Source: Moniliella sp. 'wahieum'
Lineage: Eukaryota
Reading direction: 5' to 3'
Assembly (NCBI GenBank): GCA_003971905.1
Contig: RSEE01000124.1
Span: 62,001-126,000, forward strand
DNA length: 64,000 nt
Part shown: positions 1 to 64,000 of the stretch, piece by piece
How the letters are laid out: each line of letters opens with the position of its first letter
How positions within the stretch are numbered: position 1 is the first letter of the stretch
Notes under the pieces: generated by a model
Seen by the model: the letters and a program-made list of their open reading frames with translations, nothing else
The model's database searches: none
What the model was told of the DNA's origin: nothing
Program-made: the position numbers and the translations under genes

Positions 1-831
1 GCGACTGTTTTCCATGATTCTGGAACTGGTGGAACAGGAGGACGCGTTTGTTGTGATCTTGATTGGTACGCATCGGTCCTCTTCATCCGAATTCATACTC
101 ACACGTACCCTTTATCAGATGAGGTGGAAAGTTTGGCGACTGCACGGTCTGCTTCCTTGGGCGGCCTTGAACCCTCCGACGCAGTACGGGTGGTCAATGC
201 GGTGCTCACGCAGCTGGACAAGCTCAAGCACCACAAGAATGTTCTCGTCATGACCACTTCCAACATTTCGGAGGCGATGGGTACGTGGACTCTTCTGGTG
301 GTAGGGGTTCAACCAACGTGAACTGAAACGGCTTACTGATCTCGTTCTCTGCAGATTCGGCCTTTATGGATCGAGCCGACATTAAACAATACATTGGTCT
401 TCCTTCCTCAGAAGCCATCTATTGGATCCAGCGCACATGTCTGGAGGAATTGATGGCCAAGGGCATGGCCACGCACGTTGTACGTTTCTCCTCCCCGCTT
501 TATCAGCTTGCGTGGCTTGCGTGTGTTCGCTGACCCTCTCTGTTCACAGCCACTGTTGCAATGGCCCGTCGCATCCATGCTCACGTCACCCACGGGTCCA
601 GACAGGGCTAGTTTTCTTTTGGCCCAACTGGCCCGCCAGACCAAAGGTCTTTCGGGGCGGTTGTTACGTCGGTTGCCTGTGTTGGCTCTGGCCCGACACA
701 TCTCCTCGGTCGCGCGACCGATCCCGACAGAAATGTGGATCGAGGCAATGAGCAAGGCGGCTGCTGATTCTCAACAGGAGGCACGTCAAGTCCAAGCGGG
801 TAGCTCTGCGCCCCTCCCTGAGCAGGCCTAG
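1..831 (+). CDS. PCH2: Pachytene checkpoint protein 2 / TRIP13 AAA+ ATPase, 3' portion (5' end outside window); introns ~66-118, 281-354, 480-549
   Basis: Splicing GTACG..AG introns gives [17 protein letters not shown] (Walker B), [43 protein letters not shown] and [16 protein letters not shown], all PCH2/TRIP13 motifs. Confidence 0.92.
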
Positions 832-1073
832 TCGGGTCCATGGTCGCAACAAGCCATGCCCTTGGTCTTCCGGCATGTTCCCCTGCCATTCTCGTTCTTC
901 GCGCTTTCATCGTAATTTGCATGACTGGTCCTGGGCCATGACCAGGTCGGTTCCCCGCTGTCTCTCACCTGCCTGCACGACTCTGTTTGGGTGAACCCGC
1001 GATCATGTACACATAGTCACCAGGCAATAGTACAAGTACAAGTACAATAATATACACACCAATCGCAACCTCC

Positions 1074-2091
1074 TCAAGGCAACACGTTCAGCACGTACAA
1101 CGCCCCGCCGGCATCTTGGGCCTTGACTACTTGCTTGGACAGGACGAGAGCATTGAGGGCCTTGTTGACTTGCACGCGCGGCAGTTTCGTGGCCGACACC
1201 AGGTCCGGCACTTAGGACCCACCAACATAGGTTAGCCTTTTTTTCAGCGTCAAAGAAGAGAGGCACGAGTACGTACAATGGGAGCCTGCGTCGCCGGCGT
1301 TGATCAATGCACCCAGTGTGGTCTGGGCCACTCTGGTCAGCGCCGGGTCCGAGCCGCGCCATTCGAGGGGAAGGCGGTCAATCGTGTCGGTGACAAAGAC
1401 CTGGGAAAACGAGAGGGAAACACGGTCAGAGCACATCAAATAGGTCAAAGAAAGTACCTATAGGGGCAACGTACCTCGCGTTGCTTTTTCTGCCGGTGTC
1501 AACTTGGGCTTGGTCGGTGCCGAAGGCTTCTTGAGTGCGCTCTTGCCTGGCTTGCCTGTCCCCGACGCGGCGGGGGCGCCAATTTGGGTTGCCTTGAATG
1601 GCACGGCCGCTGCGGGCGGCGGCGGGAGCGGAAAGGAAGCATCTGTCACAGCCGACTCATCGGCTGTGGCATAGGTCGTGTCGGCAGCGACGGAATGGGA
1701 GGATATGGTACTCTCAGCAGCGGTCGCAGATGGGTTGGATGTCGTGGTACCGAGGGAAGCGAGGAGCTGCTTGCGTTCCTGCACGCTCGTCGCCGCATCC
1801 GGCAGCGGCCGCTCGGACCAGTCGACCGTGAAGGCATTCATGCGCAGGCCATATAGGAACTCGGAGAAAGACTCTCCAAACACACTGAGCGACTCTCCAA
1901 TCCCCTGCCACGCAGCCAGGTTGGCTTCGAGGGTATTGGTCTCATCGCCGAGCAGGCCTAGTGCCTGGTCCAGGTGGGCGAGCGCGGGGGGAAGAACGGA
2001 GGAGGCGCCGGTGCTTGCGCCTGGGGACGCACCAATGCTGCCGCGGGAGATGCGGCGGATGGGTGTCTGTGGGCGGGAGAAGGAGGGACAT
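1074..2091 (-). CDS. DAM1: DASH/Dam1 kinetochore complex subunit Dam1; introns ~1211-1276 and 1401-1474
   Basis: RPQTPIRRISRGS N-terminus and LEANLAAWQGIGESLSVFGESFSEFLYGLRMNAFTVDW match the Dam1 core. The ATG at 2091 is one base out of frame (probable indel error). Confidence 0.85.
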
Positions 2092-2329
2092 GGGGGGGGC
2101 GGGGGTGGGATGGAGGACGATGGACGATGGGCGGGGGGTGCTAGTAATACCACGTTGCTCTTATTGGTTAGGTTGTGGCTCACCAAAAAAACGCGTGCGA
2201 GCACCTGATCGGTGATCACAATCAACGTAATCAACACTCCCGAGCGCGCCAGGATTGAACATTGCAATAATAGAGTAGGCTCGACTGGATTCCACCACCA
2301 ACGTGGGCACGGCGGAAAGGACAAACGGG

Positions 2330-2897
2330 ATGAGATCTGAGATGGGGCGTTTGCTTTGCAACTACCACACCATTCTTATGGGACGGCACCGACCGACCAG
2401 GTTCTTCCTCCCGAAGCGCATGCTGTGGTGCGGGGGAGGTGGGTTTGGTTGTTTGAGACGGGGAAGACTCCGGGGACTGTCGATTGTTGGTGAGATGATG
2501 AGAGCGGATAGCAGATGGAAGATGGAATCTGTCATAGTTTGGCTAACCCACGACAGTGCTGGGAAATGTGAGGTGTGGGTGCTGTGGCACTGAAGAGTAT
2601 TTGGGCGCTACGATAGGGCGGGCCGAGATGCTGAAAGGGTACATGCGCGAGTACGAGGCGGTGGAGGACAAAGACGTGTTTGCTGCTGCGGTCCTGGCGT
2701 TGATGGACGCGCTGATGGGGCCCGTGCATTACGGCCCGAACGAAACGAAACGGACACCATGCGAGCCCGATCTACAGTGGGCATTGCAGGAACGGCGCGT
2801 CCTCCAGCGGATCGTGACGATTTTGCTTGACTGTCCGGACGAACAGGTGGCGCGGAAGGCACAGGCCTATCAGCATATTCTCTCTTTCGTTTCATGA
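2330..2897 (+). CDS. Hypothetical helical (ARM-like) protein or gene fragment; intron ~2490-2556
   Basis: Coding-like 3' exon (EMLKGYMREYEAVEDKDVFAAAVLALMDALM...LQRIVTILLDCPDEQVARKAQ) preceded by a GTGAGA...GCTAAC...CAG intron. 5' exon uncertain. Confidence 0.4.
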
Positions 2898-3063
2898 ACC
2901 TAGATGGGAAGTGGTACATGGGTGTTAGACGCGAACACGCAAACGATCTCCAGTTGCCATAGCTGAGAGAGAAGAAGCCCGTGGGGGAGACACATGCAGG
3001 AGTAAATTGGAGGGAAGATCATACTAGGTAAAGGGGAGAGCTCCAACGAGAGCGAAAATGAAG

Positions 3064-6000
3064 TTACACTAGGGCCGCCTTGACCTCGTCCGGGGCATGG
3101 ACGGCAAGGTGCTGCAGCGCAGCCTGAACAAACGTTTGGACCGACGTGGTGTTGGCTTCGGCAAGTGGGAGCGAGGCCAAGTCGGTGAGCCGAACGGGAG
3201 CTTGGGCAGCAGCAAGCTTGGTGAACGATGCTTGGAACCCACCCTCCTCGAGATCGAGCATGTGCATCGCCTCATCCTCCCCTTCGGGCAGCGCGGCGGA
3301 ACCGACGTGACGGTCTGAGCAAGTGAGCGCGCCAGGGCCGGGGTGACCGACAGAAGCGGGGGTGCGAGCATGGCAGGTTCCTTGAGCAACCGGGCGAGAC
3401 CTGTGAGTGCCTGGCGTTGTTGGTACGCCGGGAGCTGTGGAAGGCTCGGTACAATAATGCCCGACAAGAGCTGAGCAAAAATGCCGGCCTGCACCTCGTC
3501 CACCGCGCTGATCACAGCGCCTGGGTACGGCGCCGGCAGACAGGCCAGCCCACCAATAAACCCAATAAACGCATGGGTAAACTTGTCTGTCCGCGCCGTC
3601 TGCAACCGTTGGAGGATTAGCAGGAACGCGGGTTTTTTCAGCGGCGTAAGCACGTTGCTGCAATCCGGGTGGTCAGTACAAGAACAGGTAGGGGTATGCG
3701 GGGATTGGGGGAGACGTACTCAGGCAAATACCGGAAGATGGCAAGGAGCAGGTCAAAGCCATGCGTGTCGAGAGCACGCGAGGTGATGAGGCGTTGGTAG
3801 ATGCCCATCAAGTTCACCACTTGGTTGTTGGCGACAAACGATTGTGCGCCAATTGCAAGGAACGCCTGGAAAAGACGGACGAGAGCGGGGACATTGCCGC
3901 GTTGCTCCCACAGGGCGGGCGTAAGGAGCGGAGGGACAAGCTCTTGGTAAGAGCTGGGCAGACCGGATGCCGATGCCGGGTGCAGTTCCAGCATCTGCGC
4001 CAGGACTTGGAACACGTAGGGTACAAACTCGGCCGCATCATTTTGGAGGATAGTGGTAAAGGGAGGGAAAAGGGATTGCTCCAGGGGTGCCAGCCGGACG
4101 GCAACCTCGTCGCCAGCATTGGTGGTGACAAAACGCACGAGGGCGGCAATGGACTCGAAGAGGAACTGGTTGAACCGGGGGTTGGACGGGTTCTTGGCCA
4201 CTTCCACCAAGATGGCCGTCAGTTGGCCCAAGATGGGTGTGGCAAACGGCGTGAGGGTGGTGCGAGCGGTGAGGATGAGGCGCATGACACACTTCATCAG
4301 ATAATCGTTTTCCGCAATCTTTTCGGGGGTGCCGCCGGAAAGGATGGTATGGAAACAAGCCATCAAGATGCGCTCCACAAATGGCTGAACGTCTTCCGCC
4401 GTGAACAACGGGGGTCGGAATCCAGTCGCCGCACCTGCTGCCCCGGCTGAGGCCGAGGTGCCCATCGCGGCGGCCGCAGAACCAGCAGGAAGAGGCTGCT
4501 TCATAAACAAGATCCGCTCGATCGAGATTGCAGCATAAGAGACTGTCACGTACGACTCGGATTGGAGATGTTGGACCAAGAGGGGCAACACCGAAAGGAG
4601 TTGGGGCTTGGAGTGGTTGCGGAAGGTGTAGAGGAACTTGATCGCATCGACTTGGAGAATAGGATGAACAGAGCCGGGAGCGGCCTCAAGGTCAGAGTAC
4701 ACATTGGTAGAGAAAAATTGGACCACATCGACGAGGGTGTTGACGCTGTTCACGCCCCCCTGGCGTGTGGCACCTTCGATCGCCACACCAGTCAAGAGGT
4801 AGAGGGCGGTATCTTTCTGTTTCCAATTGGTAACGGGGTCCGCAGCATAGGTACTCAAGTACTGGGCAATGTGGCCCTCGATGATGCCCGTCATGGTTTC
4901 TGGGAACTTGTGCAAAAGAGCACGGGTAAAGCCCACAGCGGCGGTGCGGCGAGTATCTGATGTATCCCCTGCACCGGAGGCACCCACAGCGGTGGCGGCC
5001 GCTGTGCCTGCATCGAGATCACGACGAATGTACTCCATCGGGTTGTCTTCGAACAATTCTTCGTCTGCCTCGCGCAGCTGAGCATTGGGGAGAATGATGG
5101 ACTGCGTCAACTGCTGCAGGGCATCAGAAGAGGAGAACATGGCGTTGTTGTTGCCCATGCGGACGACAGTAGAGAGCAAGCCAATGGCCTTGGCCACTAG
5201 CAGGTCGTATCTCCCCCGGGTCCGGTTGAAGAGAGCATTTCCCACACTGCCTCAATCAGCGGTGGCACGTGCTCCTCAAATACATCCAGGAAGCGCTGGC
5301 AATAGAGCTCGGCTACCTCGCAGATCCCGGCGCGAATCTTCTCTAGTGGCCCAGCCTCATCCGAAGAGTCGTCAGCATCACCCACCAATTCTGGCCGTGA
5401 GAAACGCAGCCAGCGAAGAAGGAGCGGAACAATGAGAGTGGAGAGATTGTCCTCGAACGCGGGTGGAAGGTCTTGGGCGCTCAAGTCGTAGAAAAGAGAG
5501 ATCTCCAGACTGAGGGCGTTGGCCAGGGCGGGAACCTGGGCGGGTGGAGTGGAGGGGTTGGTGAGGGCCTCGTCGGTCTTGCGAAGCAATTCAAGGAAAG
5601 GAGGATTGAACTTGGCAAGGACAAAGTTGATTTCGGACCAAAGGGCGTCAGAGCGGAAGGCAGCGCGCCACTTGCGGAAGATAGTGTGGGCGGTGTTGAG
5701 GACAGAGAGGAGAATGCCCTGGTCCGGATCAGTGAGGCGGGAAACGAGCTCGTCAAGAAGCTCGGGCCAGGCATCGGGGAAGTCGTGATCGGCAACCTGG
5801 GCAACGAGTTCGGCGAGCTGGCTGCGGAGGGCTGAGGAGGAGGAGGCCGAGGTGGCGGCGACTTGCCAGAGGACAGCAAGACTTTGGGTGCGCACCTGTG
5901 GCTTGTCCGAGTCGGGGACGACCTGTTCAAAGTCGTCTGTGGCGACCCACCCGGAACGGGCGAGGTTCTTGACGTTGGGGCGGCGGCCAGGCGCACGGCA

Positions 6001-6158
6001 AGGGGGAGCTGGTCGGTGGCTACCAGGGTAAGGGCGAGGGGAGCGTACCCAGGCGTCTTCTGGGCAGCAGCGAGCTGGGTCTCGGCGTCCTTGCGGACAG
6101 CGAGCTCGGGAGAGAGGGTGGCCTGGAAGAGGGTGGCGAGCTGCTGCGCCGGGTCCAT
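3064..6158 (-). CDS. CSE1: Exportin-2 / importin-alpha re-exporter Cse1; intron ~3658-3719; several frameshifts
   Basis: Importin-beta N domain (LFQATLSP..RKDAETQL), DFPDAWPELL, AQDLPPAFEDN, EELFEDNPMEYIRRDL, VDAIKFLYTFRN, KNPSNPRFNQFLFESI, EFVPYVFQVLAQMLE, GNVPALVRL. Confidence 0.95.
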
Positions 6159-6439
6159 GCTGAATGCGGGCGCGGGCGGTGGGAGGGAGGAGGCAGGAGG
6201 GGGGCGGTGTGGTTGCCCATTCGTTCTACGGGGGAGGAAAATGCAAATTCCGCCCCGCTCCGCCCGCAGCTGAGACGCGCCAGAGCAACAGGAGCAACAC
6301 CACGCACCCGCCACCCCCGCCTGCTTACCTCAGCCGGTGCACACGAGCGTGCCCACTCCTTAATTCTCCGATCCCCACCGCCGCCCCCTTTCCTCCCTAC
6401 GCCCCTTGAGGGTACTAGCTAACATCACCATCCACTCAG

Positions 6440-7556
6440 ATCATCGATGAGATCTGCCCACGCACCAAGGACTCGATTTTAGGTCTGGGCGAACGCATGT
6501 CGTGCCGGATCGTCGCAAGTGCGCTAGAGGAACAGGGCACTCCCAGCACACTCGTCACTCTGGAGAACGTGGTTGATGCGACTCTTTTGGAGCAGGCCGG
6601 GGTTAGCGCTGACGCCCCGTCCTGAACCACTTCTTCTACTCCCACCTGGCTCACCGGCTAGGCGATGTTCTGTACGCTGTGCCACTCGACCACGTTGGTC
6701 GTCACTGGATACGTTGGTTCGGTCCCCAGGCCGATCCTGGACCAAGTCGGGCGCGGGTACACTGATCTTTGTGCGGCGCTGTGCAGTGGGAGTGGCGACA
6801 GAGGAGCTGCAGATTTGGAAGGAAGATAACGGTGTCTACTACCGATCCTCGCAAGGTGCCCTCTCCCCGTCTAATTCCTGCCATCTCTCTTGAGGAGGCG
6901 GCTGAGCTCGCCCATTACGGCTCGGAGGTCATTCATCCTTTCACTATGGAGCAGGCGATCCGCGAAACGATTCCGATCCGGATCAAGAACGTCATGAATC
7001 CTGGGGCAGAAGGGGCTGTCATTGTGCCCACACTTGATGAGCATCGACCAGCCTAGTAGTCCTTTGGCCGTCGGGGCACAGACGCCTTCACACGCCGTGC
7101 CTGGTTCTGCGTCCGCACCTGCTCCCAGCGGTCTGGCCAAGGAGGGCTGATGGCGCCCGAATTTTACGCACGTATCTTCAGTGTGTTGAACCGGTACGGC
7201 GTCCCGGTCGATTTGATCGCCACCTCCATGATGCATATCTGGATGGCCGTCAGTGCTTCCAACCGTCACTGCTCAAAATCAAAGAGGAGATGATCCCGGT
7301 TGGGACAGTATCGCTTATCCGGGACATGACACTTGTCTCGCCGATTGGGAAAGAAATGCGGCACATGATCGGTGTGGCAGGCCAGATGTTTACCACACTT
7401 GCCGATGACCAGATCAACATTGAGCTCATCTCCCAAGGCGCCTCAGAGATCCATTACTACAGTCGTGCATCGCAGGAACGCACTCAAGACCATCAACCTG
7501 ATCCATTAGGCAGCCCTAGAGGTGCCCCTTCCGGTGACAGCTGGAGGGAACTGTAG
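6440..7556 (+). pseudogene. HOM3: Aspartate kinase (HOM3-like), 5'-truncated and degenerate
   Basis: PRTKDSILGLGERMSCRIV, GYTDLCAA, ELQIWKE, TDPRKVP, EAAELAHYGSEVIHPFTMEQAI, PIRIKNVMNP and ACT-domain INIELISQGASEI. No KFGGTS N-terminus in the ~280 bp left before the CSE1 start. Confidence 0.75.
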
Positions 7557-8492
7557 CCGTTCCTTTTTCTAGCCTTGCGCTCTAGCCCCACTTTGCCCCC
7601 TTTGCTCTTCACTCTCTTTTTCTTCCTTAATCTTCCCCTTCCCTTCCTCTCTTCCCCTTTTCTGTACCTCGTCCTATCAGTCTGCATGTTGCATTTGTAC
7701 TTGTGCCCAACGCCACAACCAGTATGCGCGGCGCTGTTTTTTTCACCCTGCATACTGGCCTCCAACAGCCTGGTTTCCCCTTCCCTGTTCCCATCTGATG
7801 ATCATCGCCGCTATTTATTGTAAATGTGCACCGCAACTATGACAAGTTCATGATATCCCTCTCCTTGCTATTCATCAACATATAGGCCCAGTCCAATTTT
7901 CTACATCATCCCAAGCCCTGTCCCAATCTCAGCGCTTCGAGACTATCGGCCCTTGTAACCCAGATTCTCGTCCCGCATCGTCACACGTCTCTCCTTCGTA
8001 CAGAGTGTCACCGACATCATCATCAAATGTTGCCCACACAACCCATCTTGTTTCGCAACCGGTATATGCCTATGAACTGCCTTTCCTTGTCGGCGCCCGT
8101 GTTGACCAACACACGTCGTCCTCGACAGATGCAACAGAGTCAATGGCTGTCATGTGTGCTTGGACTTTCTAGCGTGGCAAGCGACCCTATCCTGTGTCAT
8201 TGCCTTCCATCCGTCCCCCCTGGCGGCAGCTCTTCCACCCGAAACTCGCCAACACCTCAGGCCTCACGATGGTCGATACCAACAAAATAAAATGGCCAGC
8301 TCGTCCATCTGTTGCTCAGGCCGCCCAACTGGGCCGAGGAAAATGAAAGATTACCGATTAGGAGCGCCTGTCTCCAGTTCCATTTAATTAACCTCCCTCG
8401 GGATTAGCCAGAGTGGAGATCTGAGTTCCGCGGATGTTCTGCTTTCACCATCCCCAGACAAACGTGGATGTTGTTGAAGCGCCCGAGGGTGC

Positions 8493-9657
8493 ATGTCCTA
8501 CCTGGCGCGTCTGGCCACTGCCCTCCCCTTGTCTTCTGTCCCGATGGCCAAGCAACAGTACGTGTACGCAGTCAAGCGAGGACGCCAATGCGGCGTCTTC
8601 CCCACCTGGGCCGAAGCCGAACAGGCCACCAAGGGCTTCCCCGGCGCGGTCCATCGCAAATTCCCCGCCAGCGCAGCCGACCAAGCCCAGCGCTGGGTCG
8701 ACGCAGTTGGCCCATCCTCCGCATCGTCTTCCCTCCCTGATCGAACCCCACCGCCGTCCTCGTCCGAGGCACCAGTTGCGAAGAAGCTGCGTCCTAACCC
8801 GCCGCACGCCCTGTATGCCGTCAAGTCCGGTCGCCAGACGGGTGTGTTTACGTCGTGGTCGGAGGTGGAGCCGCTGGTACGGTCGTACCCGGGAGCCAAG
8901 TTTCGCAAGTTCCAGCTCGGCCAGGATACCGAAGCACAGGCTTGGGTGCGGCCCAGCCCTCCTTCGACACGACAAGTATTCCCCCCCCAGGGCCAGGGTC
9001 AGGACCAGGCCAAGCCCGCCGCCCGGTCTACCATCATTCTGCCGGACGACGTGGTTCTGCCTGCCCCGGTGCGCGCTCCGTCCCAACCAGCCTCTGACCT
9101 GTTGCGCTTTCCTGCCCATCTACGTTCGGTTTTGCAGCGATTTAGCGGCCGGGAACCCGAGGCGGAACGGGCGGGAAAGGTAAATGTGTGGTGTGACGGG
9201 TCGAGTCTGTCGAATGGGAAGCAAGCCGCGCGCGCCGGGTGGGGGGTCTACTTCCCTTCGACGTCAGAGTATGTGGGGCTAACCGAGGCTGGGCGGCTTG
9301 AAGGCCTGCAGACCAACAACCGCGGCGAGTTGATGGCGATTGCGCGGGTGTGTGAGCGGCCCTTTGTCGGTGGACGTACGGATTCATACCGACAGTCAAT
9401 ATGCGATCAAGGCGCTGACCCAGTGGTCCTCTGCGTGGGAGCGGCGCGGGTGGAGGACGGCCGAGGGCAATGAGGTGCAAAACCAAGACCTTCTGCGCTG
9501 GATCCTGGGGATGATGAAAGAACGCCAACCCGAGCTGGTCTATGTCAAAGGGCATGCGGGCGATGTGGGCAATGAAGCGGCTGACTGTCTTGCTCGCTTT
9601 GGCGCCCTCTTGCCACCCAAACCCGTCCCGCTCTTGCTCTCACCAGCAGCAATTTGA
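8493..9657 (+). CDS. RNH1: Ribonuclease H1 with two N-terminal hybrid-binding domains (one frameshift ~9360)
   Basis: YAVKRGRQCGVFPTW..FPGAVHRKF and YAVKSGRQTGVFTSW..YPGAKFRKF; catalytic VWCDGS, QTNNRGELMA, IHTDSQY, VKGHAG..GNEAAD. Confidence 0.93.
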
Positions 9658-9803
9658 CGACGTTGAGATCCGTATACCAATCTATCGCATCCCCGCCGAG
9701 GCAAGGCATTGAATGGTCTTTCATCCTAATAGGGCAAGGAGGAGGGGGGCGAAGGAAGGAAAAGAAGGGAAGGAGGAAAGGAAAGGGAGAGGAGGGTAGG
9801 TTG

Positions 9804-11352
9804 TTACCGCCATGCTGCCGAAACTAGCTTACCAACAGTGTGGAGGGCATAGAACTTGACGTCCTTGTCGTCGTGAGACATCAGCTGCATTAGCCGCACC
9901 TTGGCCGGGGAGAGGTTAGCCAGTCGCTTGGCCGTTTCGGACACGACCACAATCTTGCCCAGATCATTGGCTGCAACAGCGAGGGTGGTAGGATCTTCGC
10001 CGTGAGCGATCAGGTCAAGCAGCTTGTTGAGACCGGTACAGTGATCCTCCAACAGCTGCGGGGTGGCCGACAGCCAAAACTCGTCCGATTCGTGCAGCGG
10101 GTTGTCCCATGTCAGCCGGCCCGAGTCAAGCTCGGCGAGGTAAACATCGAGAGTGGTCATGCTCTTCAACTTTTCGGCCAAGGCCTCCTGTAGTTCGTGC
10201 AAATCCGCAGTAAGATCTTCGTCGCTCCATTTGCGCCCTTCCAGGTTCTCTACCAGAGGCAAGACCTTCGCTCCGAGAAGAGCATTAGCATTAACCTCAG
10301 GGGCCTTGTGCAGCAAGTTGGCAAAGGTTGCCATCACGACGCGGATAACTTTCTCCTTGTTGGTCGCTGATCCCACTTCGCTAAGCACGGTGATGACAGG
10401 CAACTGATCGCCGTTCAGCTCAGCAGCGATCTGCGGATCAAACGAAAGCAGCCAAAAAACGAGGATGATCTGGTACTGATACTGCGACACGAGACCGCCA
10501 GCGGTGGCACGAGTAGACGACCCTGCACTTGCGCCCGCCCCTGCCGCAGCACCAGCACCGAGCGTTTTGCTGAGGATGTCCAGCAGTTTCTTGAGCAACG
10601 GGGGGGAAAGGGGCCAGAATTGAGTGCGCAACCGGCTGTTGCGCAGCAATGCATTGAGCAGCTGGGTAGCCAAGTCGAGCGCATTGCCGTCGGCATACCC
10701 GGTACCAGTAAGGAACGAAGGCGCACCAGCCTCCTCTCCAGCGCTCTAGAGAAGGGTGTAAATGTAGTCGACCAGACGGGCAAACACGCCAGGCGGCGGG
10801 GGTGTCTTTTCCGACACGAGAAGCAGCAACAAGAACTGGGCAGCCTTGACCTGCACAAACTCATCCTGGGCATCCAAATGTCTGTACGATCTTCTGTTAG
10901 CCTTGCCAATGAAGAAGTGGGAGAGGAAGGAGGCCGGGAAAGTAATACATACTTCAGAAATGGTCCCCAGGGCAGGGCAGCGGGCAGAGGTGCATCGGCC
11001 GGAGCATCGACCGGATCGGCGGCAGCAGCGAACAGGAGCTGGGCGCGGTCGTCACGGCCAGTAAGGAGGTCGTCGATGAGGACAAGGATTTGCTGGAGCG
11101 TGTCGGTGCGAGAAAGCTTGGTGAGGAGACGGAGGTAAAGAAGGGCATACTCGGGGGCATCTGCGTCGGCGACGGGGGTCTCCCCGCCGGCACGGGGCTT
11201 GTCGACCTTTTTAATCAGCTTGAGCTCGGCGGCGGACACGAGATCGGCACGCTGGTATCCTCCCAGGGGATGGGGCGGCTGCGGATGCGCTGTGCGTTGG
11301 CATCGAGCCAGGCGGAGCGGATGGGCACGAGCGGGATGGGCGCAGCAGCCAT
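9804..11352 (-). CDS. VMA13: V-type ATPase subunit H; intron ~10882-10952
   Basis: IRSRPIPWE(G)YQRA, QYQYQIILVFWLLSF, KEKVIRV, RKWSDEDL, YLAELDSGRLTW..LH.SDEFW, LAVAANDLG, KVRLMQLMSHDDKDVKFYAL. Confidence 0.93.
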
Positions 11353-11768
11353 GGCAGCGGGTGGGAGGGGCCGTGGGTGAGAGGCGATCCCAGCGGCGGT
11401 GGTGAGTTGGCGCCGACTGGACCTGAATTGTATGGGCGTGAATTCAGCCGCCCCGTTGAACATTCAAGTTCAGTGTCCAAGCGTCAAACTTCAAGCGCCC
11501 GAACCAGCGCCCAGACCATGCGCTCCGCTGACGTCAGCCCGCCCGCCGGGCACAGTCACGTGCGGAGGCTGCATTTGAAATGGGCAACTGGAAGGGCGCC
11601 CCGCTTTTGCAGGGCGGATGCATGATGATGACGCATGATGGATCCATTGCAATTGCAATACTTGATGCTGGCTTCTCGCGGCCATTTCTTCGGGCAGCGG
11701 AGCGGGCGGTGCGTGCGAGTGTGTCGGAGAGGTGCCGGGTGGTGGTGCGGCTGCTCCTGCTGCCACCC

Positions 11769-13410
11769 ATGGTCCCTCGCCACCTCCTCGCCCGCTCGTC
11801 CACGGCGGCGGTCAGGCTGGTGTGGCCTCCGCCACGCGTGCTGCCGCGCCACAGCGACCGCCACGGCTGCCGTCGCAGCCGCCATGCCTACTGCGACGTA
11901 TGTCCCCGCCCTGCCAGCTGCGCTCGCTGCACACGTCCGTTGTCGTGTCCAAGAAGGACGCAACGGGCGAAAGCTTGGCAGCGCGCTTCCCCGAACGCTT
12001 TGGATCCGACTCGGTGCTGAACGGGGTGGAGCGGCTTCTGCACGTGCGCGACGTTCTCCATGCCCAGGTACGTGCTTGTTCTCTTGGCATGTGCGGCGAC
12101 TGACTGGTACATGTCTGCCCCACCCCGCCCGCAGCAAGAAGCCAACCCTCATTCTGTCTCGGTATCAGCATCTCGTGCCCTCGGACTGATAGACCCTCTC
12201 TACTACCGGTACCAGGCATACGTCGATCTGGAGCGGCAGCAGGTACAGTCGGCGGAACTCGCCGCACAATCTGCCGCCGACGCGGACGAGGAGATGCGTG
12301 CGTTGGCAGAGGAGGAGGAGGGGCGGTAATCCAACGCTTGGCCGAAGAGCGCATGTCTATTCGCAGTCATATTATTTCCCTGTACGACGCACTATACAAA
12401 GCGGGTGTCCAGCTGATCAAGGCCCGCGCTAGCTCGGCCAGTGTGCGTGCCGACGTGACTACGGGCCTCACTGGTACCCGCGAAGTGCGCGCCGGCGTCG
12501 AACCAGAGGGCGTCATTGTCGAATGCCGCCCTGGTGTGGGCGGTGGCGAGGCAGGTCTGTTTACCAACCAGGTGGCTCGTATGCTGCAAAAATTCGCTAG
12601 CAATGCTGGCTGGCTGGTAGAATCATGTCCGCTACTCCTATGGAAGTCAGCACCACCACCCAGCAGAGCTCGGAAGCGATGAAGGAAGTGTTGATGCGCA
12701 TCACCGCCCCGCGCCGGCGAGGAAGGGAGGATCAACATCTACGAGCGAATGCGGTGGGAAGGAGGCGTTCACCGTGTCCAGCGCGTTCCGATCACCCAAA
12801 GCACGGGAAAGCTCCAAACCAGTACCATGGCTACCGTCGTGCTGCCCATCATGCCCGAACCAACCGAGAAGAGCGACGAATTCTATATTGATCCCAAGGA
12901 AGTTCGTGTCGAAACCATGCGCTCTTCTGGTGCCGGCGGGCAGCACGTCAACAAAACCGAAAGTGCCATTCGCCTCACGCACGAACCCACGGGCACCGTT
13001 GTGCGCATTGAGGACAGTCGTTCCCAGCACCAAAACCGTACCAAGGCGTGGATGGTTCTCCGGGCCCGTTTGCAAGAGCGTGTTCGCCAGGCCGAAATGG
13101 CAGATAGTGTGGCAATGCGCATCGAGCAGGTCCAGACCATGGACCGCTGGGACCGCATCCGCACCTACAACTTCCCTCAGTCCCGCGTCACTGACCACCG
13201 CGCTGGCATGTCAGTCAGCAACATTGGCTCCTTCATGAACGGCGACTTTGATGGCGACTGGGATCAACCCAGAGGCGGTTTGGCCATGTTTATGAGGAGT
13301 GTCGCCGGTTAGACCATGAGCAGAAGCTGGTCCAAATCCAGACCCTGTACAAACAAGTTCTTCAGGTCGTTCACAGTACCCATCCGGACACCCCAACGAC
13401 CTCATCCTAA
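11769..13410 (+). CDS. MRF1: Mitochondrial peptide chain release factor 1; intron ~12068-12134; frameshifts
   Basis: Arg-rich presequence-like N-terminus; GVGGGEAGLF, EGGVHRVQRVPIT (PxT), SGAGGQHVNKTESAIRLTH, SRSQHQNR, IRTYNFPQSRVTDHR. Confidence 0.9.
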
Positions 13411-13724
13411 TGCAACTTCAAGGTAATATAACAAAGAAAGGATTATAGTATGTGTATAGGACGAGAAACTGCGGGAATAGAATACGATTCAATAAGGTTC
13501 TGTCCACATACCGGTCGGAAAATAAGAACGAAGAAAAGTGTTTGCGTGTCCAAGCGATCCTTCATCATGTAGACTACAGAGCATATCACGCTCGTACCGC
13601 GGGGGCATGCTCGGTTTTCGTACATCATATGAAGTGGTTGTGGAGGGCGGAGGCGTAGTTGCTAGTATTAGTTGTCGTGTAATAATAGGGGTCTGGGGCC
13701 CTCTGTTACTATAGAAACTAAGAT

Positions 13725-13898
13725 TCAAAAGTCAACCGAATCGCATGTCCAGGCTACCATGCCAGTGAATAGGTAGATCCATTGTTTCAGCGTGAGCATC
13801 GCAGCCAACTTGATGGGGTTGTTGGAGGCCCCATGACGCTCGGCAAGGCGCTGCTCGCGCGTAGGCAGCTTAAAGAGCCCGTGGGTAATGTCGTACAT
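13725..13898 (-). pseudogene. JEN1: 5' stub (57 codons) of a JEN1-type MFS carboxylate/H+ symporter
   Basis: Manual translation MYDITHGLFKLPTREQRLAERHGASNNPIKLAAMLTLKQWIYLFTGMVAWTCDSVDF* resembles the Jen1 TM1 signature NP..L..L...QW..F..G..AW..D..DF. No continuation before the MRF1 3' end. Confidence 0.75.
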
Positions 13899-13969
13899 GC
13901 CGATAGAGGGGGTGTGGGGGCGGGTCGTGGGTCGTGGGTCGTGGGCGTAAAAAGGGGGGGGGGGGGGTG

Positions 13970-13976
13970 TATATAT
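13970..13976 (-). promoter_or_regulatory. TATA box upstream of the JEN1 stub
   Basis: ATATATA followed by a C/T-rich leader ~70 bp upstream of the ATG at 13898. Confidence 0.5.
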
Positions 13977-16269
13977 GAGGGAGCGGATGGCCTGTGGGAG
14001 CTGGTTGCGGGTGGGATGCGGCTATAAGAGAGAGCGCACCACCATCCCCACACTCGGATTCGGACGGCACAATGTCCCATCAAGCCAGTGTGTGGGCTGG
14101 CCAGCCAGTATAGGACGATTATATCTCGTGCTCACGCGCTCAAGCGCTCACGCCTCGGCAGGCCTCCCTCCGTCTGCTGCCCAGCCCAACACACCGACAG
14201 CCCTGAATGGCGGGACCCTGCCCTGTCAGCACGCAGCCGTGTCCTGTCTTGCCACATACCAGGCGCGGTTGGGGTCCAACGGGCGGGATTTACTTGGTTG
14301 ACGTTTTTGAGTACTGCCTACTGCGTACACTCCTTAACTCACTACCCTTAGGCTCACAGGTGGGCGGATGAGCTCGAAGGGCGCTCTGGCCAGGCCCACT
14401 TCAAGCTTCAGGCTCAAGGCACTCGCCTCAGACCCTCAGGCGAGCCCTGTTGTGCCTCGCCAGTATCCTCCGGATTCTCCGTTCGCCCAGCCTGCAACCG
14501 CAGATCGCCACTGCTCCCCTGGACCTGTGCCTGATGCCCCGCACGGCTCCGCGCCAGTGCCTGCTTTTGTCCAGGCCTGCCCCCCATCGCATTGCAAGTA
14601 CGAGGTACTACGTAGCACGTAGGCTTTCGGGTAGTACATGGTATGCAAAAGGGTATACATGGTATGACATGATGACACTCTTAGATGGCAGGGATCTTAG
14701 TAGTTACTATCTACTAGTTACTATTGGCTACTAACTTGATCGATGATCCTAGGGGTTTTTTTTGTTCCGCCCCGCATGTTTCGCCCACAAGGCACGTACA
14801 CACGCGCCGTGCCTGGCGTCGAATATATTATCGCGGTGGCGAGGACGGGGCTGCTGCGGGTCGCGAACAGGACGACCGGGGAATAGAGTATCTGTACTGA
14901 GTACTGAGTATAACTGTATGAGTACGAGTCTCAGTACGGAGGTACGGAGGCATACTGAGGTACTGAGGCCCTATAGGAGCTTGGGGCTTGGGGCTTGGGC
15001 CTGAGCCTGAGGACAGATACGAGATGAGATCGATGATCAATTGACGACAAACTGAGGGAGATTGGCACGTGCACATATGTATGTATCCGACCGCCCAACC
15101 GCCTCTGTCTCCCTATCGGGGTCCGGCGACACGGTCATCATGCATCATCTGCATCATCGATCATCCACATCGAGCATCTTCCCCCATACACTCCTAGAGG
15201 TGCACCGTGCCTGTATGGTGGCCCTCTACCGACGCCAGTGAGTATACTGAGTGGGCGAATGGATAAGCGCATGGTGGATGATCGATGAGATCTGAGATCG
15301 GAGATCCGAGATCGAGGACCGCTCCTCAGCTCGGGGCCCCACCTGCGTACCTCCTGTGTCTTCCTGCGGCACAGTGCTTGGCCTGGGAAAAAGGCAGGAT
15401 CGAGGATACTACAGTGGGATCTAAGATGGCCCGCGGCGCTGCTCAATGGGAGAGCTAATCCAGGGAGCTATTTTGCTCACCGCACTCAGTGAGTACTTGC
15501 TTCATTTCCCCACCAACCCAGGGTGCGGTTCTTGGCACTCAGTTAAGTACCTAACCGTCACGCGTCAGGTACCTTTTATATATCAATCCCCCCCCTCTCT
15601 CTCTGAGATTTAACCTCCTTTCTCTCAAACCCCCCGTTAATCAATCTTAGTCATCCTAGATCTCTCCGGACCCACCCGCAGGTACCAGCACCTACGGGTA
15701 TCATTCGAAGCCACACGTCCATCCTCTGCATCATCAATCCCAACATTCAAGCTTCAAGCTTCAGAGCTTCAGGCTTCAAGCTGCACGCCTGAGGATTCGT
15801 AAAAAGGGTGCAAAAGCCGGAGGGATATAGGAAACAGGAACGAAGGGGAGGGAGGAGGGGCAGCAAGGGTCTTCAAGCTTCAGCCTCTATTTGTTGAGAA
15901 TGGAACGGGTGTGCTCTCAAAAGCCTCAAGGTTCAAGCTTCAAGCCTGCTGCACCCACATCATCGACATCTTCTGATGAATTTGATGGATCCCCTGAACA
16001 ACCTGTGGTCCAACCCACGGTTCAGGCAGTTGAGGCTGGCAACTTTCGTATGGTTTAGTTTATAGTAGGGGTGAACTTGGTACAGTACACTGTCCATACC
16101 CGAGTTATACGAGAAACAGCCTGCAGGGTGTATAAGCATAGCAGACAAAAAACAAACACAAGGAGGCACAAGTGAGGCGGTGGAACGTGGATCCTACTAT
16201 CGTCTTACATACAAGATCCGACAAAACCTTAGATCTTACTACCGTAGGAAAAGAAAGGCAGATACGTAC

Positions 16270-17149
16270 GTGGATCAGTGGCCCAGCAGGGCAATCCCGA
16301 CCCTGAGGTCTCAGCCTGACGCCTGTAGCCATCCCGATCAGGTCCAGGGCAGTCCACACAACGTAGGTGTTCTGTATAGCCAACAGCCTGTTGGGATACA
16401 TGAGAGCCAAAGCGGTAGGTAGCAAAGAGGAAAAGAAGATCGAGGTACCTGCAGTCCAGCAAAGTCGGTTCCGATTAACTCTTCTCGCGGCGTCTCGTCT
16501 TCGTAAACGACGGAGGGGAGAGAGTAGCCGAATCCGATACGCGCCCAGTGGCGAAACAGGGTGTGCGTCCCCGTTCAACGTTCAACGAAGGGGAAGACAC
16601 AAAGCGGTGATGGTCGTAGCGTCCCAACAGAAATAAAACCCGGGCTAGGTCGCGGGTTGGGCTCCAGCGCCCAATGGCACCGGAATCGTCCCGACGGGTA
16701 GGCTGTGTTTTTATGGTCGATTGCGGCGACATTCTACCTGTATATAACAGACACGAGGGGCAAACTTGGCGGCGAATTGGGTGACCAGCCATTAGTAGTG
16801 GGAGAGCAACTTTTGTTGGCGAGAAGCAAAACCGGTACACGGCACGATGAGCAGGTGTATAGGCGATGCGAAAGATCGAGCGCAGGGTCGTATCCGTCTT
16901 AGCGGGAGGTACCAAAGACACGGAAGAGCACGAGGACGTACTTGGCAGTGGCGACGCTGGCAACACCGAGGAAGAACTGGAGGGCGTTACCGGACCTGGA
17001 GGATGTACATGTATATAGCTGATGGTGAAGACAAAAAGCCGTCTTGGGATTGAGACCGCGGACCGACTGGGCTTCGCGGATGCGCTGACGGACGAGGTAG
17101 GGGTGATGTCGACGTGGATCAGGTTGCCGAGGAAGCGGGAGAAGTTCAT
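16270..17149 (-). pseudogene. Divergent ER lumen protein-retaining (KDEL/HDEL) receptor ERD2-like sequence, frameshifted
   Basis: Colinear pieces across frames: MNFSRFLGNLIH, QRIREAQSVRGLNPKT, YDPALD.FRIAY, LLIVPC, LFATYR..LMYPNRL, DLIGMATGV, compared with ERD2 MNIFR..GDLSH, KI..S.S..GIS.K, YD...DTF..EYL, LGAYRALY..NW, DLIAIVAG. Confidence 0.55.
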
Positions 17150-17476
17150 GGGCAATGGGATCCGGGGTGGGGGGGTCGCACCAGTAGATACACCCAAACT
17201 GCGGGGTGTCCGTCGCGGGAGCCGTGTGCTGTGTAAAGTCACAGGGGAGCAACAGCGTGGGGCTAGGGTTAACCCTAGTGCGCCTCCGCGTTTCTGCTAC
17301 CCGCTTGTATCCCACTGTTTTCTGTCTCGCCGTTGTTCAGCTGAACGCTGCGTTGCTGAGCGCCGTCCCCCCATCGCACCCCCGACTGCTTCCTCAACCT
17401 ATATAGACCATCCGCTACGCTCGCCGCCGACCCATCGCAAATGTGATCGATCGGACCCTCGCACTACCACGCCAGA

Positions 17477-19150
17477 CTAGTCGTCGTCCCAGTTGGGGTT
17501 CTGCTTCGGCGCCTTGATGCCCGCCGGCTTGGCCATGATGATCGAGTCTACGTTGAGCACCGAGATGGCGGCACCAAGTAGCGTACTTGATCGCCCACAG
17601 CTTGGCCGACAGCGCATCCAGCACGCCTGCCTTGGTTGCCGACGTTACGCCCGTGTCATCGTTGTTGTCAATGTCCACCCACCTCGGCCTTGCCGTCCTG
17701 GTGCGCGGCATACAAGCGCGCAATCACCTCGGTCGCGTCCAGCCCGGCGTTCTCCGACAACGTCCGTGGCACCACCTCCAACGCCGCGCCAAAGCGCTTA
17801 ATTGCATGCTGCGCAAGCCCGGGCGTGCGTTCCCCCAGCTTGGTCACCACCTGTGCCAACTCAATCTCCGTCGCACCTGCCCCAGGCACCAGGCGGGCGT
17901 CCTTGGTAAGCGACTTGACCACATTCACACCATCGTCAATCGCCCGCTCCACATCGTCCAGCACATTCGACGTGGCACCACGCAAAACGATCGTAGCCAT
18001 TTTCGGTTTGGCCTTGCCCCCAGCCCTTGTGGGTCTTGGCGGAAGACAGTGACTCGGTCCCCACCAATCTCAACCACCTCGATGGCGTCGATCCAGCCAG
18101 CCTCCTCGGGCAGGGGCGCACCAAGCCGCGCAAGCGGCGTCGCACCCACCAAACGCGCCAGACGCGCCACCTCGAACTTGGACAGGACCTTGATACAGAG
18201 AATGTTGTATCGGTTGAGGTAGTGGAGCGCCAACTCGCCCACAGAAGATTGAGACACCACCACCTTCACCCCTGCATCGGCAATTTCCTTGATGGCCTTC
18301 TCCAGCTGTGCCTCTTCGCCCGCCGAAAAGGCTTGGAGCTCTTTTGCGTTGTGCAGCAGGACCGTCCCTTTGGTCTCTGTCTGGCTAATATCGATCCCCT
18401 GGGTAAAGATAGCCACCTTACCTCCCTTGGGAAGGGCGCGTACTGAGCCTTCGGGTGTTTACCAAATACCATGCCGCGTAAGACTTGCGACTGCGCCAGC
18501 GATGCACCCAGAATCTTAACCACCCGCACATTGTCCACATTAAACCCAGCGAGCGATGGCTTGGTCTTGTTCCCGTCCGGTAGGACAAGAGAGATAGCCT
18601 GAGCAACGAGCGGAGCAAGGAGCGTCTCGTTGCCATACTGTTTGCTTGCTAGAACGGGCTGGATGGCCGTGGTGAGGGACTCAAACCGTCGGTGGGGACG
18701 CCAACTGCGCCACCGAAAGTTCTTCCAACGCTGCCAGCGCAGCGTCCCGCGCCGTCTCGTACCGGCAATAATCTCGCTCGGGTGGAGACCAAGCGTGACG
18801 AGCGCTTCGGCCTTCTTGAGCAGTTCACCAGCCAAGATCAAAACCGTGTTCGTTGCATCGCCCATCTCGGCCTCTTGTTGTTGCGAGGCCATGACAAGGA
18901 GTTTCGCAGCGGGATGAACGACTTCGAGTTCGCGAACGATGGTGGCAGCGTCCGAGGTGACAAAGAGGCGCTCCAGATGGTTGATGACCATCTTGTTGCG
19001 GCCATTGGGGCCAAAGGAAGTACGCACAATCTCACACAGCTCTGTGACGGCAGTGATGTTGCGCAGCACGGCATCTTCAATGCCCGAGTACTGTTTGTAC
19101 CCCTCTTTGAACAGCTGCGGACCGCCCGCACGGGGAACTTTGGGAATGGC
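17477..19150 (-). CDS. CCT8: T-complex protein 1 subunit theta (CCT8); start codon garbled, frameshifts
   Basis: KVPRAGGPQLFKEGY, RTSFGPNGRNKMVINHL, VTSDAATIVRELEVVHPAAK, EMGDATN, FNVDNVRVVKILG, TETKGTVL, LDDVERAIDDG, PGAGATEIELA, C-terminal QNPNWDDD*. Confidence 0.95.
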
Positions 19151-19548
19151 GGCGGAAGGAGAGAAGGTGGTGGGAGGCCAAGCAGGAGGAGAGCGCCACG
19201 CAGCACGTTGCCCGCCGCGTCTCTCCGCTCTTCCTGGCCGCGCCGAAGCACACAGAACCCGCGCCACCGGAATTGGGTCTCTGGTTCCGCCCCAGCCGGT
19301 TCGCCCCCCTTGCAACGTTCAAGAATGGGTGTTATGCATGTTATCGATTATCATGTTCAGCGTTCGTTCAAATTTCAGGCTTTCAGACGATGGTGCGATT
19401 GCAACTTTCAAACTCAGGTCTCTGCCTCCGTCCAGCCGACCATCTATCCTTCCATCTCCCCCCCCAGTCTTTGTACGATCGATCCTTGTGCAGACATGCA
19501 GAATTCGCATCCCATCCGCTCGGCCGGCGCTCCTCCGCCCCATTCATC

Positions 19549-20130
19549 TCACCAGCGCTTGTAAGGAAGGAACTTGCCCGACAGCGTGATCTTGACCCGA
19601 TCCCCGCAGGGTTCTCCTCCTTCTCCACCGACCCTTCAAAGTCAATCGCACTCATGATGCCATCGCCAAACTTTTCGTGGATAATGTTCTTGATCGGGTA
19701 CCCATACACATGACGATTTCCTGTAGCCGGACAATCACCGGATCTACATCCCCCCCCCACCCATCGTGCACCATGCGTCAGCCAATTAGCAAAAGCCCAC
19801 TGCACGAGACCAACCAGCACAAATGATAGGCTTCAACGTACCTTTCGGAGGGTTTTCGCCGAGTCCGCGATCGGGGTAATATTCCGATCCAAGCGACGCT
19901 TCCAAGTACTCATACCGCACGTCCAGCACTTGGCTCAGTTTTTCCAAATCTTCCTTGGTCGGCTTGGCTTGGCCATAAAAGATGGCAGCCGTGTACAGCT
20001 CGTTGCGGCCGAGCTGCTTGGCAATCGCCTCAAACGACAGCTTCTTACGCTTCTTGGCATCCGACAAGGTGGTGAAGATCGACGGAAGCTCGGTCAGCAC
20101 CTTGGGGCGGCTGGGAGTCGCGTTGCTCAT
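19549..20130 (-). CDS. CYN1: Cyanate hydratase (cyanase); intron 19744-19841
   Basis: [77 protein letters not shown]. Confidence 0.93.
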
Positions 20131-20646
20131 GGCTCTTGTTGTGTCGCAACCGGCGTGGGAAGTGATAGGGATTCCAGAGGGGTACACCACGGTAGTGGAG
20201 GTGGGAGGTAAGGGTGTTGGTGGACCAAAGAGATGTCGCTTGGACCAACGTGTGGAGGAAGAAGAAGAAGAGAGGCAGGCGGTCGAGCGAAGATCAAGAG
20301 GAGAGGGGATGATCGATGGGGGAGATCGGGGACCGTACCCCAACCTGGCTCACTTGTAAGTGGCTGACCCGGCCCGCTGAGCGGCTGAGCGAGCGGCTCA
20401 GGCTGCGCTCAGCGGTCCCGGGGGGACCGTGCACACTGTTTAAGCCCGCGTTAACCCCAGCCGGGCGCTTGGCCAGGCAAGCCTCTCAGTACTCTCAGTT
20501 CTCAGTCTCAGTTCTCAGATCTCACGATCTCAGTGCGCTCCGTTGCAGCGCACCGAGGTCGTACTCGCCTTTGTCTTGGCGGCGGGCACAAATTCAACTT
20601 TCAAGGGAGACCCGCTGAGGTAACCAAGTGCGTGTGTCAGTCCTAG

Positions 20647-20683
20647 TCAAGCTTCAAGCTTCAAGCTTCAAGCTTCAAGCTTC
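20647..20683. repeat. Tandem heptamer (TCAAGCT)5
   Basis: tcaagct x5 + tc read directly. Confidence 0.95.
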
Positions 20684-20827
20684 CCTTCGGCTGCTCAGCC
20701 GCTCAGCGAGTAACTGGTCCCCCTCGAGCGGATAGGGTTCGCGGGGTTCGCTGGGTTACATAAGCACAGGCTCGGTTTACCGAAATTTCTCCGGCGGCGA
20801 CTCGCAGAAAGCACGGAGAAGACGAGC

Positions 20828-21880
20828 GTGTCTCCACCGCCTCGCCCACCGTCGCCTGAACAACTGGTCCGGCTACACTCTCTGCGTCATTGGCGCCGGC
20901 ACGATGGCGTTGCCATCCTCTCGGGCGTGCTGGAAGCCAAGCGGGAGGTGCAAAAGTCGAGCCCGGTCCAGCAGGGCGACGTGTCGTTGGCCTCGAGCTT
21001 GACGGAGGAGGAGTTGCACCAGCTGCCGTCGTCCTTTCTTGCGTGCGTTAACCGTGCCGAGTCGGGCGGGCACTGCGCAAGCTCTTGGACCGCGAGGGGT
21101 ACTTTGAAGTGGAGGTCGTGGTGAAAGGCAATGTCCAGGCAGCTGAGCGTGCCGACGTCGTCCTCTTGGCTGTCAAACCTCACTTTCTCGCCGAGGTGAT
21201 GCAAGACCTGGGATGAAGGAAGCGCTGGACGGAAAATTGGTCATTCCATTGCTGCGGGGTCCGGATTGATCAGATGAAGCAATGGGTTACACCAGCTACC
21301 AAGGTGGTTCGTGCCATGCCCAACACCCCCTCCAAAATCCGCGAAGGCATGACCGTCCTCACCCCCTTGCCCCCGAACCCGGATGGTACACCCAACAAAT
21401 TCGATCGCGCCATCCTCTTGTCCATCTTTACTGCAATTGGACGGGCTCGGTTCCTCGAGGAGAAGCATTTTGATGCCTCTACCGCCTTGGCTGGCTCGGG
21501 CCCTGCATTTGCCTGTGTCTTCCTCGAGGCCATGGCAGATGGCGGGGTTATGATGGGTCTTCCTCGTGCAGAGGCATTGGAACTGGCCGCCCAATCGATG
21601 CAGGGCGCTGCGAGGATGGTGTTGCAATCGGGAATGCATCCAGCTGCTCTCAAGGATAGTGTGACCAGTACGTTTCTCCCCATGTCTTTGTTTTTGTTTT
21701 GTTTTTTTTGTCTACTTTTGTGGTGGACCCATCTAACTTCTGTAACTTTGCTTAGCGCCTGGCGGATGCACCATTGCGGGCCTACTTAACCTCGAGGATG
21801 GGCGCGTGCGGTCCACAGTCGCTCGTACCATCCAGGCTGCGACGGAACATGCTGCTGGTCTGGGTCAGAGCAAGAAGTAA
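20828..21880 (+). CDS. PRO3: Pyrroline-5-carboxylate reductase; intron 21668-21755; start approximate
   Basis: CVIGAGTM(G), ADVVLLAVKP, VVRAMPNTP, TALAGSGPAF, AMADGGVMMGLPR, HPAALKDSVT|TPGGCTIAGL. Confidence 0.93.
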
Positions 21881-21892
21881 TGGAACAGCAGG

Positions 21893-22560
21893 TCAATCTG
21901 TACTAGAGGCAACAGTCGATTTCGTCTTGAATATGATTGATGCATCACGCAACAAATGGATGGGGGGAACGACACGCAAGAGTACAGCGAACAGAAACGA
22001 GGGAGGTTGAGCGATCAGGACGGTGCACATTCTATATCGTTGTGCCTTCCAGGCTGTTGGGTTACGCGTTCCCAGGTACCGCCAGCGTCGCAGCGCCGAC
22101 GACAGGTGCCTCAACCATGTCGACAGGTCGATTCCTTCCTCCTGGTCAGAAATGACGACCGCGTCGACTTGCGCAGGGGGGCGGAGAGACGTTGCTGCTT
22201 CCAACATCACATCAGACATCAAATCCTCAATGTTCATCACCTTGATCTTCTTGAACACCTCCAGGTGGACGCAGGTTGCGGCAAGCACGGACATTCCGAT
22301 AGGCTGGATAGTATCCGCTGGCGCACCGGAGTGCAGGGTGGAACGGATAGTTGTACAGGAGAGATCAGGGGCGTAGCGGTAGAATACCAACCGAGGTTCC
22401 GGAACCGTCAACTTGGGCTGCAGCTCGTTGGCCGTCAACATGCCGATGGGGAACACCAATCTCAACGACTTCCCCTGAAGGGCGAGAATGATGATGTTCG
22501 TTTGGATTAGGCAGCGCTCGCACCGCTTCCTTGTCCGGAACCCTTTTTCATCGCCAATGA
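21893..22560 (-). CDS. Hypothetical protein
   Basis: Uninterrupted >200-codon ORF with protein-like composition, convergent on PRO3. No recognised motif. Confidence 0.35.
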
Positions 22561-22687
22561 TCAACGTACTTCCCGCACGCGCTCTAGAAGGGCGCCGGAC
22601 ATGTGGACCCGCGCACGTCGGTGTGGGTGCTGAGCACAAAGATGGGAACGTACTTGCCTTGCAGCGGAATGAGGGACGTGGGCGGTA

Positions 22688-22850
22688 GGCAAGACGCCGC
22701 CTTGACACAATATAGGTTACCTACTACCGCGTTGGCACGGTGCTACAACATCGAAAAAGCTCGGCGGGTGTTCGACTAAGAACGGTTGTCTCTTTCGAAG
22801 AGGAGGCCTACCGTTCGGTACAGTGGTGGATCAAGACCCATCCGAGATGA
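22688..22850 (+). pseudogene. 3' remnant of ERG26/NSDHL-like C-3 sterol dehydrogenase (extended SDR)
   Basis: Manual translation with indels: GKTP.LTQYR(V)TY TALARCYNIEKARRVFD*E.VVSFEEEAYRSVQWWIKTHPR*, resembling the Erg26 tail LT..RV.....R..NIEKA...LGY.P.V.LEEG..R...W. Confidence 0.65.
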
Positions 22851-23258
22851 TCAAGGCGTAACGATTCGTCATGAAAATGAGATTCAATAGATGTTGATCG
22901 TGGGCGTGTTGGATAGACACCCGTGATGAGACACGAGGAGAGGTGAACAGTGAGATATAGTGGGGGGTTGTGGTGCCGACCGATTCACCGACATGTAGGC
23001 GACCGGCAATGCGTCGGTGCCTGGTAGAGAGTCGACCCCACCTGTTGGAGGAGGGTTAGGTTACGACTACGAGGGCAGCTGATCCACGCATGAACGAAAG
23101 GAGTCATACTGGCCTGAGGCCTAGTTGGCCGTTCGTCATGCCAGTCTGCATGTACCTCCACTTAGTGATGGCTGACGTCGTTGGCTCCTACAATGCAAAC
23201 ATTGTACACAGGAAACCCAAATGGACGTCTCAGTAGCACGCACAAAGAGGGGAAAGGA

Positions 23259-25014
23259 CTAGGACTGAAGCAGGTAGTCCTTAGCAAGGCGACGAGCAAA
23301 GAACCCCTTGCACCGTTCGTACAAGTCTTGCCCGCAATAAAACCAAAAGCACCCAAACGCTGCGCCACCCAAGTGCGCCGCATGGCCCAACGCTTTCCAT
23401 CCCAACACAAGCCCGTACAGTCGACCAAGAGCAAAACCGACGTGGCTGTCGCGATGGACTGGGGCACAAACAAGGTCAACGGCCAACCACCTCGGCATCC
23501 GGCATCTCCAAGGCCAACAAGACCAGCAAACTGTACGCGCCCCCCGATAGACCGATGCTGGGGCGGACGAGATGATCGGCGTACTCTTGCATTAATTGTT
23601 GGGACCGCGTGTCCCCTCGTGGGCTGCACGAGCCCAGTGCCGCAAGAGACGGGTCAGAGTGACGCGCGCACGAATGGCGGAGGCTAGGTGGCCTGTTGCG
23701 CCGCCGACCGCGGCACCAGCAATCAAGATGGTGAACGAGAGGGGAGTAGGGACGATTCAGGTACATGCGGGGTGGAGGTACGTGCGGTCCGGTCTTTCCC
23801 CTTGTCAACAAGACCGTCCGGCGACATTTCACTTGCATGGACCAATCGCTCCACCGCGACAGAGCCAATGGAGTAAATCGCGATCCCATTGGCCAAGAGG
23901 TGGAGGGTAGATATATGTGTCCATCCCGATGTGAGAATGGTGTGTAAGCGCGGCACCTTTTGGCCTGCTTCATATGCCTTCTCTTTCATCAAAGCCCAGT
24001 ACAGATGTGGACGAGGAAAGAAAGGCGTAGTACGAGCTCCGGGCGCATGAGCTAGCACCTCCATCAGCCCTAATCGCACTCGTACCGGGCAATCTTGAAT
24101 GGCACATGGACCAGGGCGATCACCAACAGTGGTGCAACCATAGCAGCGTGTCCAGGGGAGAGGGAAAGGTACCTATCGCTCACGCTCAGGTAGGTGTTGA
24201 CCGTCCACTCCATCCAGCCCTGAGGGAGAACCGACTTGCCCTCTTCCACTAACATTCGAAGCACGTTGCCCAACTTGGCTGCGATCATGTGGGTGTGGGC
24301 AGAGCGTAACCGCGCCTCGCCCACCCCCAGGAATGGATCCTCCTGTGGGTCAACCAGCCACGCGTCCCGGTCTCGTCCAACCGAGAGGGATGGGCCTTCT
24401 CCATGTCCAGCGGCGAGGCAGCAGAGTCAGCAGACGCAGTGGAGGATGTGAAGGAAGTGAGATCCCCCAATCCCTTGAGGAGGGAAATGAGTTTCCCGCC
24501 AGGCGAGTTTTCCCGTTCTTGTGCCCGGACCGCACGAGCCAAGGCGGCCGACGATCGACACTGAAGTATGCGGCTACGACAATGGACAGTGCCAGCGGCG
24601 AGAGCAAGGGCAGTCGGACGGAACAGCGGGGGGGGGAAAGCCAAATTCGCCAGGCTTGGGATGGGGTGTGCCTGGGATATGGGCAAAGGGCACTGTGCGC
24701 ACTGCTCCCAGGGGAGCGTCCGCATTGGACCCCATCCTCGGCCCCTCCTTGGCAGAGCGACATTTCCTCCACGGGCATGTGGGCCGCAAGCCGAGCCAGG
24801 TCCTTGTCGCGCTCAGACAGGGGACCCGCACCCATACTTTGCCCCCGGGGTGGCGGGGGCGGGGGAGCGGAGGGTGATGGGGTTGCGGTAGAAGGCGGAG
24901 CGGGTGGGGCCCCACGGTCGGCAGGCGCGCCAGAGCGAGGCGACGTGTGCAGATGCGCTGCGTGTGGACGCGGCAGGAGCGCGGCGACGGGGCGCACCGC
25001 ACGCGCAACATCAT
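23259..25014 (-). CDS. PCP1: Mitochondrial rhomboid intramembrane serine protease (Pcp1/PARL-like); frameshifts
   Basis: ILTSGWTHISTLHLLAN, PSIGLSGGAY (catalytic GxSG), GHAAHLGGAAFG (catalytic His); Arg-rich N-terminus. Confidence 0.82.
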
Positions 25015-25410
25015 GGGGATGGGGTGGGGGGGGCGACGAGGCGGGTGATGGCCGTGGATTCAATATTGACTTGGGCGTGAACATTGGATCCGAACCTAAA
25101 CGTTCAGTCACTCGTCACTATCACTGCACTCCGATTGCGTGTTGGGCCCAGTTGGACCGCTGCTGCGTCATGCAACCAACCCTACCCCAGCGAGCGAACG
25201 AAAAGACCGCAGAGGGTACGCATGTTACCGCTGTATTACGGTTGATGGCCTGCTTCCCTCAATACCCCGCCAGGACCAGCTATAGAATGGCCATACCAAT
25301 CATGCTCTACATTGAGTTCCCACCGCGCGGTTCTCCTCCCTCTTCCCATCTCATGTCAAATCCTCAAGAAGGGAGCAAGCGCATCGATCGCGATGACTAT
25401 ACAACAGCGA

Positions 25411-27797
25411 TTAAATGTGCCGTTGAACCTCCACGTCCTCGAACGCTTGAATCCGGTCGCCCGGCTCAAAGTCTTGGAAGTTGTCAAAGGCGATGCCGCA
25501 TTCGGTGCCCTTACGCACCTCATTCACATCCTTCTTAAGATGCTTGAGGGTATCGAGTTTGCCACGGTAAATCTCCTTCGCTCCTCTCCCCGTAGGACAC
25601 GCATCTGGCCGCGCGTTTTGATGGACCCATTGACGACGCGAGACCCCGCAACTTTGTGGAATTTGGCACCGCGAATGTTGATCTCAAATAGGGTAAGTAC
25701 TTCGGCTTCCCCTAACACCTTGGTCTCGATCCGTGGTGGCAGCAGTTCGACACTTCATCTCCTACCCGCTCAATCAAGCGGTAAATTACCTTGTCTTCCA
25801 TCACTTCCACCTTGGGAACTTTTCGCTCAGCCAACCTCCGCACGGCACCAGGAACGGCCACGTTGAAGCAGACAATTTGAGCATTGGCCGTGCTCGCGAG
25901 CGAGACATCCGCCTCGCTCGGCGCGCCCACCGCTGCATCAATCATGCACCCCCACCTCTTCGTTCCCAATCCCTTCCAGCGTCGCCTGTACCGCCTCTAC
26001 CGAGCCTGACACATCGCCCGGATGAGAATGTTGAGGATCTTGCGACCGGATTCTGTAGGGGTGGTATTTCCTCTGGGCCTTGGCGCTTCTTGCTCGACCT
26101 TGGCGATCGCCTCGCCAATGACACGTTGCAACTGCGCTGGCGGGGGAGGAACAGCCGAAGGGTTGGGAATGGCTTGGCCACTGCTCAGGTCAAATTCGAG
26201 ACCTAACCGCGCAGCACGGGCAGCAGCACGTTTCAAGTACTCCATCCGGTCCTTGCGACTGTCCACTTCGGACTTTTTGCGGCGCATCTCGTTGATCTCC
26301 ATCACATCGTTAATCATGGCTTCTCGCTTCGCGGGTCTTGCGATCCTCGGCAGCCCGTTTCACATCCGCCTCCGACTTGGCCGACAATACCATGTCGCCT
26401 GCCTGTGGCAAATCTTTCCACCCCGATACGACCACAGGGTCCGCCGGGCCAGCTGTTTTGACCGTTTGCCATTCGAATCAAACATGGCCTTGACCTTGCA
26501 CCAGGACGTGCCAGCCAACAAAAACGAACCTGGTTTCAGTTGCCCCCGTTTGACCAGCATCGTCGCACATTGCCCCTGCCCTTTTCCAAACGCGACTCGA
26601 CCACCACGCCTTCGGGCAAACCATCCTTTCGGCCCGGAGGTCCGCAAGTTCGCCATCGCCGCCAACGTTTCTTCGAGTTCGTCGAGCCTTGTCCGGTCTT
26701 GCCGCTGACCGCAACCAGGGGACATCCCCTCCGGCCTCTTCCAGCGGCACTCCAGCTGCCAACAATTGGTTTTGATCGTCTCCGGGTCGTTGCCGGGTTT
26801 GTCAATCTTGTTGAGTGCGACGACCATTTGGACCGAATTTTCTTCCCCCCTTCTTCTGTGCGCGCATCCTGGTTGATGCGTGTCCAAGTATCAATCACCT
26901 CCTTGGTCTGTGGCATCACCCCACCCATCGTCCGCCGCGACAACCAACACAATAATGTCGGTCGTCTTGGCCCCGCGTGAACGCATCTCGGAAAACGCGG
27001 CATGGCCCGGCGTATCAAGAAAGTGACTGTGGTGATTTCTCCTGTCCCCTTAGCAACGGTAGGGGAAACAGCACCCTTCTTGTCCTTCTTGTCCTTCTTA
27101 TTGTTCTTGTTCTTGCCATCCTTGGCTTGCAATCGCAACCCCACCGGCACGGAAAAGGCACCAATGTGCTGCGTAATCCCACCAGCCTCGCCGGCTGCTA
27201 CAGAAGCGTTACGCAGCCGGTCCAAGAGCGTTGTCTTGCCATGGTCCACATGGCCCATCACGGTCACAATCGGAGGTCGGAGGGGTACACGGGATTTGTC
27301 CGCCGGCGGCGGTCGCGGGTGCAAATCAAACCCAGCTTGCGACGCGATCGCCTCGCATCCCAAATCCAGCAACGCCATTTCCGCATCAGCAAAGGTGAGC
27401 ATTGCGTCGGGTCGGTTGTCGGTCAAGCCGGCTCGGAGGATGGCATTTTGGAGCACGTCTGTTGATCGATGGGGGTTAACGGTTGGACTTGCTAAGATAC
27501 AAGCGAGGTACAGAAGGAAAACGTACGGATGCGCAGGTTGAGTTTACTGGCCAAGTTCTGGACACTGATAAAGGGAGGCACGTGGGCCGTGGGCGGGGCA
27601 TACTCGACCGGTTTCTTGAGTCCTCGGCCGGTGCGGCCTACCCTTGGGGCGGCGCAGGCGGCGGGTGTGGTGTGCAGTGCGCGCGCGGGGACGGGGAGGC
27701 GGGGCGGCAGGGGTGTGGACGAAGGGACGGGCGTGGGGAGGCTGAGAAGGAGCGCGGCGCTGGGCCGCCGCCGCAGAAGAAGACGCGCCGAGGCCAT
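25411..27797 (-). CDS. IFM1: Mitochondrial translation initiation factor IF-2; intron ~27459-27526; frameshifts
   Basis: [74 protein letters not shown]. Confidence 0.93.
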
Positions 27798-28119
27798 TGG
27801 GGCTGCGCTGGTGGCAGCTCCACCAGGTGCAGCCGAGGCCGTCGTCTCATTTAAGCCGGGCGGAACCACTTCTTCCTGCCGCCCGCGTGCGTTCCGCCCG
27901 AGCCAAGCATAAGCACCGGCCCCGAAAGCTTCAGGTTGAAACTTCCAACGGCGGGGCGCACGGACATTTGAAAGTTGCATGGGGCAGCCCCCTCCCACCG
28001 GCTGCCCATCCAGCCGATGCCGGCTGCTCGTTTACCGATTTCTCGACTTTCACGCCTCGGCCCGAACCATCTCCTCCCCCGCCGCCCCCCCCCCCCCCCC
28101 ACCCCCCCCCACCACCACC

Positions 28120-28995
28120 ATGGCCTCCTACACCGCCCTCGACGCCCCCATCTACTTCCCCGGCGCCACCCCGCCCCCAGCACAAGCAGCGACGCCCCCT
28201 CTGTCCTCGCCCTCGCCCAGGCCGACAAGGGTCTCTGGGTCCTCGCTTTACCGGCGCCGAGACACCCGACAATCGCCTGACCCCTTCCTGCTCCGTGCCT
28301 ACCTCGAGGCGCTGGACCACGTCGAGGCACAGTGGGAGGCTCTCTCTTCCGACGAGGAGGCGGTCGCCAAGGGCGCAGCGCTCATCACCACGGGCCAAAT
28401 CGAGCCAGGCAGCAAATTCTTCTCCAACGGCCTCGACCTCGCCCAGGCCATGTCCACCCCAGGCTTCTTTGACCATCCGTTCACCACCGTCTTTCGTCGC
28501 TTGCTCACCTTCCCCATCCCGACGGTCGCTGCCATTGGCGGCCACGCCTTTGCTGGTGCCGTGTCCTTGGCCTTGGCACACGACTACCGCGTTATGAACG
28601 GTCGCAAGGGCTACTTGTGCATGAACGAAATCTTCTTTGGCGCGCCCATCCCGGCGGGAATGTCGGCCGTGGTCAAGGCGAAAGTGTCGGATGCGCAGGT
28701 CCGTCGTGCGCTCTTCCTCGAGGGACACCGCTTCAGTGGTCGCGAAGCCTTTGACAAGGGCATGGTCGACCTGATTGTTCCGTCGGCCGATCACCCCCCG
28801 ATCCCAGAGGACAAGGCTAAGGAAGTGGATGCGCTTCAGCCACAGCGTGTGCTCGATGCCGCACTCCGATTGGCTACCAAGGTACGCACCTTGGCGGCCA
28901 AAAATGCGTTTGGGGTCAACAAGGCCATCAATTACGTTGAGGCACTGGAACAGATGAACATCGAGTACGCCCCCACTCCCCCCTTTCTTGATTGA
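28120..28995 (+). CDS. Crotonase-family enoyl-CoA delta-isomerase/hydratase
   Basis: KFFSNGLDL, RLLTFPIPTVAAIGGHAFAG, LAHDYRVMNGRKGYLCMNE, LEGHRFSGREAFDKGMVD. Confidence 0.88.
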   Translation: MASYTALDAPIYFPGATPPPAQAATPPLSSPSPRPTRVSGSSLYRRRDTRQSPDPFLLRAYLEALDHVEAQWEALSSDEEAVAKGAALITTGQIEPGSKFFSNGLDLAQAMSTPGFFDHPFTTVFRRLLTFPIPTVAAIGGHAFAGAVSLALAHDYRVMNGRKGYLCMNEIFFGAPIPAGMSAVVKAKVSDAQVRRALFLEGHRFSGREAFDKGMVDLIVPSADHPPIPEDKAKEVDALQPQRVLDAALRLATKVRTLAAKNAFGVNKAINYVEALEQMNIEYAPTPPFLD

Positions 28996-29739
28996 GCTTG
29001 TTGTTGACGGACTCTACCCTTGGTGTTAGGCAGGACAAGTTTACTGCGCACGTCGACCAGTTGACCGAGGGCCCGGCCAAGGCTAAGCTATAGGTTCGAA
29101 ACACGAAAACGAGACACCACACTGTACTGTAAAACTCGTTTCCTTTTTCCTCTTTTGTGGGAATGCGATGCAGGTAGAGACAAACATGCCTATGGGTGTG
29201 GTGGCGGTACCAAAGTGTCTGTGGGGCGGAGACATTTGGTCTAATACTTTTTGTTTCCTGGCAGGTCTGGAACTTTTAAGAAGACAAGGCAGGGGCAGGG
29301 TGGTGCGCTGGAGGATTGTAATCAGAGTCACACGTCATGTAACTTTGAGCTTCAAGCTTCAAGAACGGTTGCCCGTATCCTTTGCGAAACTGAAGACGTG
29401 GGCCCCACTCGAAATGTCAAGAGCACTTCCAATTTCATGATGCATCGGAGGCGGAAAGTGTGGGGGCCTAACCCTCAGCCCTCAGCCCTCAGCAGCTTGA
29501 AGCTTCAACGTCAACGCCCTTGGATTGAACGCACAGTTTAATGATGAGCACTAGTCTTTCGCGTCCGCTACGTGGCAATCTACATCCAGGTGTTGGCCAC
29601 TACTATACGCAGGCATCAAGCGTGCGACTCTGTCCCAACTACTTCCGTCGTCGGGCTGGCTACGCCGACCTGACAGCACGGTTTTGTGTGCGGGGAAGCT
29701 GACATAATCCACCCCTTGCATCTTCACCGACCCCAGGCA

Positions 29740-32492
29740 ATGGCCGACGCGATCACCGCCAACACGCGAACACGCGAACACCGCCACCACCGCCATCCTC
29801 CTTCCCATCCTCCATCCCCTCTTCCCTCCCACCGCCCATGTCGCGTGGGCATCCTGGACGCCGGGGCGAGCCGCCTACCCCCCCCGCCCGCCCCCTTCCG
29901 TGCTGGCTCTAAGCGCCCGCGTGGGTACGAGTACGACTATGGCTACTACCCGCCCCCGCCACCTCACGTCCACCCCGCCGCTGGTCCCGGCCGCCACGGC
30001 TACCCCAACCAGGGCTGGTACGAATACGAGTACGAGTACGATACGACCACGACCGCAACCGCCGCGCGCCTCCCCCTGTGCGCGATCGCTGGTACCGCGA
30101 CGAATGGGACGCGTACTATGAGCACCAGCGCCGACGCGGCGCCTGGGACGCGTATGATCGTCAGCGCCACCACGACTATTGGGATTACCCACCTGGTCCC
30201 ACCCCCGCTCGGCGCCTCCAGGCCATCTCCTCCCCTCCCCCTCCCCTTCCTCCGGCCAGGACAAGCATCGGTTCCGCCTCTGCTTCCACTTCTGCCTCCG
30301 CAGCCCCCTCAGCCCTCCATCCCCCGCCCGACCAGTCCAGGAATACTGCACCCGCTCATCCCCATCCCCATCCCCATCCCCCTCCTCCCCATCCTAACGC
30401 AGATGCGCGCCTCGCCTCCTTCCTTCTGCACCGGGGCCTCCGGCGTCCAGTTCCTCAGACCAGCCCGAACCGCAGGTCATGGCCGACCCGTACAAGGAAG
30501 AGACACTGATGCCCTTTAAAGCGTTTGCGCACTGGTTGCGAACGCGCCCAGGAGCCTCACAGAGCGCATCTGGGGACCAACCCTGGAATGAATACCAGGA
30601 CTACCGCGCCATTGTGCTCAAGCGCCAGTTGGGGACGTTCTTCCAAGCCCACCGGAACCACGCTTGGTTCCAAGAACGTTACTCACTCTCCCCCGAGTTT
30701 ACCCTGCGCCGTAAGATGCACAAGTTTCAAGGCCGACAAGGACGTAAGCCGCACTGGCTGTCCGAGTTGGCTCAGGGCAAGCTGGATGCGCTTACGTGGG
30801 ACGTCCAGCTCTTGAACAGGGAGGAGAGGCAGAAGGAGGAAGAGGAGGTGGAGACTATGGAGGAGGAGGACAAATCCGACCGCCGCCGTGGTTCCGCACC
30901 CTCCCTATGGGCTGCTACAACGCGTCTGGGCCTGTCTAGGGTCCTCCATGGCAACGAGAAGGTAGAAGACTCAATGCCCCAACTTCTTCTTACCAACATA
31001 CATGCTGATGCCGACCGTGCTGAGTTGGAGGCGATCTTGGTCCGCATAGCCGGGGACCAGTTCCGCTACCTTGCTATGGGCGAGCCAAGGGAGACCAAAC
31101 GTTGGTCCCGCAATGGATTTGCTGTCTTTGAACCTGGCACCGAGGTCGACTCAATCGCAACCCAATTGTCCCACACTCCTTGGGTGGTCAGCCTCTCCAA
31201 GCTCGTCGTCCAGACCGAAACGCCACGGCCCGAGTCCGTGTTCGCACCATGCCTCATCATGCTGGCCCGCGGTTGTGGCACGACCTGATCCAAGCGCAGA
31301 AACTGGTAGCCAAGTTGGAGCAAGAAGACCACAATGAGATTTTCGTTGTGGACGTTGTCTGTCCACAAAGCAGGCTCGTCGACAAGCTTCAGGGGACAAT
31401 TCGGAGGCTGGCAAGGCTGAGGACGAGGCTGCGGCCAGGGATCTGGTAGCGGAAGCCCAAACGTGGCTTGCGACTTGTGTCACCGACGCGATTGCCGCAC
31501 GAGTACAGGATCAATTTGCCATTCCGTTTGACCAGGTTGTCAGCGCGTTTGGGACCACGGCCACGGCCACAACCACGGCCTCCCCTGCCTCCTCTCTCCG
31601 AGCGTCGCCACTCCCCAACCCCACCGGTCAAGTGGGTGAATCAACCGAGTTGACTTCCCGTCAAAACACGTTGGAATTGGCTTTGAAGCGGGCACTCGAC
31701 CTGCACATTGATGCGCTGCGGGAAATTTGGCACGTGGACTATTACTCGGGCCTGATGCGCGACTTTGAGGAAGAACTGGTACGAGCAGTACCGGTGGTGG
31801 CACGGCGTTACCTCCCCGACGATGTGACGGCGACCGAGTCGGCGAATCGAGCGCTCAAATTGCTTGATGCTAAGCTGGCCCAGATACTTCATCCGGACCA
31901 GGTGGACCTGGCTGAGCTAGGTGGCAAGCCGCTCGAAAAGGAGGTGGAAACTCTCCTTGCCCCCTTTATCTATGAGGTAACCCCTGAGCGGCACCGTTGT
32001 ATGGTCCCCCTCACCGATCCGAGTACAGGGGAATCTAAAGTGTGTGGCAAGCCCTTTTCCGCCCCCGTCTTTGTCCGAAAACACTTCGCCAATAAACATC
32101 GGGCCTGGTACCAGGCCCAAACAGAGCCTGTACTGGACCAGGCTCGCTTGCTGAACCAGTACGTACTGGATCCCAACCGGCCCGTGTGTTGAGCTCAGCG
32201 GTGGCACGAGCCAAGGTCGAGCACGAAGAAGAGGAAGCCCCACCGAGCCAACGGCCGAAGCGCGATGAAGGTCCTCTGGCCGCTCGCATGGGCGTACGAA
32301 CAGCCCAGCCAGGCGCTCCTGCTGTTCGTCGATCGTTCTCGGATCGGTCTTCACCTCCTCTGCCTCTGCCTCTACCTCCACCTGGAGAGCGACCGGATCC
32401 ACGTACGCTAGACCCACGCGCTAGCAGGGTGGGACGAAGCTACCAAGATCTGGACGATGCGCCTGTCCGAGGTGGGGTGGATGTTGTATTAA
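29740..32492 (+). CDS. ARS2: ARS2/SERRATE (Pir2) RNA effector homolog; frameshifts
   Basis: Arg/Asp/Tyr-rich N-terminus; FFQAHRNHAWFQERY; RRM-like segment; LDLHIDALREIWHVDYY; C2H2 finger C..CGKPFSAPVFVRKHFANKH; YVLDPNRP; C-terminal RSYQDLDDAP. Confidence 0.88.
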
Positions 32493-32645
32493 TCCGGTGC
32501 TGTGCCTACACTCTGCATTCTGCGCTTGCCGCTTGGTTTCGTGACAGGAAAGATACATGACGGTACTAGTATAGTAGTTGTGAAGTGAAGTCAAGTCGAG
32601 TCGATTCGATTTGGTTCGGGTTCGGTTTGATTCAAGGTAAGCGAG

Positions 32646-33476
32646 TTACGAGGCCACCTCAAGAATAGTCTGTATAAATCGATCGGGATCATGGGCAAAG
32701 CGACCCAAAAAGAGGCCATCCACCCCGTCTTCGATTTTACGGAACGTGCCGGGCCCCGCCGAGCCGCCATAGAGAATGCGAATCGACGCAAATTTGCCCC
32801 CCTCAGAGCAAAGATAGGGCTTGACGAGCGCGCGCAGCGCTTGGGTGATCTCTACCACGTACTCGGCCGAGGCCGGCTGAGACGCACCAATGGCCCAGAC
32901 GGGCTCATAGGCCAAGATTACCTCCTTGGTAGCGGTTTCGGGCTGGGACTCGGCCGTACCCTCGGCAGTAAACACGCCAGCAACTTGTTGCCACACCTCG
33001 GCTACCGCCGCCTGCTTTTGGGACGCCACCGACAAGTCGTACCGTCCCACCTCGCCTACGCAGATAAGCGGCGTCAAGCCCACCGACAAGGCCGCTACGG
33101 CCTTTTGGACCACTTGCGCATCCGTCTCGCCAAACAACCGACGCCGTTCGGCATGGCCCAGCTCGACCAACTGCGCACCCGCCTGGCGAAGAACGAGGGG
33201 AGAAACTTCCCCCGTGTACGCACCCTTGGGCTCAGAAAACGCATCCTGCCCCCCCACCCAGATGCCCTGGGGCGCAACCGTCTGCTGCACTGCACAGAGC
33301 GTGACAAAGTCCGGAATGAGGAAAATGTCGGTGGCGTACGTATGCGCCGAACGCGTGGCAGCTACTTTGGTCGCGACTGCCTCGGCGTAACTCAGTGTCG
33401 TCGGCAGATCAAAGTACATCTTCGTCGACACGCCTACCAGTCGGCGTCGGCCCGAGGGAGCAAGAGGAAGCGACAT
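32646..33476 (-). CDS. Triosephosphate-isomerase-family protein, non-canonical subgroup, intronless
   Basis: GVSTKMYF, GAYTGEVS, ELGHAERR, AYEPVWAIG, LYGGS, GLFLGRFAHD (canonical TIM has NWKMN and LVGGASL). Confidence 0.9.
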   Translation of the reverse strand: MSLPLAPSGRRRLVGVSTKMYFDLPTTLSYAEAVATKVAATRSAHTYATDIFLIPDFVTLCAVQQTVAPQGIWVGGQDAFSEPKGAYTGEVSPLVLRQAGAQLVELGHAERRRLFGETDAQVVQKAVAALSVGLTPLICVGEVGRYDLSVASQKQAAVAEVWQQVAGVFTAEGTAESQPETATKEVILAYEPVWAIGASQPASAEYVVEITQALRALVKPYLCSEGGKFASIRILYGGSAGPGTFRKIEDGVDGLFLGRFAHDPDRFIQTILEVAS

Positions 33477-33974
33477 GGCGGAGGAAGGTACGTTGGATAG
33501 ACGCTGGTCGGTGGTGGAGTTGGTGATGGGTCAGGTCAGTGCGCCATTGATCATCCTCAGCCTGGCCCCTGCGCGAGCCTGCGCCCCACTAGTGGCTGGC
33601 GCAGCGATTGGGGCGCGCGGGGCAAGAAGACAACAACCCTATCGCCCCTAACCCCGTGGGGCACGAGAGGGTCATCCGGTCATCGATAATCGTAACTGTG
33701 GTAACCCGTCGTCATCGACACCGATCAAGTCATCCGTCAGCCTGATTGGCCTGATCGGGCAGACCGTCCGGCCCGCATCGCCTCCACCTCCTACCCACGG
33801 CGCCCGGAGGCATGCTTACGGGCGAAGCTGCGCGGCGCGGCCGCTCCTTTGCTCTCGTCACCCTCGGATTGCCCCCCCCCCCAGTCTCCTACGCGCAACC
33901 CCAGCCCAGGACGTGCCTGTCGTCAGTCCCTCTTCGTACTTGGCCCGTGGTCTACACCGACCACTGCATCGACC

Positions 33975-34226
33975 ATGCCGACTAGGAGCTTGAATCCTTT
34001 CTCTTTGGCGATGACGTGCCCCTCTCTTCCCTCTCGAGCCCCCATCGCTGCGTGCTCACCCCAAGGGCACGACCTACCGCCTGCCACCGCCACTCCTCTC
34101 TCTTACGTCGACGACGCAATGAGACGGGGCCCCATAAGCGTGCCGCCCCTCTCCAGCCCCGGTCGTGTCGCTATCACTTCGTATTACGACCCGCGGGAAG
34201 ATGGCTTGGACTGCTTCCTTGGGTAG
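33975..34226 (+). CDS. Possible small hypothetical protein
   Basis: ACCATG-initiated 83-codon ORF after a C/T-rich leader, divergent from the TIM-like gene and followed by T-rich 3'-UTR-like sequence. Confidence 0.25.
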   Translation: MPTRSLNPFSLAMTCPSLPSRAPIAACSPQGHDLPPATATPLSYVDDAMRRGPISVPPLSSPGRVAITSYYDPREDGLDCFLG

Positions 34227-37200
34227 TATCGACATGGGTACGTCTTTGGTTTCTTTTTTTGCGCAGCATGGCCTTCGTTTTGGTCTGTTGGTATGGTGCC
34301 TCTGGCCATGGGGACGGCTAACGTGGTCGCTTGGGCGGAACATACTGGCTTCACCGACTCATTCGCTTGTGCGAGATTGAGATCTTGCGACCAATCGGAT
34401 TTGGTGGCTGTGCCAGTCATCTCCTTGCTCTTTAGGTTCTCCCTACTCGTCTTGAGGTCTCGTCTGGTTTGTTGCCCTCTCCATCCTGTTGTTCGTCGCC
34501 GTTCTGCGCTCTGCGCTCCATACCGTTTGGTGCTTGATGAACTGGATGGACTTGATGGAGCGTACGCTCTATGCGTTCTCCCCCCTAAATGGGGTTTTGC
34601 CCGTGCGCATTTTTGCACCCTTGTATACTTTGCCCAGCCCTTCGTTGCAATAGTGAAGGTTGAAGGTGGATCGCTCGTTCCTGCCGTGTAACCACATCAT
34701 GGGACGTGGGTCCATGGGCCATGGGACCCTGAACACGTTCGTACGGAGCCCCTCTTGGTTCCTGTGCTGCCTTGTACCCTCTGCGTCACCAAGTAAATGG
34801 CACAGACAACCCTCTCTCCCGCTCTTGGGACTCAGGCTAGAAACGAGTGGGTGTGTGCTGGCCAATATGGTCTCGGCATACTTCTTGGCGTTTCCTCACT
34901 TGAAGCTTGAAGCGTGAAGCTAGCTCTTGTTGGCAAGATCTGGATCCACTTGGAAGAGCTTAATCATTCTAGCTTTTGAAGCTTGGTGGATCCGATTGAT
35001 GATCCTCCGTTCTCCGTGGCAAGATCTTCGCCTGCCCATCGGGAGATGGTCTGCATTCGTCTAGAGTTGGCCGGGCCACGCGATATCCTGATTGAATAGT
35101 GATTCGCCAGGCCCCGCAAGATCCCAAAAGGTTCCAGAAGATCCCAGATCGCGGGAGCGAAACTGACTCGGCGCGCGGGTCACCGGCCACCCACTTTATG
35201 GTGGCATCATGCATCATGCATCATGCAACAGACATCATATGGCCTGCCCCCACGGGGAAAGAGAACGCAGATCCAGATGACAAACCGACCCACGTGCTAG
35301 CAGCGGTGAACTTCGCCCGATGTCTCGCCGTCCCTGCCGTCTCAGATCTCACGTTTCGTCCCTATAGTCCCTAGTCCTTCCCTAGTTTCTAGTCAGATTA
35401 CTTGAAGCTTGAAGCTTGACTGGAGCAGACCCGGGTTGCCGGAGGCTCTCCTTAACCTTACTCTGAGCCGACAGAGCCACAACCAATTACCGCACCCATC
35501 GATATACTCTTCCTACACACGCGCATCATTAACGAATCATTGCGTCATACCAGCACGCTGCAGGTTACGCCGATGAGCGATGGGAATCATCGATCATCGA
35601 TCATCTTAATCATCGATCTGTCAACTTCCCAAGATCTCATATCTCAACGTTCCACGTCACGCGTCAACGTCACAGTCTACTGGCCTGACCAGCTGACCAG
35701 GAGCTGTTTGTTTTCCTCTCGTGCAAAGGATGTTAGCAACATGCGTCACGAACACCATCTTCTGAGACACACTGACACCGACCGGCTCAGCGCTGACGCG
35801 CTGACGCAGACTCTGGTACCCCAGAGTACCCCACGAATCACGTTCTTGGCAACCATTTCGCCGGGCAGATATTATCTCAGATCTCCGCGCTCTTAATTCC
35901 TTACTCTCATTCGAAGTATTTAGCTCAACGCGCTCACCGTCGGTACTCAGTGCCTGTACCATGTACCAATTCGACTTTTTCCGAGCTGGTCTAACGCGGG
36001 CGGCCATCGACGCGCGACGGTAGAGGCCACTGGGATTGCCCTCAATTGATTGAACATTGACTCCGGTGCCGGTAGGATAGCGATCCGTCGGTCTCTTTGA
36101 GAGAATATAGGTCGATCATCGATCAGATAACTACAAGTAGCTGATGCTGTACGACAAAAGTGCTCGATCGTGCGTGCTCCAGGTCGGATAGTTGAGCACC
36201 TGAATCCTTTGGGGACAGTAGATGCAACGACTCAGTCTGAGTACTCAGGGTCGGGATCACTTGTTTGGGCGCGTCATGCAATGCCGCTTGCGCGTCGAGG
36301 GGAACCAGAAAGACGTGTGAAAATGGCTGATATGTGACAGTGACGCGTGTCATGTCCCCATGTCACCCGAGCAAACGCAATGTGGACCAGCTAGCAGGGC
36401 TAGCTACCAAGTAGCAAACACGGCATCTATTGCATGTCACATGTCACATGTCATGTTCACACCGTGTTAGTAGTGACGTCGATTTGATATTGGATCTGAG
36501 GATCTGAAGTGGAGCTGGAGAGCTCCGCCTGAGCTTCGTGGCGGGTGACTTGAAGCATGAGCGCATGGGCAGCTGGGCGAGGGGCGCACTGGAGATTGCG
36601 GAGGTTGCGATAAGATCCAAAATCCCCGAGCTGAAGCTGCTGAAGCTGCTGAGCGCCGAAGCTTCGCTTGAAGCTTGAAGAAAATGAGCTCAGATCGAGG
36701 GAGAATGGGACGATTCGAACAGCTAGTAACTAGGAATCGATGATCACTTCGACCCCTAGTCACTTGAAGCTCTGAAGCGCTGAAGCGCTGAAGATTGATC
36801 GATGATCGATGATCCCGATAGACGAATGATGCGTGAGGGTGCCGCATGGCTGATCGATGGCCAGCAAAGCGTCGCGTGATAGGCGGCAAGCGAAGCGTGA
36901 TGTGTGCAGGCGTGCGGCATTCTGGTACTGGCGCCGTGCGGGGCGTGGTTTCTTACCCCGCACGCCGTCTCAACCGCAGTTGTCCCGCCGCACGGGGCCA
37001 GTCTGCTGCGCTGCCCCACGACTCCCAACTGGACCAACTTCGGTGGGATGCGGTAACCCCGCCCTCGCCTCGTCGCTTCCTCCCTCGGCATCATCCACAT
37101 CATCCATCGCCCTCGCCTGGGTCTTGCTATCGGCTTGTTCTCCTTCCCCCTCCCACCCTCCAACCCTCCCGCCACCACCACTTTCGTGCTTTGGCCCACA

Positions 37201-37564
37201 CCAGTGCAACACCCGTGCACTGTTCAGCTCCCCCAACCATCAGTATTACCTATCGGGCGCATCCTCTTCTTCAGCCGCGGTTGGATCCTCCGTGCCTCCC
37301 ACCGCGCAACTGGGCTTTCCAACTACTGTGCCTGTTGTGTCCCCTCTTCCAAGGTATGTCCCGTCCCTCCCCCCCGTTCTCTCCCCGTGTGGGCGGGTTG
37401 CGGGTCGACGTCACACTGCTGACCGCATAACCAATCCTCAGCCTCATACCCACAACACACGCGGCAATCTCGTTTTCTCCCCTCTTCTGACCTGCCTCGT
37501 GCGACGCTGTATTTTTCCCCGCCATCTTTTCCCCCTCATCGCCGTACCAGTTTTGTACCTCGCC

Positions 37565-38222
37565 ATGTCCACAGATCTGGACGATCTCATTTCCTCCTTC
37601 AAGCAGGTTCATGCCGGTGGCCGTGGACAAGATTTGCGCCTAATGCGGGAATCGTTGTTCAATTCCTTATCCAGCCATGCCTTGGGCCCCGCTAGCCATC
37701 CAGATCCGAGCGCACTGGGGCTGTCCAGCTCCGGTTTGCACGGAGGAATGGGAAGAATAGCCTGCCCGCCTCCTTGTCCCGCTCTGCATCCCAACAACAG
37801 CCTCCTCCTCCCTCCACACCGCTCTCGGGACAGGTACAAGCACCTCCCTTGGACTCCTATCCGGGAACGACCGTAGCACCTTGTACCCTGTCGGGATACA
37901 GCGTCATCGCGTTCTTGAGAGAAGCGAGAGGGAAGCGGGACGGGTGTATGGCTCTGCGTCGCGCTGCACCTCTGCTCCTGCCTTCGCCTCTGCCTCTGCC
38001 TCTACCCCGATTTTGCTGTGGCTAGACCTGTCTCGGCATGAAAGAGGATGGCCAGTGTCCGATCCTGTTCACGCATGGTCCTGATCCTGACGGAGACATT
38101 CTTCTTCCCTTCTGCCCACGGGAGGGGGCTTCGCTTTGCCTGTTTTTTGGAGTTGGGGATACGTTGATCTTCCTGCGTATCTCTCCATCGTCCGCCTCCC
38201 TTCGTCCCGATCATATCCTAGT
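37565..38222 (+). CDS. Small hypothetical protein (MSTDLDDLISSFKQVH...); 5'-UTR intron 37354-37441; 3' end uncertain
   Basis: GCCATG context; upstream GTATGT..GCTGAC..CAG intron; amphipathic N-terminus followed by low-complexity sequence. Confidence 0.55.
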
Positions 38223-39174
38223 AGCTATACGTTTACCCCTGCCCCCCCCTTTTCCGCCACTTTTGGCATCCACATCAACCCCCACGTCCCATACTCTACA
38301 TGAATGCTTGACACATTGTTTACACGAGGACATGGCGTGCACGGGAAGCGTGTGGTGGAGATGCAAGTGGAGTGGAGGCAGAATTGAGGATGGGGAGGTT
38401 TGAGGTCTGATGGCCTGATAGGCGGGTTGTAGATCCGTTGGATGGCGCACCCACACTCTGTTGTCAGTATTAGTTCTTACATGCATCACCCCAACAGATC
38501 TAATCGAGCGATAATCGATAACCGGTGGAGTGGGCCAAGTCACCGATCCCTATCATCACCCACCACGCGCTATGCACCATGCGTCGTGGCCTCGCGGGGT
38601 CACGTGCTCCCCACGTGCGCGCCCCACGTGAAAGCACGCGACACTGGCGTGCTGCGGAGCGAACGGACGGGAAATGGTGGGAAAGGGTAGGAAAGGGCAG
38701 GAAAGCAGAGCGCCGCATTGACGTCATGCGCGTCATCATGACTCGGTCCCATCGTAGGGGGGTGGCGAATGGTGGGTACAGGCGTCTGTCTGCTGCTGGG
38801 ACGGCAGAAGTATCTGCGAGTGTCGGCAGATTGTGTTGGTTCAAGATGAACTTGACTTGAAGATTGAACGTTTCAACCGTTCATTCAACGCGGACCGGCT
38901 GAGCGGCGGACCGGCGGACCGGCAGTCCGGGCCGGGGCGAAGCCGAGTGCCCAGGTTTCATCCTCCGGCAAGCGGAAGCACGGCACCGCAGCTGGATTGA
39001 ACATTCAGATCCCACCTGCTCCCTTTCATAGTGTCTCTGGTCAAACTCGCGACCGCTGAGTTCGCCGCCCAGCAACTCACTGTGGCTGCCTGCGTCCCTC
39101 CATCTCGTTCCTCCCGACCGGCCACCGCAGCCCCCCACCCCCACCCCACCACTGCCGCTGCCCTCGCCGTACCC

Positions 39175-40314
39175 ATGTCCAGCGAAGATCCCTGACCCCC
39201 TTCGAGAATGCGCTGGCCGGCGCCCTCGGCGGTGTCTTTTCCAATGCCACCACCTACCCCCTTGACACGGTCAAGACCCGCCTCCAGGCTGGCTCTCGCT
39301 CCGAAAATGGGGAAGCAACCCACGATTCCACCCTAGGCACCGACCCAGGTCTATTCAAGGGCGTCTTTCTCCTCGCCCGCGGCGAAGGGGTCAAAGCGCT
39401 GTACAAGGGCTTCGGTGCCAACATGGCCAACGCCTTCCTCACTCGTATGTCCCCTACCTTTCCCACCTTGCTCTTGCCCACCGCATATCACGTCATTCAT
39501 CCTCCTTCCTTCTCGCCGCCTTGGCTAACATGCCCCCCACCACCTCCTCAGAGTTTGCCTACTTTTACGCCTACGCCAATGTGCGTCGCGTCTACTTCCG
39601 CCTCATTCTCCGCATCCCGCGGAGGAAACCAAGCGCCCCGTCCTCTCCACCGCCATGGAGCTGATCCTGGGCGCCCTGGCCGCTGCCATTCCCAACTCTT
39701 CACTATCCCCGTAGGGTGATTGCAACGCGCGGCAACAACTGGGTGCCAAACCTTCGCCCAACTCTCCTCGGATTCCCGCTGGCACCATGAACCTGCCTCT
39801 TCCTCCCCCTCGGGCGGCCACGTTGCGCCTCAAGAAACTGTGGCTCGAACTGCTGCATGACGAAGAGTCCATCGCAGTGTCACGCGCGACATTTACCACG
39901 AAGATGGCATCGGGCTTCTGGCGCGGCCTCAAGCCGTCGTTGGTCTTGTGCGCCAACCCAGCAATCACATATGGCGTGTTTGCCCGGATCAAGAATGTGG
40001 TCATGGCCGCCTCGGGTGATTCGAGAATGACACCGGGCCAGTCGTTTTTGGTCGGGGCCCTGTCCAAGTCCCTTGCCACCATCATCACCTTCCCTACATC
40101 CTCGCCAAGATCCGATTGCAAGCAGTAACACCAGTTCACATCGGCTTGCGCATGCTGCTGTACATTGCCAAGACAACGGGCTGCGCGGTTGGTACCAGGG
40201 CATGCAGGCCCAAATCACCAAGGCTGTCATCCCCAGGCACTCTTGTTCTGGGCGCGCGAGTACCTCGAGATTTGGACCCGAGCCCTACTGGCCATTGCGG
40301 GCGCGAAGAAGTGA
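39175..40314 (+). CDS. ANT1: Peroxisomal adenine nucleotide transporter (mitochondrial carrier family); intron 39445-39551
   Basis: LTPFENALAGALG, YPLDTVKTRLQ, FAYFYAY, TIPVGVIATRQQ, GFWRGLKPSLVLCANPAITYG, FLVGALSKSLATIITFP, GWYQGMQAQITKAV. Confidence 0.88.
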
Positions 40315-40448
40315 GGCAGGGCGGGGACCGGACCGGGGCGCAGTGGAGCTGGGATAAGGGGGCAGACGGACTTTTCTCGTGGTCGATTGCAGAAGAGGGA
40401 ATATCGAGCCTCGTTGCCACGTGTCATATTATATCTGCACGTCGAGCT

Positions 40449-40497
40449 GGTGGTTGTGGTTGTGGTTGTGTGTGGTGGTTGTGGTTGTGGTTGTGGT
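40449..40497. repeat. (GTGGTT)n imperfect microsatellite
   Basis: ggttgtggttgtggtt... read directly in the ANT1 3' region. Confidence 0.8.
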
Positions 40498-41051
40498 GTG
40501 GGTGCGATGTGGGGCTAGAATACCCTCGGCGTTCGTTGCATGCGGCCTGCTCTCGTCGAGCGAGGATGGTGAGCGGGAAGGATCACCAAGCAGACCTTCT
40601 ATGGGCTGGCACTTTTGATGACGACCGCTGCCGTTTCGTACGTTGATAAGCGCTAACCGACCCAACCCCCAGCCACACTGGGCTGCCCAGGTGCGTGAAT
40701 ATTTTCTTCAGTCCCATGGAATGGCACTCGATAATCGACCATCGACAGGCTGTCATATTGAATGCCCTAGTGACGTGACACACATCATGTGACATGTGAC
40801 ATGCATCACGCATCAGCGTTCCCTCCGTCCTCATCGGTGCAAACACCTAGTAGTGGCCAACCAATAACCCTATTTTCGCCATGGCATAAGAAAAGCAAAA
40901 TGCGGGAGCGTTGAACACTGGGCTGTAGCTACTGGGCCGCAGCATCAACCCTACTTTGCGTCCCACCCATCCTCTGATTGCGCTCCCAGCTTCCCCCCAA
41001 CCCCCAGCGGCCAGAGCTGTTTGCTTTCGACGTACGCCAACAACCGTCAAG

Positions 41052-41775
41052 ATGGTGAGTAGCACCGCTATGCTGTTGTGCCTCAGGTGGTGGGCGTGCT
41101 AGATGACGGGCACCGACATGGATGTACACCCATGTGCCCCTTCGACAGCACCGGCTGCCGCCAGAGAGAAGAGACTAGGGACAACGCGACTGACTGGGAT
41201 TGTTGTGCAGGGTGTGGACATTGCCAAGAAGCACGTCAAGAAGGGCAACCGCACGGCTCCCAAGTCGGAGGACCCCTACCTGCTCCTCTTGGTTAAGCTC
41301 TACCGTACCCCCCGCCCCGCTCGGGAGCAAGTTCAACAAGGCTATCCTCAAGCGCCTGTATGAGCAAGGTCAACCCCGCCGCCTGTGTCGCTCTCGCGTC
41401 TGATTTACTGACGCGCAATGCTGGCACCACCGGCGCGGACGCCAAGACGGTCGCCGTGGTGGGCACCATCACTGACGACAACCGTCTGCTCGAGGTCCCC
41501 CGGGTCTCGGTGGCCGCCCTGCGTTTCACCAAGACTGCCCGTGCCCGCATCCTGGCTTCGGCGGCGAAGCCCTCACCTTTGACCAGCTCGCCCTGCGCGC
41601 CCCCACGGGCAAGAACGTGGTGCTGATCCGCGGCCCTAAGAACGCGCGCGAGGCCGTCAAGCACTTTGGCATGGGCCCTCACTCTAACGCCAAGCCTTAT
41701 GTGCGTGGCAACGGCAAGTCGCGCAAGCGCGAGATGGCCCGTGGCCGCCGCAAGTCGCGCGGGTTCAAGGTGTAA
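41052..41775 (+). CDS. RPL18: 60S ribosomal protein eL18; intron 41055-41210 directly after ATG
   Basis: [87 protein letters not shown]. Confidence 0.97.
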
Positions 41776-42559
41776 GCCAGCCCTGGAAACCGATTTCCAG
41801 TTGGCTCTCTTTGCCTTCTCCGCTCCTCTCCTCTCCGCTCCCCCTCCTCCCCTCTTCCATCCTTTTTCCTTCCCTCGCCGTTCCCCCCGAGTCGATGGCT
41901 CGCAAAATGTGCTTGGTGCACACACACGCTCTGTGCACCCGCTGGGTGCGCGCTGCCCCTGTTATGCTCCGGATGTATCCCGCCTCCCCTCTGCCTGTAT
42001 GAACGAGAGTGGCGTGCGGAGTGGTCTATGCAATATGCGCCTGGATGCTGGTGGGATGGGCTGGACTCGAGTAGTTAGTTGCCAGTGCAGCCAGTGAGGC
42101 CAGTGACTAGTGACTTGACTAGTGACTAGTGAGGCTTCCATTCCTGAGGCGCAAACCAAGTAGCGAATGAGATCAGGTGATCTGAGTAGTGCATTGTGGC
42201 TGCAGGGGCGGACGAGGATGTTGCACCGACCGAGACTCCGACCTGGGCAAAGCACACAGGCGCTGTGCGGGCGGGACGCACGGAGTTGGGCGGCAGGGCA
42301 GGGGGCAGGCGACAGGCGACAGGCGACAGCAGGCGACGGCAGGCAACGACAGGTGAGATGCATGACAGCGAAGCGCTAACATTTTGGTCCGCTGCGCCAC
42401 AGTGCGACGTCCTGCGCTCGCGCAGTTCACACTGCCCCCGCGCCCCCAGCTGCTGCAGCCGGGCGCGGCGGGGCATCCGACGGCTCCTGGGCTTGGTTGG
42501 CTTGCCACCACCGCCCCTTCCCCCACCACCATCACCGCCGTCACTCACTGCATCCAGCC

Positions 42560-43700
42560 ATGCCGCAAGCACAATGGGTCCCGCTCAGTGCCTCCTCATT
42601 CGTCCCCCGCCACTGTCCAGCGCGGGCCGATGCCTCGTCCGCGCCGCGCCCTCGAACAACGCCCCTAGCACTCAACCCGGCCCCGAATCCACCGACAAAC
42701 CCAGCGACCAGCCACTTCCGCTACTCCCTCGACCCAGGAACCAACCTCCACCCCTCCGACGACTACTCCCGAACTACCGAACCCAGCAAGTCCCCGTCAC
42801 TTCGCCCTGACAGTCCCTCCACGTCCCCGTCTACATCACCTTCCATCACCGTCTACTCACCTTCCACGTCGCCGTCCACGTCGCATCTACCTCGCCGTCT
42901 GCCTCGCATCTACCTCACCTTCCCCATCGACTTCGCCTTCCACCTCGCCCTCATCTCTCTCCTGCATCGAAGAGCTCAGACAAAACCTCTGCCAGCCACT
43001 CTACTTCAGCCACTTCCGCTGGTACCACAGGCCTCTCTTCGTCTTCTTCTCTTCCTCTTCCTCTCCCACCATTTCTCCGGCGCCTCTAGCCACAGTGGTG
43101 GGACGAACTGGGGTACGTATTTCTTCATCGTTTATTTTCTTCCTGCGGGCAGGACACTGATCATCTGCTTAGGCGCTATCATTTGGTGTCGCGGAGGGGC
43201 CGCTGCACTGCCTTCTCGCTTTTGCCATTATCATTCCGCTCCGGCGGCGCAAGAGGAGGCAAGAACAGGTAGATTGGCTCATTATGCAAAGAAAGAACGC
43301 TTTCCTTCGGATACCGATGTGGTCCTGGACGATCCCCTGCCAGCCTAAGGACTTTGATGACGACTTTGATGCCAACCCGTACGCACACCCCCTGACGGCG
43401 GACAAACGTATGCGGCAGGTACCCAGTACTACGATCATTCTATTCCGTACGGCCTCTGTGGGCGAGTATCCCACCACGCACCCAGAGGAGTACTACAGCT
43501 CCATGTTTGACCAGCCGGGGCAAGCCTACGCGGATCCTTCAAGGACCATGTCGAGTCCCAGGGTACGACATGTACCCCTACCCTGCGTCCAATGTCAGTG
43601 GCCAAGCTGCACCGGCCCCGACTGCGGGCGAATCATTGCCTCCTCCGACCCATTCTACCGGCCCGGCTCACGAACCTAACCCCTACGTCGGTCTGGCCTA
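42560..43700 (+). CDS. Ser/Thr/Pro-rich single-pass membrane protein (mucin-like); boundaries approximate
   Basis: Long SPSTSPS-type tract, then hydrophobic WGTYFFIVYFLPA..LIICLGAIIWC followed by basic residues and a Tyr/Pro-rich tail. Confidence 0.6.
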
Positions 43701-46380
43701 GATGTTGCTGTCTTGGCTCTTTCGGGCTGGATACGAACTTCCTCACTAGCCTCCCTCTCTTCGAACTCATTTTATACTTGCATTGCTCTCCCTTCTGCCC
43801 CTTCTACTGTTCCTGCGTGGCTATCTTGCCAATGTACCGCCCATTCGCCTGTTGACGGCGCATGGCCTGATCTAGTTCCCTCACAGAAGAATTTAAAGCC
43901 AAAGTCCGTCAACAGAACTACTATTGTCCGGTACCTGATCTACATCGTAAGGAAGCGAAGGGACAGGAGGACACATCAGGAGTGCGGATATGGTGCAACC
44001 GAGCGGTGAAAAATGATATTGGTGCAGGCCAGAGGAATCTCCCACTGGGAACCTTGTTCCCCAGAACATCTCGAGGCTGGCAGACTAGACCGTACTAGAC
44101 CGACTTGCCTTGTTTCAGTGTAGTGCATAGTACGCTCAACAGACACAGGAATCAAGTTGCCTCGTCCTCGGTGCGATGATTTTCACACGAAAGTAAGATA
44201 TGCAAGCGAGAGGGGATCACGATCGGTCAACGACCGCTAATATCCTGCGTCACAGCCCCCCCGTCGTACCGAGTAGCTCGCAGAGCCAGGCTGCGACCTG
44301 CACCCTGAGTTTTGTGGAAGAGACGAAACAGTGGGTGCGGTCAGTAGCTAAGACTGTCGTCGCGTCGCGTCGCGTCTGCATCAGTGGTATGCCACTTGCG
44401 TATTCATTACCTTTCCATCAGTAGGCTTTGCACGCCTTCTATCCGAGCTCGGCGCGGAGAAAACCGGCAGATTCTTAGCCTTCTTACCAGACCAAAGATG
44501 CTCTCACCTTCACGTCCGTTGACACATACATACACATACACACACGCACACTGACCAACACCATATCGTTCGGACCCGAATTGCGTTGGATGCTGACCGC
44601 GAAGGAACAGAGCCGAAAAATGGCATGATCCGTACGTGCGCATTTGAACCCACCATCTTGACAGCGCAGCCCGATTCCATCCCTGTGTGGGCTGCATTGG
44701 GAGGCACGGATGTCATTGCGCGGGAGGGCGAGCGGGGGGGCTGGTCTCTGACTGTGCCCCTCGAACCGTGGAAGGAGGTCCAAGCAAAACCAAAGGCTCC
44801 TGGATCGAACGTGCAACAGGAGAGAGCGTAACCACACGATTAGATTGTACGCGTACCACCGTGTCTGTAAGGCTGTGGACGGGGGGGGGCAATCATCGAA
44901 AACATTCATCGAAATCATCTGTAAGTGTCACGGGCTGGAGTCGCCCAGGGGCCGGCGGCCCGCCCGGTGGGAGGTCAAGGGGTACAATCCCTTGAAGTTC
45001 CTACGGTCGACTCACGGTAGTTACGTGCTTGGGGTCTGATTGGTGGGCCCGGGCGGGGCTAGAGACAAGGAGAAGCCTCTCGGCGTATAGCAGACGCGGC
45101 TGCAAGTGTGCCAAAGCTCCGTAGTGTAGAACAGGCTTGGGCGGCAGTAGCGTGTCTGAAGCCTTCGGGCTCAGGGACTGCGGGGGGTGGCAGCGAGGGA
45201 CAATGACAGCCAAAGCTGGGTCTGGACTGGGACTGGGGGTGGCGTGGCTGGACGCGGGATCACACGCAGCTGAGCTGAGCTGGGCTTCGACATGCCACGT
45301 GGGAGGCACACGCGAACTGGGTTGTCCGCGAGACGGATAGCTGAAGACGGGAGCTTGTGGACGAGGCCAGGAAACGGAGGAGAAACTAAGAGGAATTGCC
45401 TGTACTGGCTTGATCTAATTGATGAGGAGAGTAGGGGAGATGCCAATGGACCGTGGGGAAAACCACGAACCATTGCTAACAGACAAGGAAACTGGATGGC
45501 CACACGGTGGCCCCCAATTCACTTGGACAAGAGGCGACTATTGTCGTGCGGATACGTAGAACTGGTCGTTGCACTGGCGAGCTTGCCAAAAAGTCAGCCA
45601 CGGTCGGACCGAGGTTCATTTGGGAGCGTGCTCCATTGTTGGGTGGAGCGGATGGGCTTCAAGCTCAGCTTCAGCGCTCAGCTGAGATCGGATCAGATCG
45701 AATCTGACCCAAAGACCAACCTGGGGACGGGGTTAGGAGGGCGAAGGGCACGCGTAGGCTCCGTCGGGCTTGCCAGCCCCCGTCTTGCCCGTGACAGTAA
45801 GGGAACAACACGCAAAATCGGGCCTCCGCAGTGCTCTCGTGCCGCCTGCACCACGCACCTCCGACAGCCAATCACGCGTCACCGCTGCTCTTGGTTGGGC
45901 AGACCAGGGCGGAGCCGGGGGCATTAGCCTGAGGCCGCCCATCCCATGCGCAGTCTTGGCGTTTTTTGCTGAACTGCTTGGGGTGACTCTCTCCAACGTG
46001 GACGTTGCACGCTGAACGTACCGAACGTCCGTGAACATACTCAGTAGCGTACGGGACGCACTATTAACTCGTACTAACCCACGATGTCCACAACGCAGGC
46101 TGTGCCACCGTTGCGATAAGCGGCCGCATGTGATAGACACTCTGCTGATTGCTTCTCCGCAGCCATTCCCCTGAGGCCTGAGGCTCAGGCCTGGATCAAG
46201 CGCAAGTAGGAACCATGGCAGTTAACGATGCACTGGCAGAGGTTGGTCTCCACTAGCATTGAGTTCTCATAGGACCTGCCCCGCACCCCCCACGATCGCA
46301 TCCACAAGCCAGAGCGCGGCCTAGACCCATCTTTACGGCGTCCATCTCTCCCTCTTTCCTCATCCCCAAACCCATCAACA

Positions 46381-48905
46381 ATGGCGTCGAATAGCCACCC
46401 CCGCAGGTGCCGCCGTACCCTATCCCCCTCACGTCCCAGCGGCCCCCTCCTCCTAACCCATCCCCGCTAAACTACTATTCGCCACCTCATAACCCACCGC
46501 CGCCGAACCACTATCCTCACCAACCAGTGCTACCGCCAAGCTTCTGTCCTCCTGCTCCTCCTCCGCCGCCAACCCACTATCCTTACCACCCTCCGCCGCT
46601 GAAAAACTGCTATCCGCAAGGACCCCCTCCACCTCCAGTGCCCCTGCCTCCGCCGAAAAACCGCTATCCCCAAGGACCCCCGCCGCCTCCGGTCCCCCTG
46701 CCGCCGCCGCAACCTGCTCGGTACGCACAGCAGCAGCAAAGCGACCATCGCCCACCGCCGCCTCTTCCTCCACGGCATCAGGGTGCTCCACCGCCTGTGC
46801 CGCCGCGTCCGACCCCGGGTCCTAGTCATCAACGTGTCCAAGAGTCATCGCGTGCATCGCAATCGCAGCCACCAGTCCCTATTCTGACGGCAGCGACTTT
46901 GTCGGATCCCGTAGGGAACACCTTGGCCAACAGAGTGGCAGCTATCCAGCTGGCCAGCAATGCATCAAATGCTGCGCAAGATCAAAATGCGCTGTCGTCT
47001 TCCCGACTAGCCCAATATGGGAAGGATACGCTTCAAACATTCCATGCCAGCAGACCCTGCACCCGTCTGTCCGCACTCCGCACGCTTCAATCCGGCTCCC
47101 TATTTTTGAACCTGTCCGGAAGGATGGGCCTGCCAACGAGATCGTTCGAATGTGTCCAGGGCAGAGCGACAACACGTACGACAGCTATTTCTACTACCAC
47201 CGTGCAGTGAAAGAGTTTCGGGTGTGCACATTTTGTCACGTAAATATGTACACGCCTCCCCTTTTGCCAGTGAGTTCGTCAAAAGTGACCAACCGACACA
47301 AGGCTGGATTTGCTACTTCAACTGCCCTCGCGTGGCCAAGAAGCTGTGGCCGCTCGCTATCAGCACGGGAAATCTGCAGCCGCTCCGGACCTACATGACC
47401 AAGCGCGTGACGATCAAGAACTGCAAGGGCGGTGCAGGTGTGGGACAAGGAAGGATTCAAGTGGTACACAGGCAAAGCCCATGCTATTAGCACGCTTGCG
47501 ATTTGCGCTGCTTGCTACGAGCAGAGCGTTGTGGGATCTGGAATAGAAGATGAACTGAAGCCACTGCACCAGCCCCCAAATGTTCCCTTCTCCTGCAACG
47601 GTGCCTTGGGATACATTGCCGGCCTTCTCGAAAAGGCCGCCGAGACCTGCTCCGTGTCTGCAAGCCAGTTTGTTTCAGGGGTGTCGGAGCGCATGGCGCT
47701 GCACCCCTGCCAGGGCGTGCCCATCGATCCAACCAAAACCAATATGGTCTGGTACCAGCCTACCGGGCATCCAGGATCACGGCTCGCGATCTGCAGAACG
47801 TGTTACCTTGACTATGTTGCAATGTCCGACTTCTCTGCTGAATTCCAGCCAATGAGCGCGCGCGAGGCTAGCAGCGTCAACCCACGCAGTTGCTACTTCA
47901 CCTCGCACGGAGCCGTTTTTGCCTGGCTGTTCTGTGCGTGGCTGCTGAAGGACCTTCAGATGTGGCGCCGAATTGCTCAGGCCATATCTTGTTCACCTGA
48001 TTGCTACGCAACATCCCTGATGCGACAGTCAACCACGTGGTATACTTTCCCCGCCGGTCCTAATGGCGAAAGGGAAAATTTTGACATCTGCACCGGCTGT
48101 TTTCACTCCATCATCGTTCCCGGCAAGGCGGATCACCTCTTCGTACGGGCCACACCGGCAAACACACCGGGCTATAATCCCCAGGCGACCATCGTCTGCG
48201 ACTTGAGCCGTCAAAACCCCAAACAGGGGGTGTATTACCAACGATTACTGAAGGCGCTGAATTTCAGCGATCTGGGGATCTTTAGGAGTTTTGTGGGACG
48301 CATGGAACGCATCCCTTCTTGTCCCGCCGATTCGCATAAAGAGCGCCTCCGTGCACCGTCGTGTGTGGTATGGATTCCCGGAATGCTGTACGATTTGTGA
48401 AAGCTGCTATGAGGAGGCGGTACGTGGTTCGGCCCTTGAAGACAAATTGCCAGTGAAGGGCGAGATTGTGGCCATCGACGAGGCGAATTCCAACATTGAG
48501 GTGCCTATATGTGAGCTTTATTCGGCGCGGATGCGCAGATCCTGGGCAGATGCATGTCGAGCGGGCTCAAGCGGTCTGGATGGCTTTCTGACCATTGCTC
48601 GCGAACGGCGTGCCGTAGCTGCACGGATCCTGCCACAGCTACAATTCCTTCTTCACCAGCAAGAGATGGGCAACTTCCAGTTGCTACTCGCATCCAACAC
48701 TGCGACAGTGGCGAATTTCTCGATGGCAGGCAACGCATTGTTGCCAATGGGCTATATGATCAGCGATGGATACGGTTACGCTGGCGCATACGAGAGTGCA
48801 AAGGCGTCGATTGCAAACCAAGAGTTCCAGCAACAATTTCGACTCAACACAATGACTCATGACGAGTTCCAGCTCCTTCTTGCTGAATGGAAGCGATATG
48901 AATAA
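46381..48905 (+). CDS. Hypothetical protein: Pro-rich N-terminus plus five Cys-rich repeats; no evident introns; frameshifts
   Basis: Repeated W/Y-Y..IC..C[YFH] units (VCTFCH, ICAACY, ICRTCY, ICTGCF, ICESCY) about 120 aa apart; ends LLAEWKRYE*. Confidence 0.75.
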
Positions 48906-51900
48906 CGAATGTGCTGGCTCGTTCAATGAGGAGGGCTCTCCGTGTGGTGTTTTGTGAATCAAAAATGGTTGCTATTACTACATGGTGCGTATATCCTGGT
49001 GCCGTTTGCCCTCCAATAGCACAGACGATGTCAATATAGAGCGTCATATCGACAGCAACGCAAGTAGACTTTTACCTGAGCAGAGAGGACTCTTCCAACG
49101 GGTCAGGTAGAGAGAAAAGGACGGGCGATTAGCGCCCAGATGTGGTTAATTTAACGCGTATAATGTAAAGGGAGTTTTGGCAGGTGCAGGAGCAGAGCAT
49201 GATGGGCAGGAGACGGTAGATATAGGCTTGTCGCATTTATGCGGGGAGTGCCAGGGGGGTGGGCAAAACGCAGCGCAGCCACATGGTGTCTGATAGACGA
49301 GAGACCTGGACGAAAGAGTGTGATGACCAATAATGACCATGTTCTCTTGTCGCATCTCAGCTCCACGAAAGTAGGTTCCAGATTCACCACGGCATCACGG
49401 TAAGCGTTTCGTCGTGACTCGTACCCACAGTTAGTTGGCACTGTAATGTGGGCAAGAAAGTTGCCTTTGGCCACCTCGGGAGGGTAAACGACCCGGGAAA
49501 AAAGAGGCGCTGGTAGGACTCAGTCTTTGGCCACGTGGCGTATAGGCGATCGCATGTCGACCTATAGTCCGATTGGAATGACACTCCACTCCAGTGACCC
49601 CAGCTCTTCTGGCTCCGGGGCTGGAGTCGACGGGTTTTCGCTGGGCCTTCTTCCCTCCGCCCAGTGTCTCTTCGGCACATACTCAATCCGTGGCTGTGAA
49701 AGCCCGCTTAGTTGAGTCGGGCGTTGGGTCCCTGGCTTCCCGCTGGGCGCCCTCTAACCCAAAGGAACTGGCTATAGAGTTCCGCGTCTCGCCCACTCCG
49801 TATTGCTTACTCCTTCGCGCCCTCGTTCCTCTCCTTCCTCTTGTCCTTATTGCATTGAAGGTTGAACTAGCGTTATTAGCTTACGAGAAGCTATCTCTGA
49901 CAGTTCCCGCCCTGCACAGTGCAATCATCCTTAGCTTGGTAGCGTAGCTACTTCTCGGCAGTTAACGACAACCGTGGTTCTGGCTCTCACAGGTGTGACC
50001 GATTTATCGCGCTTACCGATTGATCGCCCAGTTTAGTGCTTCGCCCTAGCCCCCCCCCCTCCCATCCTTTCTGTCTGGGCTCGAGTCTGATTAAGCCTCA
50101 TGCATCTCATGTCCTGAAGATTTTCATCATTTGAACAACTGCTATTACGCCCCTTTTCGTCGTGCCAGCTGCCCCAACTTGGAGACCCCATAGCCGTTGA
50201 GCGTAAATAAGGCAGCTTGTACCCAGTTCCCCTTTCCCTCTCTACCATCAGCTTCACACTGACCTGCCCTATATACCCTTGCTTGTTCCCGCGAGCATCT
50301 CTTTGACTCCCTACGAAATGATGGGCACAATTGGCAAAACTTAAACCGACCGGGGCCCCACAGCGGTTCTGTCCCGCCGCTCCACTGCGATGGTAGAGTG
50401 TGAGTGGATTTGAGATCTGATTTGAGCGCAACGAGAGGAAACTGAAAGACCCTCGGTCGCATAGGTTGGCCCCAAGCCTGTTCCTATAAGCGCTCGCGGG
50501 GTAATTAGTTAAGGGCTTAACGCGGGAGACAGTCCCAATATCTAATCATAGCTGCCAAGTACCTCGAGATCATCCGCCAACTACACAGATTCAGATTGGT
50601 CTCCAGCTCCGCATCATGTGTCCGTTCCACGCCCAGTATGTACAAATGTGTGTCATGTCCTTGCTTGAGCACTTCTTAACATGCACCTACTTTCGGCATC
50701 GCTACCATCGTTGGATGTGAGCACCGAACGTTTGGTATAGGAAGATGAAATTTCTGCAACTGAATCGTCCAGAGGACTTGTGTGAGCTGAGAAGGAAAAA
50801 GCTGATTCACAAGATTCAGGGTCAAAATTTCAACACTGGCGCCCAGTCCAAAGCTGGCCCCTGGACAAGGTGGTGAGGGCGATGATCCTCCAACTCGTGT
50901 GCAACATCCTCGATACTCAATTAGCAAACTGTGGAGGAACAGCACGAGACTAGACTGGGATCAAGACGATTGCCAAAGACTATCGAGTGCTAGGACCTGT
51001 GGACCATTCAGGGGATGATCAGAAATGGAGTGGAAACACCCATTGCGGGACAGGGGACCACAAATAGTGATATATCCGTACTTACGGATAGTACAACCGA
51101 TGACCGCCATTCCTGCTACTGCCGGAATGAACACATTGCTACAAGGATTCCAAATACCAGGGACGTACCCCAGATCTTCCTCCGCTTTGGTCACGACAAT
51201 GCAACGATTGTGCGCCACCAAAACGGCGAATAAAATGTTTGGACGTTGGAAACAATGAATTGACGAGTCGGACTCTTAATGGAGCTGCGTCACTCCACGG
51301 ATATCTCCCAGTCTCAATTGTATCCAAAGGAGCACCCTCGATCTTTGAAGAATCAGATGACAGACTCTGGAGCACCTGATCTGCCGGCGAGACCTCTAGT
51401 TCCTGAGTTAATGCGTTGTCAATTATATGTTTTCAATATAGTGATTAATCAGTCACAAAGAACCATACACCATGTTAGGTGTCCCATGTGAAGTCAAACG
51501 ATTGTTTGTGTCCCCATGATTGTAACAGGTAATAAATCGTCACGCCACTGAACGTGAGAACAAAGACTGCCCTTACCGAGTGTCAGCATTCGAGGCACTG
51601 GATGGAACAAAGAGCATCAGTATCAGACATCTGAACAATTTCACTCACTTCGACAGTCGAGCGTAGCGATCCTCAGTTGACCTGTGACTATCTCAGTATC
51701 CACGGAGAGAATGGCCACCAAAAACGCCAATGCAATTAGAAACGCTAGAAATTCTGGATGCCGTGAATATGGATCTTCCGGTTTCTCACGATCCTCGGGG
51801 CGGTATAGCAATTCCTTGCCCAAGAACATCCGCCTGCCGCGATTCCTGTTCACTACGCGAAGGTTGCTCTACTACTTTGCAGGGAAGACATTTCCTGGGA

Positions 51901-54900
51901 GTCAGACAGTATGTATTTCGAAAATTCATAAACAATGGTGTGTGGTTCTTGGATGAAGTGTACGCACTTCCCCAAAATAAGCAACCTTAGCCAGCGGATG
52001 TTTTCGTTGTCATTGTCAGCATTTCTGCAAATTGTTGTACAAATTAATTGCGTGCTTAAGTGGTTGCATGGAGATCATATTTTCCTTTTCTTCTTTAATG
52101 GGAATGGGGGCATGGCTCTTGTCAGATCTATGCAGTGAATATCTTCACTACCTCCGTGTCCAGGTCGCTGTGCACTCTCAATATCATGAACACTATATGC
52201 TACTTAGTGGTGAGAAATCTAGTCATCCAAACACATGTCCTGATGGACTGCGTATGCTAAGGAGACGACATATTGGGGCGGCATTTCAAATCTTAAAATG
52301 GGGCAGTTGATTGTATCTGTGGGCACTCAGCCAATGTGTGACAAGTGAAAGCAACACTTCACAATGTAATTGTCGACTATGTCCTGTCGCCCTTGCAACT
52401 AACACTCCATGCTGGTATTATACATCCGATTAGGCAAGTAGTCTCTGGGACTGAATTGTCTAGAAAGCTGGCTCGCTTTAAGAAGGGTTAATTAATTATC
52501 TTGGCTTCGTCTAGGAGAGTCGACTATAATTGGCCCTGCCCAGCGCTGAAGTTGGAAAAGGGCATTCCGGGGTGTTCATGCCCAGATTTTAACAATTCGA
52601 ATACCAATTATAAGGCTACTAGAGGCGGGTTTTCATTGCAGTTCGAAGCAGAGCAGCGGAATATTGCTGGTGAATCCATACATTATCGACACTATCGTAA
52701 ACTAACCCTTCCACAAAATGGCCATGCTTCAATGACGTGTTGACGTCTACGAGTTCGCAGGCTTGGCCCTTCGCCGTGCAGGACGAGCAGAAAGGAGTGT
52801 CCCCGGTATGATGTTGTGCCCACCTTTGTTGGAGAGCAGCGATCAAAGAGATGTTAAACGCGGGCGGGATGACTAGGCCGGATTGATACTTCTGCGAAAA
52901 GTTGGGATCAGAAAGCCAGCAATCCTCATCCACTTTCCGAGCCTATCTTTTCGAAGTGGCGGACGTTCCTTGGGCAGGTAGGCGCTCCAAAGGAAGCCAA
53001 CGTACAGGGGTTGTGAACCGACATTTTAATAGATTCTCTGGACGGAATCAAAGCAGCAATTTGTAGCACTCCCTCAATGTTATTGATGCGTATTGTGTGG
53101 CTAAATGGGGATGGAGGTGCTACAGTCATACCATTCACTGCGTAGCTCCGACAAGAGTTATGCTTCCATTCACAGGAAGGGAAAAGATAAGAACGCTGGC
53201 TGCAGAGAGCCATTGGTCACATATCACCAGCCAATTAATCCACATAAGAAGATGTGCTTGGGAACACTGACTACTGATGATGAGCCAGCGATGGTCGCGC
53301 TATTCTCAAGTTCTCAGAAGATATACGCTTTCGGTCAGCGTGCCCACAGCATCGTTAAATCCGCTTCCACCCCATCCACAAAAAGGCTTTCAGGGTCGGG
53401 ACTAAGAACCGCTTTTTGGGCATAATCCCATCCCGCACGACCGAAAGAAGGAGGGGCGTGCATGGCATTGGCATGTTCATATTTGCCTGCTCTTCTCATG
53501 TCTTCCATCCCACTCATGGAATTTCTCGAACCGTCTAGGATGAAGGCACCAATCAGGTATGAACGGTTTTGCATCACGTTGTTGGATCCGACAGTCACTA
53601 TTTCGCGACGACTGCTGATATGTCACGAAGCGAGCTTTGGGTCGCCTTTTACAGCCACATCCACTCCCTTATCGTAGCTCTTGCTTCTCCCTTTCTCTAC
53701 ATATCACTACTTAAGTTCTCTATTAATCGCTATCGTGACTCGGATTCTCGGCTATCTACGAAACCGCCGGTTGACAACACTCATCTCTTCTCCGTTGGCG
53801 CTCATCTAAAAATCCAAAACACTACTCATGGTTTCGACTTGGTTTTCATAAGACCTGGAGTTCGGATGGTCCTCAATGGCGATGCAATCGTACTGGTAGC
53901 GGTGGTGGTCTAAACCAACCAGCAACGCCTACAAAGGAACATCAAGCAGCGGGTCGCCACCAGGGGCCAAGCTGCGGAACAAAAAAAAGGGAGAGAAGAC
54001 TACGAAAATCCTATAGGCCTGGGGAGGAATTGAAGGGACGTTGGCCAAAGCAGGGAGCCACCGATGGCTCAATAGGTTTCTCGCCTCATTTCTCGTCTTG
54101 AGCTCGCTTTGGCCTTGACCCTCGGCCTCGTCTCTCACCTCGTGCCTTATGTCGTGCTTCGTCCTTTTCCCCCCCTTTTCGTTTTGTAGACGTGCCGTTC
54201 ATCTTTAGTTTGTTCCCCTTCTCTTCTATCAAGCATGCCTGTTCTTCGATCAAATCGTGATGGCCCACCAAGCGGCCCATCATTCTTTTCCCCTCACCCT
54301 TCTTTTAGGAAAACTCCATTCCAGAAGAACTACCCTCCGATCAGCTCGCTTGTCCTTCTTCGCCCATCGGAGTGCCGCACTTTCTCGTCCGGCCCTTAAC
54401 GTGAAACCTCCTTGTAGACGCTACCTGGCTCTGCCTGTGACGAACAGCAAAGCACTGCCCGCGACCCTCCTACGTTCAGTCCAGTGTTCCCTTGTGACAC
54501 GCGCGTTCAGTCTTCCGTGAGTATTGTCTCGGATGGGCAGGGAAGGCCCCGCCTGGGAAGCCAGCCATCCCGTTGCAGGGTCGATCCTATGAGCCGCAGC
54601 GTCATCTTTCCAGTCAGGCGATCTCATATACGTCGAGGCGATGACGACGTGTCCTTCCCCGCATCGCCTTCCAAGAGGGGGTCACAAACCCAGATTGTAT
54701 CCTCGTTCGGTTCGGGCCAACAACACCACACCTCATCTGACCACTGCCGCCGCTGTCTCTCCTCTTTTTATGACAATGATGTTCATATACATCGCCAGCC
54801 CCCCGCCACCGAGCTCTTGGGTCACGCCATGTGCGCTGTTAAAAGCATGATCAGGCCTCCATGGCCCCACTTATCATATCGTGGCCGCTGTCAACTAAAG

Positions 54901-57150
54901 GGTCCATGTGGCCTTCAGTTGTGCACGAGGTCTGTACGCGACAATATATGGTGGACGAACGATTTGGCGCCCTGTGCATTACGCCACAGCCCGAGGCTTC
55001 TGTCCCGTACCGATGAAGCTGGTGCTCTCCTGACCGGCTTAATTCCTGATGATCATTGGATACATCGAGCATGAGGTGACGCCGTGGTTCGCAGGGATTT
55101 GTAACCTGCGACATCTTTAACCTGTCGAACTTCCTCGTTGGTGGATACAGGTCAATGTGTGCATATAGCTAAGCCCATGCAGCTTCTTTCCCTTTCTCGC
55201 CTTGGCCGGTTCCAGCACCAACCCGACCTCTTCCTGCTTCTGAGCCCAAACGACTCGAAATTCGCTCCCAACCCCAAACCTATTTTCGATCGTAGGGTGC
55301 GATTGTACTATGGCTCGATGGTCGAGAGGTGTCGCTACGTATCCTTGGCGACGAGAGAAGCTCCTTCCCCTTTTGTCTGTCTGAATTTTACTTCTCAAAT
55401 GGCGCTGCTTTTCTATTATGGGACTGAGCTCTCGCCGTCTTCTGTTCTTTCGAGATTCCTTGCCCCACGTGGGAAGAGCAGTCTTTTTCTTGGTGACCGC
55501 TCCTGAATCCCGTGCTTTCCTTCAGTTTCCATCAACTGCGCGTTTCCATTTACTCACTGCCTGAATGCAGTAGGTCGTGGCTCTCTCCAAGATCCACCAC
55601 TTCCTCCGTCAATTGTGATCAACCCACAGGGAACTTGTTCCTCTCCTATTAATTGCCCCCAGCACCCAGCCCTCCAAGCACTCTCGGTCTTAGAGCACTC
55701 AGTCTCAGCTTAACCCTCTCCAAGTCCGTAAGCATCTGTGGTACTAATGTGCATTGTCGGAATCTTAACTGAGCGCCTTGCCACTCGCGGCAATCGCTCA
55801 GCGAGTCCTGTTGCTTTTACAGTTGCTCGTACCGAGAGACCCGCGGCCGCCGGCACTATCCGCCCTGGCTTGTTTGCGGATGAGACCCTCTCAGCTTCCT
55901 CTCCCCCGATCAGCCTTTTCGTACTAGCTCAGCAAGAGCTCAAAACTTCAATACATGACGCCCAGGTCCTCTCTTGACCGTTCTGGGTCCCATTACACGT
56001 CTGCACCTGTCTTGGAGGGTACCATGTGTAAGGAAGAGCAACATCTATCACTCTATTGGTAGGCCCCTTCCCTGGTATGCATCGTCCGCTCTTGCCTCTA
56101 CTATGGGGCCTGCATACTGTGCCAGTTCGCTGCCGCATGATCCCAATTACTCACCTGCAAGCAGCCTGTGGAACACTTGACTGCGTTCCTGTCGTGTACA
56201 ACATATAGTTGTGGTGAGCCTGAGGCCCGACGGGAACTGGGTCCCGCTGGTCCACCAACGCGGTGAAGGAATATTTGCGCGCAAGTCTGGCACCATTAAT
56301 GCTGCGGACTGGTTCACCAAAAGTGCTCCTCTCACGCGTCAGCGCACACCACGACCTCGTTCGTCTGTATTCAGGAAGGTTACTTCCCTTCTACACTCGT
56401 CGCTCGGATCCATTTTTGGACCTGTAAAAGTCTCTCGCCGGTCCCATCTTTAGATAGTTTGAAGATGCAAGCTGTTGGCTGTCTTCCGGAGGATTGAAGG
56501 ATCCTTTATATGGACAGGCATATATAAAGTCCACGTCTTGTATTACGCAATGGAGTGTCCATGTGTGGCCAAAAGGGTGCAAAAGCGGTGGTCTGTTAGG
56601 AGACCACAACCAATGGACGCAGCTCGTTCAGGAGCCAAAATAGAGAGCCAAAGCCATCAAACGAACGTGAAAAAAGAGCGATATGTCTCCCAAAGATAGC
56701 CAAGCGTACGACTGATATGTGCAGCAAAAGGGTGCCCGAACGGAGATGTCGTAGACGAGTCTGTGAGCCTCTATGACAAATGAATAACGTCTGCATCATT
56801 AACCCTTCACAACGTAGCATGTTGACCGCAGTATGGTCTGGGCAAGTCGGGGAAAACGATATTCTTGCCACACAGCGGGGGTCTAAAATGGTACCCTGTG
56901 CGCATCCACACAAGGTAAATATGTTCTTCGTTCTCGGCCGCGTGCAGCGTCTCGATCCACTCGTTGTCGGCCTCGATCCGAGTTTTTTTCGGCGATCTGA
57001 AACGCGCACAGATCCGTTTCGTACACCGTATGCCGCAGGTCGTACTTGTGGGCTAGTTGCAAGCTAGTTGTTGGCCGGTTGACGCGGCACGCTGGACGGA
57101 CGAGCAGACGGCAGCGATACGTCTCGTGCCGGTCCCGCGGCGCCATGTGT

Positions 57151-57262
57151 CACGTGCGGTGTCGATCGGGCAGGCGGGAGTGACATGTGACACGTGGCAC
57201 GTGACTGCGCGTGACGCGTGCGACGCGTTCCGGGATGCACGTGGCGGCTAGCGCGTCGCGAA
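57151..57262. promoter_or_regulatory. Cluster of CACGTG (E-box) and ACGCGT (MCB-like) elements
   Basis: CACGTG at 57151, 57191, 57198 and 57238; ACGCGT at 57214 and 57223; CGCGAA ~57257. Confidence 0.45.
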
Positions 57263-57472
57263 GACAATTTTTTTACTAGACACTGTCTTTTCTACCGATC
57301 GCCACGCCACTACCTTACGCTTGCACCATACCCATAGCAGCGGCTTTCCATCTATCCACGCAACCATACGCAAACCAGCATTAGACAGGACGGCAACCAA
57401 GCCAGTAGATAGTTGCACTTGCACAAAGCGCGATCGCGCAATTCCATCGACCACGATGCAAGTCCAGGCTCA

Positions 57473-59322
57473 TCACTGGGGCGCAGGCTTGATGCCGTCA
57501 AAGAACGGGTGAGTGAGCAAGTTTGCAGCGTCCCAACGTCGTGTGCAATCCAAATGCAGACACACCCTTGCCATATCCACCGCGGCATTGACTAGTTTGA
57601 GATGGCTGTCGCGATCGGGTACGTCGGACGTATCGAACAGGTGCGGGTTGATCAACTCGATCCACTCGGGGATGCGTCGCGTTGGGCTATGTTCGATGGT
57701 CGGAACGGTGCAGATAAACGTTCGGTTGTGCATCAGGGCCACCTGTTCCATCCGTCGTTTGCCAAAGATGGTCCCGAGTTCCATCAACGCCTCAATGTCG
57801 TCGACCGCATTGAACGGGAAACGTTTAGTCAAAAAGCCCAGCATGATGACCCCAACAGCCCAAATGTCAATTGCAACCGTTTGATCTGGACATTTGAGCA
57901 ACACCTCGGGCGCTCGGAATCCACGTGTGCCCGCCCGGTTGGCCCGTACCGATGGCCGCGTATCTTCCCGAGGGTAACCCGGCTGGGTCGCTCCGCCCCA
58001 TGCCATGGCAATGTTGGCCTGAACGTGTTGACGTGCCGGCGGCTGGGAGCGCGAGGTGGAGGAAGCGCCGGGCACGGGACCTAGACCCGCACCGCCGCGA
58101 CGAGAGGAAGAAGTGGTAGATGTGGTGGTGGTAGAGGAAGCGGCCGGACCCAGCATGGCGCCGGGCAAGAGAGAGTGGAGTAGGCCTCCGGGTTGATGTG
58201 TGTGACGCCATGGGGGTAGTCGTCGTCGGGAACCTGGTGATGGCACTTGTTGCGCCAAGTGGAGGAGTCAAAGTACTCGGCCAAGCCAAAGTCGCAGAGG
58301 GTGCCAGTGCCGGTGGCGGGGTTGTAGAGAAAGTTGCCAGGCTTAACGTCACGGTGCATTATATTGCGTTGGTGGCACCATTTCAAGGCGGAAATGAGAG
58401 AGTGAAAGTAGTACCGCAGGTCACTTAGGGGGATCTTGCGGAAAAAGTCACGAAAGTCCACATGCCGCACATAGGGCATGACCGCAATCACTTGGTCTTC
58501 GCACCGCCAAGCGGTTATCAGGTGCGAGACGCATGGCCCGCCGCGGATTCTAAGGATCTCAAGTTCGTTGTAGATGCGGCGTGGGCTGCTGGTGACAAAG
58601 ATGCGTTTAAGAGCCACATAGACGGGTGCACCGGTGCGACGGAAATAGTCGGCAGCGCGCATGTACCTTGGCCTTAGCTCCAATGTGGGTTTCACTTTGT
58701 GAGCTTTGAGCTCAGCTTGGTCCGTGTCCATGTGGGCGCGCATGGTGTCCGGCAGAGCGCCCGGTACCATAGAGCGCGCATAGGCCTCAATCCACTCGTC
58801 ATTGTCGTACGAGTCGTGATACACGTCGATTGCCTTGTATACCGAGCTAAATGTGCCCTCGCCCAGTTTGTCGACAATCAGATAGTGGTCGCGCAGGCCC
58901 TCAATATTGCGCTCCAAGTACTCCACTTCTTCGCTGATGCGGGCCAGCTCTTCGTCGCTGCGATCGGAATGGTGTGCCAAGCCAGGGAGGCCCGCGTCAC
59001 TGTCCTGGAGAGGGGGGTAGATGCGCTGGTGAGTAGACGTCATCGTCGGTGTTGTCGGAGGGGTTGGTACTGGTGCGGGTGGGTCTGAGGTCTTGGAAAT
59101 GGTCGAAGGAATCGGGGGGTGCGAGGCCGGGGAAGGAATCGGAGGAGGCAGAACCGCCGGGGGAGGGGAGATGGGAGGGGGCAGGGCGTGTGGCGAGACG
59201 GGCATGGGGTTGGGCAGGAGCCGGGAGCGGGGAGGAGGGTGGGTCGAGGTAGGCGCTGTCGTAGGCGTCGGCCGGGGCAAGATGGGACGGGGAGAGGGAC
59301 ACGGCAGCCAGCGGGTGGCCAT
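57473..59322 (-). CDS. CDC7: Dbf4-dependent kinase catalytic subunit Cdc7/Hsk1; frameshifts
   Basis: DKLGEGTFSSVYKA, VALKRIFVTSSPRRIYNEL, HRDVKPGNFL, LCDFGLA, RANRAGTRGFRAPEVLLKCPDQTVAIDIW; ACGCGT at 59771 upstream. Confidence 0.95.
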
Positions 59323-60251
59323 GGGGCGGTGGTGGGTGGGTGGAGGCGCGTCGGCGGAGCGTGCCTGCGTCTGCTGCTCCCTCGGCCGCTGCGGCGCAGC
59401 CCAGCGTCGCGCACACTGCCCCCATGCCGCCCTCCCGCCCCGCCACACCCGGCGTGCCACGAGGCACTGCCACTCGCTCACCCGTCGCCGCCCGTCACCA
59501 GACGCCCCCCCTTTTGTTTGGCACCCAACAACCGCCGTTTTTCACCTCCACGGTCCGTTCGTCCATGCGTCTGCGTCTATCGGGAGGCTTCCGTCGTGTG
59601 GGGGAACGGGGAAGGGGGTTGCCTTATCGGAACGACATGCAGCTCTGCGCTGGACAGAAGAGGGGGCGGCGTGTACGGTGCTCCTCTCAGATCTCACCCA
59701 AGCAAGCGTTGGAAGGGCCGCCAGCGGAAACCCCTGGAGCTTTTCTAAAGCTTGAACGTTGAACGTCTGGACGCGTTGAGCCCAGGCTGAGCTAAGCGTG
59801 CCTACTTTAAACGTTCAAGCTTCAAACTTTGCGACGGCAGAAGGACTTGAGCCGGAACATGCATCCCCCAGAGAAAACGCCTGGTCGGTCTGGTCGATGG
59901 TGCGTGTGGAGCGGCAGTGCTCGGTACTCCATCCGGCTCGTTGGCAACATGCACCTCGACAGGACACGACGCTGATGGATGACAGTGAGGAGGCTGGTAC
60001 CATTGGAGCGGTGTGAGGGATGACGTGCCAACAGCGGCCCGGCGAGACGCAGACAGGACGCAGCCAGCAGACGAGACGCGCTCTCCGCATGAAACGTTCA
60101 CGGGCCCGCGGCTGCCCCAGCCGTCTGCCTCGGCGCGTCCTCTGGCACTGCACCCGTCTCGCACGGGCCCGTGTCCATCCCATATGCCAAGGGGGTTCAG
60201 CCAGTACTCAGTACCCAGTGCATACTGCGTGACGTGACAGCTACTGCCACG

Positions 60252-60425
60252 ATATATACGCCCCCACGCTTCCTTCCGGCCCTTCCCCCCCCATCACCTT
60301 CACCACCTCATTTTTTCCAACGTACGTTGTCACCGCATGGGCGCTTTTACGCCAAAAACCCATCCCCGCCTACGTTATATCCCGCTAACCCCATATGGCA
60401 TCCTTCTATTGAACGGTGGCGCTAG
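60252..60425 (+). promoter_or_regulatory. TATA box (60252-60258) and 5'-UTR spliceosomal intron (60322-60425) of the oxidoreductase gene
   Basis: ATATATA, C/T-rich leader, GTACGT donor, GCTAAC branch point (~60384), TAG acceptor 13 nt before the ATG. Confidence 0.65.
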
Positions 60426-60438
60426 GAAGAAAGTGCTC

Positions 60439-61071
60439 ATGTCGCCCCACCACGCTCCCAAAGTCATTGCCGTCGTCGGCGCCTCGGGCCGGGCCGGGTC
60501 GGAGATTGTAAAAGAATTTGCGGCACGTGGCCACAAAGTGATTGCGATTGCGCGTTCGGTGGCCCGCATCCCTACGGGTCCCGGGATCGTGCCGACAGAA
60601 GGCGATGCGTCGGATCCGGCATCGTTGACACCGTTGTTGGAAGGTGCCAGTGCGCTGGTGAGCGCGATGCGGTTCGATGTGCCGGTGGAAACGTTGTTGG
60701 AGGCGATGGCGCCCGTAGGGATCAACCGGTTGCTGGTGATTGGCGGTGCGGCGGCGTTGTATGTCGAGCCCGGGATGCGGATGATTGATATGCCCGACTT
60801 TGATCCCGAGTTCAAGCAGTACGTTTGCAAGGGAGTCCAGTGGATTGATGTGTTGGAGTCCACGCCTGCGTCGTTGGACTGGACGTACTTTGCGCCTCCC
60901 AATGCGTTTGGTCCGGGCCCGCGCCTCGGTCGTTTCCGTCTCGGCCACGACAAACTCGTTACCGACGAGTGTGGTGAGTCATCCCTCAGCATGGCCGACG
61001 CTGCGATTGCCATTGCCGATGCGATCGAGAAAGATCTGCACCGCCGCCAAGTTTTCACCGCGGCCTACTAA
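60439..61071 (+). CDS. NAD(P)-dependent oxidoreductase, bacterial COG2910/YwnB (atypical SDR, biliverdin reductase B-like) type
   Basis: IAVVGASGRAGSEIVKEFAARGHKVIAIAR, RLLVIGGAAAL, LDWTYFAPP, GPRLGRFRLGHDKL, SLSMADAAIAIADAIEK..HRRQVFTAAY*. Confidence 0.88.
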   Translation: MSPHHAPKVIAVVGASGRAGSEIVKEFAARGHKVIAIARSVARIPTGPGIVPTEGDASDPASLTPLLEGASALVSAMRFDVPVETLLEAMAPVGINRLLVIGGAAALYVEPGMRMIDMPDFDPEFKQYVCKGVQWIDVLESTPASLDWTYFAPPNAFGPGPRLGRFRLGHDKLVTDECGESSLSMADAAIAIADAIEKDLHRRQVFTAAY

Positions 61072-61300
61072 GCGGGCCAACTGTTAGCTATCCTGTGTGG
61101 TATGGCTCGTACATCCACCGCGCCCTGTTATTCCCCCACCTCTCTTATCTATATTGTAGCAGCCTCTTCATTAGCTTCCCTCCTATAGTCGCAGTGTGTT
61201 AATAAGTCAATGTGTCCTTATAATGACTGCTTGCAAGCTTCAAGCTTCCCGACACCCAAATAACGAATGACACCAGGAGTTCCCCCTAGACAACCATGTA

Positions 61301-62803
61301 CTAACTAACCCATGTGCGAGGTGAGTTACTTCGCAAGGGGAGGGACGGCAACCGCAGCTGGCGCCGCCTTGCCGGCTTTGCTTCCGCAGGACCTTTGCGT
61401 CCGCGACCGCGAGGCTTCCGCGGCGCCGACGCGTCCGAGGCCTTGCCGGGACCCGACGCCTTGCTTGCACTCGACGCCTTGCCTGCACCCGACACCTTGC
61501 TTGCACCCGAAGCCCTGCCTGCACCCGACGCCTTGCCTGCACCCGCTGCAGCCGAGCGGTCCTGACGCGGCCTGCGGCTGGACGGCCGCGGCGGGCGATC
61601 CTGCTCCTCCTCAGTGGGAGGTGGGAGCTGGTACACGGACGGGGGTGGCCGTGGCATTTCGGGAATGGTTTGGCCGATCAACCTCTCGATCGACTTTAAG
61701 TTGGGGACGTCGTCCTGGGAAACCAAGGAGACGGCGCTTCCCTCTGCGCCTGCGCGGGCAGTGCGACCGATCCGATGCACGTACTGTTCTGCACGTCGGG
61801 CAGGGCGACATTGACCACGTGCGAGACACCCTGAACGTCGATCCCGCGCGCGGCGATATCCGTTGCGCACAGGACGCGTACCTGGCCCGTTTTGAATCCC
61901 TCGAGGGCGGCCTGGCGAGCGGTCTGGGACTTGTTCCCGTGGATGGCAGCGGCCGAGATGGAGGCCTTTTGGAGCGTAGCAGCAAACTTGTTGGCCTGGT
62001 GCTTCATCTCGGTAAAGAGGATGACACGGCTGAATGCCGGGTCAGAGGCAAATCGACAGCCAATTGTCGCTTCTCCTTCTGGCCACAAAGATGACGTTCT
62101 GCTTAATCTTTTCCGCCGTCGTGGCAGCTGGGGTGACCTCGACCCGAACAGGGTCGGGCCGGAGAAGGGTGTGAGCCAACTGGGCCACCTTCGGGGGCAT
62201 AGTAGCCGAAAAAAAGTAATTTTGCCGTTCCGACGCCGGCGGTAACTGAGCAACGATCCTGCGCACATCATGAATGAACCCCATATCCAACATCCGATCC
62301 GCTTCGTCCAGAACAAACGTTTCGACCTGGTCGAAACGAACGTAGCCTTGGCCGTGCAGGTCAAGCAGGCGACCGGGCGTAGCAATCAAAACGTCCAGCC
62401 CACCCTGCAAGGCGGTCGTCTGAGGCTTTTGGCCGACGCCACCGTAAATGACAGCGTGATGGATGCTCGATGGGCCTGAGCTGGGCAAGTGTTGGCTGTA
62501 CTTGGCGATGGAACGGTCAATCTGGATGGCAAGCTCGCGGGTTGGGGTGACAATGAGGGCACGGAAAGCGTTGGTTACGCGCTTGACTGGGTGGGTGGAG
62601 AGACGCTGAAGGATGGGGAGAGTAAAGGCAGCAGTCTTGCCCGTACCGGTCTGGGCAATCCCCAATAAATCTTGGCCCGCTAGCGCAACGGGGATCGCCT
62701 GGGCCTGGATGGGGGTCGGATGGACGTACCCAGCCATGGCAAGCGCCTGTTGCAGCTCGGGCCGCAGCCCGAGGCGGGCGGTAAACTTGGTCGCGGTGTT
62801 CAT
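61301..62803 (-). CDS. DEAD-box RNA helicase of bacterial RhlE type, intronless
   Basis: [132 protein letters not shown]. Confidence 0.93.
61428..61545 (-). repeat. 18-bp tandem repeat encoding ~6 copies of GA(G/S)KAS in the helicase tail
   Basis: gacgccttgcctgcaccc variants; protein [36 protein letters not shown]. Confidence 0.85.
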
Positions 62804-64000
62804 GGGCGGCTGAGGGGGTGAGTGATGGAGGGAGGCCAAAGAAGAAACACAAAGAAGAAATCCAAGGCCTGCTCTGCCCGGCGGAAGAAAGGAGGGGGGC
62901 AGCCCTACGTGGACGACGGCACAAGTGGAGTCCATTCCATCGATCGGTGCAGACAAAACTTGCACTTTTCTTTCAACTTTCAAAAGACGGGCTTCAAAGA
63001 TTCAACGTGTTGTTTGTTTCCTGCCATGGTGGAAGCCCTGTTCAACATGGTGGACTTGACCGAATATAGTTAGTAGCGGTGTGCTGCTGCCACACTTCAA
63101 AGGGCTGATCGCACCCAATGGACGGGTTGGAGCAGGTGGAAGCTTCAGGAGCTGTTGGCCTGGTAGCGGCGATGCTGCTGGAGTGAAACAACGGTCACCG
63201 CACACTAAAAAAGACGTGACACAACATGTGTTGGGCTGTGCGTACACCGCCGGAGAACCAAGAGGCCAACACCACACGGCCATCCTGGCAGCCAGCGCGA
63301 AATTAAAGAGAACGTTTGGGGTGAAAAGCGGTGCAGAAGCCTGAGGGACAAGAGCAACACTCCTTGGCCCCGCCCTAGCAGCTTGAATCAGGAGCTTCAA
63401 TAAGCTTCAAGCTTGAGCGCGCGGTCAATCTCAGGCCAGCCCCCTTGCGGTGCCGACAAAACGAGGAGTTATATACGGTTTTACCTTGTAGGCATTGTCC
63501 GGACTTTTATATGCTTCTACTGTAAGAGGCAGATAGGGGCTCTTTAGTATAGGTGGTTTGTATGATACAAGACCACTAACTACTTACTAACGTCCGGTGG
63601 GCTCGCTGGTGATCCAGATTGAGCATCTCGATACGTCTGATGCATCTCTTCTCCTTTTTAGACCGCGGTCTGGACAGTCCGGTCCGTGTGTCGTCTTGTC
63701 CCCATGTTTTTGGCCTGCTGCGCCCAGCTTGTGCTACAGAGCCATGTGGAGCCTTGCATGGACGCTTTTTAGCCTATTAGGCTTTCTGCCTAAGGCAACA
63801 ATGGCCTTTAAGCGCTATAAGCCGCTGTTGAATCGATCGCTCCCGGGCGGCATACCTCTCTCCTACTACATCCTGTGGGGCATTGGACTAGCTCTAGGGA
63901 CCATATCTCGCTCGTGTACAAACAATCTCTGTTCTCTACAACTTGCGAGGACCTGACCCAGTCATCAGTCACAAACAGTAACTTTACTAGTCAATGTTCA

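Follow-up and report, generated by a model that had tools for sequence, protein, structure and literature searches.

The question raised by this locus is how a dead aspartokinase gene came to lie among core housekeeping genes, a situation that is unusual in a compact fungal genome. The window, by which we mean the whole 64-kb stretch of DNA that was analysed, comes from the nuclear genome of a fungus related to the smuts (Ustilaginomycotina). Aspartokinase is normally required for the synthesis of threonine and methionine. If an intact aspartokinase lies elsewhere in the genome, the locus marks a history of duplication or hybridisation that is undescribed for smut-related fungi; if there is no other aspartokinase, threonine/methionine auxotrophy is to be expected, and this would be informative on the way of life of the organism. 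The sequence-only reading had placed in this block four broken pieces of unrelated genes, assigned to aspartokinase, JEN1, ERD2 and ERG26. That claim is partly confirmed, as two of the four pieces can be vouched for as gene relics.

Truncated aspartokinase and transporter genes

The two pieces and their immediate surroundings are as follows.

6418..6439, plus strand: presumed leftover 3' end of an intron (CAG preceded by the branch-like GCTAAC), abutting the aspartokinase relic upstream; read from the sequence
6440..7572, plus strand: aspartokinase (HOM3-type) relic, C-terminal two thirds with the natural C-terminus kept; Pfam, tblastn and frameshift-aware alignment
7507..7509, plus strand: in-frame TAG within the aspartokinase relic, Ser in two relatives; comparison with relatives
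13310..13709, minus strand: expected site of the remaining transporter, with nothing recognisable; frameshift-aware alignment against shuffled DNA
13728..13898, minus strand: 57 codons of a JEN1-type MFS transporter, counted from its ATG; homologue search and tblastn

Pfam detected positions 178-234 of the 234-position AA_kinase profile and two ACT_9 pieces, split over three open reading frames between 6766 and 7553, and did not find AA_kinase positions 1-177 in the relic. By tblastn and frameshift-aware alignment, residues 212-633 of a 633-residue aspartokinase (P0005) are colinear with 6431-7569, and residues 1-394 of a second sequence (P0002) could also be aligned. The alignment contains about 8 frame breaks, with 243 of 358 residues identical, and the first ACT domain has a deletion of roughly 12-17 codons. 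The N-terminal 210 or so residues have no tblastn match anywhere in the 64-kb window, which bears out the earlier description of an aspartokinase piece without its 5' end. Immediately upstream, GCTAAC and CAG at 6418..6439 are presumably a branch site and an acceptor.

To gauge constraint we used the 93 positions in the span of the relic that are fixed across all 62 near-full-length fungal aspartokinases retrieved. The relic is altered at 20 of 88 such positions, whereas the closest relatives differ at 1-2 of 93, and its terminal branch in the tree is 1.52, against 0.13-0.19 for theirs (clade support 99). It is 67-68% identical to two relatives, which share 85% with each other; the V-ATPase subunit H gene (VMA13) that served as a control is equidistant from its relatives (75-77% identity). 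In the tree the two relatives beside the relic are also those of this neighbour. The altered invariant columns and the long branch show that selective constraint on the relic has been relaxed. Both the complete kinase domain and the full set of invariant residues expected of a functional aspartokinase are missing from 6440..7572, and the comparisons confirm it as a genuine remnant, in decay, of a native fungal aspartokinase gene.

The second piece is shorter. With the 57-codon open reading frame at 13898-13728 (minus strand) as query, a search of 1.84 billion representatives retrieved 14 proteins at E<=0.001. The best match, P0150, has 81% identity over residues 1-57 (E 3.4e-25), with residue 1 falling on residue 1, and tblastn gave E 1.4e-29. 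Sugar_tr or MFS_1 domains were found in three of the six matches scanned, P0150 among them. A TGA at 13725-13727 ends the frame, weak similarity runs on to 13710, and when the alignment is carried through this stop 48 of 62 residues are identical to the relative. Beyond codon 62 the trail ends: aligned with frameshifts allowed and in all frames, the reference tails scored 30-37, the level of shuffled DNA (40 shuffles, mean 30.2, maximum 41), and the remainder was found nowhere else in the 64-kb window, a weak match at 56.2 kb having fallen through. The expectation that only the first 57 codons of a JEN1 gene survive was therefore correct, and 13728..13898 is confirmed as a genuine decaying leftover of a native JEN1-type carboxylate transporter gene. 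At 57 codons the piece is too short for a constraint test, and the case for relaxed constraint is made on the aspartokinase.

The remaining two pieces that had been proposed found no confirmation.

16478..17149, minus strand: candidate ERD2-like copy with an ATG at 17149, the only candidate that could be located; unconfirmed
22690..22850, plus strand: candidate C-terminal part of an ERG26-like gene, split over two frames, seen by eye only; unconfirmed

For the supposed decayed copy of ERD2, Pfam gave no match at E<=0.01, <=5 or <=10, including to the ER_lumen_recept profile, and searches of PDB (with its solved receptors), Atlas and NCBIfam were all empty; its identification as a KDEL receptor is unsupported. 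The first 12 residues from 17149 are presumably similar to ERD2. Searched for a handful of short ERD2 motifs, the sequence gave this N-terminal match and one non-colinear match at 16447, with no others, and the codon-usage frames are weak in this region. The segment at 22690..22850, read earlier as the last ~54 codons of ERG26, shows by eye a motif found generally at the C-terminus of extended short-chain dehydrogenases. Neither Pfam, PDB (both frames) nor NCBIfam returned a match, none of the 55 candidates in the homologue search reached E<=10, the best Atlas score was 0.84 to unrelated families, and the plus-strand codon score is negative (-2.3 to -5.0). No family profile, solved relative or database homologue was found to support the assignment to ERG26 or the 3-beta-hydroxysteroid dehydrogenases.

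Neighbouring genes and the quality of the assembly

The genes that adjoin the two relics are listed below.

3072..6158, minus strand: CSE1/CAS exportin, left neighbour, with its ATG at 6158, ~280 nt from the aspartokinase relic; Pfam IBN_N, Xpo1, Cse1 and CAS_CSE1
8478..9654, plus strand: RNase H1 (RNH1), right neighbour of the aspartokinase relic; Pfam Cauli_VI and RNase_H
9807..11316, minus strand: V-ATPase subunit H (VMA13-type), the intact control; comparison with two relatives
12104..13309, plus strand: mitochondrial release factor (MRF1-type), adjoining the transporter relic; Pfam PCRF and RF-1

The remaining content of the block consists of ordinary biosynthetic and housekeeping genes, such as PRO3 and TPI, and neither tRNA genes nor telomere repeats are present in the window. 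The relics had been described as lying between intact genes. This holds in part. VMA13, for which the homologue search gave 29 proteins and no smut relatives identified by name, starts ~2.2 kb past the end of the aspartokinase relic and keeps a single frame over the 1.07 kb of 10877-9807 when compared with two relatives. Several other neighbours contain frame breaks, and at 10746-10748 VMA13 itself has an in-frame TAG in place of the Gln of its relatives. Because of this codon we considered an alternative genetic code with TAG read as Gln; it is a single instance, there are none in ~1,940 training codons, and the idea was set aside.

Breaks of frame too tight to hold an intron were seen in CSE1 (one near 5218), RNH1 (near 9365), MRF1 (two compensating breaks near 12625 and 12710, seen by eye), CCT (2), PRO3, RPL18 (2-3), an IF2-type gene and others. 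Several of these sit at short mono- or dinucleotide runs, and homopolymer density does not explain their uneven distribution. They look mostly like indel errors of the assembly. The IF2-type gene, with its dense frameshifts, was a candidate for a third relic and was dropped because RPL18, which is under clear constraint (99 bits over 72 aa), is itself broken three times within 350 nt. Since conserved neighbours are affected in this way, frameshift counts are weaker evidence of gene death; truncations and lost constraint are unaffected, and in an indel-prone assembly pseudogenes are told by truncation and by invariant residues that have been lost. Part of the 8 frame breaks in the aspartokinase relic may likewise be assembly errors, and a local mis-join is also conceivable.

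The origin of the broken genes

The identity, the truncation and the stop codons of both pieces are established, as is the loss of constraint on the aspartokinase. The explanation we prefer, with a probability of roughly 0.6, is that two native Ustilaginomycotina genes, for aspartokinase and for a JEN1-type transporter, died in place and are decaying as intergenic relics. In both genes one side is gone as far as the adjoining housekeeping gene: the aspartokinase lacks all sequence upstream of its last intron and the transporter all sequence past codon 57-62. One-sided loss of this kind suggests the footprint of a deletion or chromosomal breakpoint, which would have run out of intergenic DNA into each gene, and the surviving pieces may then have drifted free of selection. 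There is good support for partial deletion of native genes (or a breakpoint in them) with neutral decay thereafter; the cause of the loss is a separate matter.

The supplementary gene table of U. maydis (PMC8306574) contains one entry for aspartokinase (HOM3) and two JEN1-type transporters, and places CSE1, HOM3, MRF1, PRO3, cyanase, ERG26 and ERD2 far apart, gene order being unshared even for intact genes. Since aspartokinase is normally a single-copy gene that cannot be dispensed with, another copy most likely supplies its function here, and the event would have been a duplication, whether local, segmental or whole-genome/hybrid, followed by loss of the copy at 6440..7572. The sequence-only reading takes the block for one member of a homeologous pair undergoing reciprocal loss, in a duplicated or hybrid genome; the copies lost here would be kept on the partner segment. 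A dead copy of such a gene is in its favour, because the single U. maydis entry and the normal need for aspartokinase in threonine and methionine synthesis suggest redundancy; so are the presence of two confirmed relics in ~20 kb of core housekeeping genes, where further genes may be broken too, and the one-sided truncation, which is the expected trace of short deletions during fractionation. However, neither a second copy nor a duplicated block is present within the 64-kb window, only two of the four relics were confirmed, and a foreign or older parental copy is unsupported because relic and intact VMA13 alike fall beside one and the same pair of relatives. A full-text literature search for Ustilaginomycotina, at the level of titles and abstract openings, found no genome-duplication event with pseudogenes. 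Duplication or hybridisation with fractionation is plausible, though for this block we regard it as unlikely. Its fuller form, in which the window is the losing copy in an unsampled Ustilaginomycotina lineage whose housekeeping genes were inactivated serially, strikes us as doubtful. Aspartokinase and transporter would have been lost long ago, perhaps the IF2-type gene as well, and VMA13, which carries the TAG, at a more recent date; if true, this would be, as far as the titles and abstracts searched go, the first known evidence of polyploidy and fractionation in Ustilaginomycotina.

Truncation on a single side at a junction of gene blocks, seen in both confirmed relics, is also what would be left if inversions or translocations had cut the genes, each relic being the half that stayed at a synteny breakpoint. 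For Lachancea, PMC4937564 describes relics of truncated genes where rearrangements broke the chromosomes, and the gene order of the block is wholly different from that of U. maydis, but the complementary halves are absent from the 64-kb window and the cutting of an indispensable gene would still need redundancy, which makes balanced rearrangement rather unlikely. Loss without duplication, of genes no longer needed, for instance where the host or substrate provides amino acids, would suit the transporter, since JEN1-type transporters are multi-copy and dispensable in relatives, with two in the U. maydis table. Lafontaine and Dujon (PMC2876123) also describe pseudogenes formed without prior duplication, some in functions essential in S. 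cerevisiae. On the other hand, the 93 invariant positions are kept in every one of the 62 aspartokinases, and the rest of the block has ordinary biosynthetic and housekeeping content. Loss of aspartokinase would entail auxotrophy for threonine, methionine and isoleucine, which counts against such unitary loss, and we consider it distinctly unlikely. An artefact, in which the consensus of intact genes was spoiled by indels and by local mis-joins, would account for the intron-less frame breaks in CSE1, RNH1, CCT, RPL18, the IF2-type gene and others, several of them at short runs. Indel errors can neither alter 20 of 88 invariant residues nor triple a branch length, and they cannot delete about 210 codons of the aspartokinase or about 400 of the transporter, whose missing part did not turn up in a frameshift-tolerant search of every frame; VMA13 nearby reads in a single frame. 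Artefact is therefore very unlikely. The claim that the large truncations exceed indel errors stands for these two genes, the ERG26-like piece being unconfirmed.

Capture of gene fragments by a mobile element or double-strand-break repair had been offered as an alternative, and pieces of unrelated genes in intergenic DNA are indeed what it would leave. It is now disfavoured. All 38 direct-repeat families are short or of low complexity, none flanks a relic, and neither element-like families, terminal repeats nor a multi-copy carrier element were found. The pieces are bounded by natural landmarks, namely an intron acceptor and the natural stop in the aspartokinase and the natural start in the transporter, and the phylogeny places the relic in its own lineage. 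A processed copy is ruled out because the intron 3' end is retained, and processed pseudogenes would also be expected to have flanking direct repeats. We give capture almost no weight.

Relation to known gene relics

The two confirmed pieces are gene relics, a kind of object already known. The aspartokinase and transporter pieces combine similarity to a gene with disabling lesions, as non-processed pseudogenes do; the ERD2-like and ERG26-like pieces lack the similarity. In Saccharomyces after its whole-genome duplication, fractionation left retained genes interleaved with dead copies of otherwise essential genes. Retained genes interleave with dead ones in the window too. Gene relics and pseudogenes of hemiascomycete yeasts were surveyed by Lafontaine and Dujon in 2010 (PMC2876123; see also Lafontaine et al. 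2004), and they resemble those of the window in being intergenic, degenerate and found by translated similarity only, with stops, frameshifts and truncations; most derive from decayed duplicates. The host in our case is a basidiomycete of the smut lineage, its relics lie among core housekeeping genes whereas those of the hemiascomycetes are described as subtelomeric, and one of them, unlike the hemiascomycete case, is a normally indispensable biosynthetic gene with no duplicate in the 64 kb. The junctions in the window are candidate breakpoints; the relics at the Lachancea breakpoints (Vakirlis et al. 2016) show the same one-sided truncation between two blocks of intact genes.

Two truncated gene relics

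Two of the four pieces reported as broken in a sequence-only reading, an aspartokinase (HOM3-type, 6440-7572 (+)) and a JEN1-type transporter (13728-13898 (-)), are confirmed as relics, decayed gene pieces in intergenic DNA. They are an already known kind of object, found here in a little-sampled fungal lineage, and the assembly around them is error-prone. Genes were mapped by a Pfam scan of stop-to-stop open reading frames (ORFs), 145 and 128 of them in 5.2-23.7 kb and 150, 150 and 146 in the remainder.

Pfam ORF map around the relics, with frame breaks too tight to hold an intron in genes that are otherwise well conserved
3072-6158 (-), CSE1; break at 5218
6.4-7.6 kb (+), aspartokinase piece
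8478-9654 (+), RNase H1; break at 9365
9807-11316 (-), V-ATPase subunit H (VMA13)
12104-13309 (+), mitochondrial release factor (MRF1); breaks at 12625 and 12710
17671-19318 (-), CCT chaperonin subunit; breaks at 18025 and 18435
19386-20349 (-), cyanase
about 20880-21877 (+), pyrroline-5-carboxylate reductase (PRO3); break at 20905
21896-22720 (-), ORF with gene-like codon usage and no Pfam match; weak prefoldin subunit 4 match (E 0.89)

The aspartokinase piece is a real gene, truncated and decaying. Of the kinase domain, Pfam recognized just the terminal part, positions 178-234 of 234, together with pieces of ACT domains, all spread over three ORFs. A homologue search gave 1,708 matches among 1,888 candidates, and the best 120 of the 1,708 were retrieved. 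Full-length aspartokinases match the window through residues 212-633 at 6431-7569 only, in all three plus-strand frames, and their first ~210 residues match nowhere in the 64 kb. The match extends to the natural C-terminus. Within it, a frameshift-aware alignment shows 8 frame breaks, a TAG read in frame at 7507 and a first ACT domain that has lost ~12-17 codons by deletion. Immediately upstream we read a putative intron 3' end (GCTAAC followed by CAG at 6437-6439), which points to a genomic rather than a processed copy. All sequence 5' of this last intron is missing, and the CSE1 start codon is only ~280 nt from the relic.

Lost constraint in this relic is evidence independent of the frame breaks. 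The 62 of 120 retrieved aspartokinases that have at least 500 aa define 93 invariant columns in the relic span; 20 of the 88 covered columns are changed in the relic, 5 more fall in gaps or breaks, and the nearest relatives change 2/93 and 1/93. Identity between these two relatives is 85.3%, yet the relic shares only 67-68% with either of them; VMA13, the intact neighbour, is equidistant from its own relatives (75-77% identity). In a phylogeny of 31 aspartokinases with the relic added, the relic lineage falls within Ustilaginomycotina (support 99), adjoining Parajaminaea (90) and grouped with two database ORFs (99), with a terminal branch of 1.52 versus 0.13-0.19.

The transporter piece is likewise real and comprises the first 57-62 codons only. 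Its ORF (13898-13728 (-)) runs from an ATG to a TGA. A search of 1.84 billion representatives gave 14 protein matches at E<=0.001, of which the strongest (E 3.4e-25, 81% identical) aligns residue 1 to residue 1. Among the 10 of 14 matches inspected, 2 were internally repetitive and unrelated and the remainder were transporter N-termini; Sugar_tr/MFS_1 was present in 3 of 6 scanned. The alignment continues past the stop as far as codon 62, with 48/62 positions identical, and goes no further. The best relative's next 100 residues, among which are the most conserved of the transporter motifs, gave 37 on the downstream 465 nt, no better than shuffled DNA (maximum 41), and matched nowhere else in the 64-kb window. 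Since the release-factor gene begins ~400 nt further on, the missing part was removed and did not merely decay.

Frame breaks in neighbouring genes

A junction table from Pfam coordinates, counting frame changes where the spare DNA is at most 29 nt and cannot hold an intron, gave one each in CSE1 and RNase H1 and two each in CCT, RPL18 and an IF2-type gene (25.7-27.3 kb). By eye we found further changes: the IF2-type gene has about 9-11, RPL18 has three, the release factor has two that compensate each other, and PRO3 has one within its GxGxxG motif. Breaks without intron room also lie at 41310-41560 (RPL18) and about 62100 (DEAD helicase). Several occur at short mono- or dinucleotide runs and were read as run contractions; their distribution over the window is uneven, which homopolymer density does not explain. 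RPL18 matches solved eL18 proteins with 99 bits over 72 residues, so that in this gene at least, assembly error is the best reading of the breaks. The neighbour-gene breaks are probably consensus indel errors. The IF2-type gene (25715-27300 (-)), confirmed as the bacterial/mitochondrial type, has conserved motifs across all three frames; it is a pseudogene of full length, or else the consensus over this stretch is very poor.

The relics were said to lie between intact genes. This holds only in part: CSE1, RNase H1, CCT, RPL18, MRF1 and PRO3 have the breaks given above; VMA13 is unbroken over 1.07 kb relative to its relatives, but has an in-frame TAG at 10746-10748 (-), where two relatives carry Gln, and is otherwise clean. 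Because conserved neighbours have frame breaks, frameshift density was not counted as relic evidence, and the case for the two relics is built on their truncation, stop codons, internal deletion and loss of invariant residues.

G+C is 47-62% across the 64-kb window, falling to 47-49% at 50-54 kb, and short open frames are numerous, as is typical of intron-containing eukaryotic genes. Coding potential is low over long stretches without Pfam matches at 33.5-39, 42-46.3 and 49-57 kb, a sparse gene content for a smut-type genome. Intergenic heptamer microsatellites, (TCAAGCT)n and others, occur across the whole window, at 15746-15782, 20647-20683 and about ten more sites, and a ~35-nt C-rich run (82% C, 28076-28110) lies within or beside an enoyl-CoA hydratase-like ORF. 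About 1.5 of 3 expected mitochondrial-carrier repeats were detected at 39060-40125 (+), and a rhomboid domain at 23726-24172 (-) matched profile positions 4-36 only; both may be additional broken genes or just weak matches.

ERD2-like and ERG26-like candidates

Neither of the remaining two pieces is confirmed; what speaks for them is visual impression. The sole ERD2-like candidate found starts at 17149 (-), where the first dozen residues presumably resemble the ERD2 receptor N-terminus; a second ERD2 motif match is not colinear with it. Pfam (also relaxed to E<=5 and <=10), PDB, Atlas and NCBIfam gave no match to this supposed decayed copy, and 13.3-17.4 kb is 4 kb without any Pfam match, including 110 ORFs of at least 28 aa at E<=5. 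The ERG26-like candidate (about 22690-22850 (+), by eye) is spread over two frames, which we take to resemble a motif at the C-terminus of extended short-chain dehydrogenases. Pfam, PDB, homologue, Atlas and NCBIfam searches were all empty, and codon scores are negative on the plus strand and gene-like in the adjoining minus-strand ORF (21896-22720). As the pieces are short, these negatives are no proof of absence.

Origin of the relics

Capture by a mobile or repair process had been offered as an alternative origin. No repeated or element-like DNA flanking the relics, and no tRNA genes or telomere repeats, were found in the window; the boundaries of the pieces coincide with natural landmarks of genes, and the pieces belong to this fungal lineage, which favours native genes that were broken in place over capture. 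Fractionation after genome duplication or hybridisation, the origin first proposed, is neither supported nor refuted: neither a second aspartokinase nor a sister segment of the relic block lies within the 64-kb window. Yeast pseudogenes are described as mostly deriving from duplicated copies (PMC2876123). In a supplement table of PMC8306574, Ustilago maydis has no gene order in common with the block. A deletion or a rearrangement breakpoint would each account for the one-sided truncation of the two genes. Relics described at breakpoints in Lachancea are truncated, like the two relics here (PMC4937564).

Follow-up and report, generated by a model that had tools for sequence, protein, structure and literature searches.

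Two adjacent genes of alphaproteobacterial type, a putative short-chain reductase and an RhlE-like RNA helicase, beside CDC7 in a Moniliella contig

Genes of bacterial appearance that lie side by side in a fungal genome raise the question of whether they are genuine acquisitions or products of a faulty assembly, whether they arrived together from one donor, and whether they work together. Such a pair, designated here gene A and gene B, is found near one end of a 64,000-nucleotide stretch of contig RSEE01000124.1 of Moniliella sp. 'wahieum', which is referred to as the window. The earlier note described the two genes as adjacent, convergent, about 230 bp apart and next to CDC7, and these positions proved accurate: the genes meet tail-to-tail with 229 bp between them, and the CDC7 kinase gene lies about 1 kb from the pair, upstream of gene A and transcribed divergently from it, its ORF 58084-59001 (minus strand) having yeast Cdc7 (7p5z, 7.8e-44) as the top solved-structure match. 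The features of the locus are the following.

57473-59481, minus strand: Cdc7-type protein kinase, the native fungal neighbour, in at least two ORF pieces that carry the halves of the Pkinase domain
60337-60438, plus strand: possible N-terminal extension of gene A, 34 codons, from an in-frame upstream ATG (ORF 60337-61071)
60439-61071, plus strand: gene A, a single intronless ORF of 210 aa, stop included in the coordinates
61072-61300, no strand: spacer between gene A and gene B, 229 bp, presumably containing both 3' ends
61301-62803, minus strand: gene B, ATG at 62803 and stop at 61301-61303, with PF00270 and PF00271

The surroundings are those of an ordinary fungal chromosome, the Pfam scans of the window (30 + 53 + 19 ORFs) having recognised Dam1, Cse1, V-ATPase H and CCT, as well as RPL18, Ars2, a mitochondrial carrier, RF-1 and P5C reductase. 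These scans also serve as an indirect check, by domain content, of the ranking of the pair in the earlier note as the most clearly bacterial-type genes of the 64 kb. The same kind of scan gave no recognisable gene in the 1.2 kb past the helicase to the window end (62804-64000), and no Pfam match in the gene-poor region of 49-57 kb or in the upstream extensions of both genes. A recognised native gene flanks the pair on one side only. TTAGGG-type repeats, a sign of a subtelomere, were absent within the window, which says nothing on the remaining chromosome.

The product of gene A matched the NAD(P)H-binding profile PF13460 at 1e-17 (65.1 bits, with a cut-off of 27.2) over profile positions 1-182 of 184, and is 49-56% identical to a bacterial, 202-aa alphaproteobacterial family. 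The glycine-rich loop GASGRAGSE and the C-terminus FTAAY are present in 29 of the 29 aligned bacterial homologues, and the residues G14, S16, G17 and G20 of the dinucleotide-binding loop are invariant in 30 aligned sequences, gene A among them. Its top solved relatives are bacterial chains of the 'putative NADH-flavin reductase' type, led by 4jgb (1.7e-31) and followed by 3dhn, 3ew7 and 4r01. The classical short-chain dehydrogenases are defined by the catalytic Tyr-x-x-x-Lys motif; since the alignment of 30 sequences shows no conserved Tyr-x3-Lys, and PF00106 reached 17.9 bits, under its cut-off of 26.6, the enzyme is named 'atypical'. Judged from its sequence, gene A lacks introns, and its predicted product is an atypical short-chain reductase that binds NAD(P)H and belongs to an alphaproteobacterial type. 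The candidate N-terminal extension is basic, with zero acidic residues, and the segment 60238-60438 that covers it has no Pfam match; it might conceivably serve as a targeting peptide.

Gene B, as assembled, is spread over three frames and contains a TGA in frame at 62042-62044; it comprises about 499 codons without an intron once three one-base frame slips are read through. The domains PF00270 DEAD (2.8e-44) and PF00271 Helicase_C (4.7e-19), i.e., both RecA-like domains looked for in the DEAD-box superfamily 2 test, are present. By tblastn of the homologue P0123, residues 7-231 fell in frame -1 (66%), 246-333 in frame -2 (67%) and 332-398 in frame -1, so that the gene is collinear with its bacterial homologues and is composed of the following parts.

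62081-62803, minus strand: helicase piece 1, with the Q motif and motifs I, Ia, Ib, II (DEAD) and III (SAT); PF00270
62044-62080, minus strand: two frame slips, at about 62079-62081 and at 62044-62048, which bracket ten codons in the third frame, as judged against 40 homologues
61795-62043, minus strand: helicase piece 3, with motifs IV and V and the core of the second RecA-like domain; PF00271; 67% to P0123 246-333
61790-61794, minus strand: third frame slip, after LPDV and just ahead of motif VI, one base apparently lost
61304-61789, minus strand: helicase piece 4, with motif VI followed by a long C-terminal tail that is basic and of low complexity
61435-61545, minus strand: 18-nt tandem repeat in the helicase tail, 6.2 copies, Tandem Repeats Finder score 159, repeat family D1

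The motifs of DEAD-box proteins are named Q, I, Ia, Ib, II, III, IV, V and VI, and this full set was found in gene B after reading through the three slips; the repeat in the tail codes for hexapeptide repeats similar to (G/S)AGKAS. The NCBIfam RhlE model NF007882 was matched collinearly by three pieces at its positions 5-237, 245-324 and 327-447 (of 456), with 273.4, 98.2 and 45.9 bits, values that could be scored in three pieces only, while the equivalog cut-off of 743 applies to the whole protein. This model was the best NCBIfam model for the first scored piece, and RhlE2 (NF053710) for the second and third. Because the summed piece scores are below the 743-bit cut-off, gene B is filed as RhlE-like and not as an equivalog, and its product is predicted to be a DEAD-box RNA helicase of the RhlE type. 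It resembles the bacterial RhlE described in PMC8266600 in having all DEAD-box motifs, a basic C-terminal extension and an RhlE-like sister in Aliidongia, but differs in its location on a fungal nuclear chromosome, in its score below the equivalog cut-off and in the hexapeptide-repeat tail.

The closest relatives of both genes are bacterial, and each is nested in a bacterial clade. For gene A, all 23 organism-named proteins among the best 120 of 380 matches belong to Alphaproteobacteria (50-56% identity), and each of the nine nearest Atlas cluster sets shown is 96-100% Bacteria. For the first domain of gene B, all 20 organism-named proteins among the best 120 matches are bacterial, 14 of them alphaproteobacterial (58-67% identity), with the best bacterial matches at about 300 bits and the top DEAD-box chains of solved structure, eukaryotic or bacterial, at 141-155 bits. 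Neither a eukaryote-named protein nor a closer match occurred among the best 120 of either gene. These protein searches yielded no relative in fungi, where the host itself has no close annotated kin. Thus, the description of the two genes as 'bacterial-like' is borne out by these searches.

In the careful tree of 45 rows, which had been picked by similarity to the query, the helicase grouped with six rows of the Aliidongia clade (99/94), nested within a 28-row clade (100/99), i.e., a supported position among bacterial RhlE-like sequences that was repeated with a support of 95 in a quick tree of 122 rows and of 94 in a quick mixture-model tree. Aliidongia belongs to Dongiaceae, Rhodospirillales. 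Gene A joined 24 family rows with 96/91 in a careful tree of 48 rows whose bootstrap had not fully settled, and with 89-90 in the quick trees; its family is mostly of Caulobacterales, Sphingomonadales and Hyphomicrobiales, and the position of gene A inside this family is left unresolved by the tree. The two fungal sequences sit on long branches, of 1.4-1.5 substitutions per site in the case of gene A and 0.85-1.27 in that of the helicase, and their placement in the trees is less secure for this reason. The same nearest lineage, proposed for both genes as a check, therefore held at the level of the class, Alphaproteobacteria, and not at that of the best-matching orders, which differ; donors of different phyla were not found either. 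Most likely, both genes were acquired long ago from soil-type bacteria.

Both genes are also linked to native genes, Cdc7 being about 1 kb away, and are host-like by GC, codon score and intergenic motif. The third-codon GC is 0.71 in gene A and 0.70-0.79 in the helicase, with 0.66-0.76 in native genes, while the median of 80 bacterial orthologues of gene A is 0.845. Both genes also score high (43.6 and 49.5) by a codon measure that was trained on the ORFs of the host. A 13-nt intergenic motif of the host, AAGCTTCAAGCTT, is matched 38 times in the window vs 1.25 expected and brackets both genes by the following copies.

59817-59829, plus strand: copy of AAGCTTCAAGCTT with 1 mismatch, in the divergent promoter region common to CDC7 and gene A
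61235-61247: perfect copy of AAGCTTCAAGCTT, in the spacer of the gene pair
63402-63414, plus strand: perfect copy of AAGCTTCAAGCTT, some 600 bp ahead of the start of gene B

The motif was also considered as a private integration signature and rejected as such, since it is common through the intergenic DNA of the window. The host-like third-codon GC and flanking intergenic motifs indicate that the genes are old, integrated acquisitions and not contamination. The affinity and the integration evidence agree, and the view that genes of bacterial origin lie inside a fungal chromosome is upheld.

A bacterial contaminant misassembled onto a fungal contig might be suspected where a native gene is recognised at one flank only and the assembly is visibly error-prone, but such an artefact is extremely improbable here. 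The closest relatives among about 5.8 billion clusters are only 56% (gene A) and 67% (helicase) identical, which is unusual for a contaminant; the third-position GC resembles the host and not the donor; the over-represented host motif occurs in the intergenic DNA on either side of each gene; and the genes are spaced in an un-bacterial manner, 229 bp apart and with over 600 bp of non-coding DNA upstream. Vertical inheritance, in which the genes would be old, of eukaryotic or mitochondrial derivation, and absent by loss from most of the fungi sampled, would accord with the alphaproteobacterial affinity of both genes, as in mitochondrion-derived genes, and with the poor sampling of this part of the fungi: the protein databases contain no close relative of the host, and a native TIM-like protein reached only 52-55% identity in its best named matches, which belong both to smut-group basidiomycetes and to Dothideomycetes. 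This origin is, nevertheless, very improbable, given that the best 120 matches of either gene include no eukaryote-named protein, that both genes are free of introns, and that the helicase falls within a shallow sub-clade of Rhodospirillales (99/94, 100/99) instead of a position basal to Alphaproteobacteria.

Whether the helicase gene is intact depends on the reading of its frame slips. All three are of one type, a single missing base, and jointly return to the original frame; the tblastn segments overlap at 61783-61789, by the third slip. Introns were tried as the cause of the frame changes and rejected, as the alignment with homologues is collinear with 0-5 spare nucleotides per break. Similar breaks are found in the native genes of the window: in CSE1 at about 5218, where the frame changes at a run of five G between the adjoining Pfam profile positions 151 and 152; in a CCT subunit at about 18430 and 18020 and in RNase H1 at about 9365, in both cases with no room for an intron; and in RPL18 at about 41330 and 41560. 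In CSE1 and at the later break of RPL18, the loss of a single base was read base by base. Because breaks of the same kind without room for an intron occur in native genes, the slips of gene B are read here as assembly errors, i.e., single-base deletions, and not as decay.

The contrary reading, in which the helicase would be a decaying pseudogene and gene A the sole retained functional acquisition, can draw on the three breaks and the in-frame TGA of the assembled gene, on a density (three slips per 1.5 kb) at the upper end of that met elsewhere in the window, and on gene A and the TIM-like ORF, which are free of slips over 0.63 and 0.83 kb, respectively. It is, however, unlikely: each slip of gene B loses one base, as do the CSE1 and later RPL18 slips; CCT and RNase H1 likewise switch frame with no intron room; the three slips together regain the original frame; the helicase motifs are all intact, and the identity to bacterial homologues stays alike across the breaks (66% and 67%); and the rate in the window, about 9 slips in about 8.8 kb of checked coding sequence, already predicts about 1.5 for gene B. 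An assembly with about one single-base deletion per kb of coding sequence also means that apparent pseudogenes in this genome are untrustworthy as long as it is unpolished.

The assembly reading leaves two acquired genes whose adjacency has to be explained. The earlier note offered a single co-transfer from one donor as one explanation and neighbouring positions in donor genomes as a check, and the bacterial loci of the gene A family gave no support for such a linkage; a single donor is still conceivable, as both donors are Alphaproteobacteria. These loci were collected by a contig search with the 30-sequence alignment, which yielded 305 relatives, of which the best 80 loci were kept; a search with the gene A sequence alone gave 570 pattern matches and zero relatives. 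A DEAD-box helicase of any kind within 10 kb of a gene A relative was found in one of the 80 loci, about 7.7 kb off, and this protein is 48% identical to the fungal helicase and far from it in the tree, i.e., a distant paralogue. The conserved partner of gene A relatives is instead a divergent HxlR regulator gene, carried by 73 of the 80. In the window HxlR is absent, tblastn with two HxlR proteins having given nothing better than E = 0.7, and tblastx of 59400-64000 against the 80 loci found no bacterial remnants beyond the two genes, the rest being low-scoring noise. Gene A shares with the HxlR-paired bacterial reductases (4jgb, 3dhn, 3ew7, 4r01) the fold family PF13460, the length, the glycine-rich loop and the C-terminus, and differs from them by the missing HxlR partner; its branch of about 1.4-1.5 substitutions per site compares with a mean column identity of about 80% among the aligned bacterial members.

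A single contiguous co-transfer, in which the genes would have been neighbours in an operon or island of one alphaproteobacterial donor and would have been retained together as a stress or cold module, keeps some appeal from the shared nearest lineage, from the similar host-like composition of both genes, which fits a similar residence time, and from the very presence of two rare foreign genes side by side, in itself suggestive. Outside its main orders, the gene A family is sporadic (2 Acetobacteraceae loci, 1 Rhizobacter and 1 record labelled Arthrobacter), which makes a Dongiaceae-like donor with gene A conceivable. Co-transfer is nonetheless distinctly unlikely in view of the one nearby helicase in 80 loci, so distant in sequence and tree, of the usual HxlR partner with no trace of it or of any other bacterial remnant around the genes, of the best-supported donor orders, which differ between the genes, and of the failure to find a known functional link between the two families. 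A stress or cold-adaptation module formed by both genes is purely conjectural. By comparison, a whole bacterial siderophore operon has reportedly moved into a budding-yeast clade; multiple bacterial genes are adjacent in a fungal genome there as here, but those of the yeast operon were neighbours in the donor and belong to one pathway, whereas the linkage here is one in 80 from the side of gene A and the functions are unrelated.

The account considered probable is that of two genuine, long-resident alphaproteobacterial acquisitions that lie side by side and act each alone, the slips being errors and the adjacency not derived from an operon. The product of gene A would then be an atypical short-chain reductase that depends on NAD(P)H and falls in the 'NADH-flavin reductase-like' group of bacteria, with presumed substrates. 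In bacteria, an enzyme of this type may be carried as cargo by a redox or electrophile response under HxlR control; the fungus would have retained the enzyme alone and would presumably express it from the promoter region common to CDC7. Gene B would unwind or remodel RNA at the expense of ATP, as we infer for its present-day function, and its hexapeptide-repeat tail may have been gained in the fungus. The adjacency would reflect one insertion site and no descent from a bacterial operon or gene pair. The genes could have come as unlinked fragments of alphaproteobacterial DNA joined in one uptake event, or a permissive spot could have been struck by two separate events, the number of transfer events being a matter of conjecture. 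A more elaborate variant combines a single integration of two unlinked alphaproteobacterial pieces, both of them domesticated, with a helicase that would serve a eukaryotic compartment or process by means of its newly evolved repeat tail, e.g., in mitochondrial or cold-stress RNA remodelling, and would be co-regulated with the reductase by the shared 3' region; as a whole, this variant is quite improbable.

As a gene transfer from bacteria to fungi, the pair is fairly unremarkable; such transfer is well documented, chiefly for metabolic and stress enzymes, a pattern that includes gene A. It is less usual for the nuclear genome of a fungus to keep an RNA helicase of the bacterial RhlE type in apparently intact form, and no report of the transfer of such a helicase to fungi was found in the literature searched. 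If gene B is expressed, it would illustrate the way in which a eukaryote accommodates an RNA-remodelling enzyme of bacteria in its RNA metabolism. The pair may also serve as a small test case of whether adjacent foreign genes in fungi mark one multi-fragment integration or a permissive site.

The nearest counterpart compared here is the movement of single bacterial genes for stress-related oxidoreductases into fungi, as in the Malassezia set with a flavohemoglobin and 30 further candidates (bioRxiv 10.1101/2020.01.28.923367). The passages of that paper drawn on here mention neither the gene A family (PF13460, the 202-aa alphaproteobacterial type) nor the helicase, the word 'helicase' occurring 0 times in the main text. 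Unlike the hosts of the set, as these passages present them, the present host is not close to any annotated genus. As in the set so presented, gene A is an intronless bacterial enzyme of the redox or detoxification type amid native fungal genes, with no close fungal relative, and the best named matches of the host include basidiomycete yeasts of the smut group.

The window is fungal DNA. By Pfam, it encodes Dam1, the fungus-specific DASH subunit, together with Cse1, V-ATPase subunit H, a CCT chaperonin subunit, ribosomal protein L18, Ars2, a mitochondrial carrier, RF-1, P5C reductase and a TIM-like protein. The bacterial-like pair and its recognised native neighbour are arranged as follows:

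58084-59001, minus strand: Cdc7-type kinase ORF, yeast Cdc7 being the best solved relative (7.8e-44)
60439-61071, plus strand: gene A, one ORF of 210 codons with the PF13460 NAD(P)H-binding domain (1e-17)
62803 (ATG) to 61301-61303 (stop), minus strand: gene B, the helicase, with DEAD and Helicase_C domains (Pfam)

Gene A lies about 1 kb from the kinase gene and is divergently transcribed from it, and a 229-bp spacer separates the 3' ends of genes A and B; the coordinates, orientation and spacing given to the pair by the earlier note were thus correct, as judged from the ORFs and Pfam domains. A recognised native gene flanks the pair on one side only, with no recognisable gene in the final 1.2 kb of the window.

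The bacterial character proposed for both genes in the earlier note was borne out by their matches and trees. The best 120 of 380 matches to gene A are 202-aa proteins of 50-56% identity, among which all 23 organism-named ones belong to Alphaproteobacteria (Brevundimonas, Caulobacter, Novosphingobium, Sphingomonas, Sphingobium, Methylobacterium and Mangrovicella), and Bacteria make up 96-100% of the nearest Atlas clusters. In an alignment of 30 sequences, the mean column identity of the family is about 80%. The fungal protein shares about 54% identity with each bacterial sequence aligned; it retains the family's glycine-rich loop as well as its C-terminal FTAAY and lacks the classical Tyr-x3-Lys motif. 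With 23-70 more distant representatives as outgroups (exhaustive search), gene A grouped with the 202-aa alphaproteobacterial family in the quick trees (SH-aLRT 89-90) and in the careful 48-row tree (96/91, the bootstrap being not fully settled), on a branch of 1.4-1.5 substitutions per site and with no resolved placement inside the family. Family members were also seen in the loci L051 (a record titled Arthrobacter sp. TPD3018; Actinomycetota) and L012 (a Rhizobacter MAG; Burkholderiales), and these outliers of the otherwise alphaproteobacterial family could reflect bacterial transfer, mislabelling or bin contamination.

For the first domain of the helicase, the best 120 matches share 58-67% identity, and their 20 organism-named members are all Bacteria, 14 of them Alphaproteobacteria. 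The read-through with X at three breaks, used as tree input, has as its sister a tight clade including Aliidongia dinghuensis (Dongiaceae, Rhodospirillales), with the support of 95 (122-row quick tree), 94 (mixture model) and 99/94 (careful 45-row tree), the last tree nesting both in a Rhodospirillales-type clade (100/99). The three pieces of the gene match the NCBIfam RhlE model NF007882 collinearly; this model ranks first for piece one, the two remaining pieces score better against RhlE2 (NF053710), and the summed NF007882 score, obtained piecewise, is below the equivalog cut-off.

As assembled, the helicase is spread over three frames, with a TGA at 62042-62044, and its match to bacterial homologues in tblastn is collinear and leaves no intron space. 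Residues 7-231 of the bacterial homologue P0123, the tblastn query, are matched in frame -1 at 66% identity; the match moves to frame -2 for residues 246-333 (67%) and back to frame -1 for residues 332-398. Three-frame translation against 40 homologues showed ten codons read in the remaining frame, and therefore three slips, at ~62080, ~62046 and ~61792, each acting like the loss of one base and all three together returning to the original frame. Frame changes without intron space were also found in native genes:

~5218: CSE1, slip where five G stand in a row, with positions 151 and 152 of the Pfam profile contiguous over two frames
~9365: RNase H1, one break
~18020 and ~18430: CCT subunit, two breaks
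~41330 and ~41560: RPL18, two breaks, one within a conserved stretch

Altogether, roughly nine slips occur in the ~8.8 kb of checkable coding sequence of the helicase and native genes. Those examined base by base each lack a single base, and the apparent rate of loss in the assembly is about one base for every coding kilobase. The context C(C)AGAA is common to two of the helicase sites; that of CSE1 has the G run. Decay of the helicase, as a meaning of its breaks, was set aside because the native CSE1, CCT, RPL18 and RNase H1 carry breaks of the same kind, and it was concluded from the sequence that single-base deletions are probably frequent in the assembly and that the breaks in the helicase would be no evidence of decay. 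Assembly quality is an important caveat on the pair.

The GC content at third codon positions is 0.71 in gene A, 0.70-0.79 in the helicase and 0.66-0.76 in native genes, versus a median of 0.845 in the 80 bacterial gene A orthologues, and both genes are host-like on a codon score for which native ORFs were the training set. The motif AAGCTTCAAGCTT, of tandem CAAGCTT heptamers, has 38 matches in the window at ≤2 mismatches against 1.25 expected, is intergenic at all sites set against ORFs, lies upstream of both gene A and the helicase as well as in the spacer between them, and possibly serves the host as a regulatory or terminator-type signal:

AAGCTTCAAGCTT sites: 15742-15947, 20649-20682, 29347-29505, 34903-35417, 36664-36676, 59748-59829, 61235-61247, 63402-63414

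No database relatives closer than 56% (gene A) or 67% (helicase) identity were found. The host-like GC and codon score, the motif around the pair and the lack of close database relatives argue for a probably long residence of both genes in the fungal genome, the argument being limited because a recognised native gene stands on one side only; the pair represents two credible old acquisitions.

The pair would add to the known bacteria-to-fungus transfers. Such transfer of stress-type oxidoreductases is established, for example, in Malassezia, with 30 further bacterial candidates besides flavohemoglobins (bioRxiv 10.1101/2020.01.28.923367), and gene A, like that set, is a bacterial oxidoreductase-type gene, probably acquired by a fungus. 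The word "helicase" is absent from the main text of the same preprint (bioRxiv 10.1101/2020.01.28.923367), and the titles and abstracts searched yielded no report of the transfer of an RhlE-type helicase to a fungus.

The co-transfer envisaged by the earlier note was examined in the bacterial neighbourhoods of gene A relatives, of which a profile scan of bacterial genomes gave 305, the best 80 loci being kept together with flanks of up to 10 kb each. A DEAD-box helicase was present within the flanks in only one of them (L023, Sphingomonas ginsenosidimutans), ~7.7 kb off, 48% identical and, in the tree, far removed from that of the fungus. A divergent HxlR-type regulator stands directly upstream of the gene A relative in 73 of the 80 (tblastn count; identity confirmed by Pfam in two loci), about 100-500 nt from the match. 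The gene A orthologue and this regulator are a conserved two-gene unit in bacteria, apparently with no prior characterisation in the literature searched, and no traces of the regulator or of other bacterial genes surround the pair in the window. Because of these counts (1/80 against 73/80), a conserved gene neighbourhood of bacteria is probably not the source of the pair, at least as viewed from gene A's side, and the suggestion of neighbouring donor genes finds no support from that side. The nearest lineage, which the earlier note proposed to compare between the two proteins, is Alphaproteobacteria for both at the level of class, and the best-placed donor orders differ. One donor cell, whose unlinked fragments were joined at one break, would agree with the shared class and with a gene A position not resolved inside its family; this reading and that of two separate insertions into a permissive site are equally possible. 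The functional module suggested for the two genes finds no support.

Gene A is one of the small atypical reductases of bacteria termed "NADH-flavin reductase-like" (solved relatives 4jgb, 3dhn, 3ew7 and 4r01), and its bacterial pairing with HxlR points to a function under redox or electrophile stress; the fungal protein is predicted to act as a stand-alone NAD(P)H-dependent reductase. The helicase, with the full DEAD-box motif set and a basic tail, is most likely an ATP-dependent RNA remodeller. Its C-terminal tail contains an 18-nt tandem repeat (61435-61545, minus strand; 6.2 copies) encoding (G/S)AGKAS-like hexapeptides, with no counterpart in P0123 over this interval of the tblastn alignment. 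For both genes, substrates, cell location and expression are inferred. Upstream in-frame ATGs would add 34 residues to gene A (60337-60438, plus strand) and 44 to gene B (62804-62935, minus strand); the putative gene A extension is basic and without acidic residues, as targeting peptides often are.

Elsewhere in the window, an intact TIM-barrel, triosephosphate-isomerase-like ORF (32646-33476, minus strand) has the look of a second, divergent paralogue of TIM, with 76% identity to one match without an organism name and 52-55% to the best organism-named fungal matches (Ustilago, Kalmanozyma, Tilletiaria, also Dothideomycetes), the low identity to the named matches indicating therefore a host without a close annotated relative. 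The ORF at 19789-20349 (minus strand) shows weak similarity to the N-terminal domain of cyanate hydratase (E = 2e-4, under the Pfam cut-off). The gene-poor stretch of ~49000-57400 adjoining CDC7, with a GC content of 0.42-0.54 versus ~0.58 elsewhere and Pfam matches in none of its 17 ORFs of at least 100 aa, is near the foreign genes and could represent plastic DNA of some kind, for instance repeat-derived or centromere-like.

Follow-up and report, generated by a model that had tools for sequence, protein, structure and literature searches.

DEAD-box proteins of the RhlE type are built around two RecA-like domains that bind both ATP and RNA and open short duplexes locally. ATP-dependent unwinding of RNA in combination with a basic tail is what is expected of RhlE, and tails of this type bind RNA non-specifically. 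The partner of RhlE in bacteria is the RNase E degradosome, for which we know of no fungal counterpart. The passage of genes from bacteria into fungi is a well-known phenomenon that has mostly involved metabolic enzymes and transporters; in the parts of the literature open to full-text searching, no report of the transfer of an RhlE-type gene into a fungus was found. Here we describe an RhlE-like gene encoded in a stretch of fungal DNA of 64,000 nucleotides (hereinafter the window). We consider it likely that this helicase gene resides in the fungus, was acquired horizontally and is probably intact.

The host window and the helicase locus

With genes for Dam1 (DASH complex), Cse1, RNase H1, subunit H of the V-ATPase, CCT8, Ars2 and a kinase of the CDC7 type, the window is fungal in its gene content. 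The relatives of its CCT8 place the host in Ustilaginomycotina, with the Exobasidiomycetes closest: the nearest CCT8 in the databases is 91% identical, and the named relatives are those of Parajaminaea (77%), Meira (74%) and Sympodiomycopsis (71%), followed by Tilletia and Malassezia. In the assembly, the helicase lies 1.2 kb from the window end, between non-coding DNA and a gene for an NAD(P)H-binding oxidoreductase that adjoins CDC7. The oxidoreductase shares 42-45% of its residues with the alphaproteobacterial proteins that it matches best, and 15 of the 401 sampled genomes have a match; in the bacterial loci compared, no such gene is seen beside the helicase. This bacterial-looking neighbor might itself have been acquired, as a second gene at this site.

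The helicase is encoded on the minus strand, from an ATG at 62803 to a stop codon at 61303-61301, a range in which all six peptide strings quoted in the initial annotation were recovered. The list of open reading frames divides it among three overlapping minus-strand frames (62042-62983, 61696-62385 and 61301-61870). From an alignment of the DNA with its nearest bacterial protein relatives, and with the limits set by a script, we resolved the coding sequence into pieces A, M, B and C, which are separated by three breaks (Table 1). Since two stray bases are left at each junction and the spacing of the flanking residues is kept, each break amounts to a deficit of one base; indeed, with one residue permitted per junction, the spacing relative to the protein of Aliidongia is exact to the residue. 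In the read-through protein, the motifs, which we take to be Q, I, Ia, Ib, II, III, V and VI, start at residues 25, 50, 87, 142, 166, 199, 314 and 344, and are thus in order.

We considered introns as a cause of the frame changes and ruled them out, as the junctions hold two bases each and the residue spacing is exact. Moreover, the alignment to the closest bacterial proteins displays no intron-sized gap anywhere across the helicase, the sole insertions relative to those proteins being of 6 and 2 residues. Hence, the earlier description of an intronless helicase gene holds in that there is no intron, but the gene is not a single open frame as assembled, with its motifs being distributed over different frames. 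The minimal N-terminus and basic tail ascribed to the protein were both recovered: its start is level with that of the bacterial proteins, and its last 123 residues include 26 lysines and arginines against 8 aspartates and glutamates, giving a net charge of +18. Given the indel errors of the assembly, the last ~25 residues of piece C and the position of the stop codon are uncertain.

Table 1. Features of the helicase locus in window coordinates. Motif names are those presumed by us.
Feature	Position	Strand	Remarks
Host heptamer motif AAGCTTCAAGCTT	61235..61247	.	54 bases past the helicase stop
Helicase piece C	61301..61789	-	162 residues (61789-61304) and stop codon; RhlE profile 326-447; motif VI, core end (LKSIERLIG), 123-residue basic Pro/Ser/Ala/Gly-rich tail
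18-base tandem repeat	61435..61545	-	6.2 copies, 83% matches; encodes the (S)GAGKAS repeats of the tail
Break 3	61790..61791	-	two leftover bases, context GTG CA GAA; one-base deficit; frame back to that of piece A
Helicase piece B	61792..62046	-	85 residues; Pfam Helicase_C (PF00271) 70.6 bits (cut-off 23.5); RhlE profile 245-323; motif IV region (ILFTEMK), QTAR, motif V
Break 2	62047..62048	-	two leftover bases, context TTG CC TCT; one-base deficit
Helicase piece M	62049..62081	-	11 residues, third frame; matches KEKRQLLADVL of the Aliidongia protein
Break 1	62082..62083	-	two leftover bases, context GTG GC CAG; one-base deficit; frame of piece A to middle frame
Helicase piece A	62084..62803	-	residues 1-240; Pfam DEAD (PF00270) 151.5 bits (cut-off 26); RhlE profile 5-220; motifs Q (GYVHPTPIQ), I (AQTGTGKT), Ia (PTRELA), Ib (TPGRL), II (DEAD), III (SAT)
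Putative 5' leader or core promoter	62804..62923	-	71% pyrimidine, coding strand
Host heptamer motif AAGCTTCAAGCTT	63402..63414	.	~600 bases upstream of the helicase ATG

Family assignment and bacterial relatives

With both RecA-like domains detected by their Pfam models (Table 1) and the motifs in order, the protein is, by its sequence, a DEAD-box RNA helicase of superfamily 2. Among the NCBIfam models, piece A scores highest with RhlE (257 bits), RhlE2 (252 bits) and RhlE1 (242 bits), followed by CshA (207), RhlB (198), SrmB (190), DbpA (188), CsdA (184) and DeaD (174 bits). The RhlE profile, which has 456 positions, is matched colinearly by pieces A, B and C. Scored piecewise, these yield 257, 97.3 and 46.6 bits (~401 bits), which does not reach the equivalog cut-off of 743 bits; the nearest bacterial relatives are likewise below it, at 502-509 bits. 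Because the whole score misses the equivalog cut-off, RhlE-like is the right label by these profile matches, as opposed to a certified RhlE equivalog.

When the first domain was compared with solved structures, the bacterial proteins Hera from Thermus (155 bits), DeaD from E. coli (152 bits) and CshA (150 bits) were recovered alongside the eukaryotic helicases Vasa (148 bits), DDX23 (144 bits), DBP2 (140 bits), DDX3X (at most 130 bits) and DED1 (122 bits), while eIF4A and Mss116 are absent from the best 60 of the 113 PDB matches of this domain. All the solved eukaryotic DEAD-box proteins thus score under half of the 300 bits obtained with the protein of Aliidongia dinghuensis; this distance is gauged by the PDB scores only, as the trees described below include no eukaryotic rows. 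Membership in the Ded1/DDX3, Dbp2/DDX5, eIF4A or Mss116 families was accordingly rejected, their members scoring 122-148 bits, or not being among the listed matches, against 300 bits. With RhlE as the best model and no eukaryotic protein exceeding 148 bits, the claim that the protein belongs with RhlE rather than with a eukaryotic DEAD-box family was upheld.

The best database match over the first domain is the above A. dinghuensis protein (GCM10011611_45490), with 67% identity. Searches of 5.8 billion clusters, run separately for proteins of 409-2000 and 128-408 residues, recovered none with an identity above 67% among the best 120 + 120 matches listed (120 of 8000); among the best 150 listed representatives of 1.84 billion, with any length allowed, the best identity is 64%. 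No eukaryotic or fungal names were found among the listed matches, the names being all bacterial or bare functional ones such as RhlE or helicase. The same is the case for the 10 + 10 clusters that were checked, and the nearest Atlas clusters have only bacterial members (100%). Scans of metagenome contigs with degenerate patterns for the fungus-specific insertion and for the N-terminus gave 0 matches each.

Over 412-484 residues, the read-through protein (with X at the breaks) is 57-63% identical to members of a group comprising Aliidongia and metagenome-assembled genomes (MAGs) of Rhodospirillales. We constructed an LG+C20 tree of 66 rows, after removing the two longest and 35 redundant ones, and in this the helicase is nested inside a 26-row Rhodospirillales-type clade (100/99), within a subclade of Aliidongia and Azospirillaceae (98/91), and as the sister of seven rows of the Aliidongia group (97/88). 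A quick LG tree with 105 rows similarly places it within a clade of 37 rows from Aliidongia, Azospirillum, Azospirillaceae and Rhodospirillales (SH-aLRT 99). In a FastTree of 371 rows it instead emerges beside a whole clade of 90 rows (0.993) and not with Aliidongia, and its long branch is not broken by any single sequence; in the LG+C20 tree the terminal branch measures 0.8 against a median of 0.27. Membership in the Rhodospirillales-type clade is therefore robust across these phylogenies, with the exact sister group being dependent on the method.

Relatives of the helicase were found in all 33 genomes of one GTDB order, 20 of which have a copy with 58-63% identity; genomes of this order also encode a second class of helicase paralogs at 49-54% identity. 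The bacterial genome loci that we sampled include at least 597 relatives, which are 51-61% identical and come from outside the closest group.

Probable gene integrity and likely residence in the fungal chromosome

The breaks in the helicase have counterparts in the host genes of the same window. When compared with a 91%-identical homolog and the Meira miltonrushii protein, CCT8 (19141-17480, minus strand) shows six frame switches in 1.66 kb while being colinear with both homologs and intron-free. In Cse1 there is one frame change at ~5210, across which the Pfam profile continues from position 151 to position 152, with no room for an intron. In coding DNA, single-base indels occur in this assembly about once every few hundred bases, and three breaks in the 1.5-kb helicase are within the background set by CCT8. 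Because the essential CCT8 and Cse1 genes share the defect, we read the breaks as assembly errors and not as decay: each is most likely a single-base error in an assembly that is prone to indels, and the gene is probably an intact, intronless open reading frame of about 500 codons.

The conservation of alignment columns shows the pattern of a protein that, as judged from its alignment, is kept under selection. In the near-invariant columns (at least 98% conserved), the fungal residue is the consensus one in 80 out of 80 cases; in those conserved at 90-98% this holds for 52 out of 58, and in the variable columns for 34 out of 128. In six bacterial rows used as controls, 128-138 of the 138-139 conserved columns match the consensus. 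The helicase differs in six well-conserved columns, three of which adjoin motif IV (FTEMKHQAN in place of FTRTKHGAN).

These substitutions beside motif IV, along with the length of the terminal branch and the concentration of the three breaks, as assembled, inside 300 bases of the second domain, could be taken to mean that the gene was acquired horizontally and has since become a pseudogene, with three real one-base deletions and no full-length helicase being made. We consider such decay unlikely: breaks of the same type occur in the essential host genes at an equal or higher density; the pieces have no in-frame stops, larger indels or lost motifs; and the retention of 132 of the 138 conserved columns would be unexpected under neutral decay on so long a branch. 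More generally, frame breaks in this genome should not be taken for pseudogenes in the absence of accurate reads. Both the nature of the breaks and the physical link of the helicase to the fungal genes rest on this one error-prone assembly.

GC content at third codon positions (GC3) and codon choice in the helicase are host-like and not donor-like. The GC3 of pieces A, B and C is 0.70, 0.79 and 0.70, as against 0.673 in the host (ten coding segments) and 0.76-0.96 (pooled 0.858) in 11 alphaproteobacterial helicase genes; the latter were drawn from loci of the Rhodospirillales order and others outside the Aliidongia group, and the GC of the true donor may differ. The per-codon log-likelihood ratio is in favor of the host table for each of the three pieces, with values from 0.03 to 0.17, where the host segments themselves give 0.10-0.29 (not computed leave-one-out).

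The 120 bases preceding the ATG have a pyrimidine content (Table 1) above the 95th percentile of the window (0.675). This leader ends in ...TTGGCCTCCC...CAGCCGCCC, directly followed by the ATG, in a GCC-rich context, and no purine-rich Shine-Dalgarno sequence is present in its last 25 bases. It resembles the stretch that precedes CCT8. A tblastx comparison of positions 59500-64000 with 101 bacterial loci revealed dense matches only at 61600-62800, with 173-403 matches per 100-base bin inside this interval and at most 11 elsewhere; no bacterial flanking genes were seen in it. The initial annotation had also reported a host motif on both sides of the gene, and we indeed found exact copies of AAGCTTCAAGCTT at either side (Table 1). 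This motif has 22 matches in the window (both strands, at most one mismatch), compared to 0.06 expected from shuffled sequences, and the copy past the helicase stop is situated in the convergent 3' spacer that the helicase shares with the NAD(P)H-binding gene.

Such features bear on the possibility that a contaminating alphaproteobacterial fragment was joined into the fungal contig as an artefact of the assembly. The position near the window end, which leaves little downstream context, the low base quality of the assembly and the lack of any other fungus with the gene among the listed matches would be compatible with this. However, bacteria are gene-dense, and yet the bacterial similarity covers the open reading frame only; GC3 and codon choice match the host and not the homologs in the sampled alphaproteobacterial relatives; the 5' leader is like that of CCT8 and devoid of a ribosome-binding site; the host-specific heptamer is present on both sides; and the nearest bacterium among the listed matches is only 67% identical. 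We hence deem a chimeric join very unlikely. Residence in the fungus is favored because composition, leader, flanks, host motif and the distance from all listed bacterial sequences concur.

A vertically inherited eukaryotic gene, for instance one that goes back to the mitochondrial ancestor and has disappeared from nearly all other lineages, would also have alphaproteobacteria as its nearest relatives. No ortholog in other fungi was recovered among the listed matches (best 120 of 8000), despite the presence in the database of a host relative with a 91%-identical CCT8; with this many matches listed, fungal homologs below about 60% identity could be hidden under the bacterial ones, which leaves some room for vertical descent. 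Nevertheless, the protein nests at family or order depth among Rhodospirillales-type sequences and not at the base of the alphaproteobacteria, it lacks, by comparison with the bacterial proteins, any N-terminal extension that could serve in mitochondrial import, and neither the listed matches and checked clusters, with no eukaryotic name among them, nor the entirely bacterial nearest Atlas clusters point to a eukaryotic family. Vertical descent is thus, in our estimate, the least credible of the explanations. We also considered a mitochondrial presequence and rejected it: the ATG aligns with the bacterial N-termini, and an in-frame methionine 44 codons upstream is unconvincing and, in this assembly, untrustworthy.

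Taken together, horizontal transfer of an RhlE-like helicase into the fungus is well supported in silico. The acquisition proposed in the initial annotation is thereby corroborated by the nesting in the Rhodospirillales-type clade (100/99), by the host-like codons and leader, and by the lack of bacterial flanking genes in the stretch compared. Because the nearest relatives of the gene are all soil alphaproteobacteria, a bacterium is its most likely source; in the scenario that we favor, the donor would be an alphaproteobacterium of the Rhodospirillales type, near Aliidongia and Azospirillaceae, and the recipient an ancestor of this Exobasidiomycete-like fungus.

Predicted role and comparison with known systems

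By homology, the helicase is probably an ATP-dependent enzyme that unwinds RNA duplexes. While its identity, its phylogenetic origin, the host-like composition and the conservation of the catalytic columns are shown by the analysis, its intactness, expression, cellular location and physiological role are inferred. The RecA-like domains would bind ATP and RNA and unwind short duplexes locally, while the basic C-terminal tail with its repeats would hold the enzyme on structured RNA in a non-specific manner. Within a fungal cell, where no RNase E degradosome is known, the protein would act as a free-standing RNA chaperone, with ribosome assembly or growth in the cold being the likeliest settings. 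The start, being level with that of the bacterial proteins, offers nothing to suggest import into mitochondria. One may go further and propose that a plant-associated lineage of basidiomycete yeasts domesticated an alphaproteobacterial RhlE-like helicase by giving it a host-type leader and a new repeat-built basic tail, and that it now serves as an extra RNA chaperone, for example under cold or stress; we would put the chances of this at about even.

A helicase that acts on RNA would be an unusual cargo, more so when all its catalytic positions are kept and its codons and leader have come to resemble those of the host. With such a gene, one could also examine in a simple manner if an RNA chaperone of bacterial origin is able to function inside eukaryotic cells.

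Among the characterized proteins, E. coli RhlE (PRK10590) and the Pseudomonas RhlE2 and RhlE1 represent the best curated families for every piece, with the matches being colinear; the fungal helicase differs from them in scoring under their equivalog cut-offs. Eukaryotic proteins such as Vasa/DDX4, DDX23/Prp28, Dbp2/DDX5, DDX3X/Ded1 and Has1 share with it the superfamily-2 DEAD-box fold and motifs, but in the first domain they reach only 122-148 bits as compared to 300 bits for Aliidongia. Its closest counterparts are the RhlE-like helicases of Rhodospirillales, such as those of Aliidongia and Azospirillum, which have the same domain order, motifs and N-terminal start, as well as a basic C-terminal extension. 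Relative to these, the fungal protein has a 6-residue insertion in domain 1 (the LPSSGPSS region), the FTEMKHQAN variant beside motif IV and a tail that is unrelated in sequence, being built on the 18-base tandem repeat; its gene, unlike theirs, is assembled into a fungal chromosome, and its codons and leader are like those of the host. As in prokaryote-to-fungus transfers in general, we see here a single intronless bacterial-type open reading frame among fungal genes, with a composition that has drifted to that of the host; the difference lies in the cargo, in this case neither a metabolic enzyme nor a transporter but an RNA helicase.

Frame changes in the host genes

The host genes CCT8 and Cse1 both switch reading frame at points that lack introns (Table). 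We conclude that single-base indels are frequent in the coding DNA of this assembly, and, because of this, apparent pseudogenes in the Moniliella sp. 'wahieum' genome are credible only after accurate reads. Given these assembly errors, the frame change of the CDC7-type kinase, for which no obvious canonical intron was seen, may likewise reflect a further indel rather than an intron.

Features of the window and their positions
Feature	Position	Strand	Remarks
Cse1 frame switch	~5205-5215	minus	one switch, without an intron there
CCT8	17480-19141	minus	six frame switches within 1.66 kb, without introns at those points
Stretch before CCT8	~19145-19200	minus	pyrimidine-rich
CDC7-type kinase frame change	58081-58258	minus	inside low-complexity kinase insert
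NAD(P)H-binding gene (NAD_binding_10/NmrA-like)	60337/60439-61071	plus	convergent with helicase
18-base tandem repeat	61435-61545	minus (coding)	6.2 copies, 83% matches
Helicase pre-ATG stretch	62804-62923	minus	pyrimidine-rich
AAGCTTC sites	15749, 15928-15947, 20649-20682, 29347, 29493, 34903, 35405, 59817, 61235, 63402		

Host sequence elements and base composition

Short tandem arrays of the heptamer AAGCTTC occur at about ten sites, the largest holding up to about five copies (20649-20682). Counting both strands and allowing at most one mismatch, the window contains 22 matches to the motif against 0.06 expected from shuffled sequence, and all three of the sites that were placed relative to genes (59817, 61235 and 63402) are intergenic. 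The heptamer is a candidate regulatory or terminator-associated element of the host fungus. The stretches upstream of the RhlE-like DEAD-box helicase gene and of CCT8 have in common TTGGCCTCCC followed by a GCC-rich stretch, a likeness that may represent a shared host style of core promoter or leader.

Separately, GC content falls to 0.46-0.51 at 50001-54000, as against 0.55-0.65 elsewhere, and this region contains no ORF of at least 200 codons; possible explanations are a repeat, the remnant of a transposon, or some other AT-rich spacer.

The NAD(P)H-binding neighbor of the helicase

Like the helicase, the adjacent NAD(P)H-binding gene looks bacterial by its sequence: all its nearest Atlas clusters are bacterial (score 0.98), and it shares 42-45% identity with alphaproteobacterial NAD(P)-dependent oxidoreductases. 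Among 401 alphaproteobacterial genomes that were sampled, only 15 yielded a relative of it, and the bacterial loci retrieved show no such gene adjacent to their helicase. On this comparison with bacterial sequences, it may represent a second acquisition.

The repeat in the helicase tail

The 18-base tandem repeat encodes GAGKAS-type repeats in the helicase tail. This repeat is probably younger than the split of the lineages, because the tails of the bacterial relatives, Rhodospirillales-type RhlE-like proteins, bear no resemblance to it.
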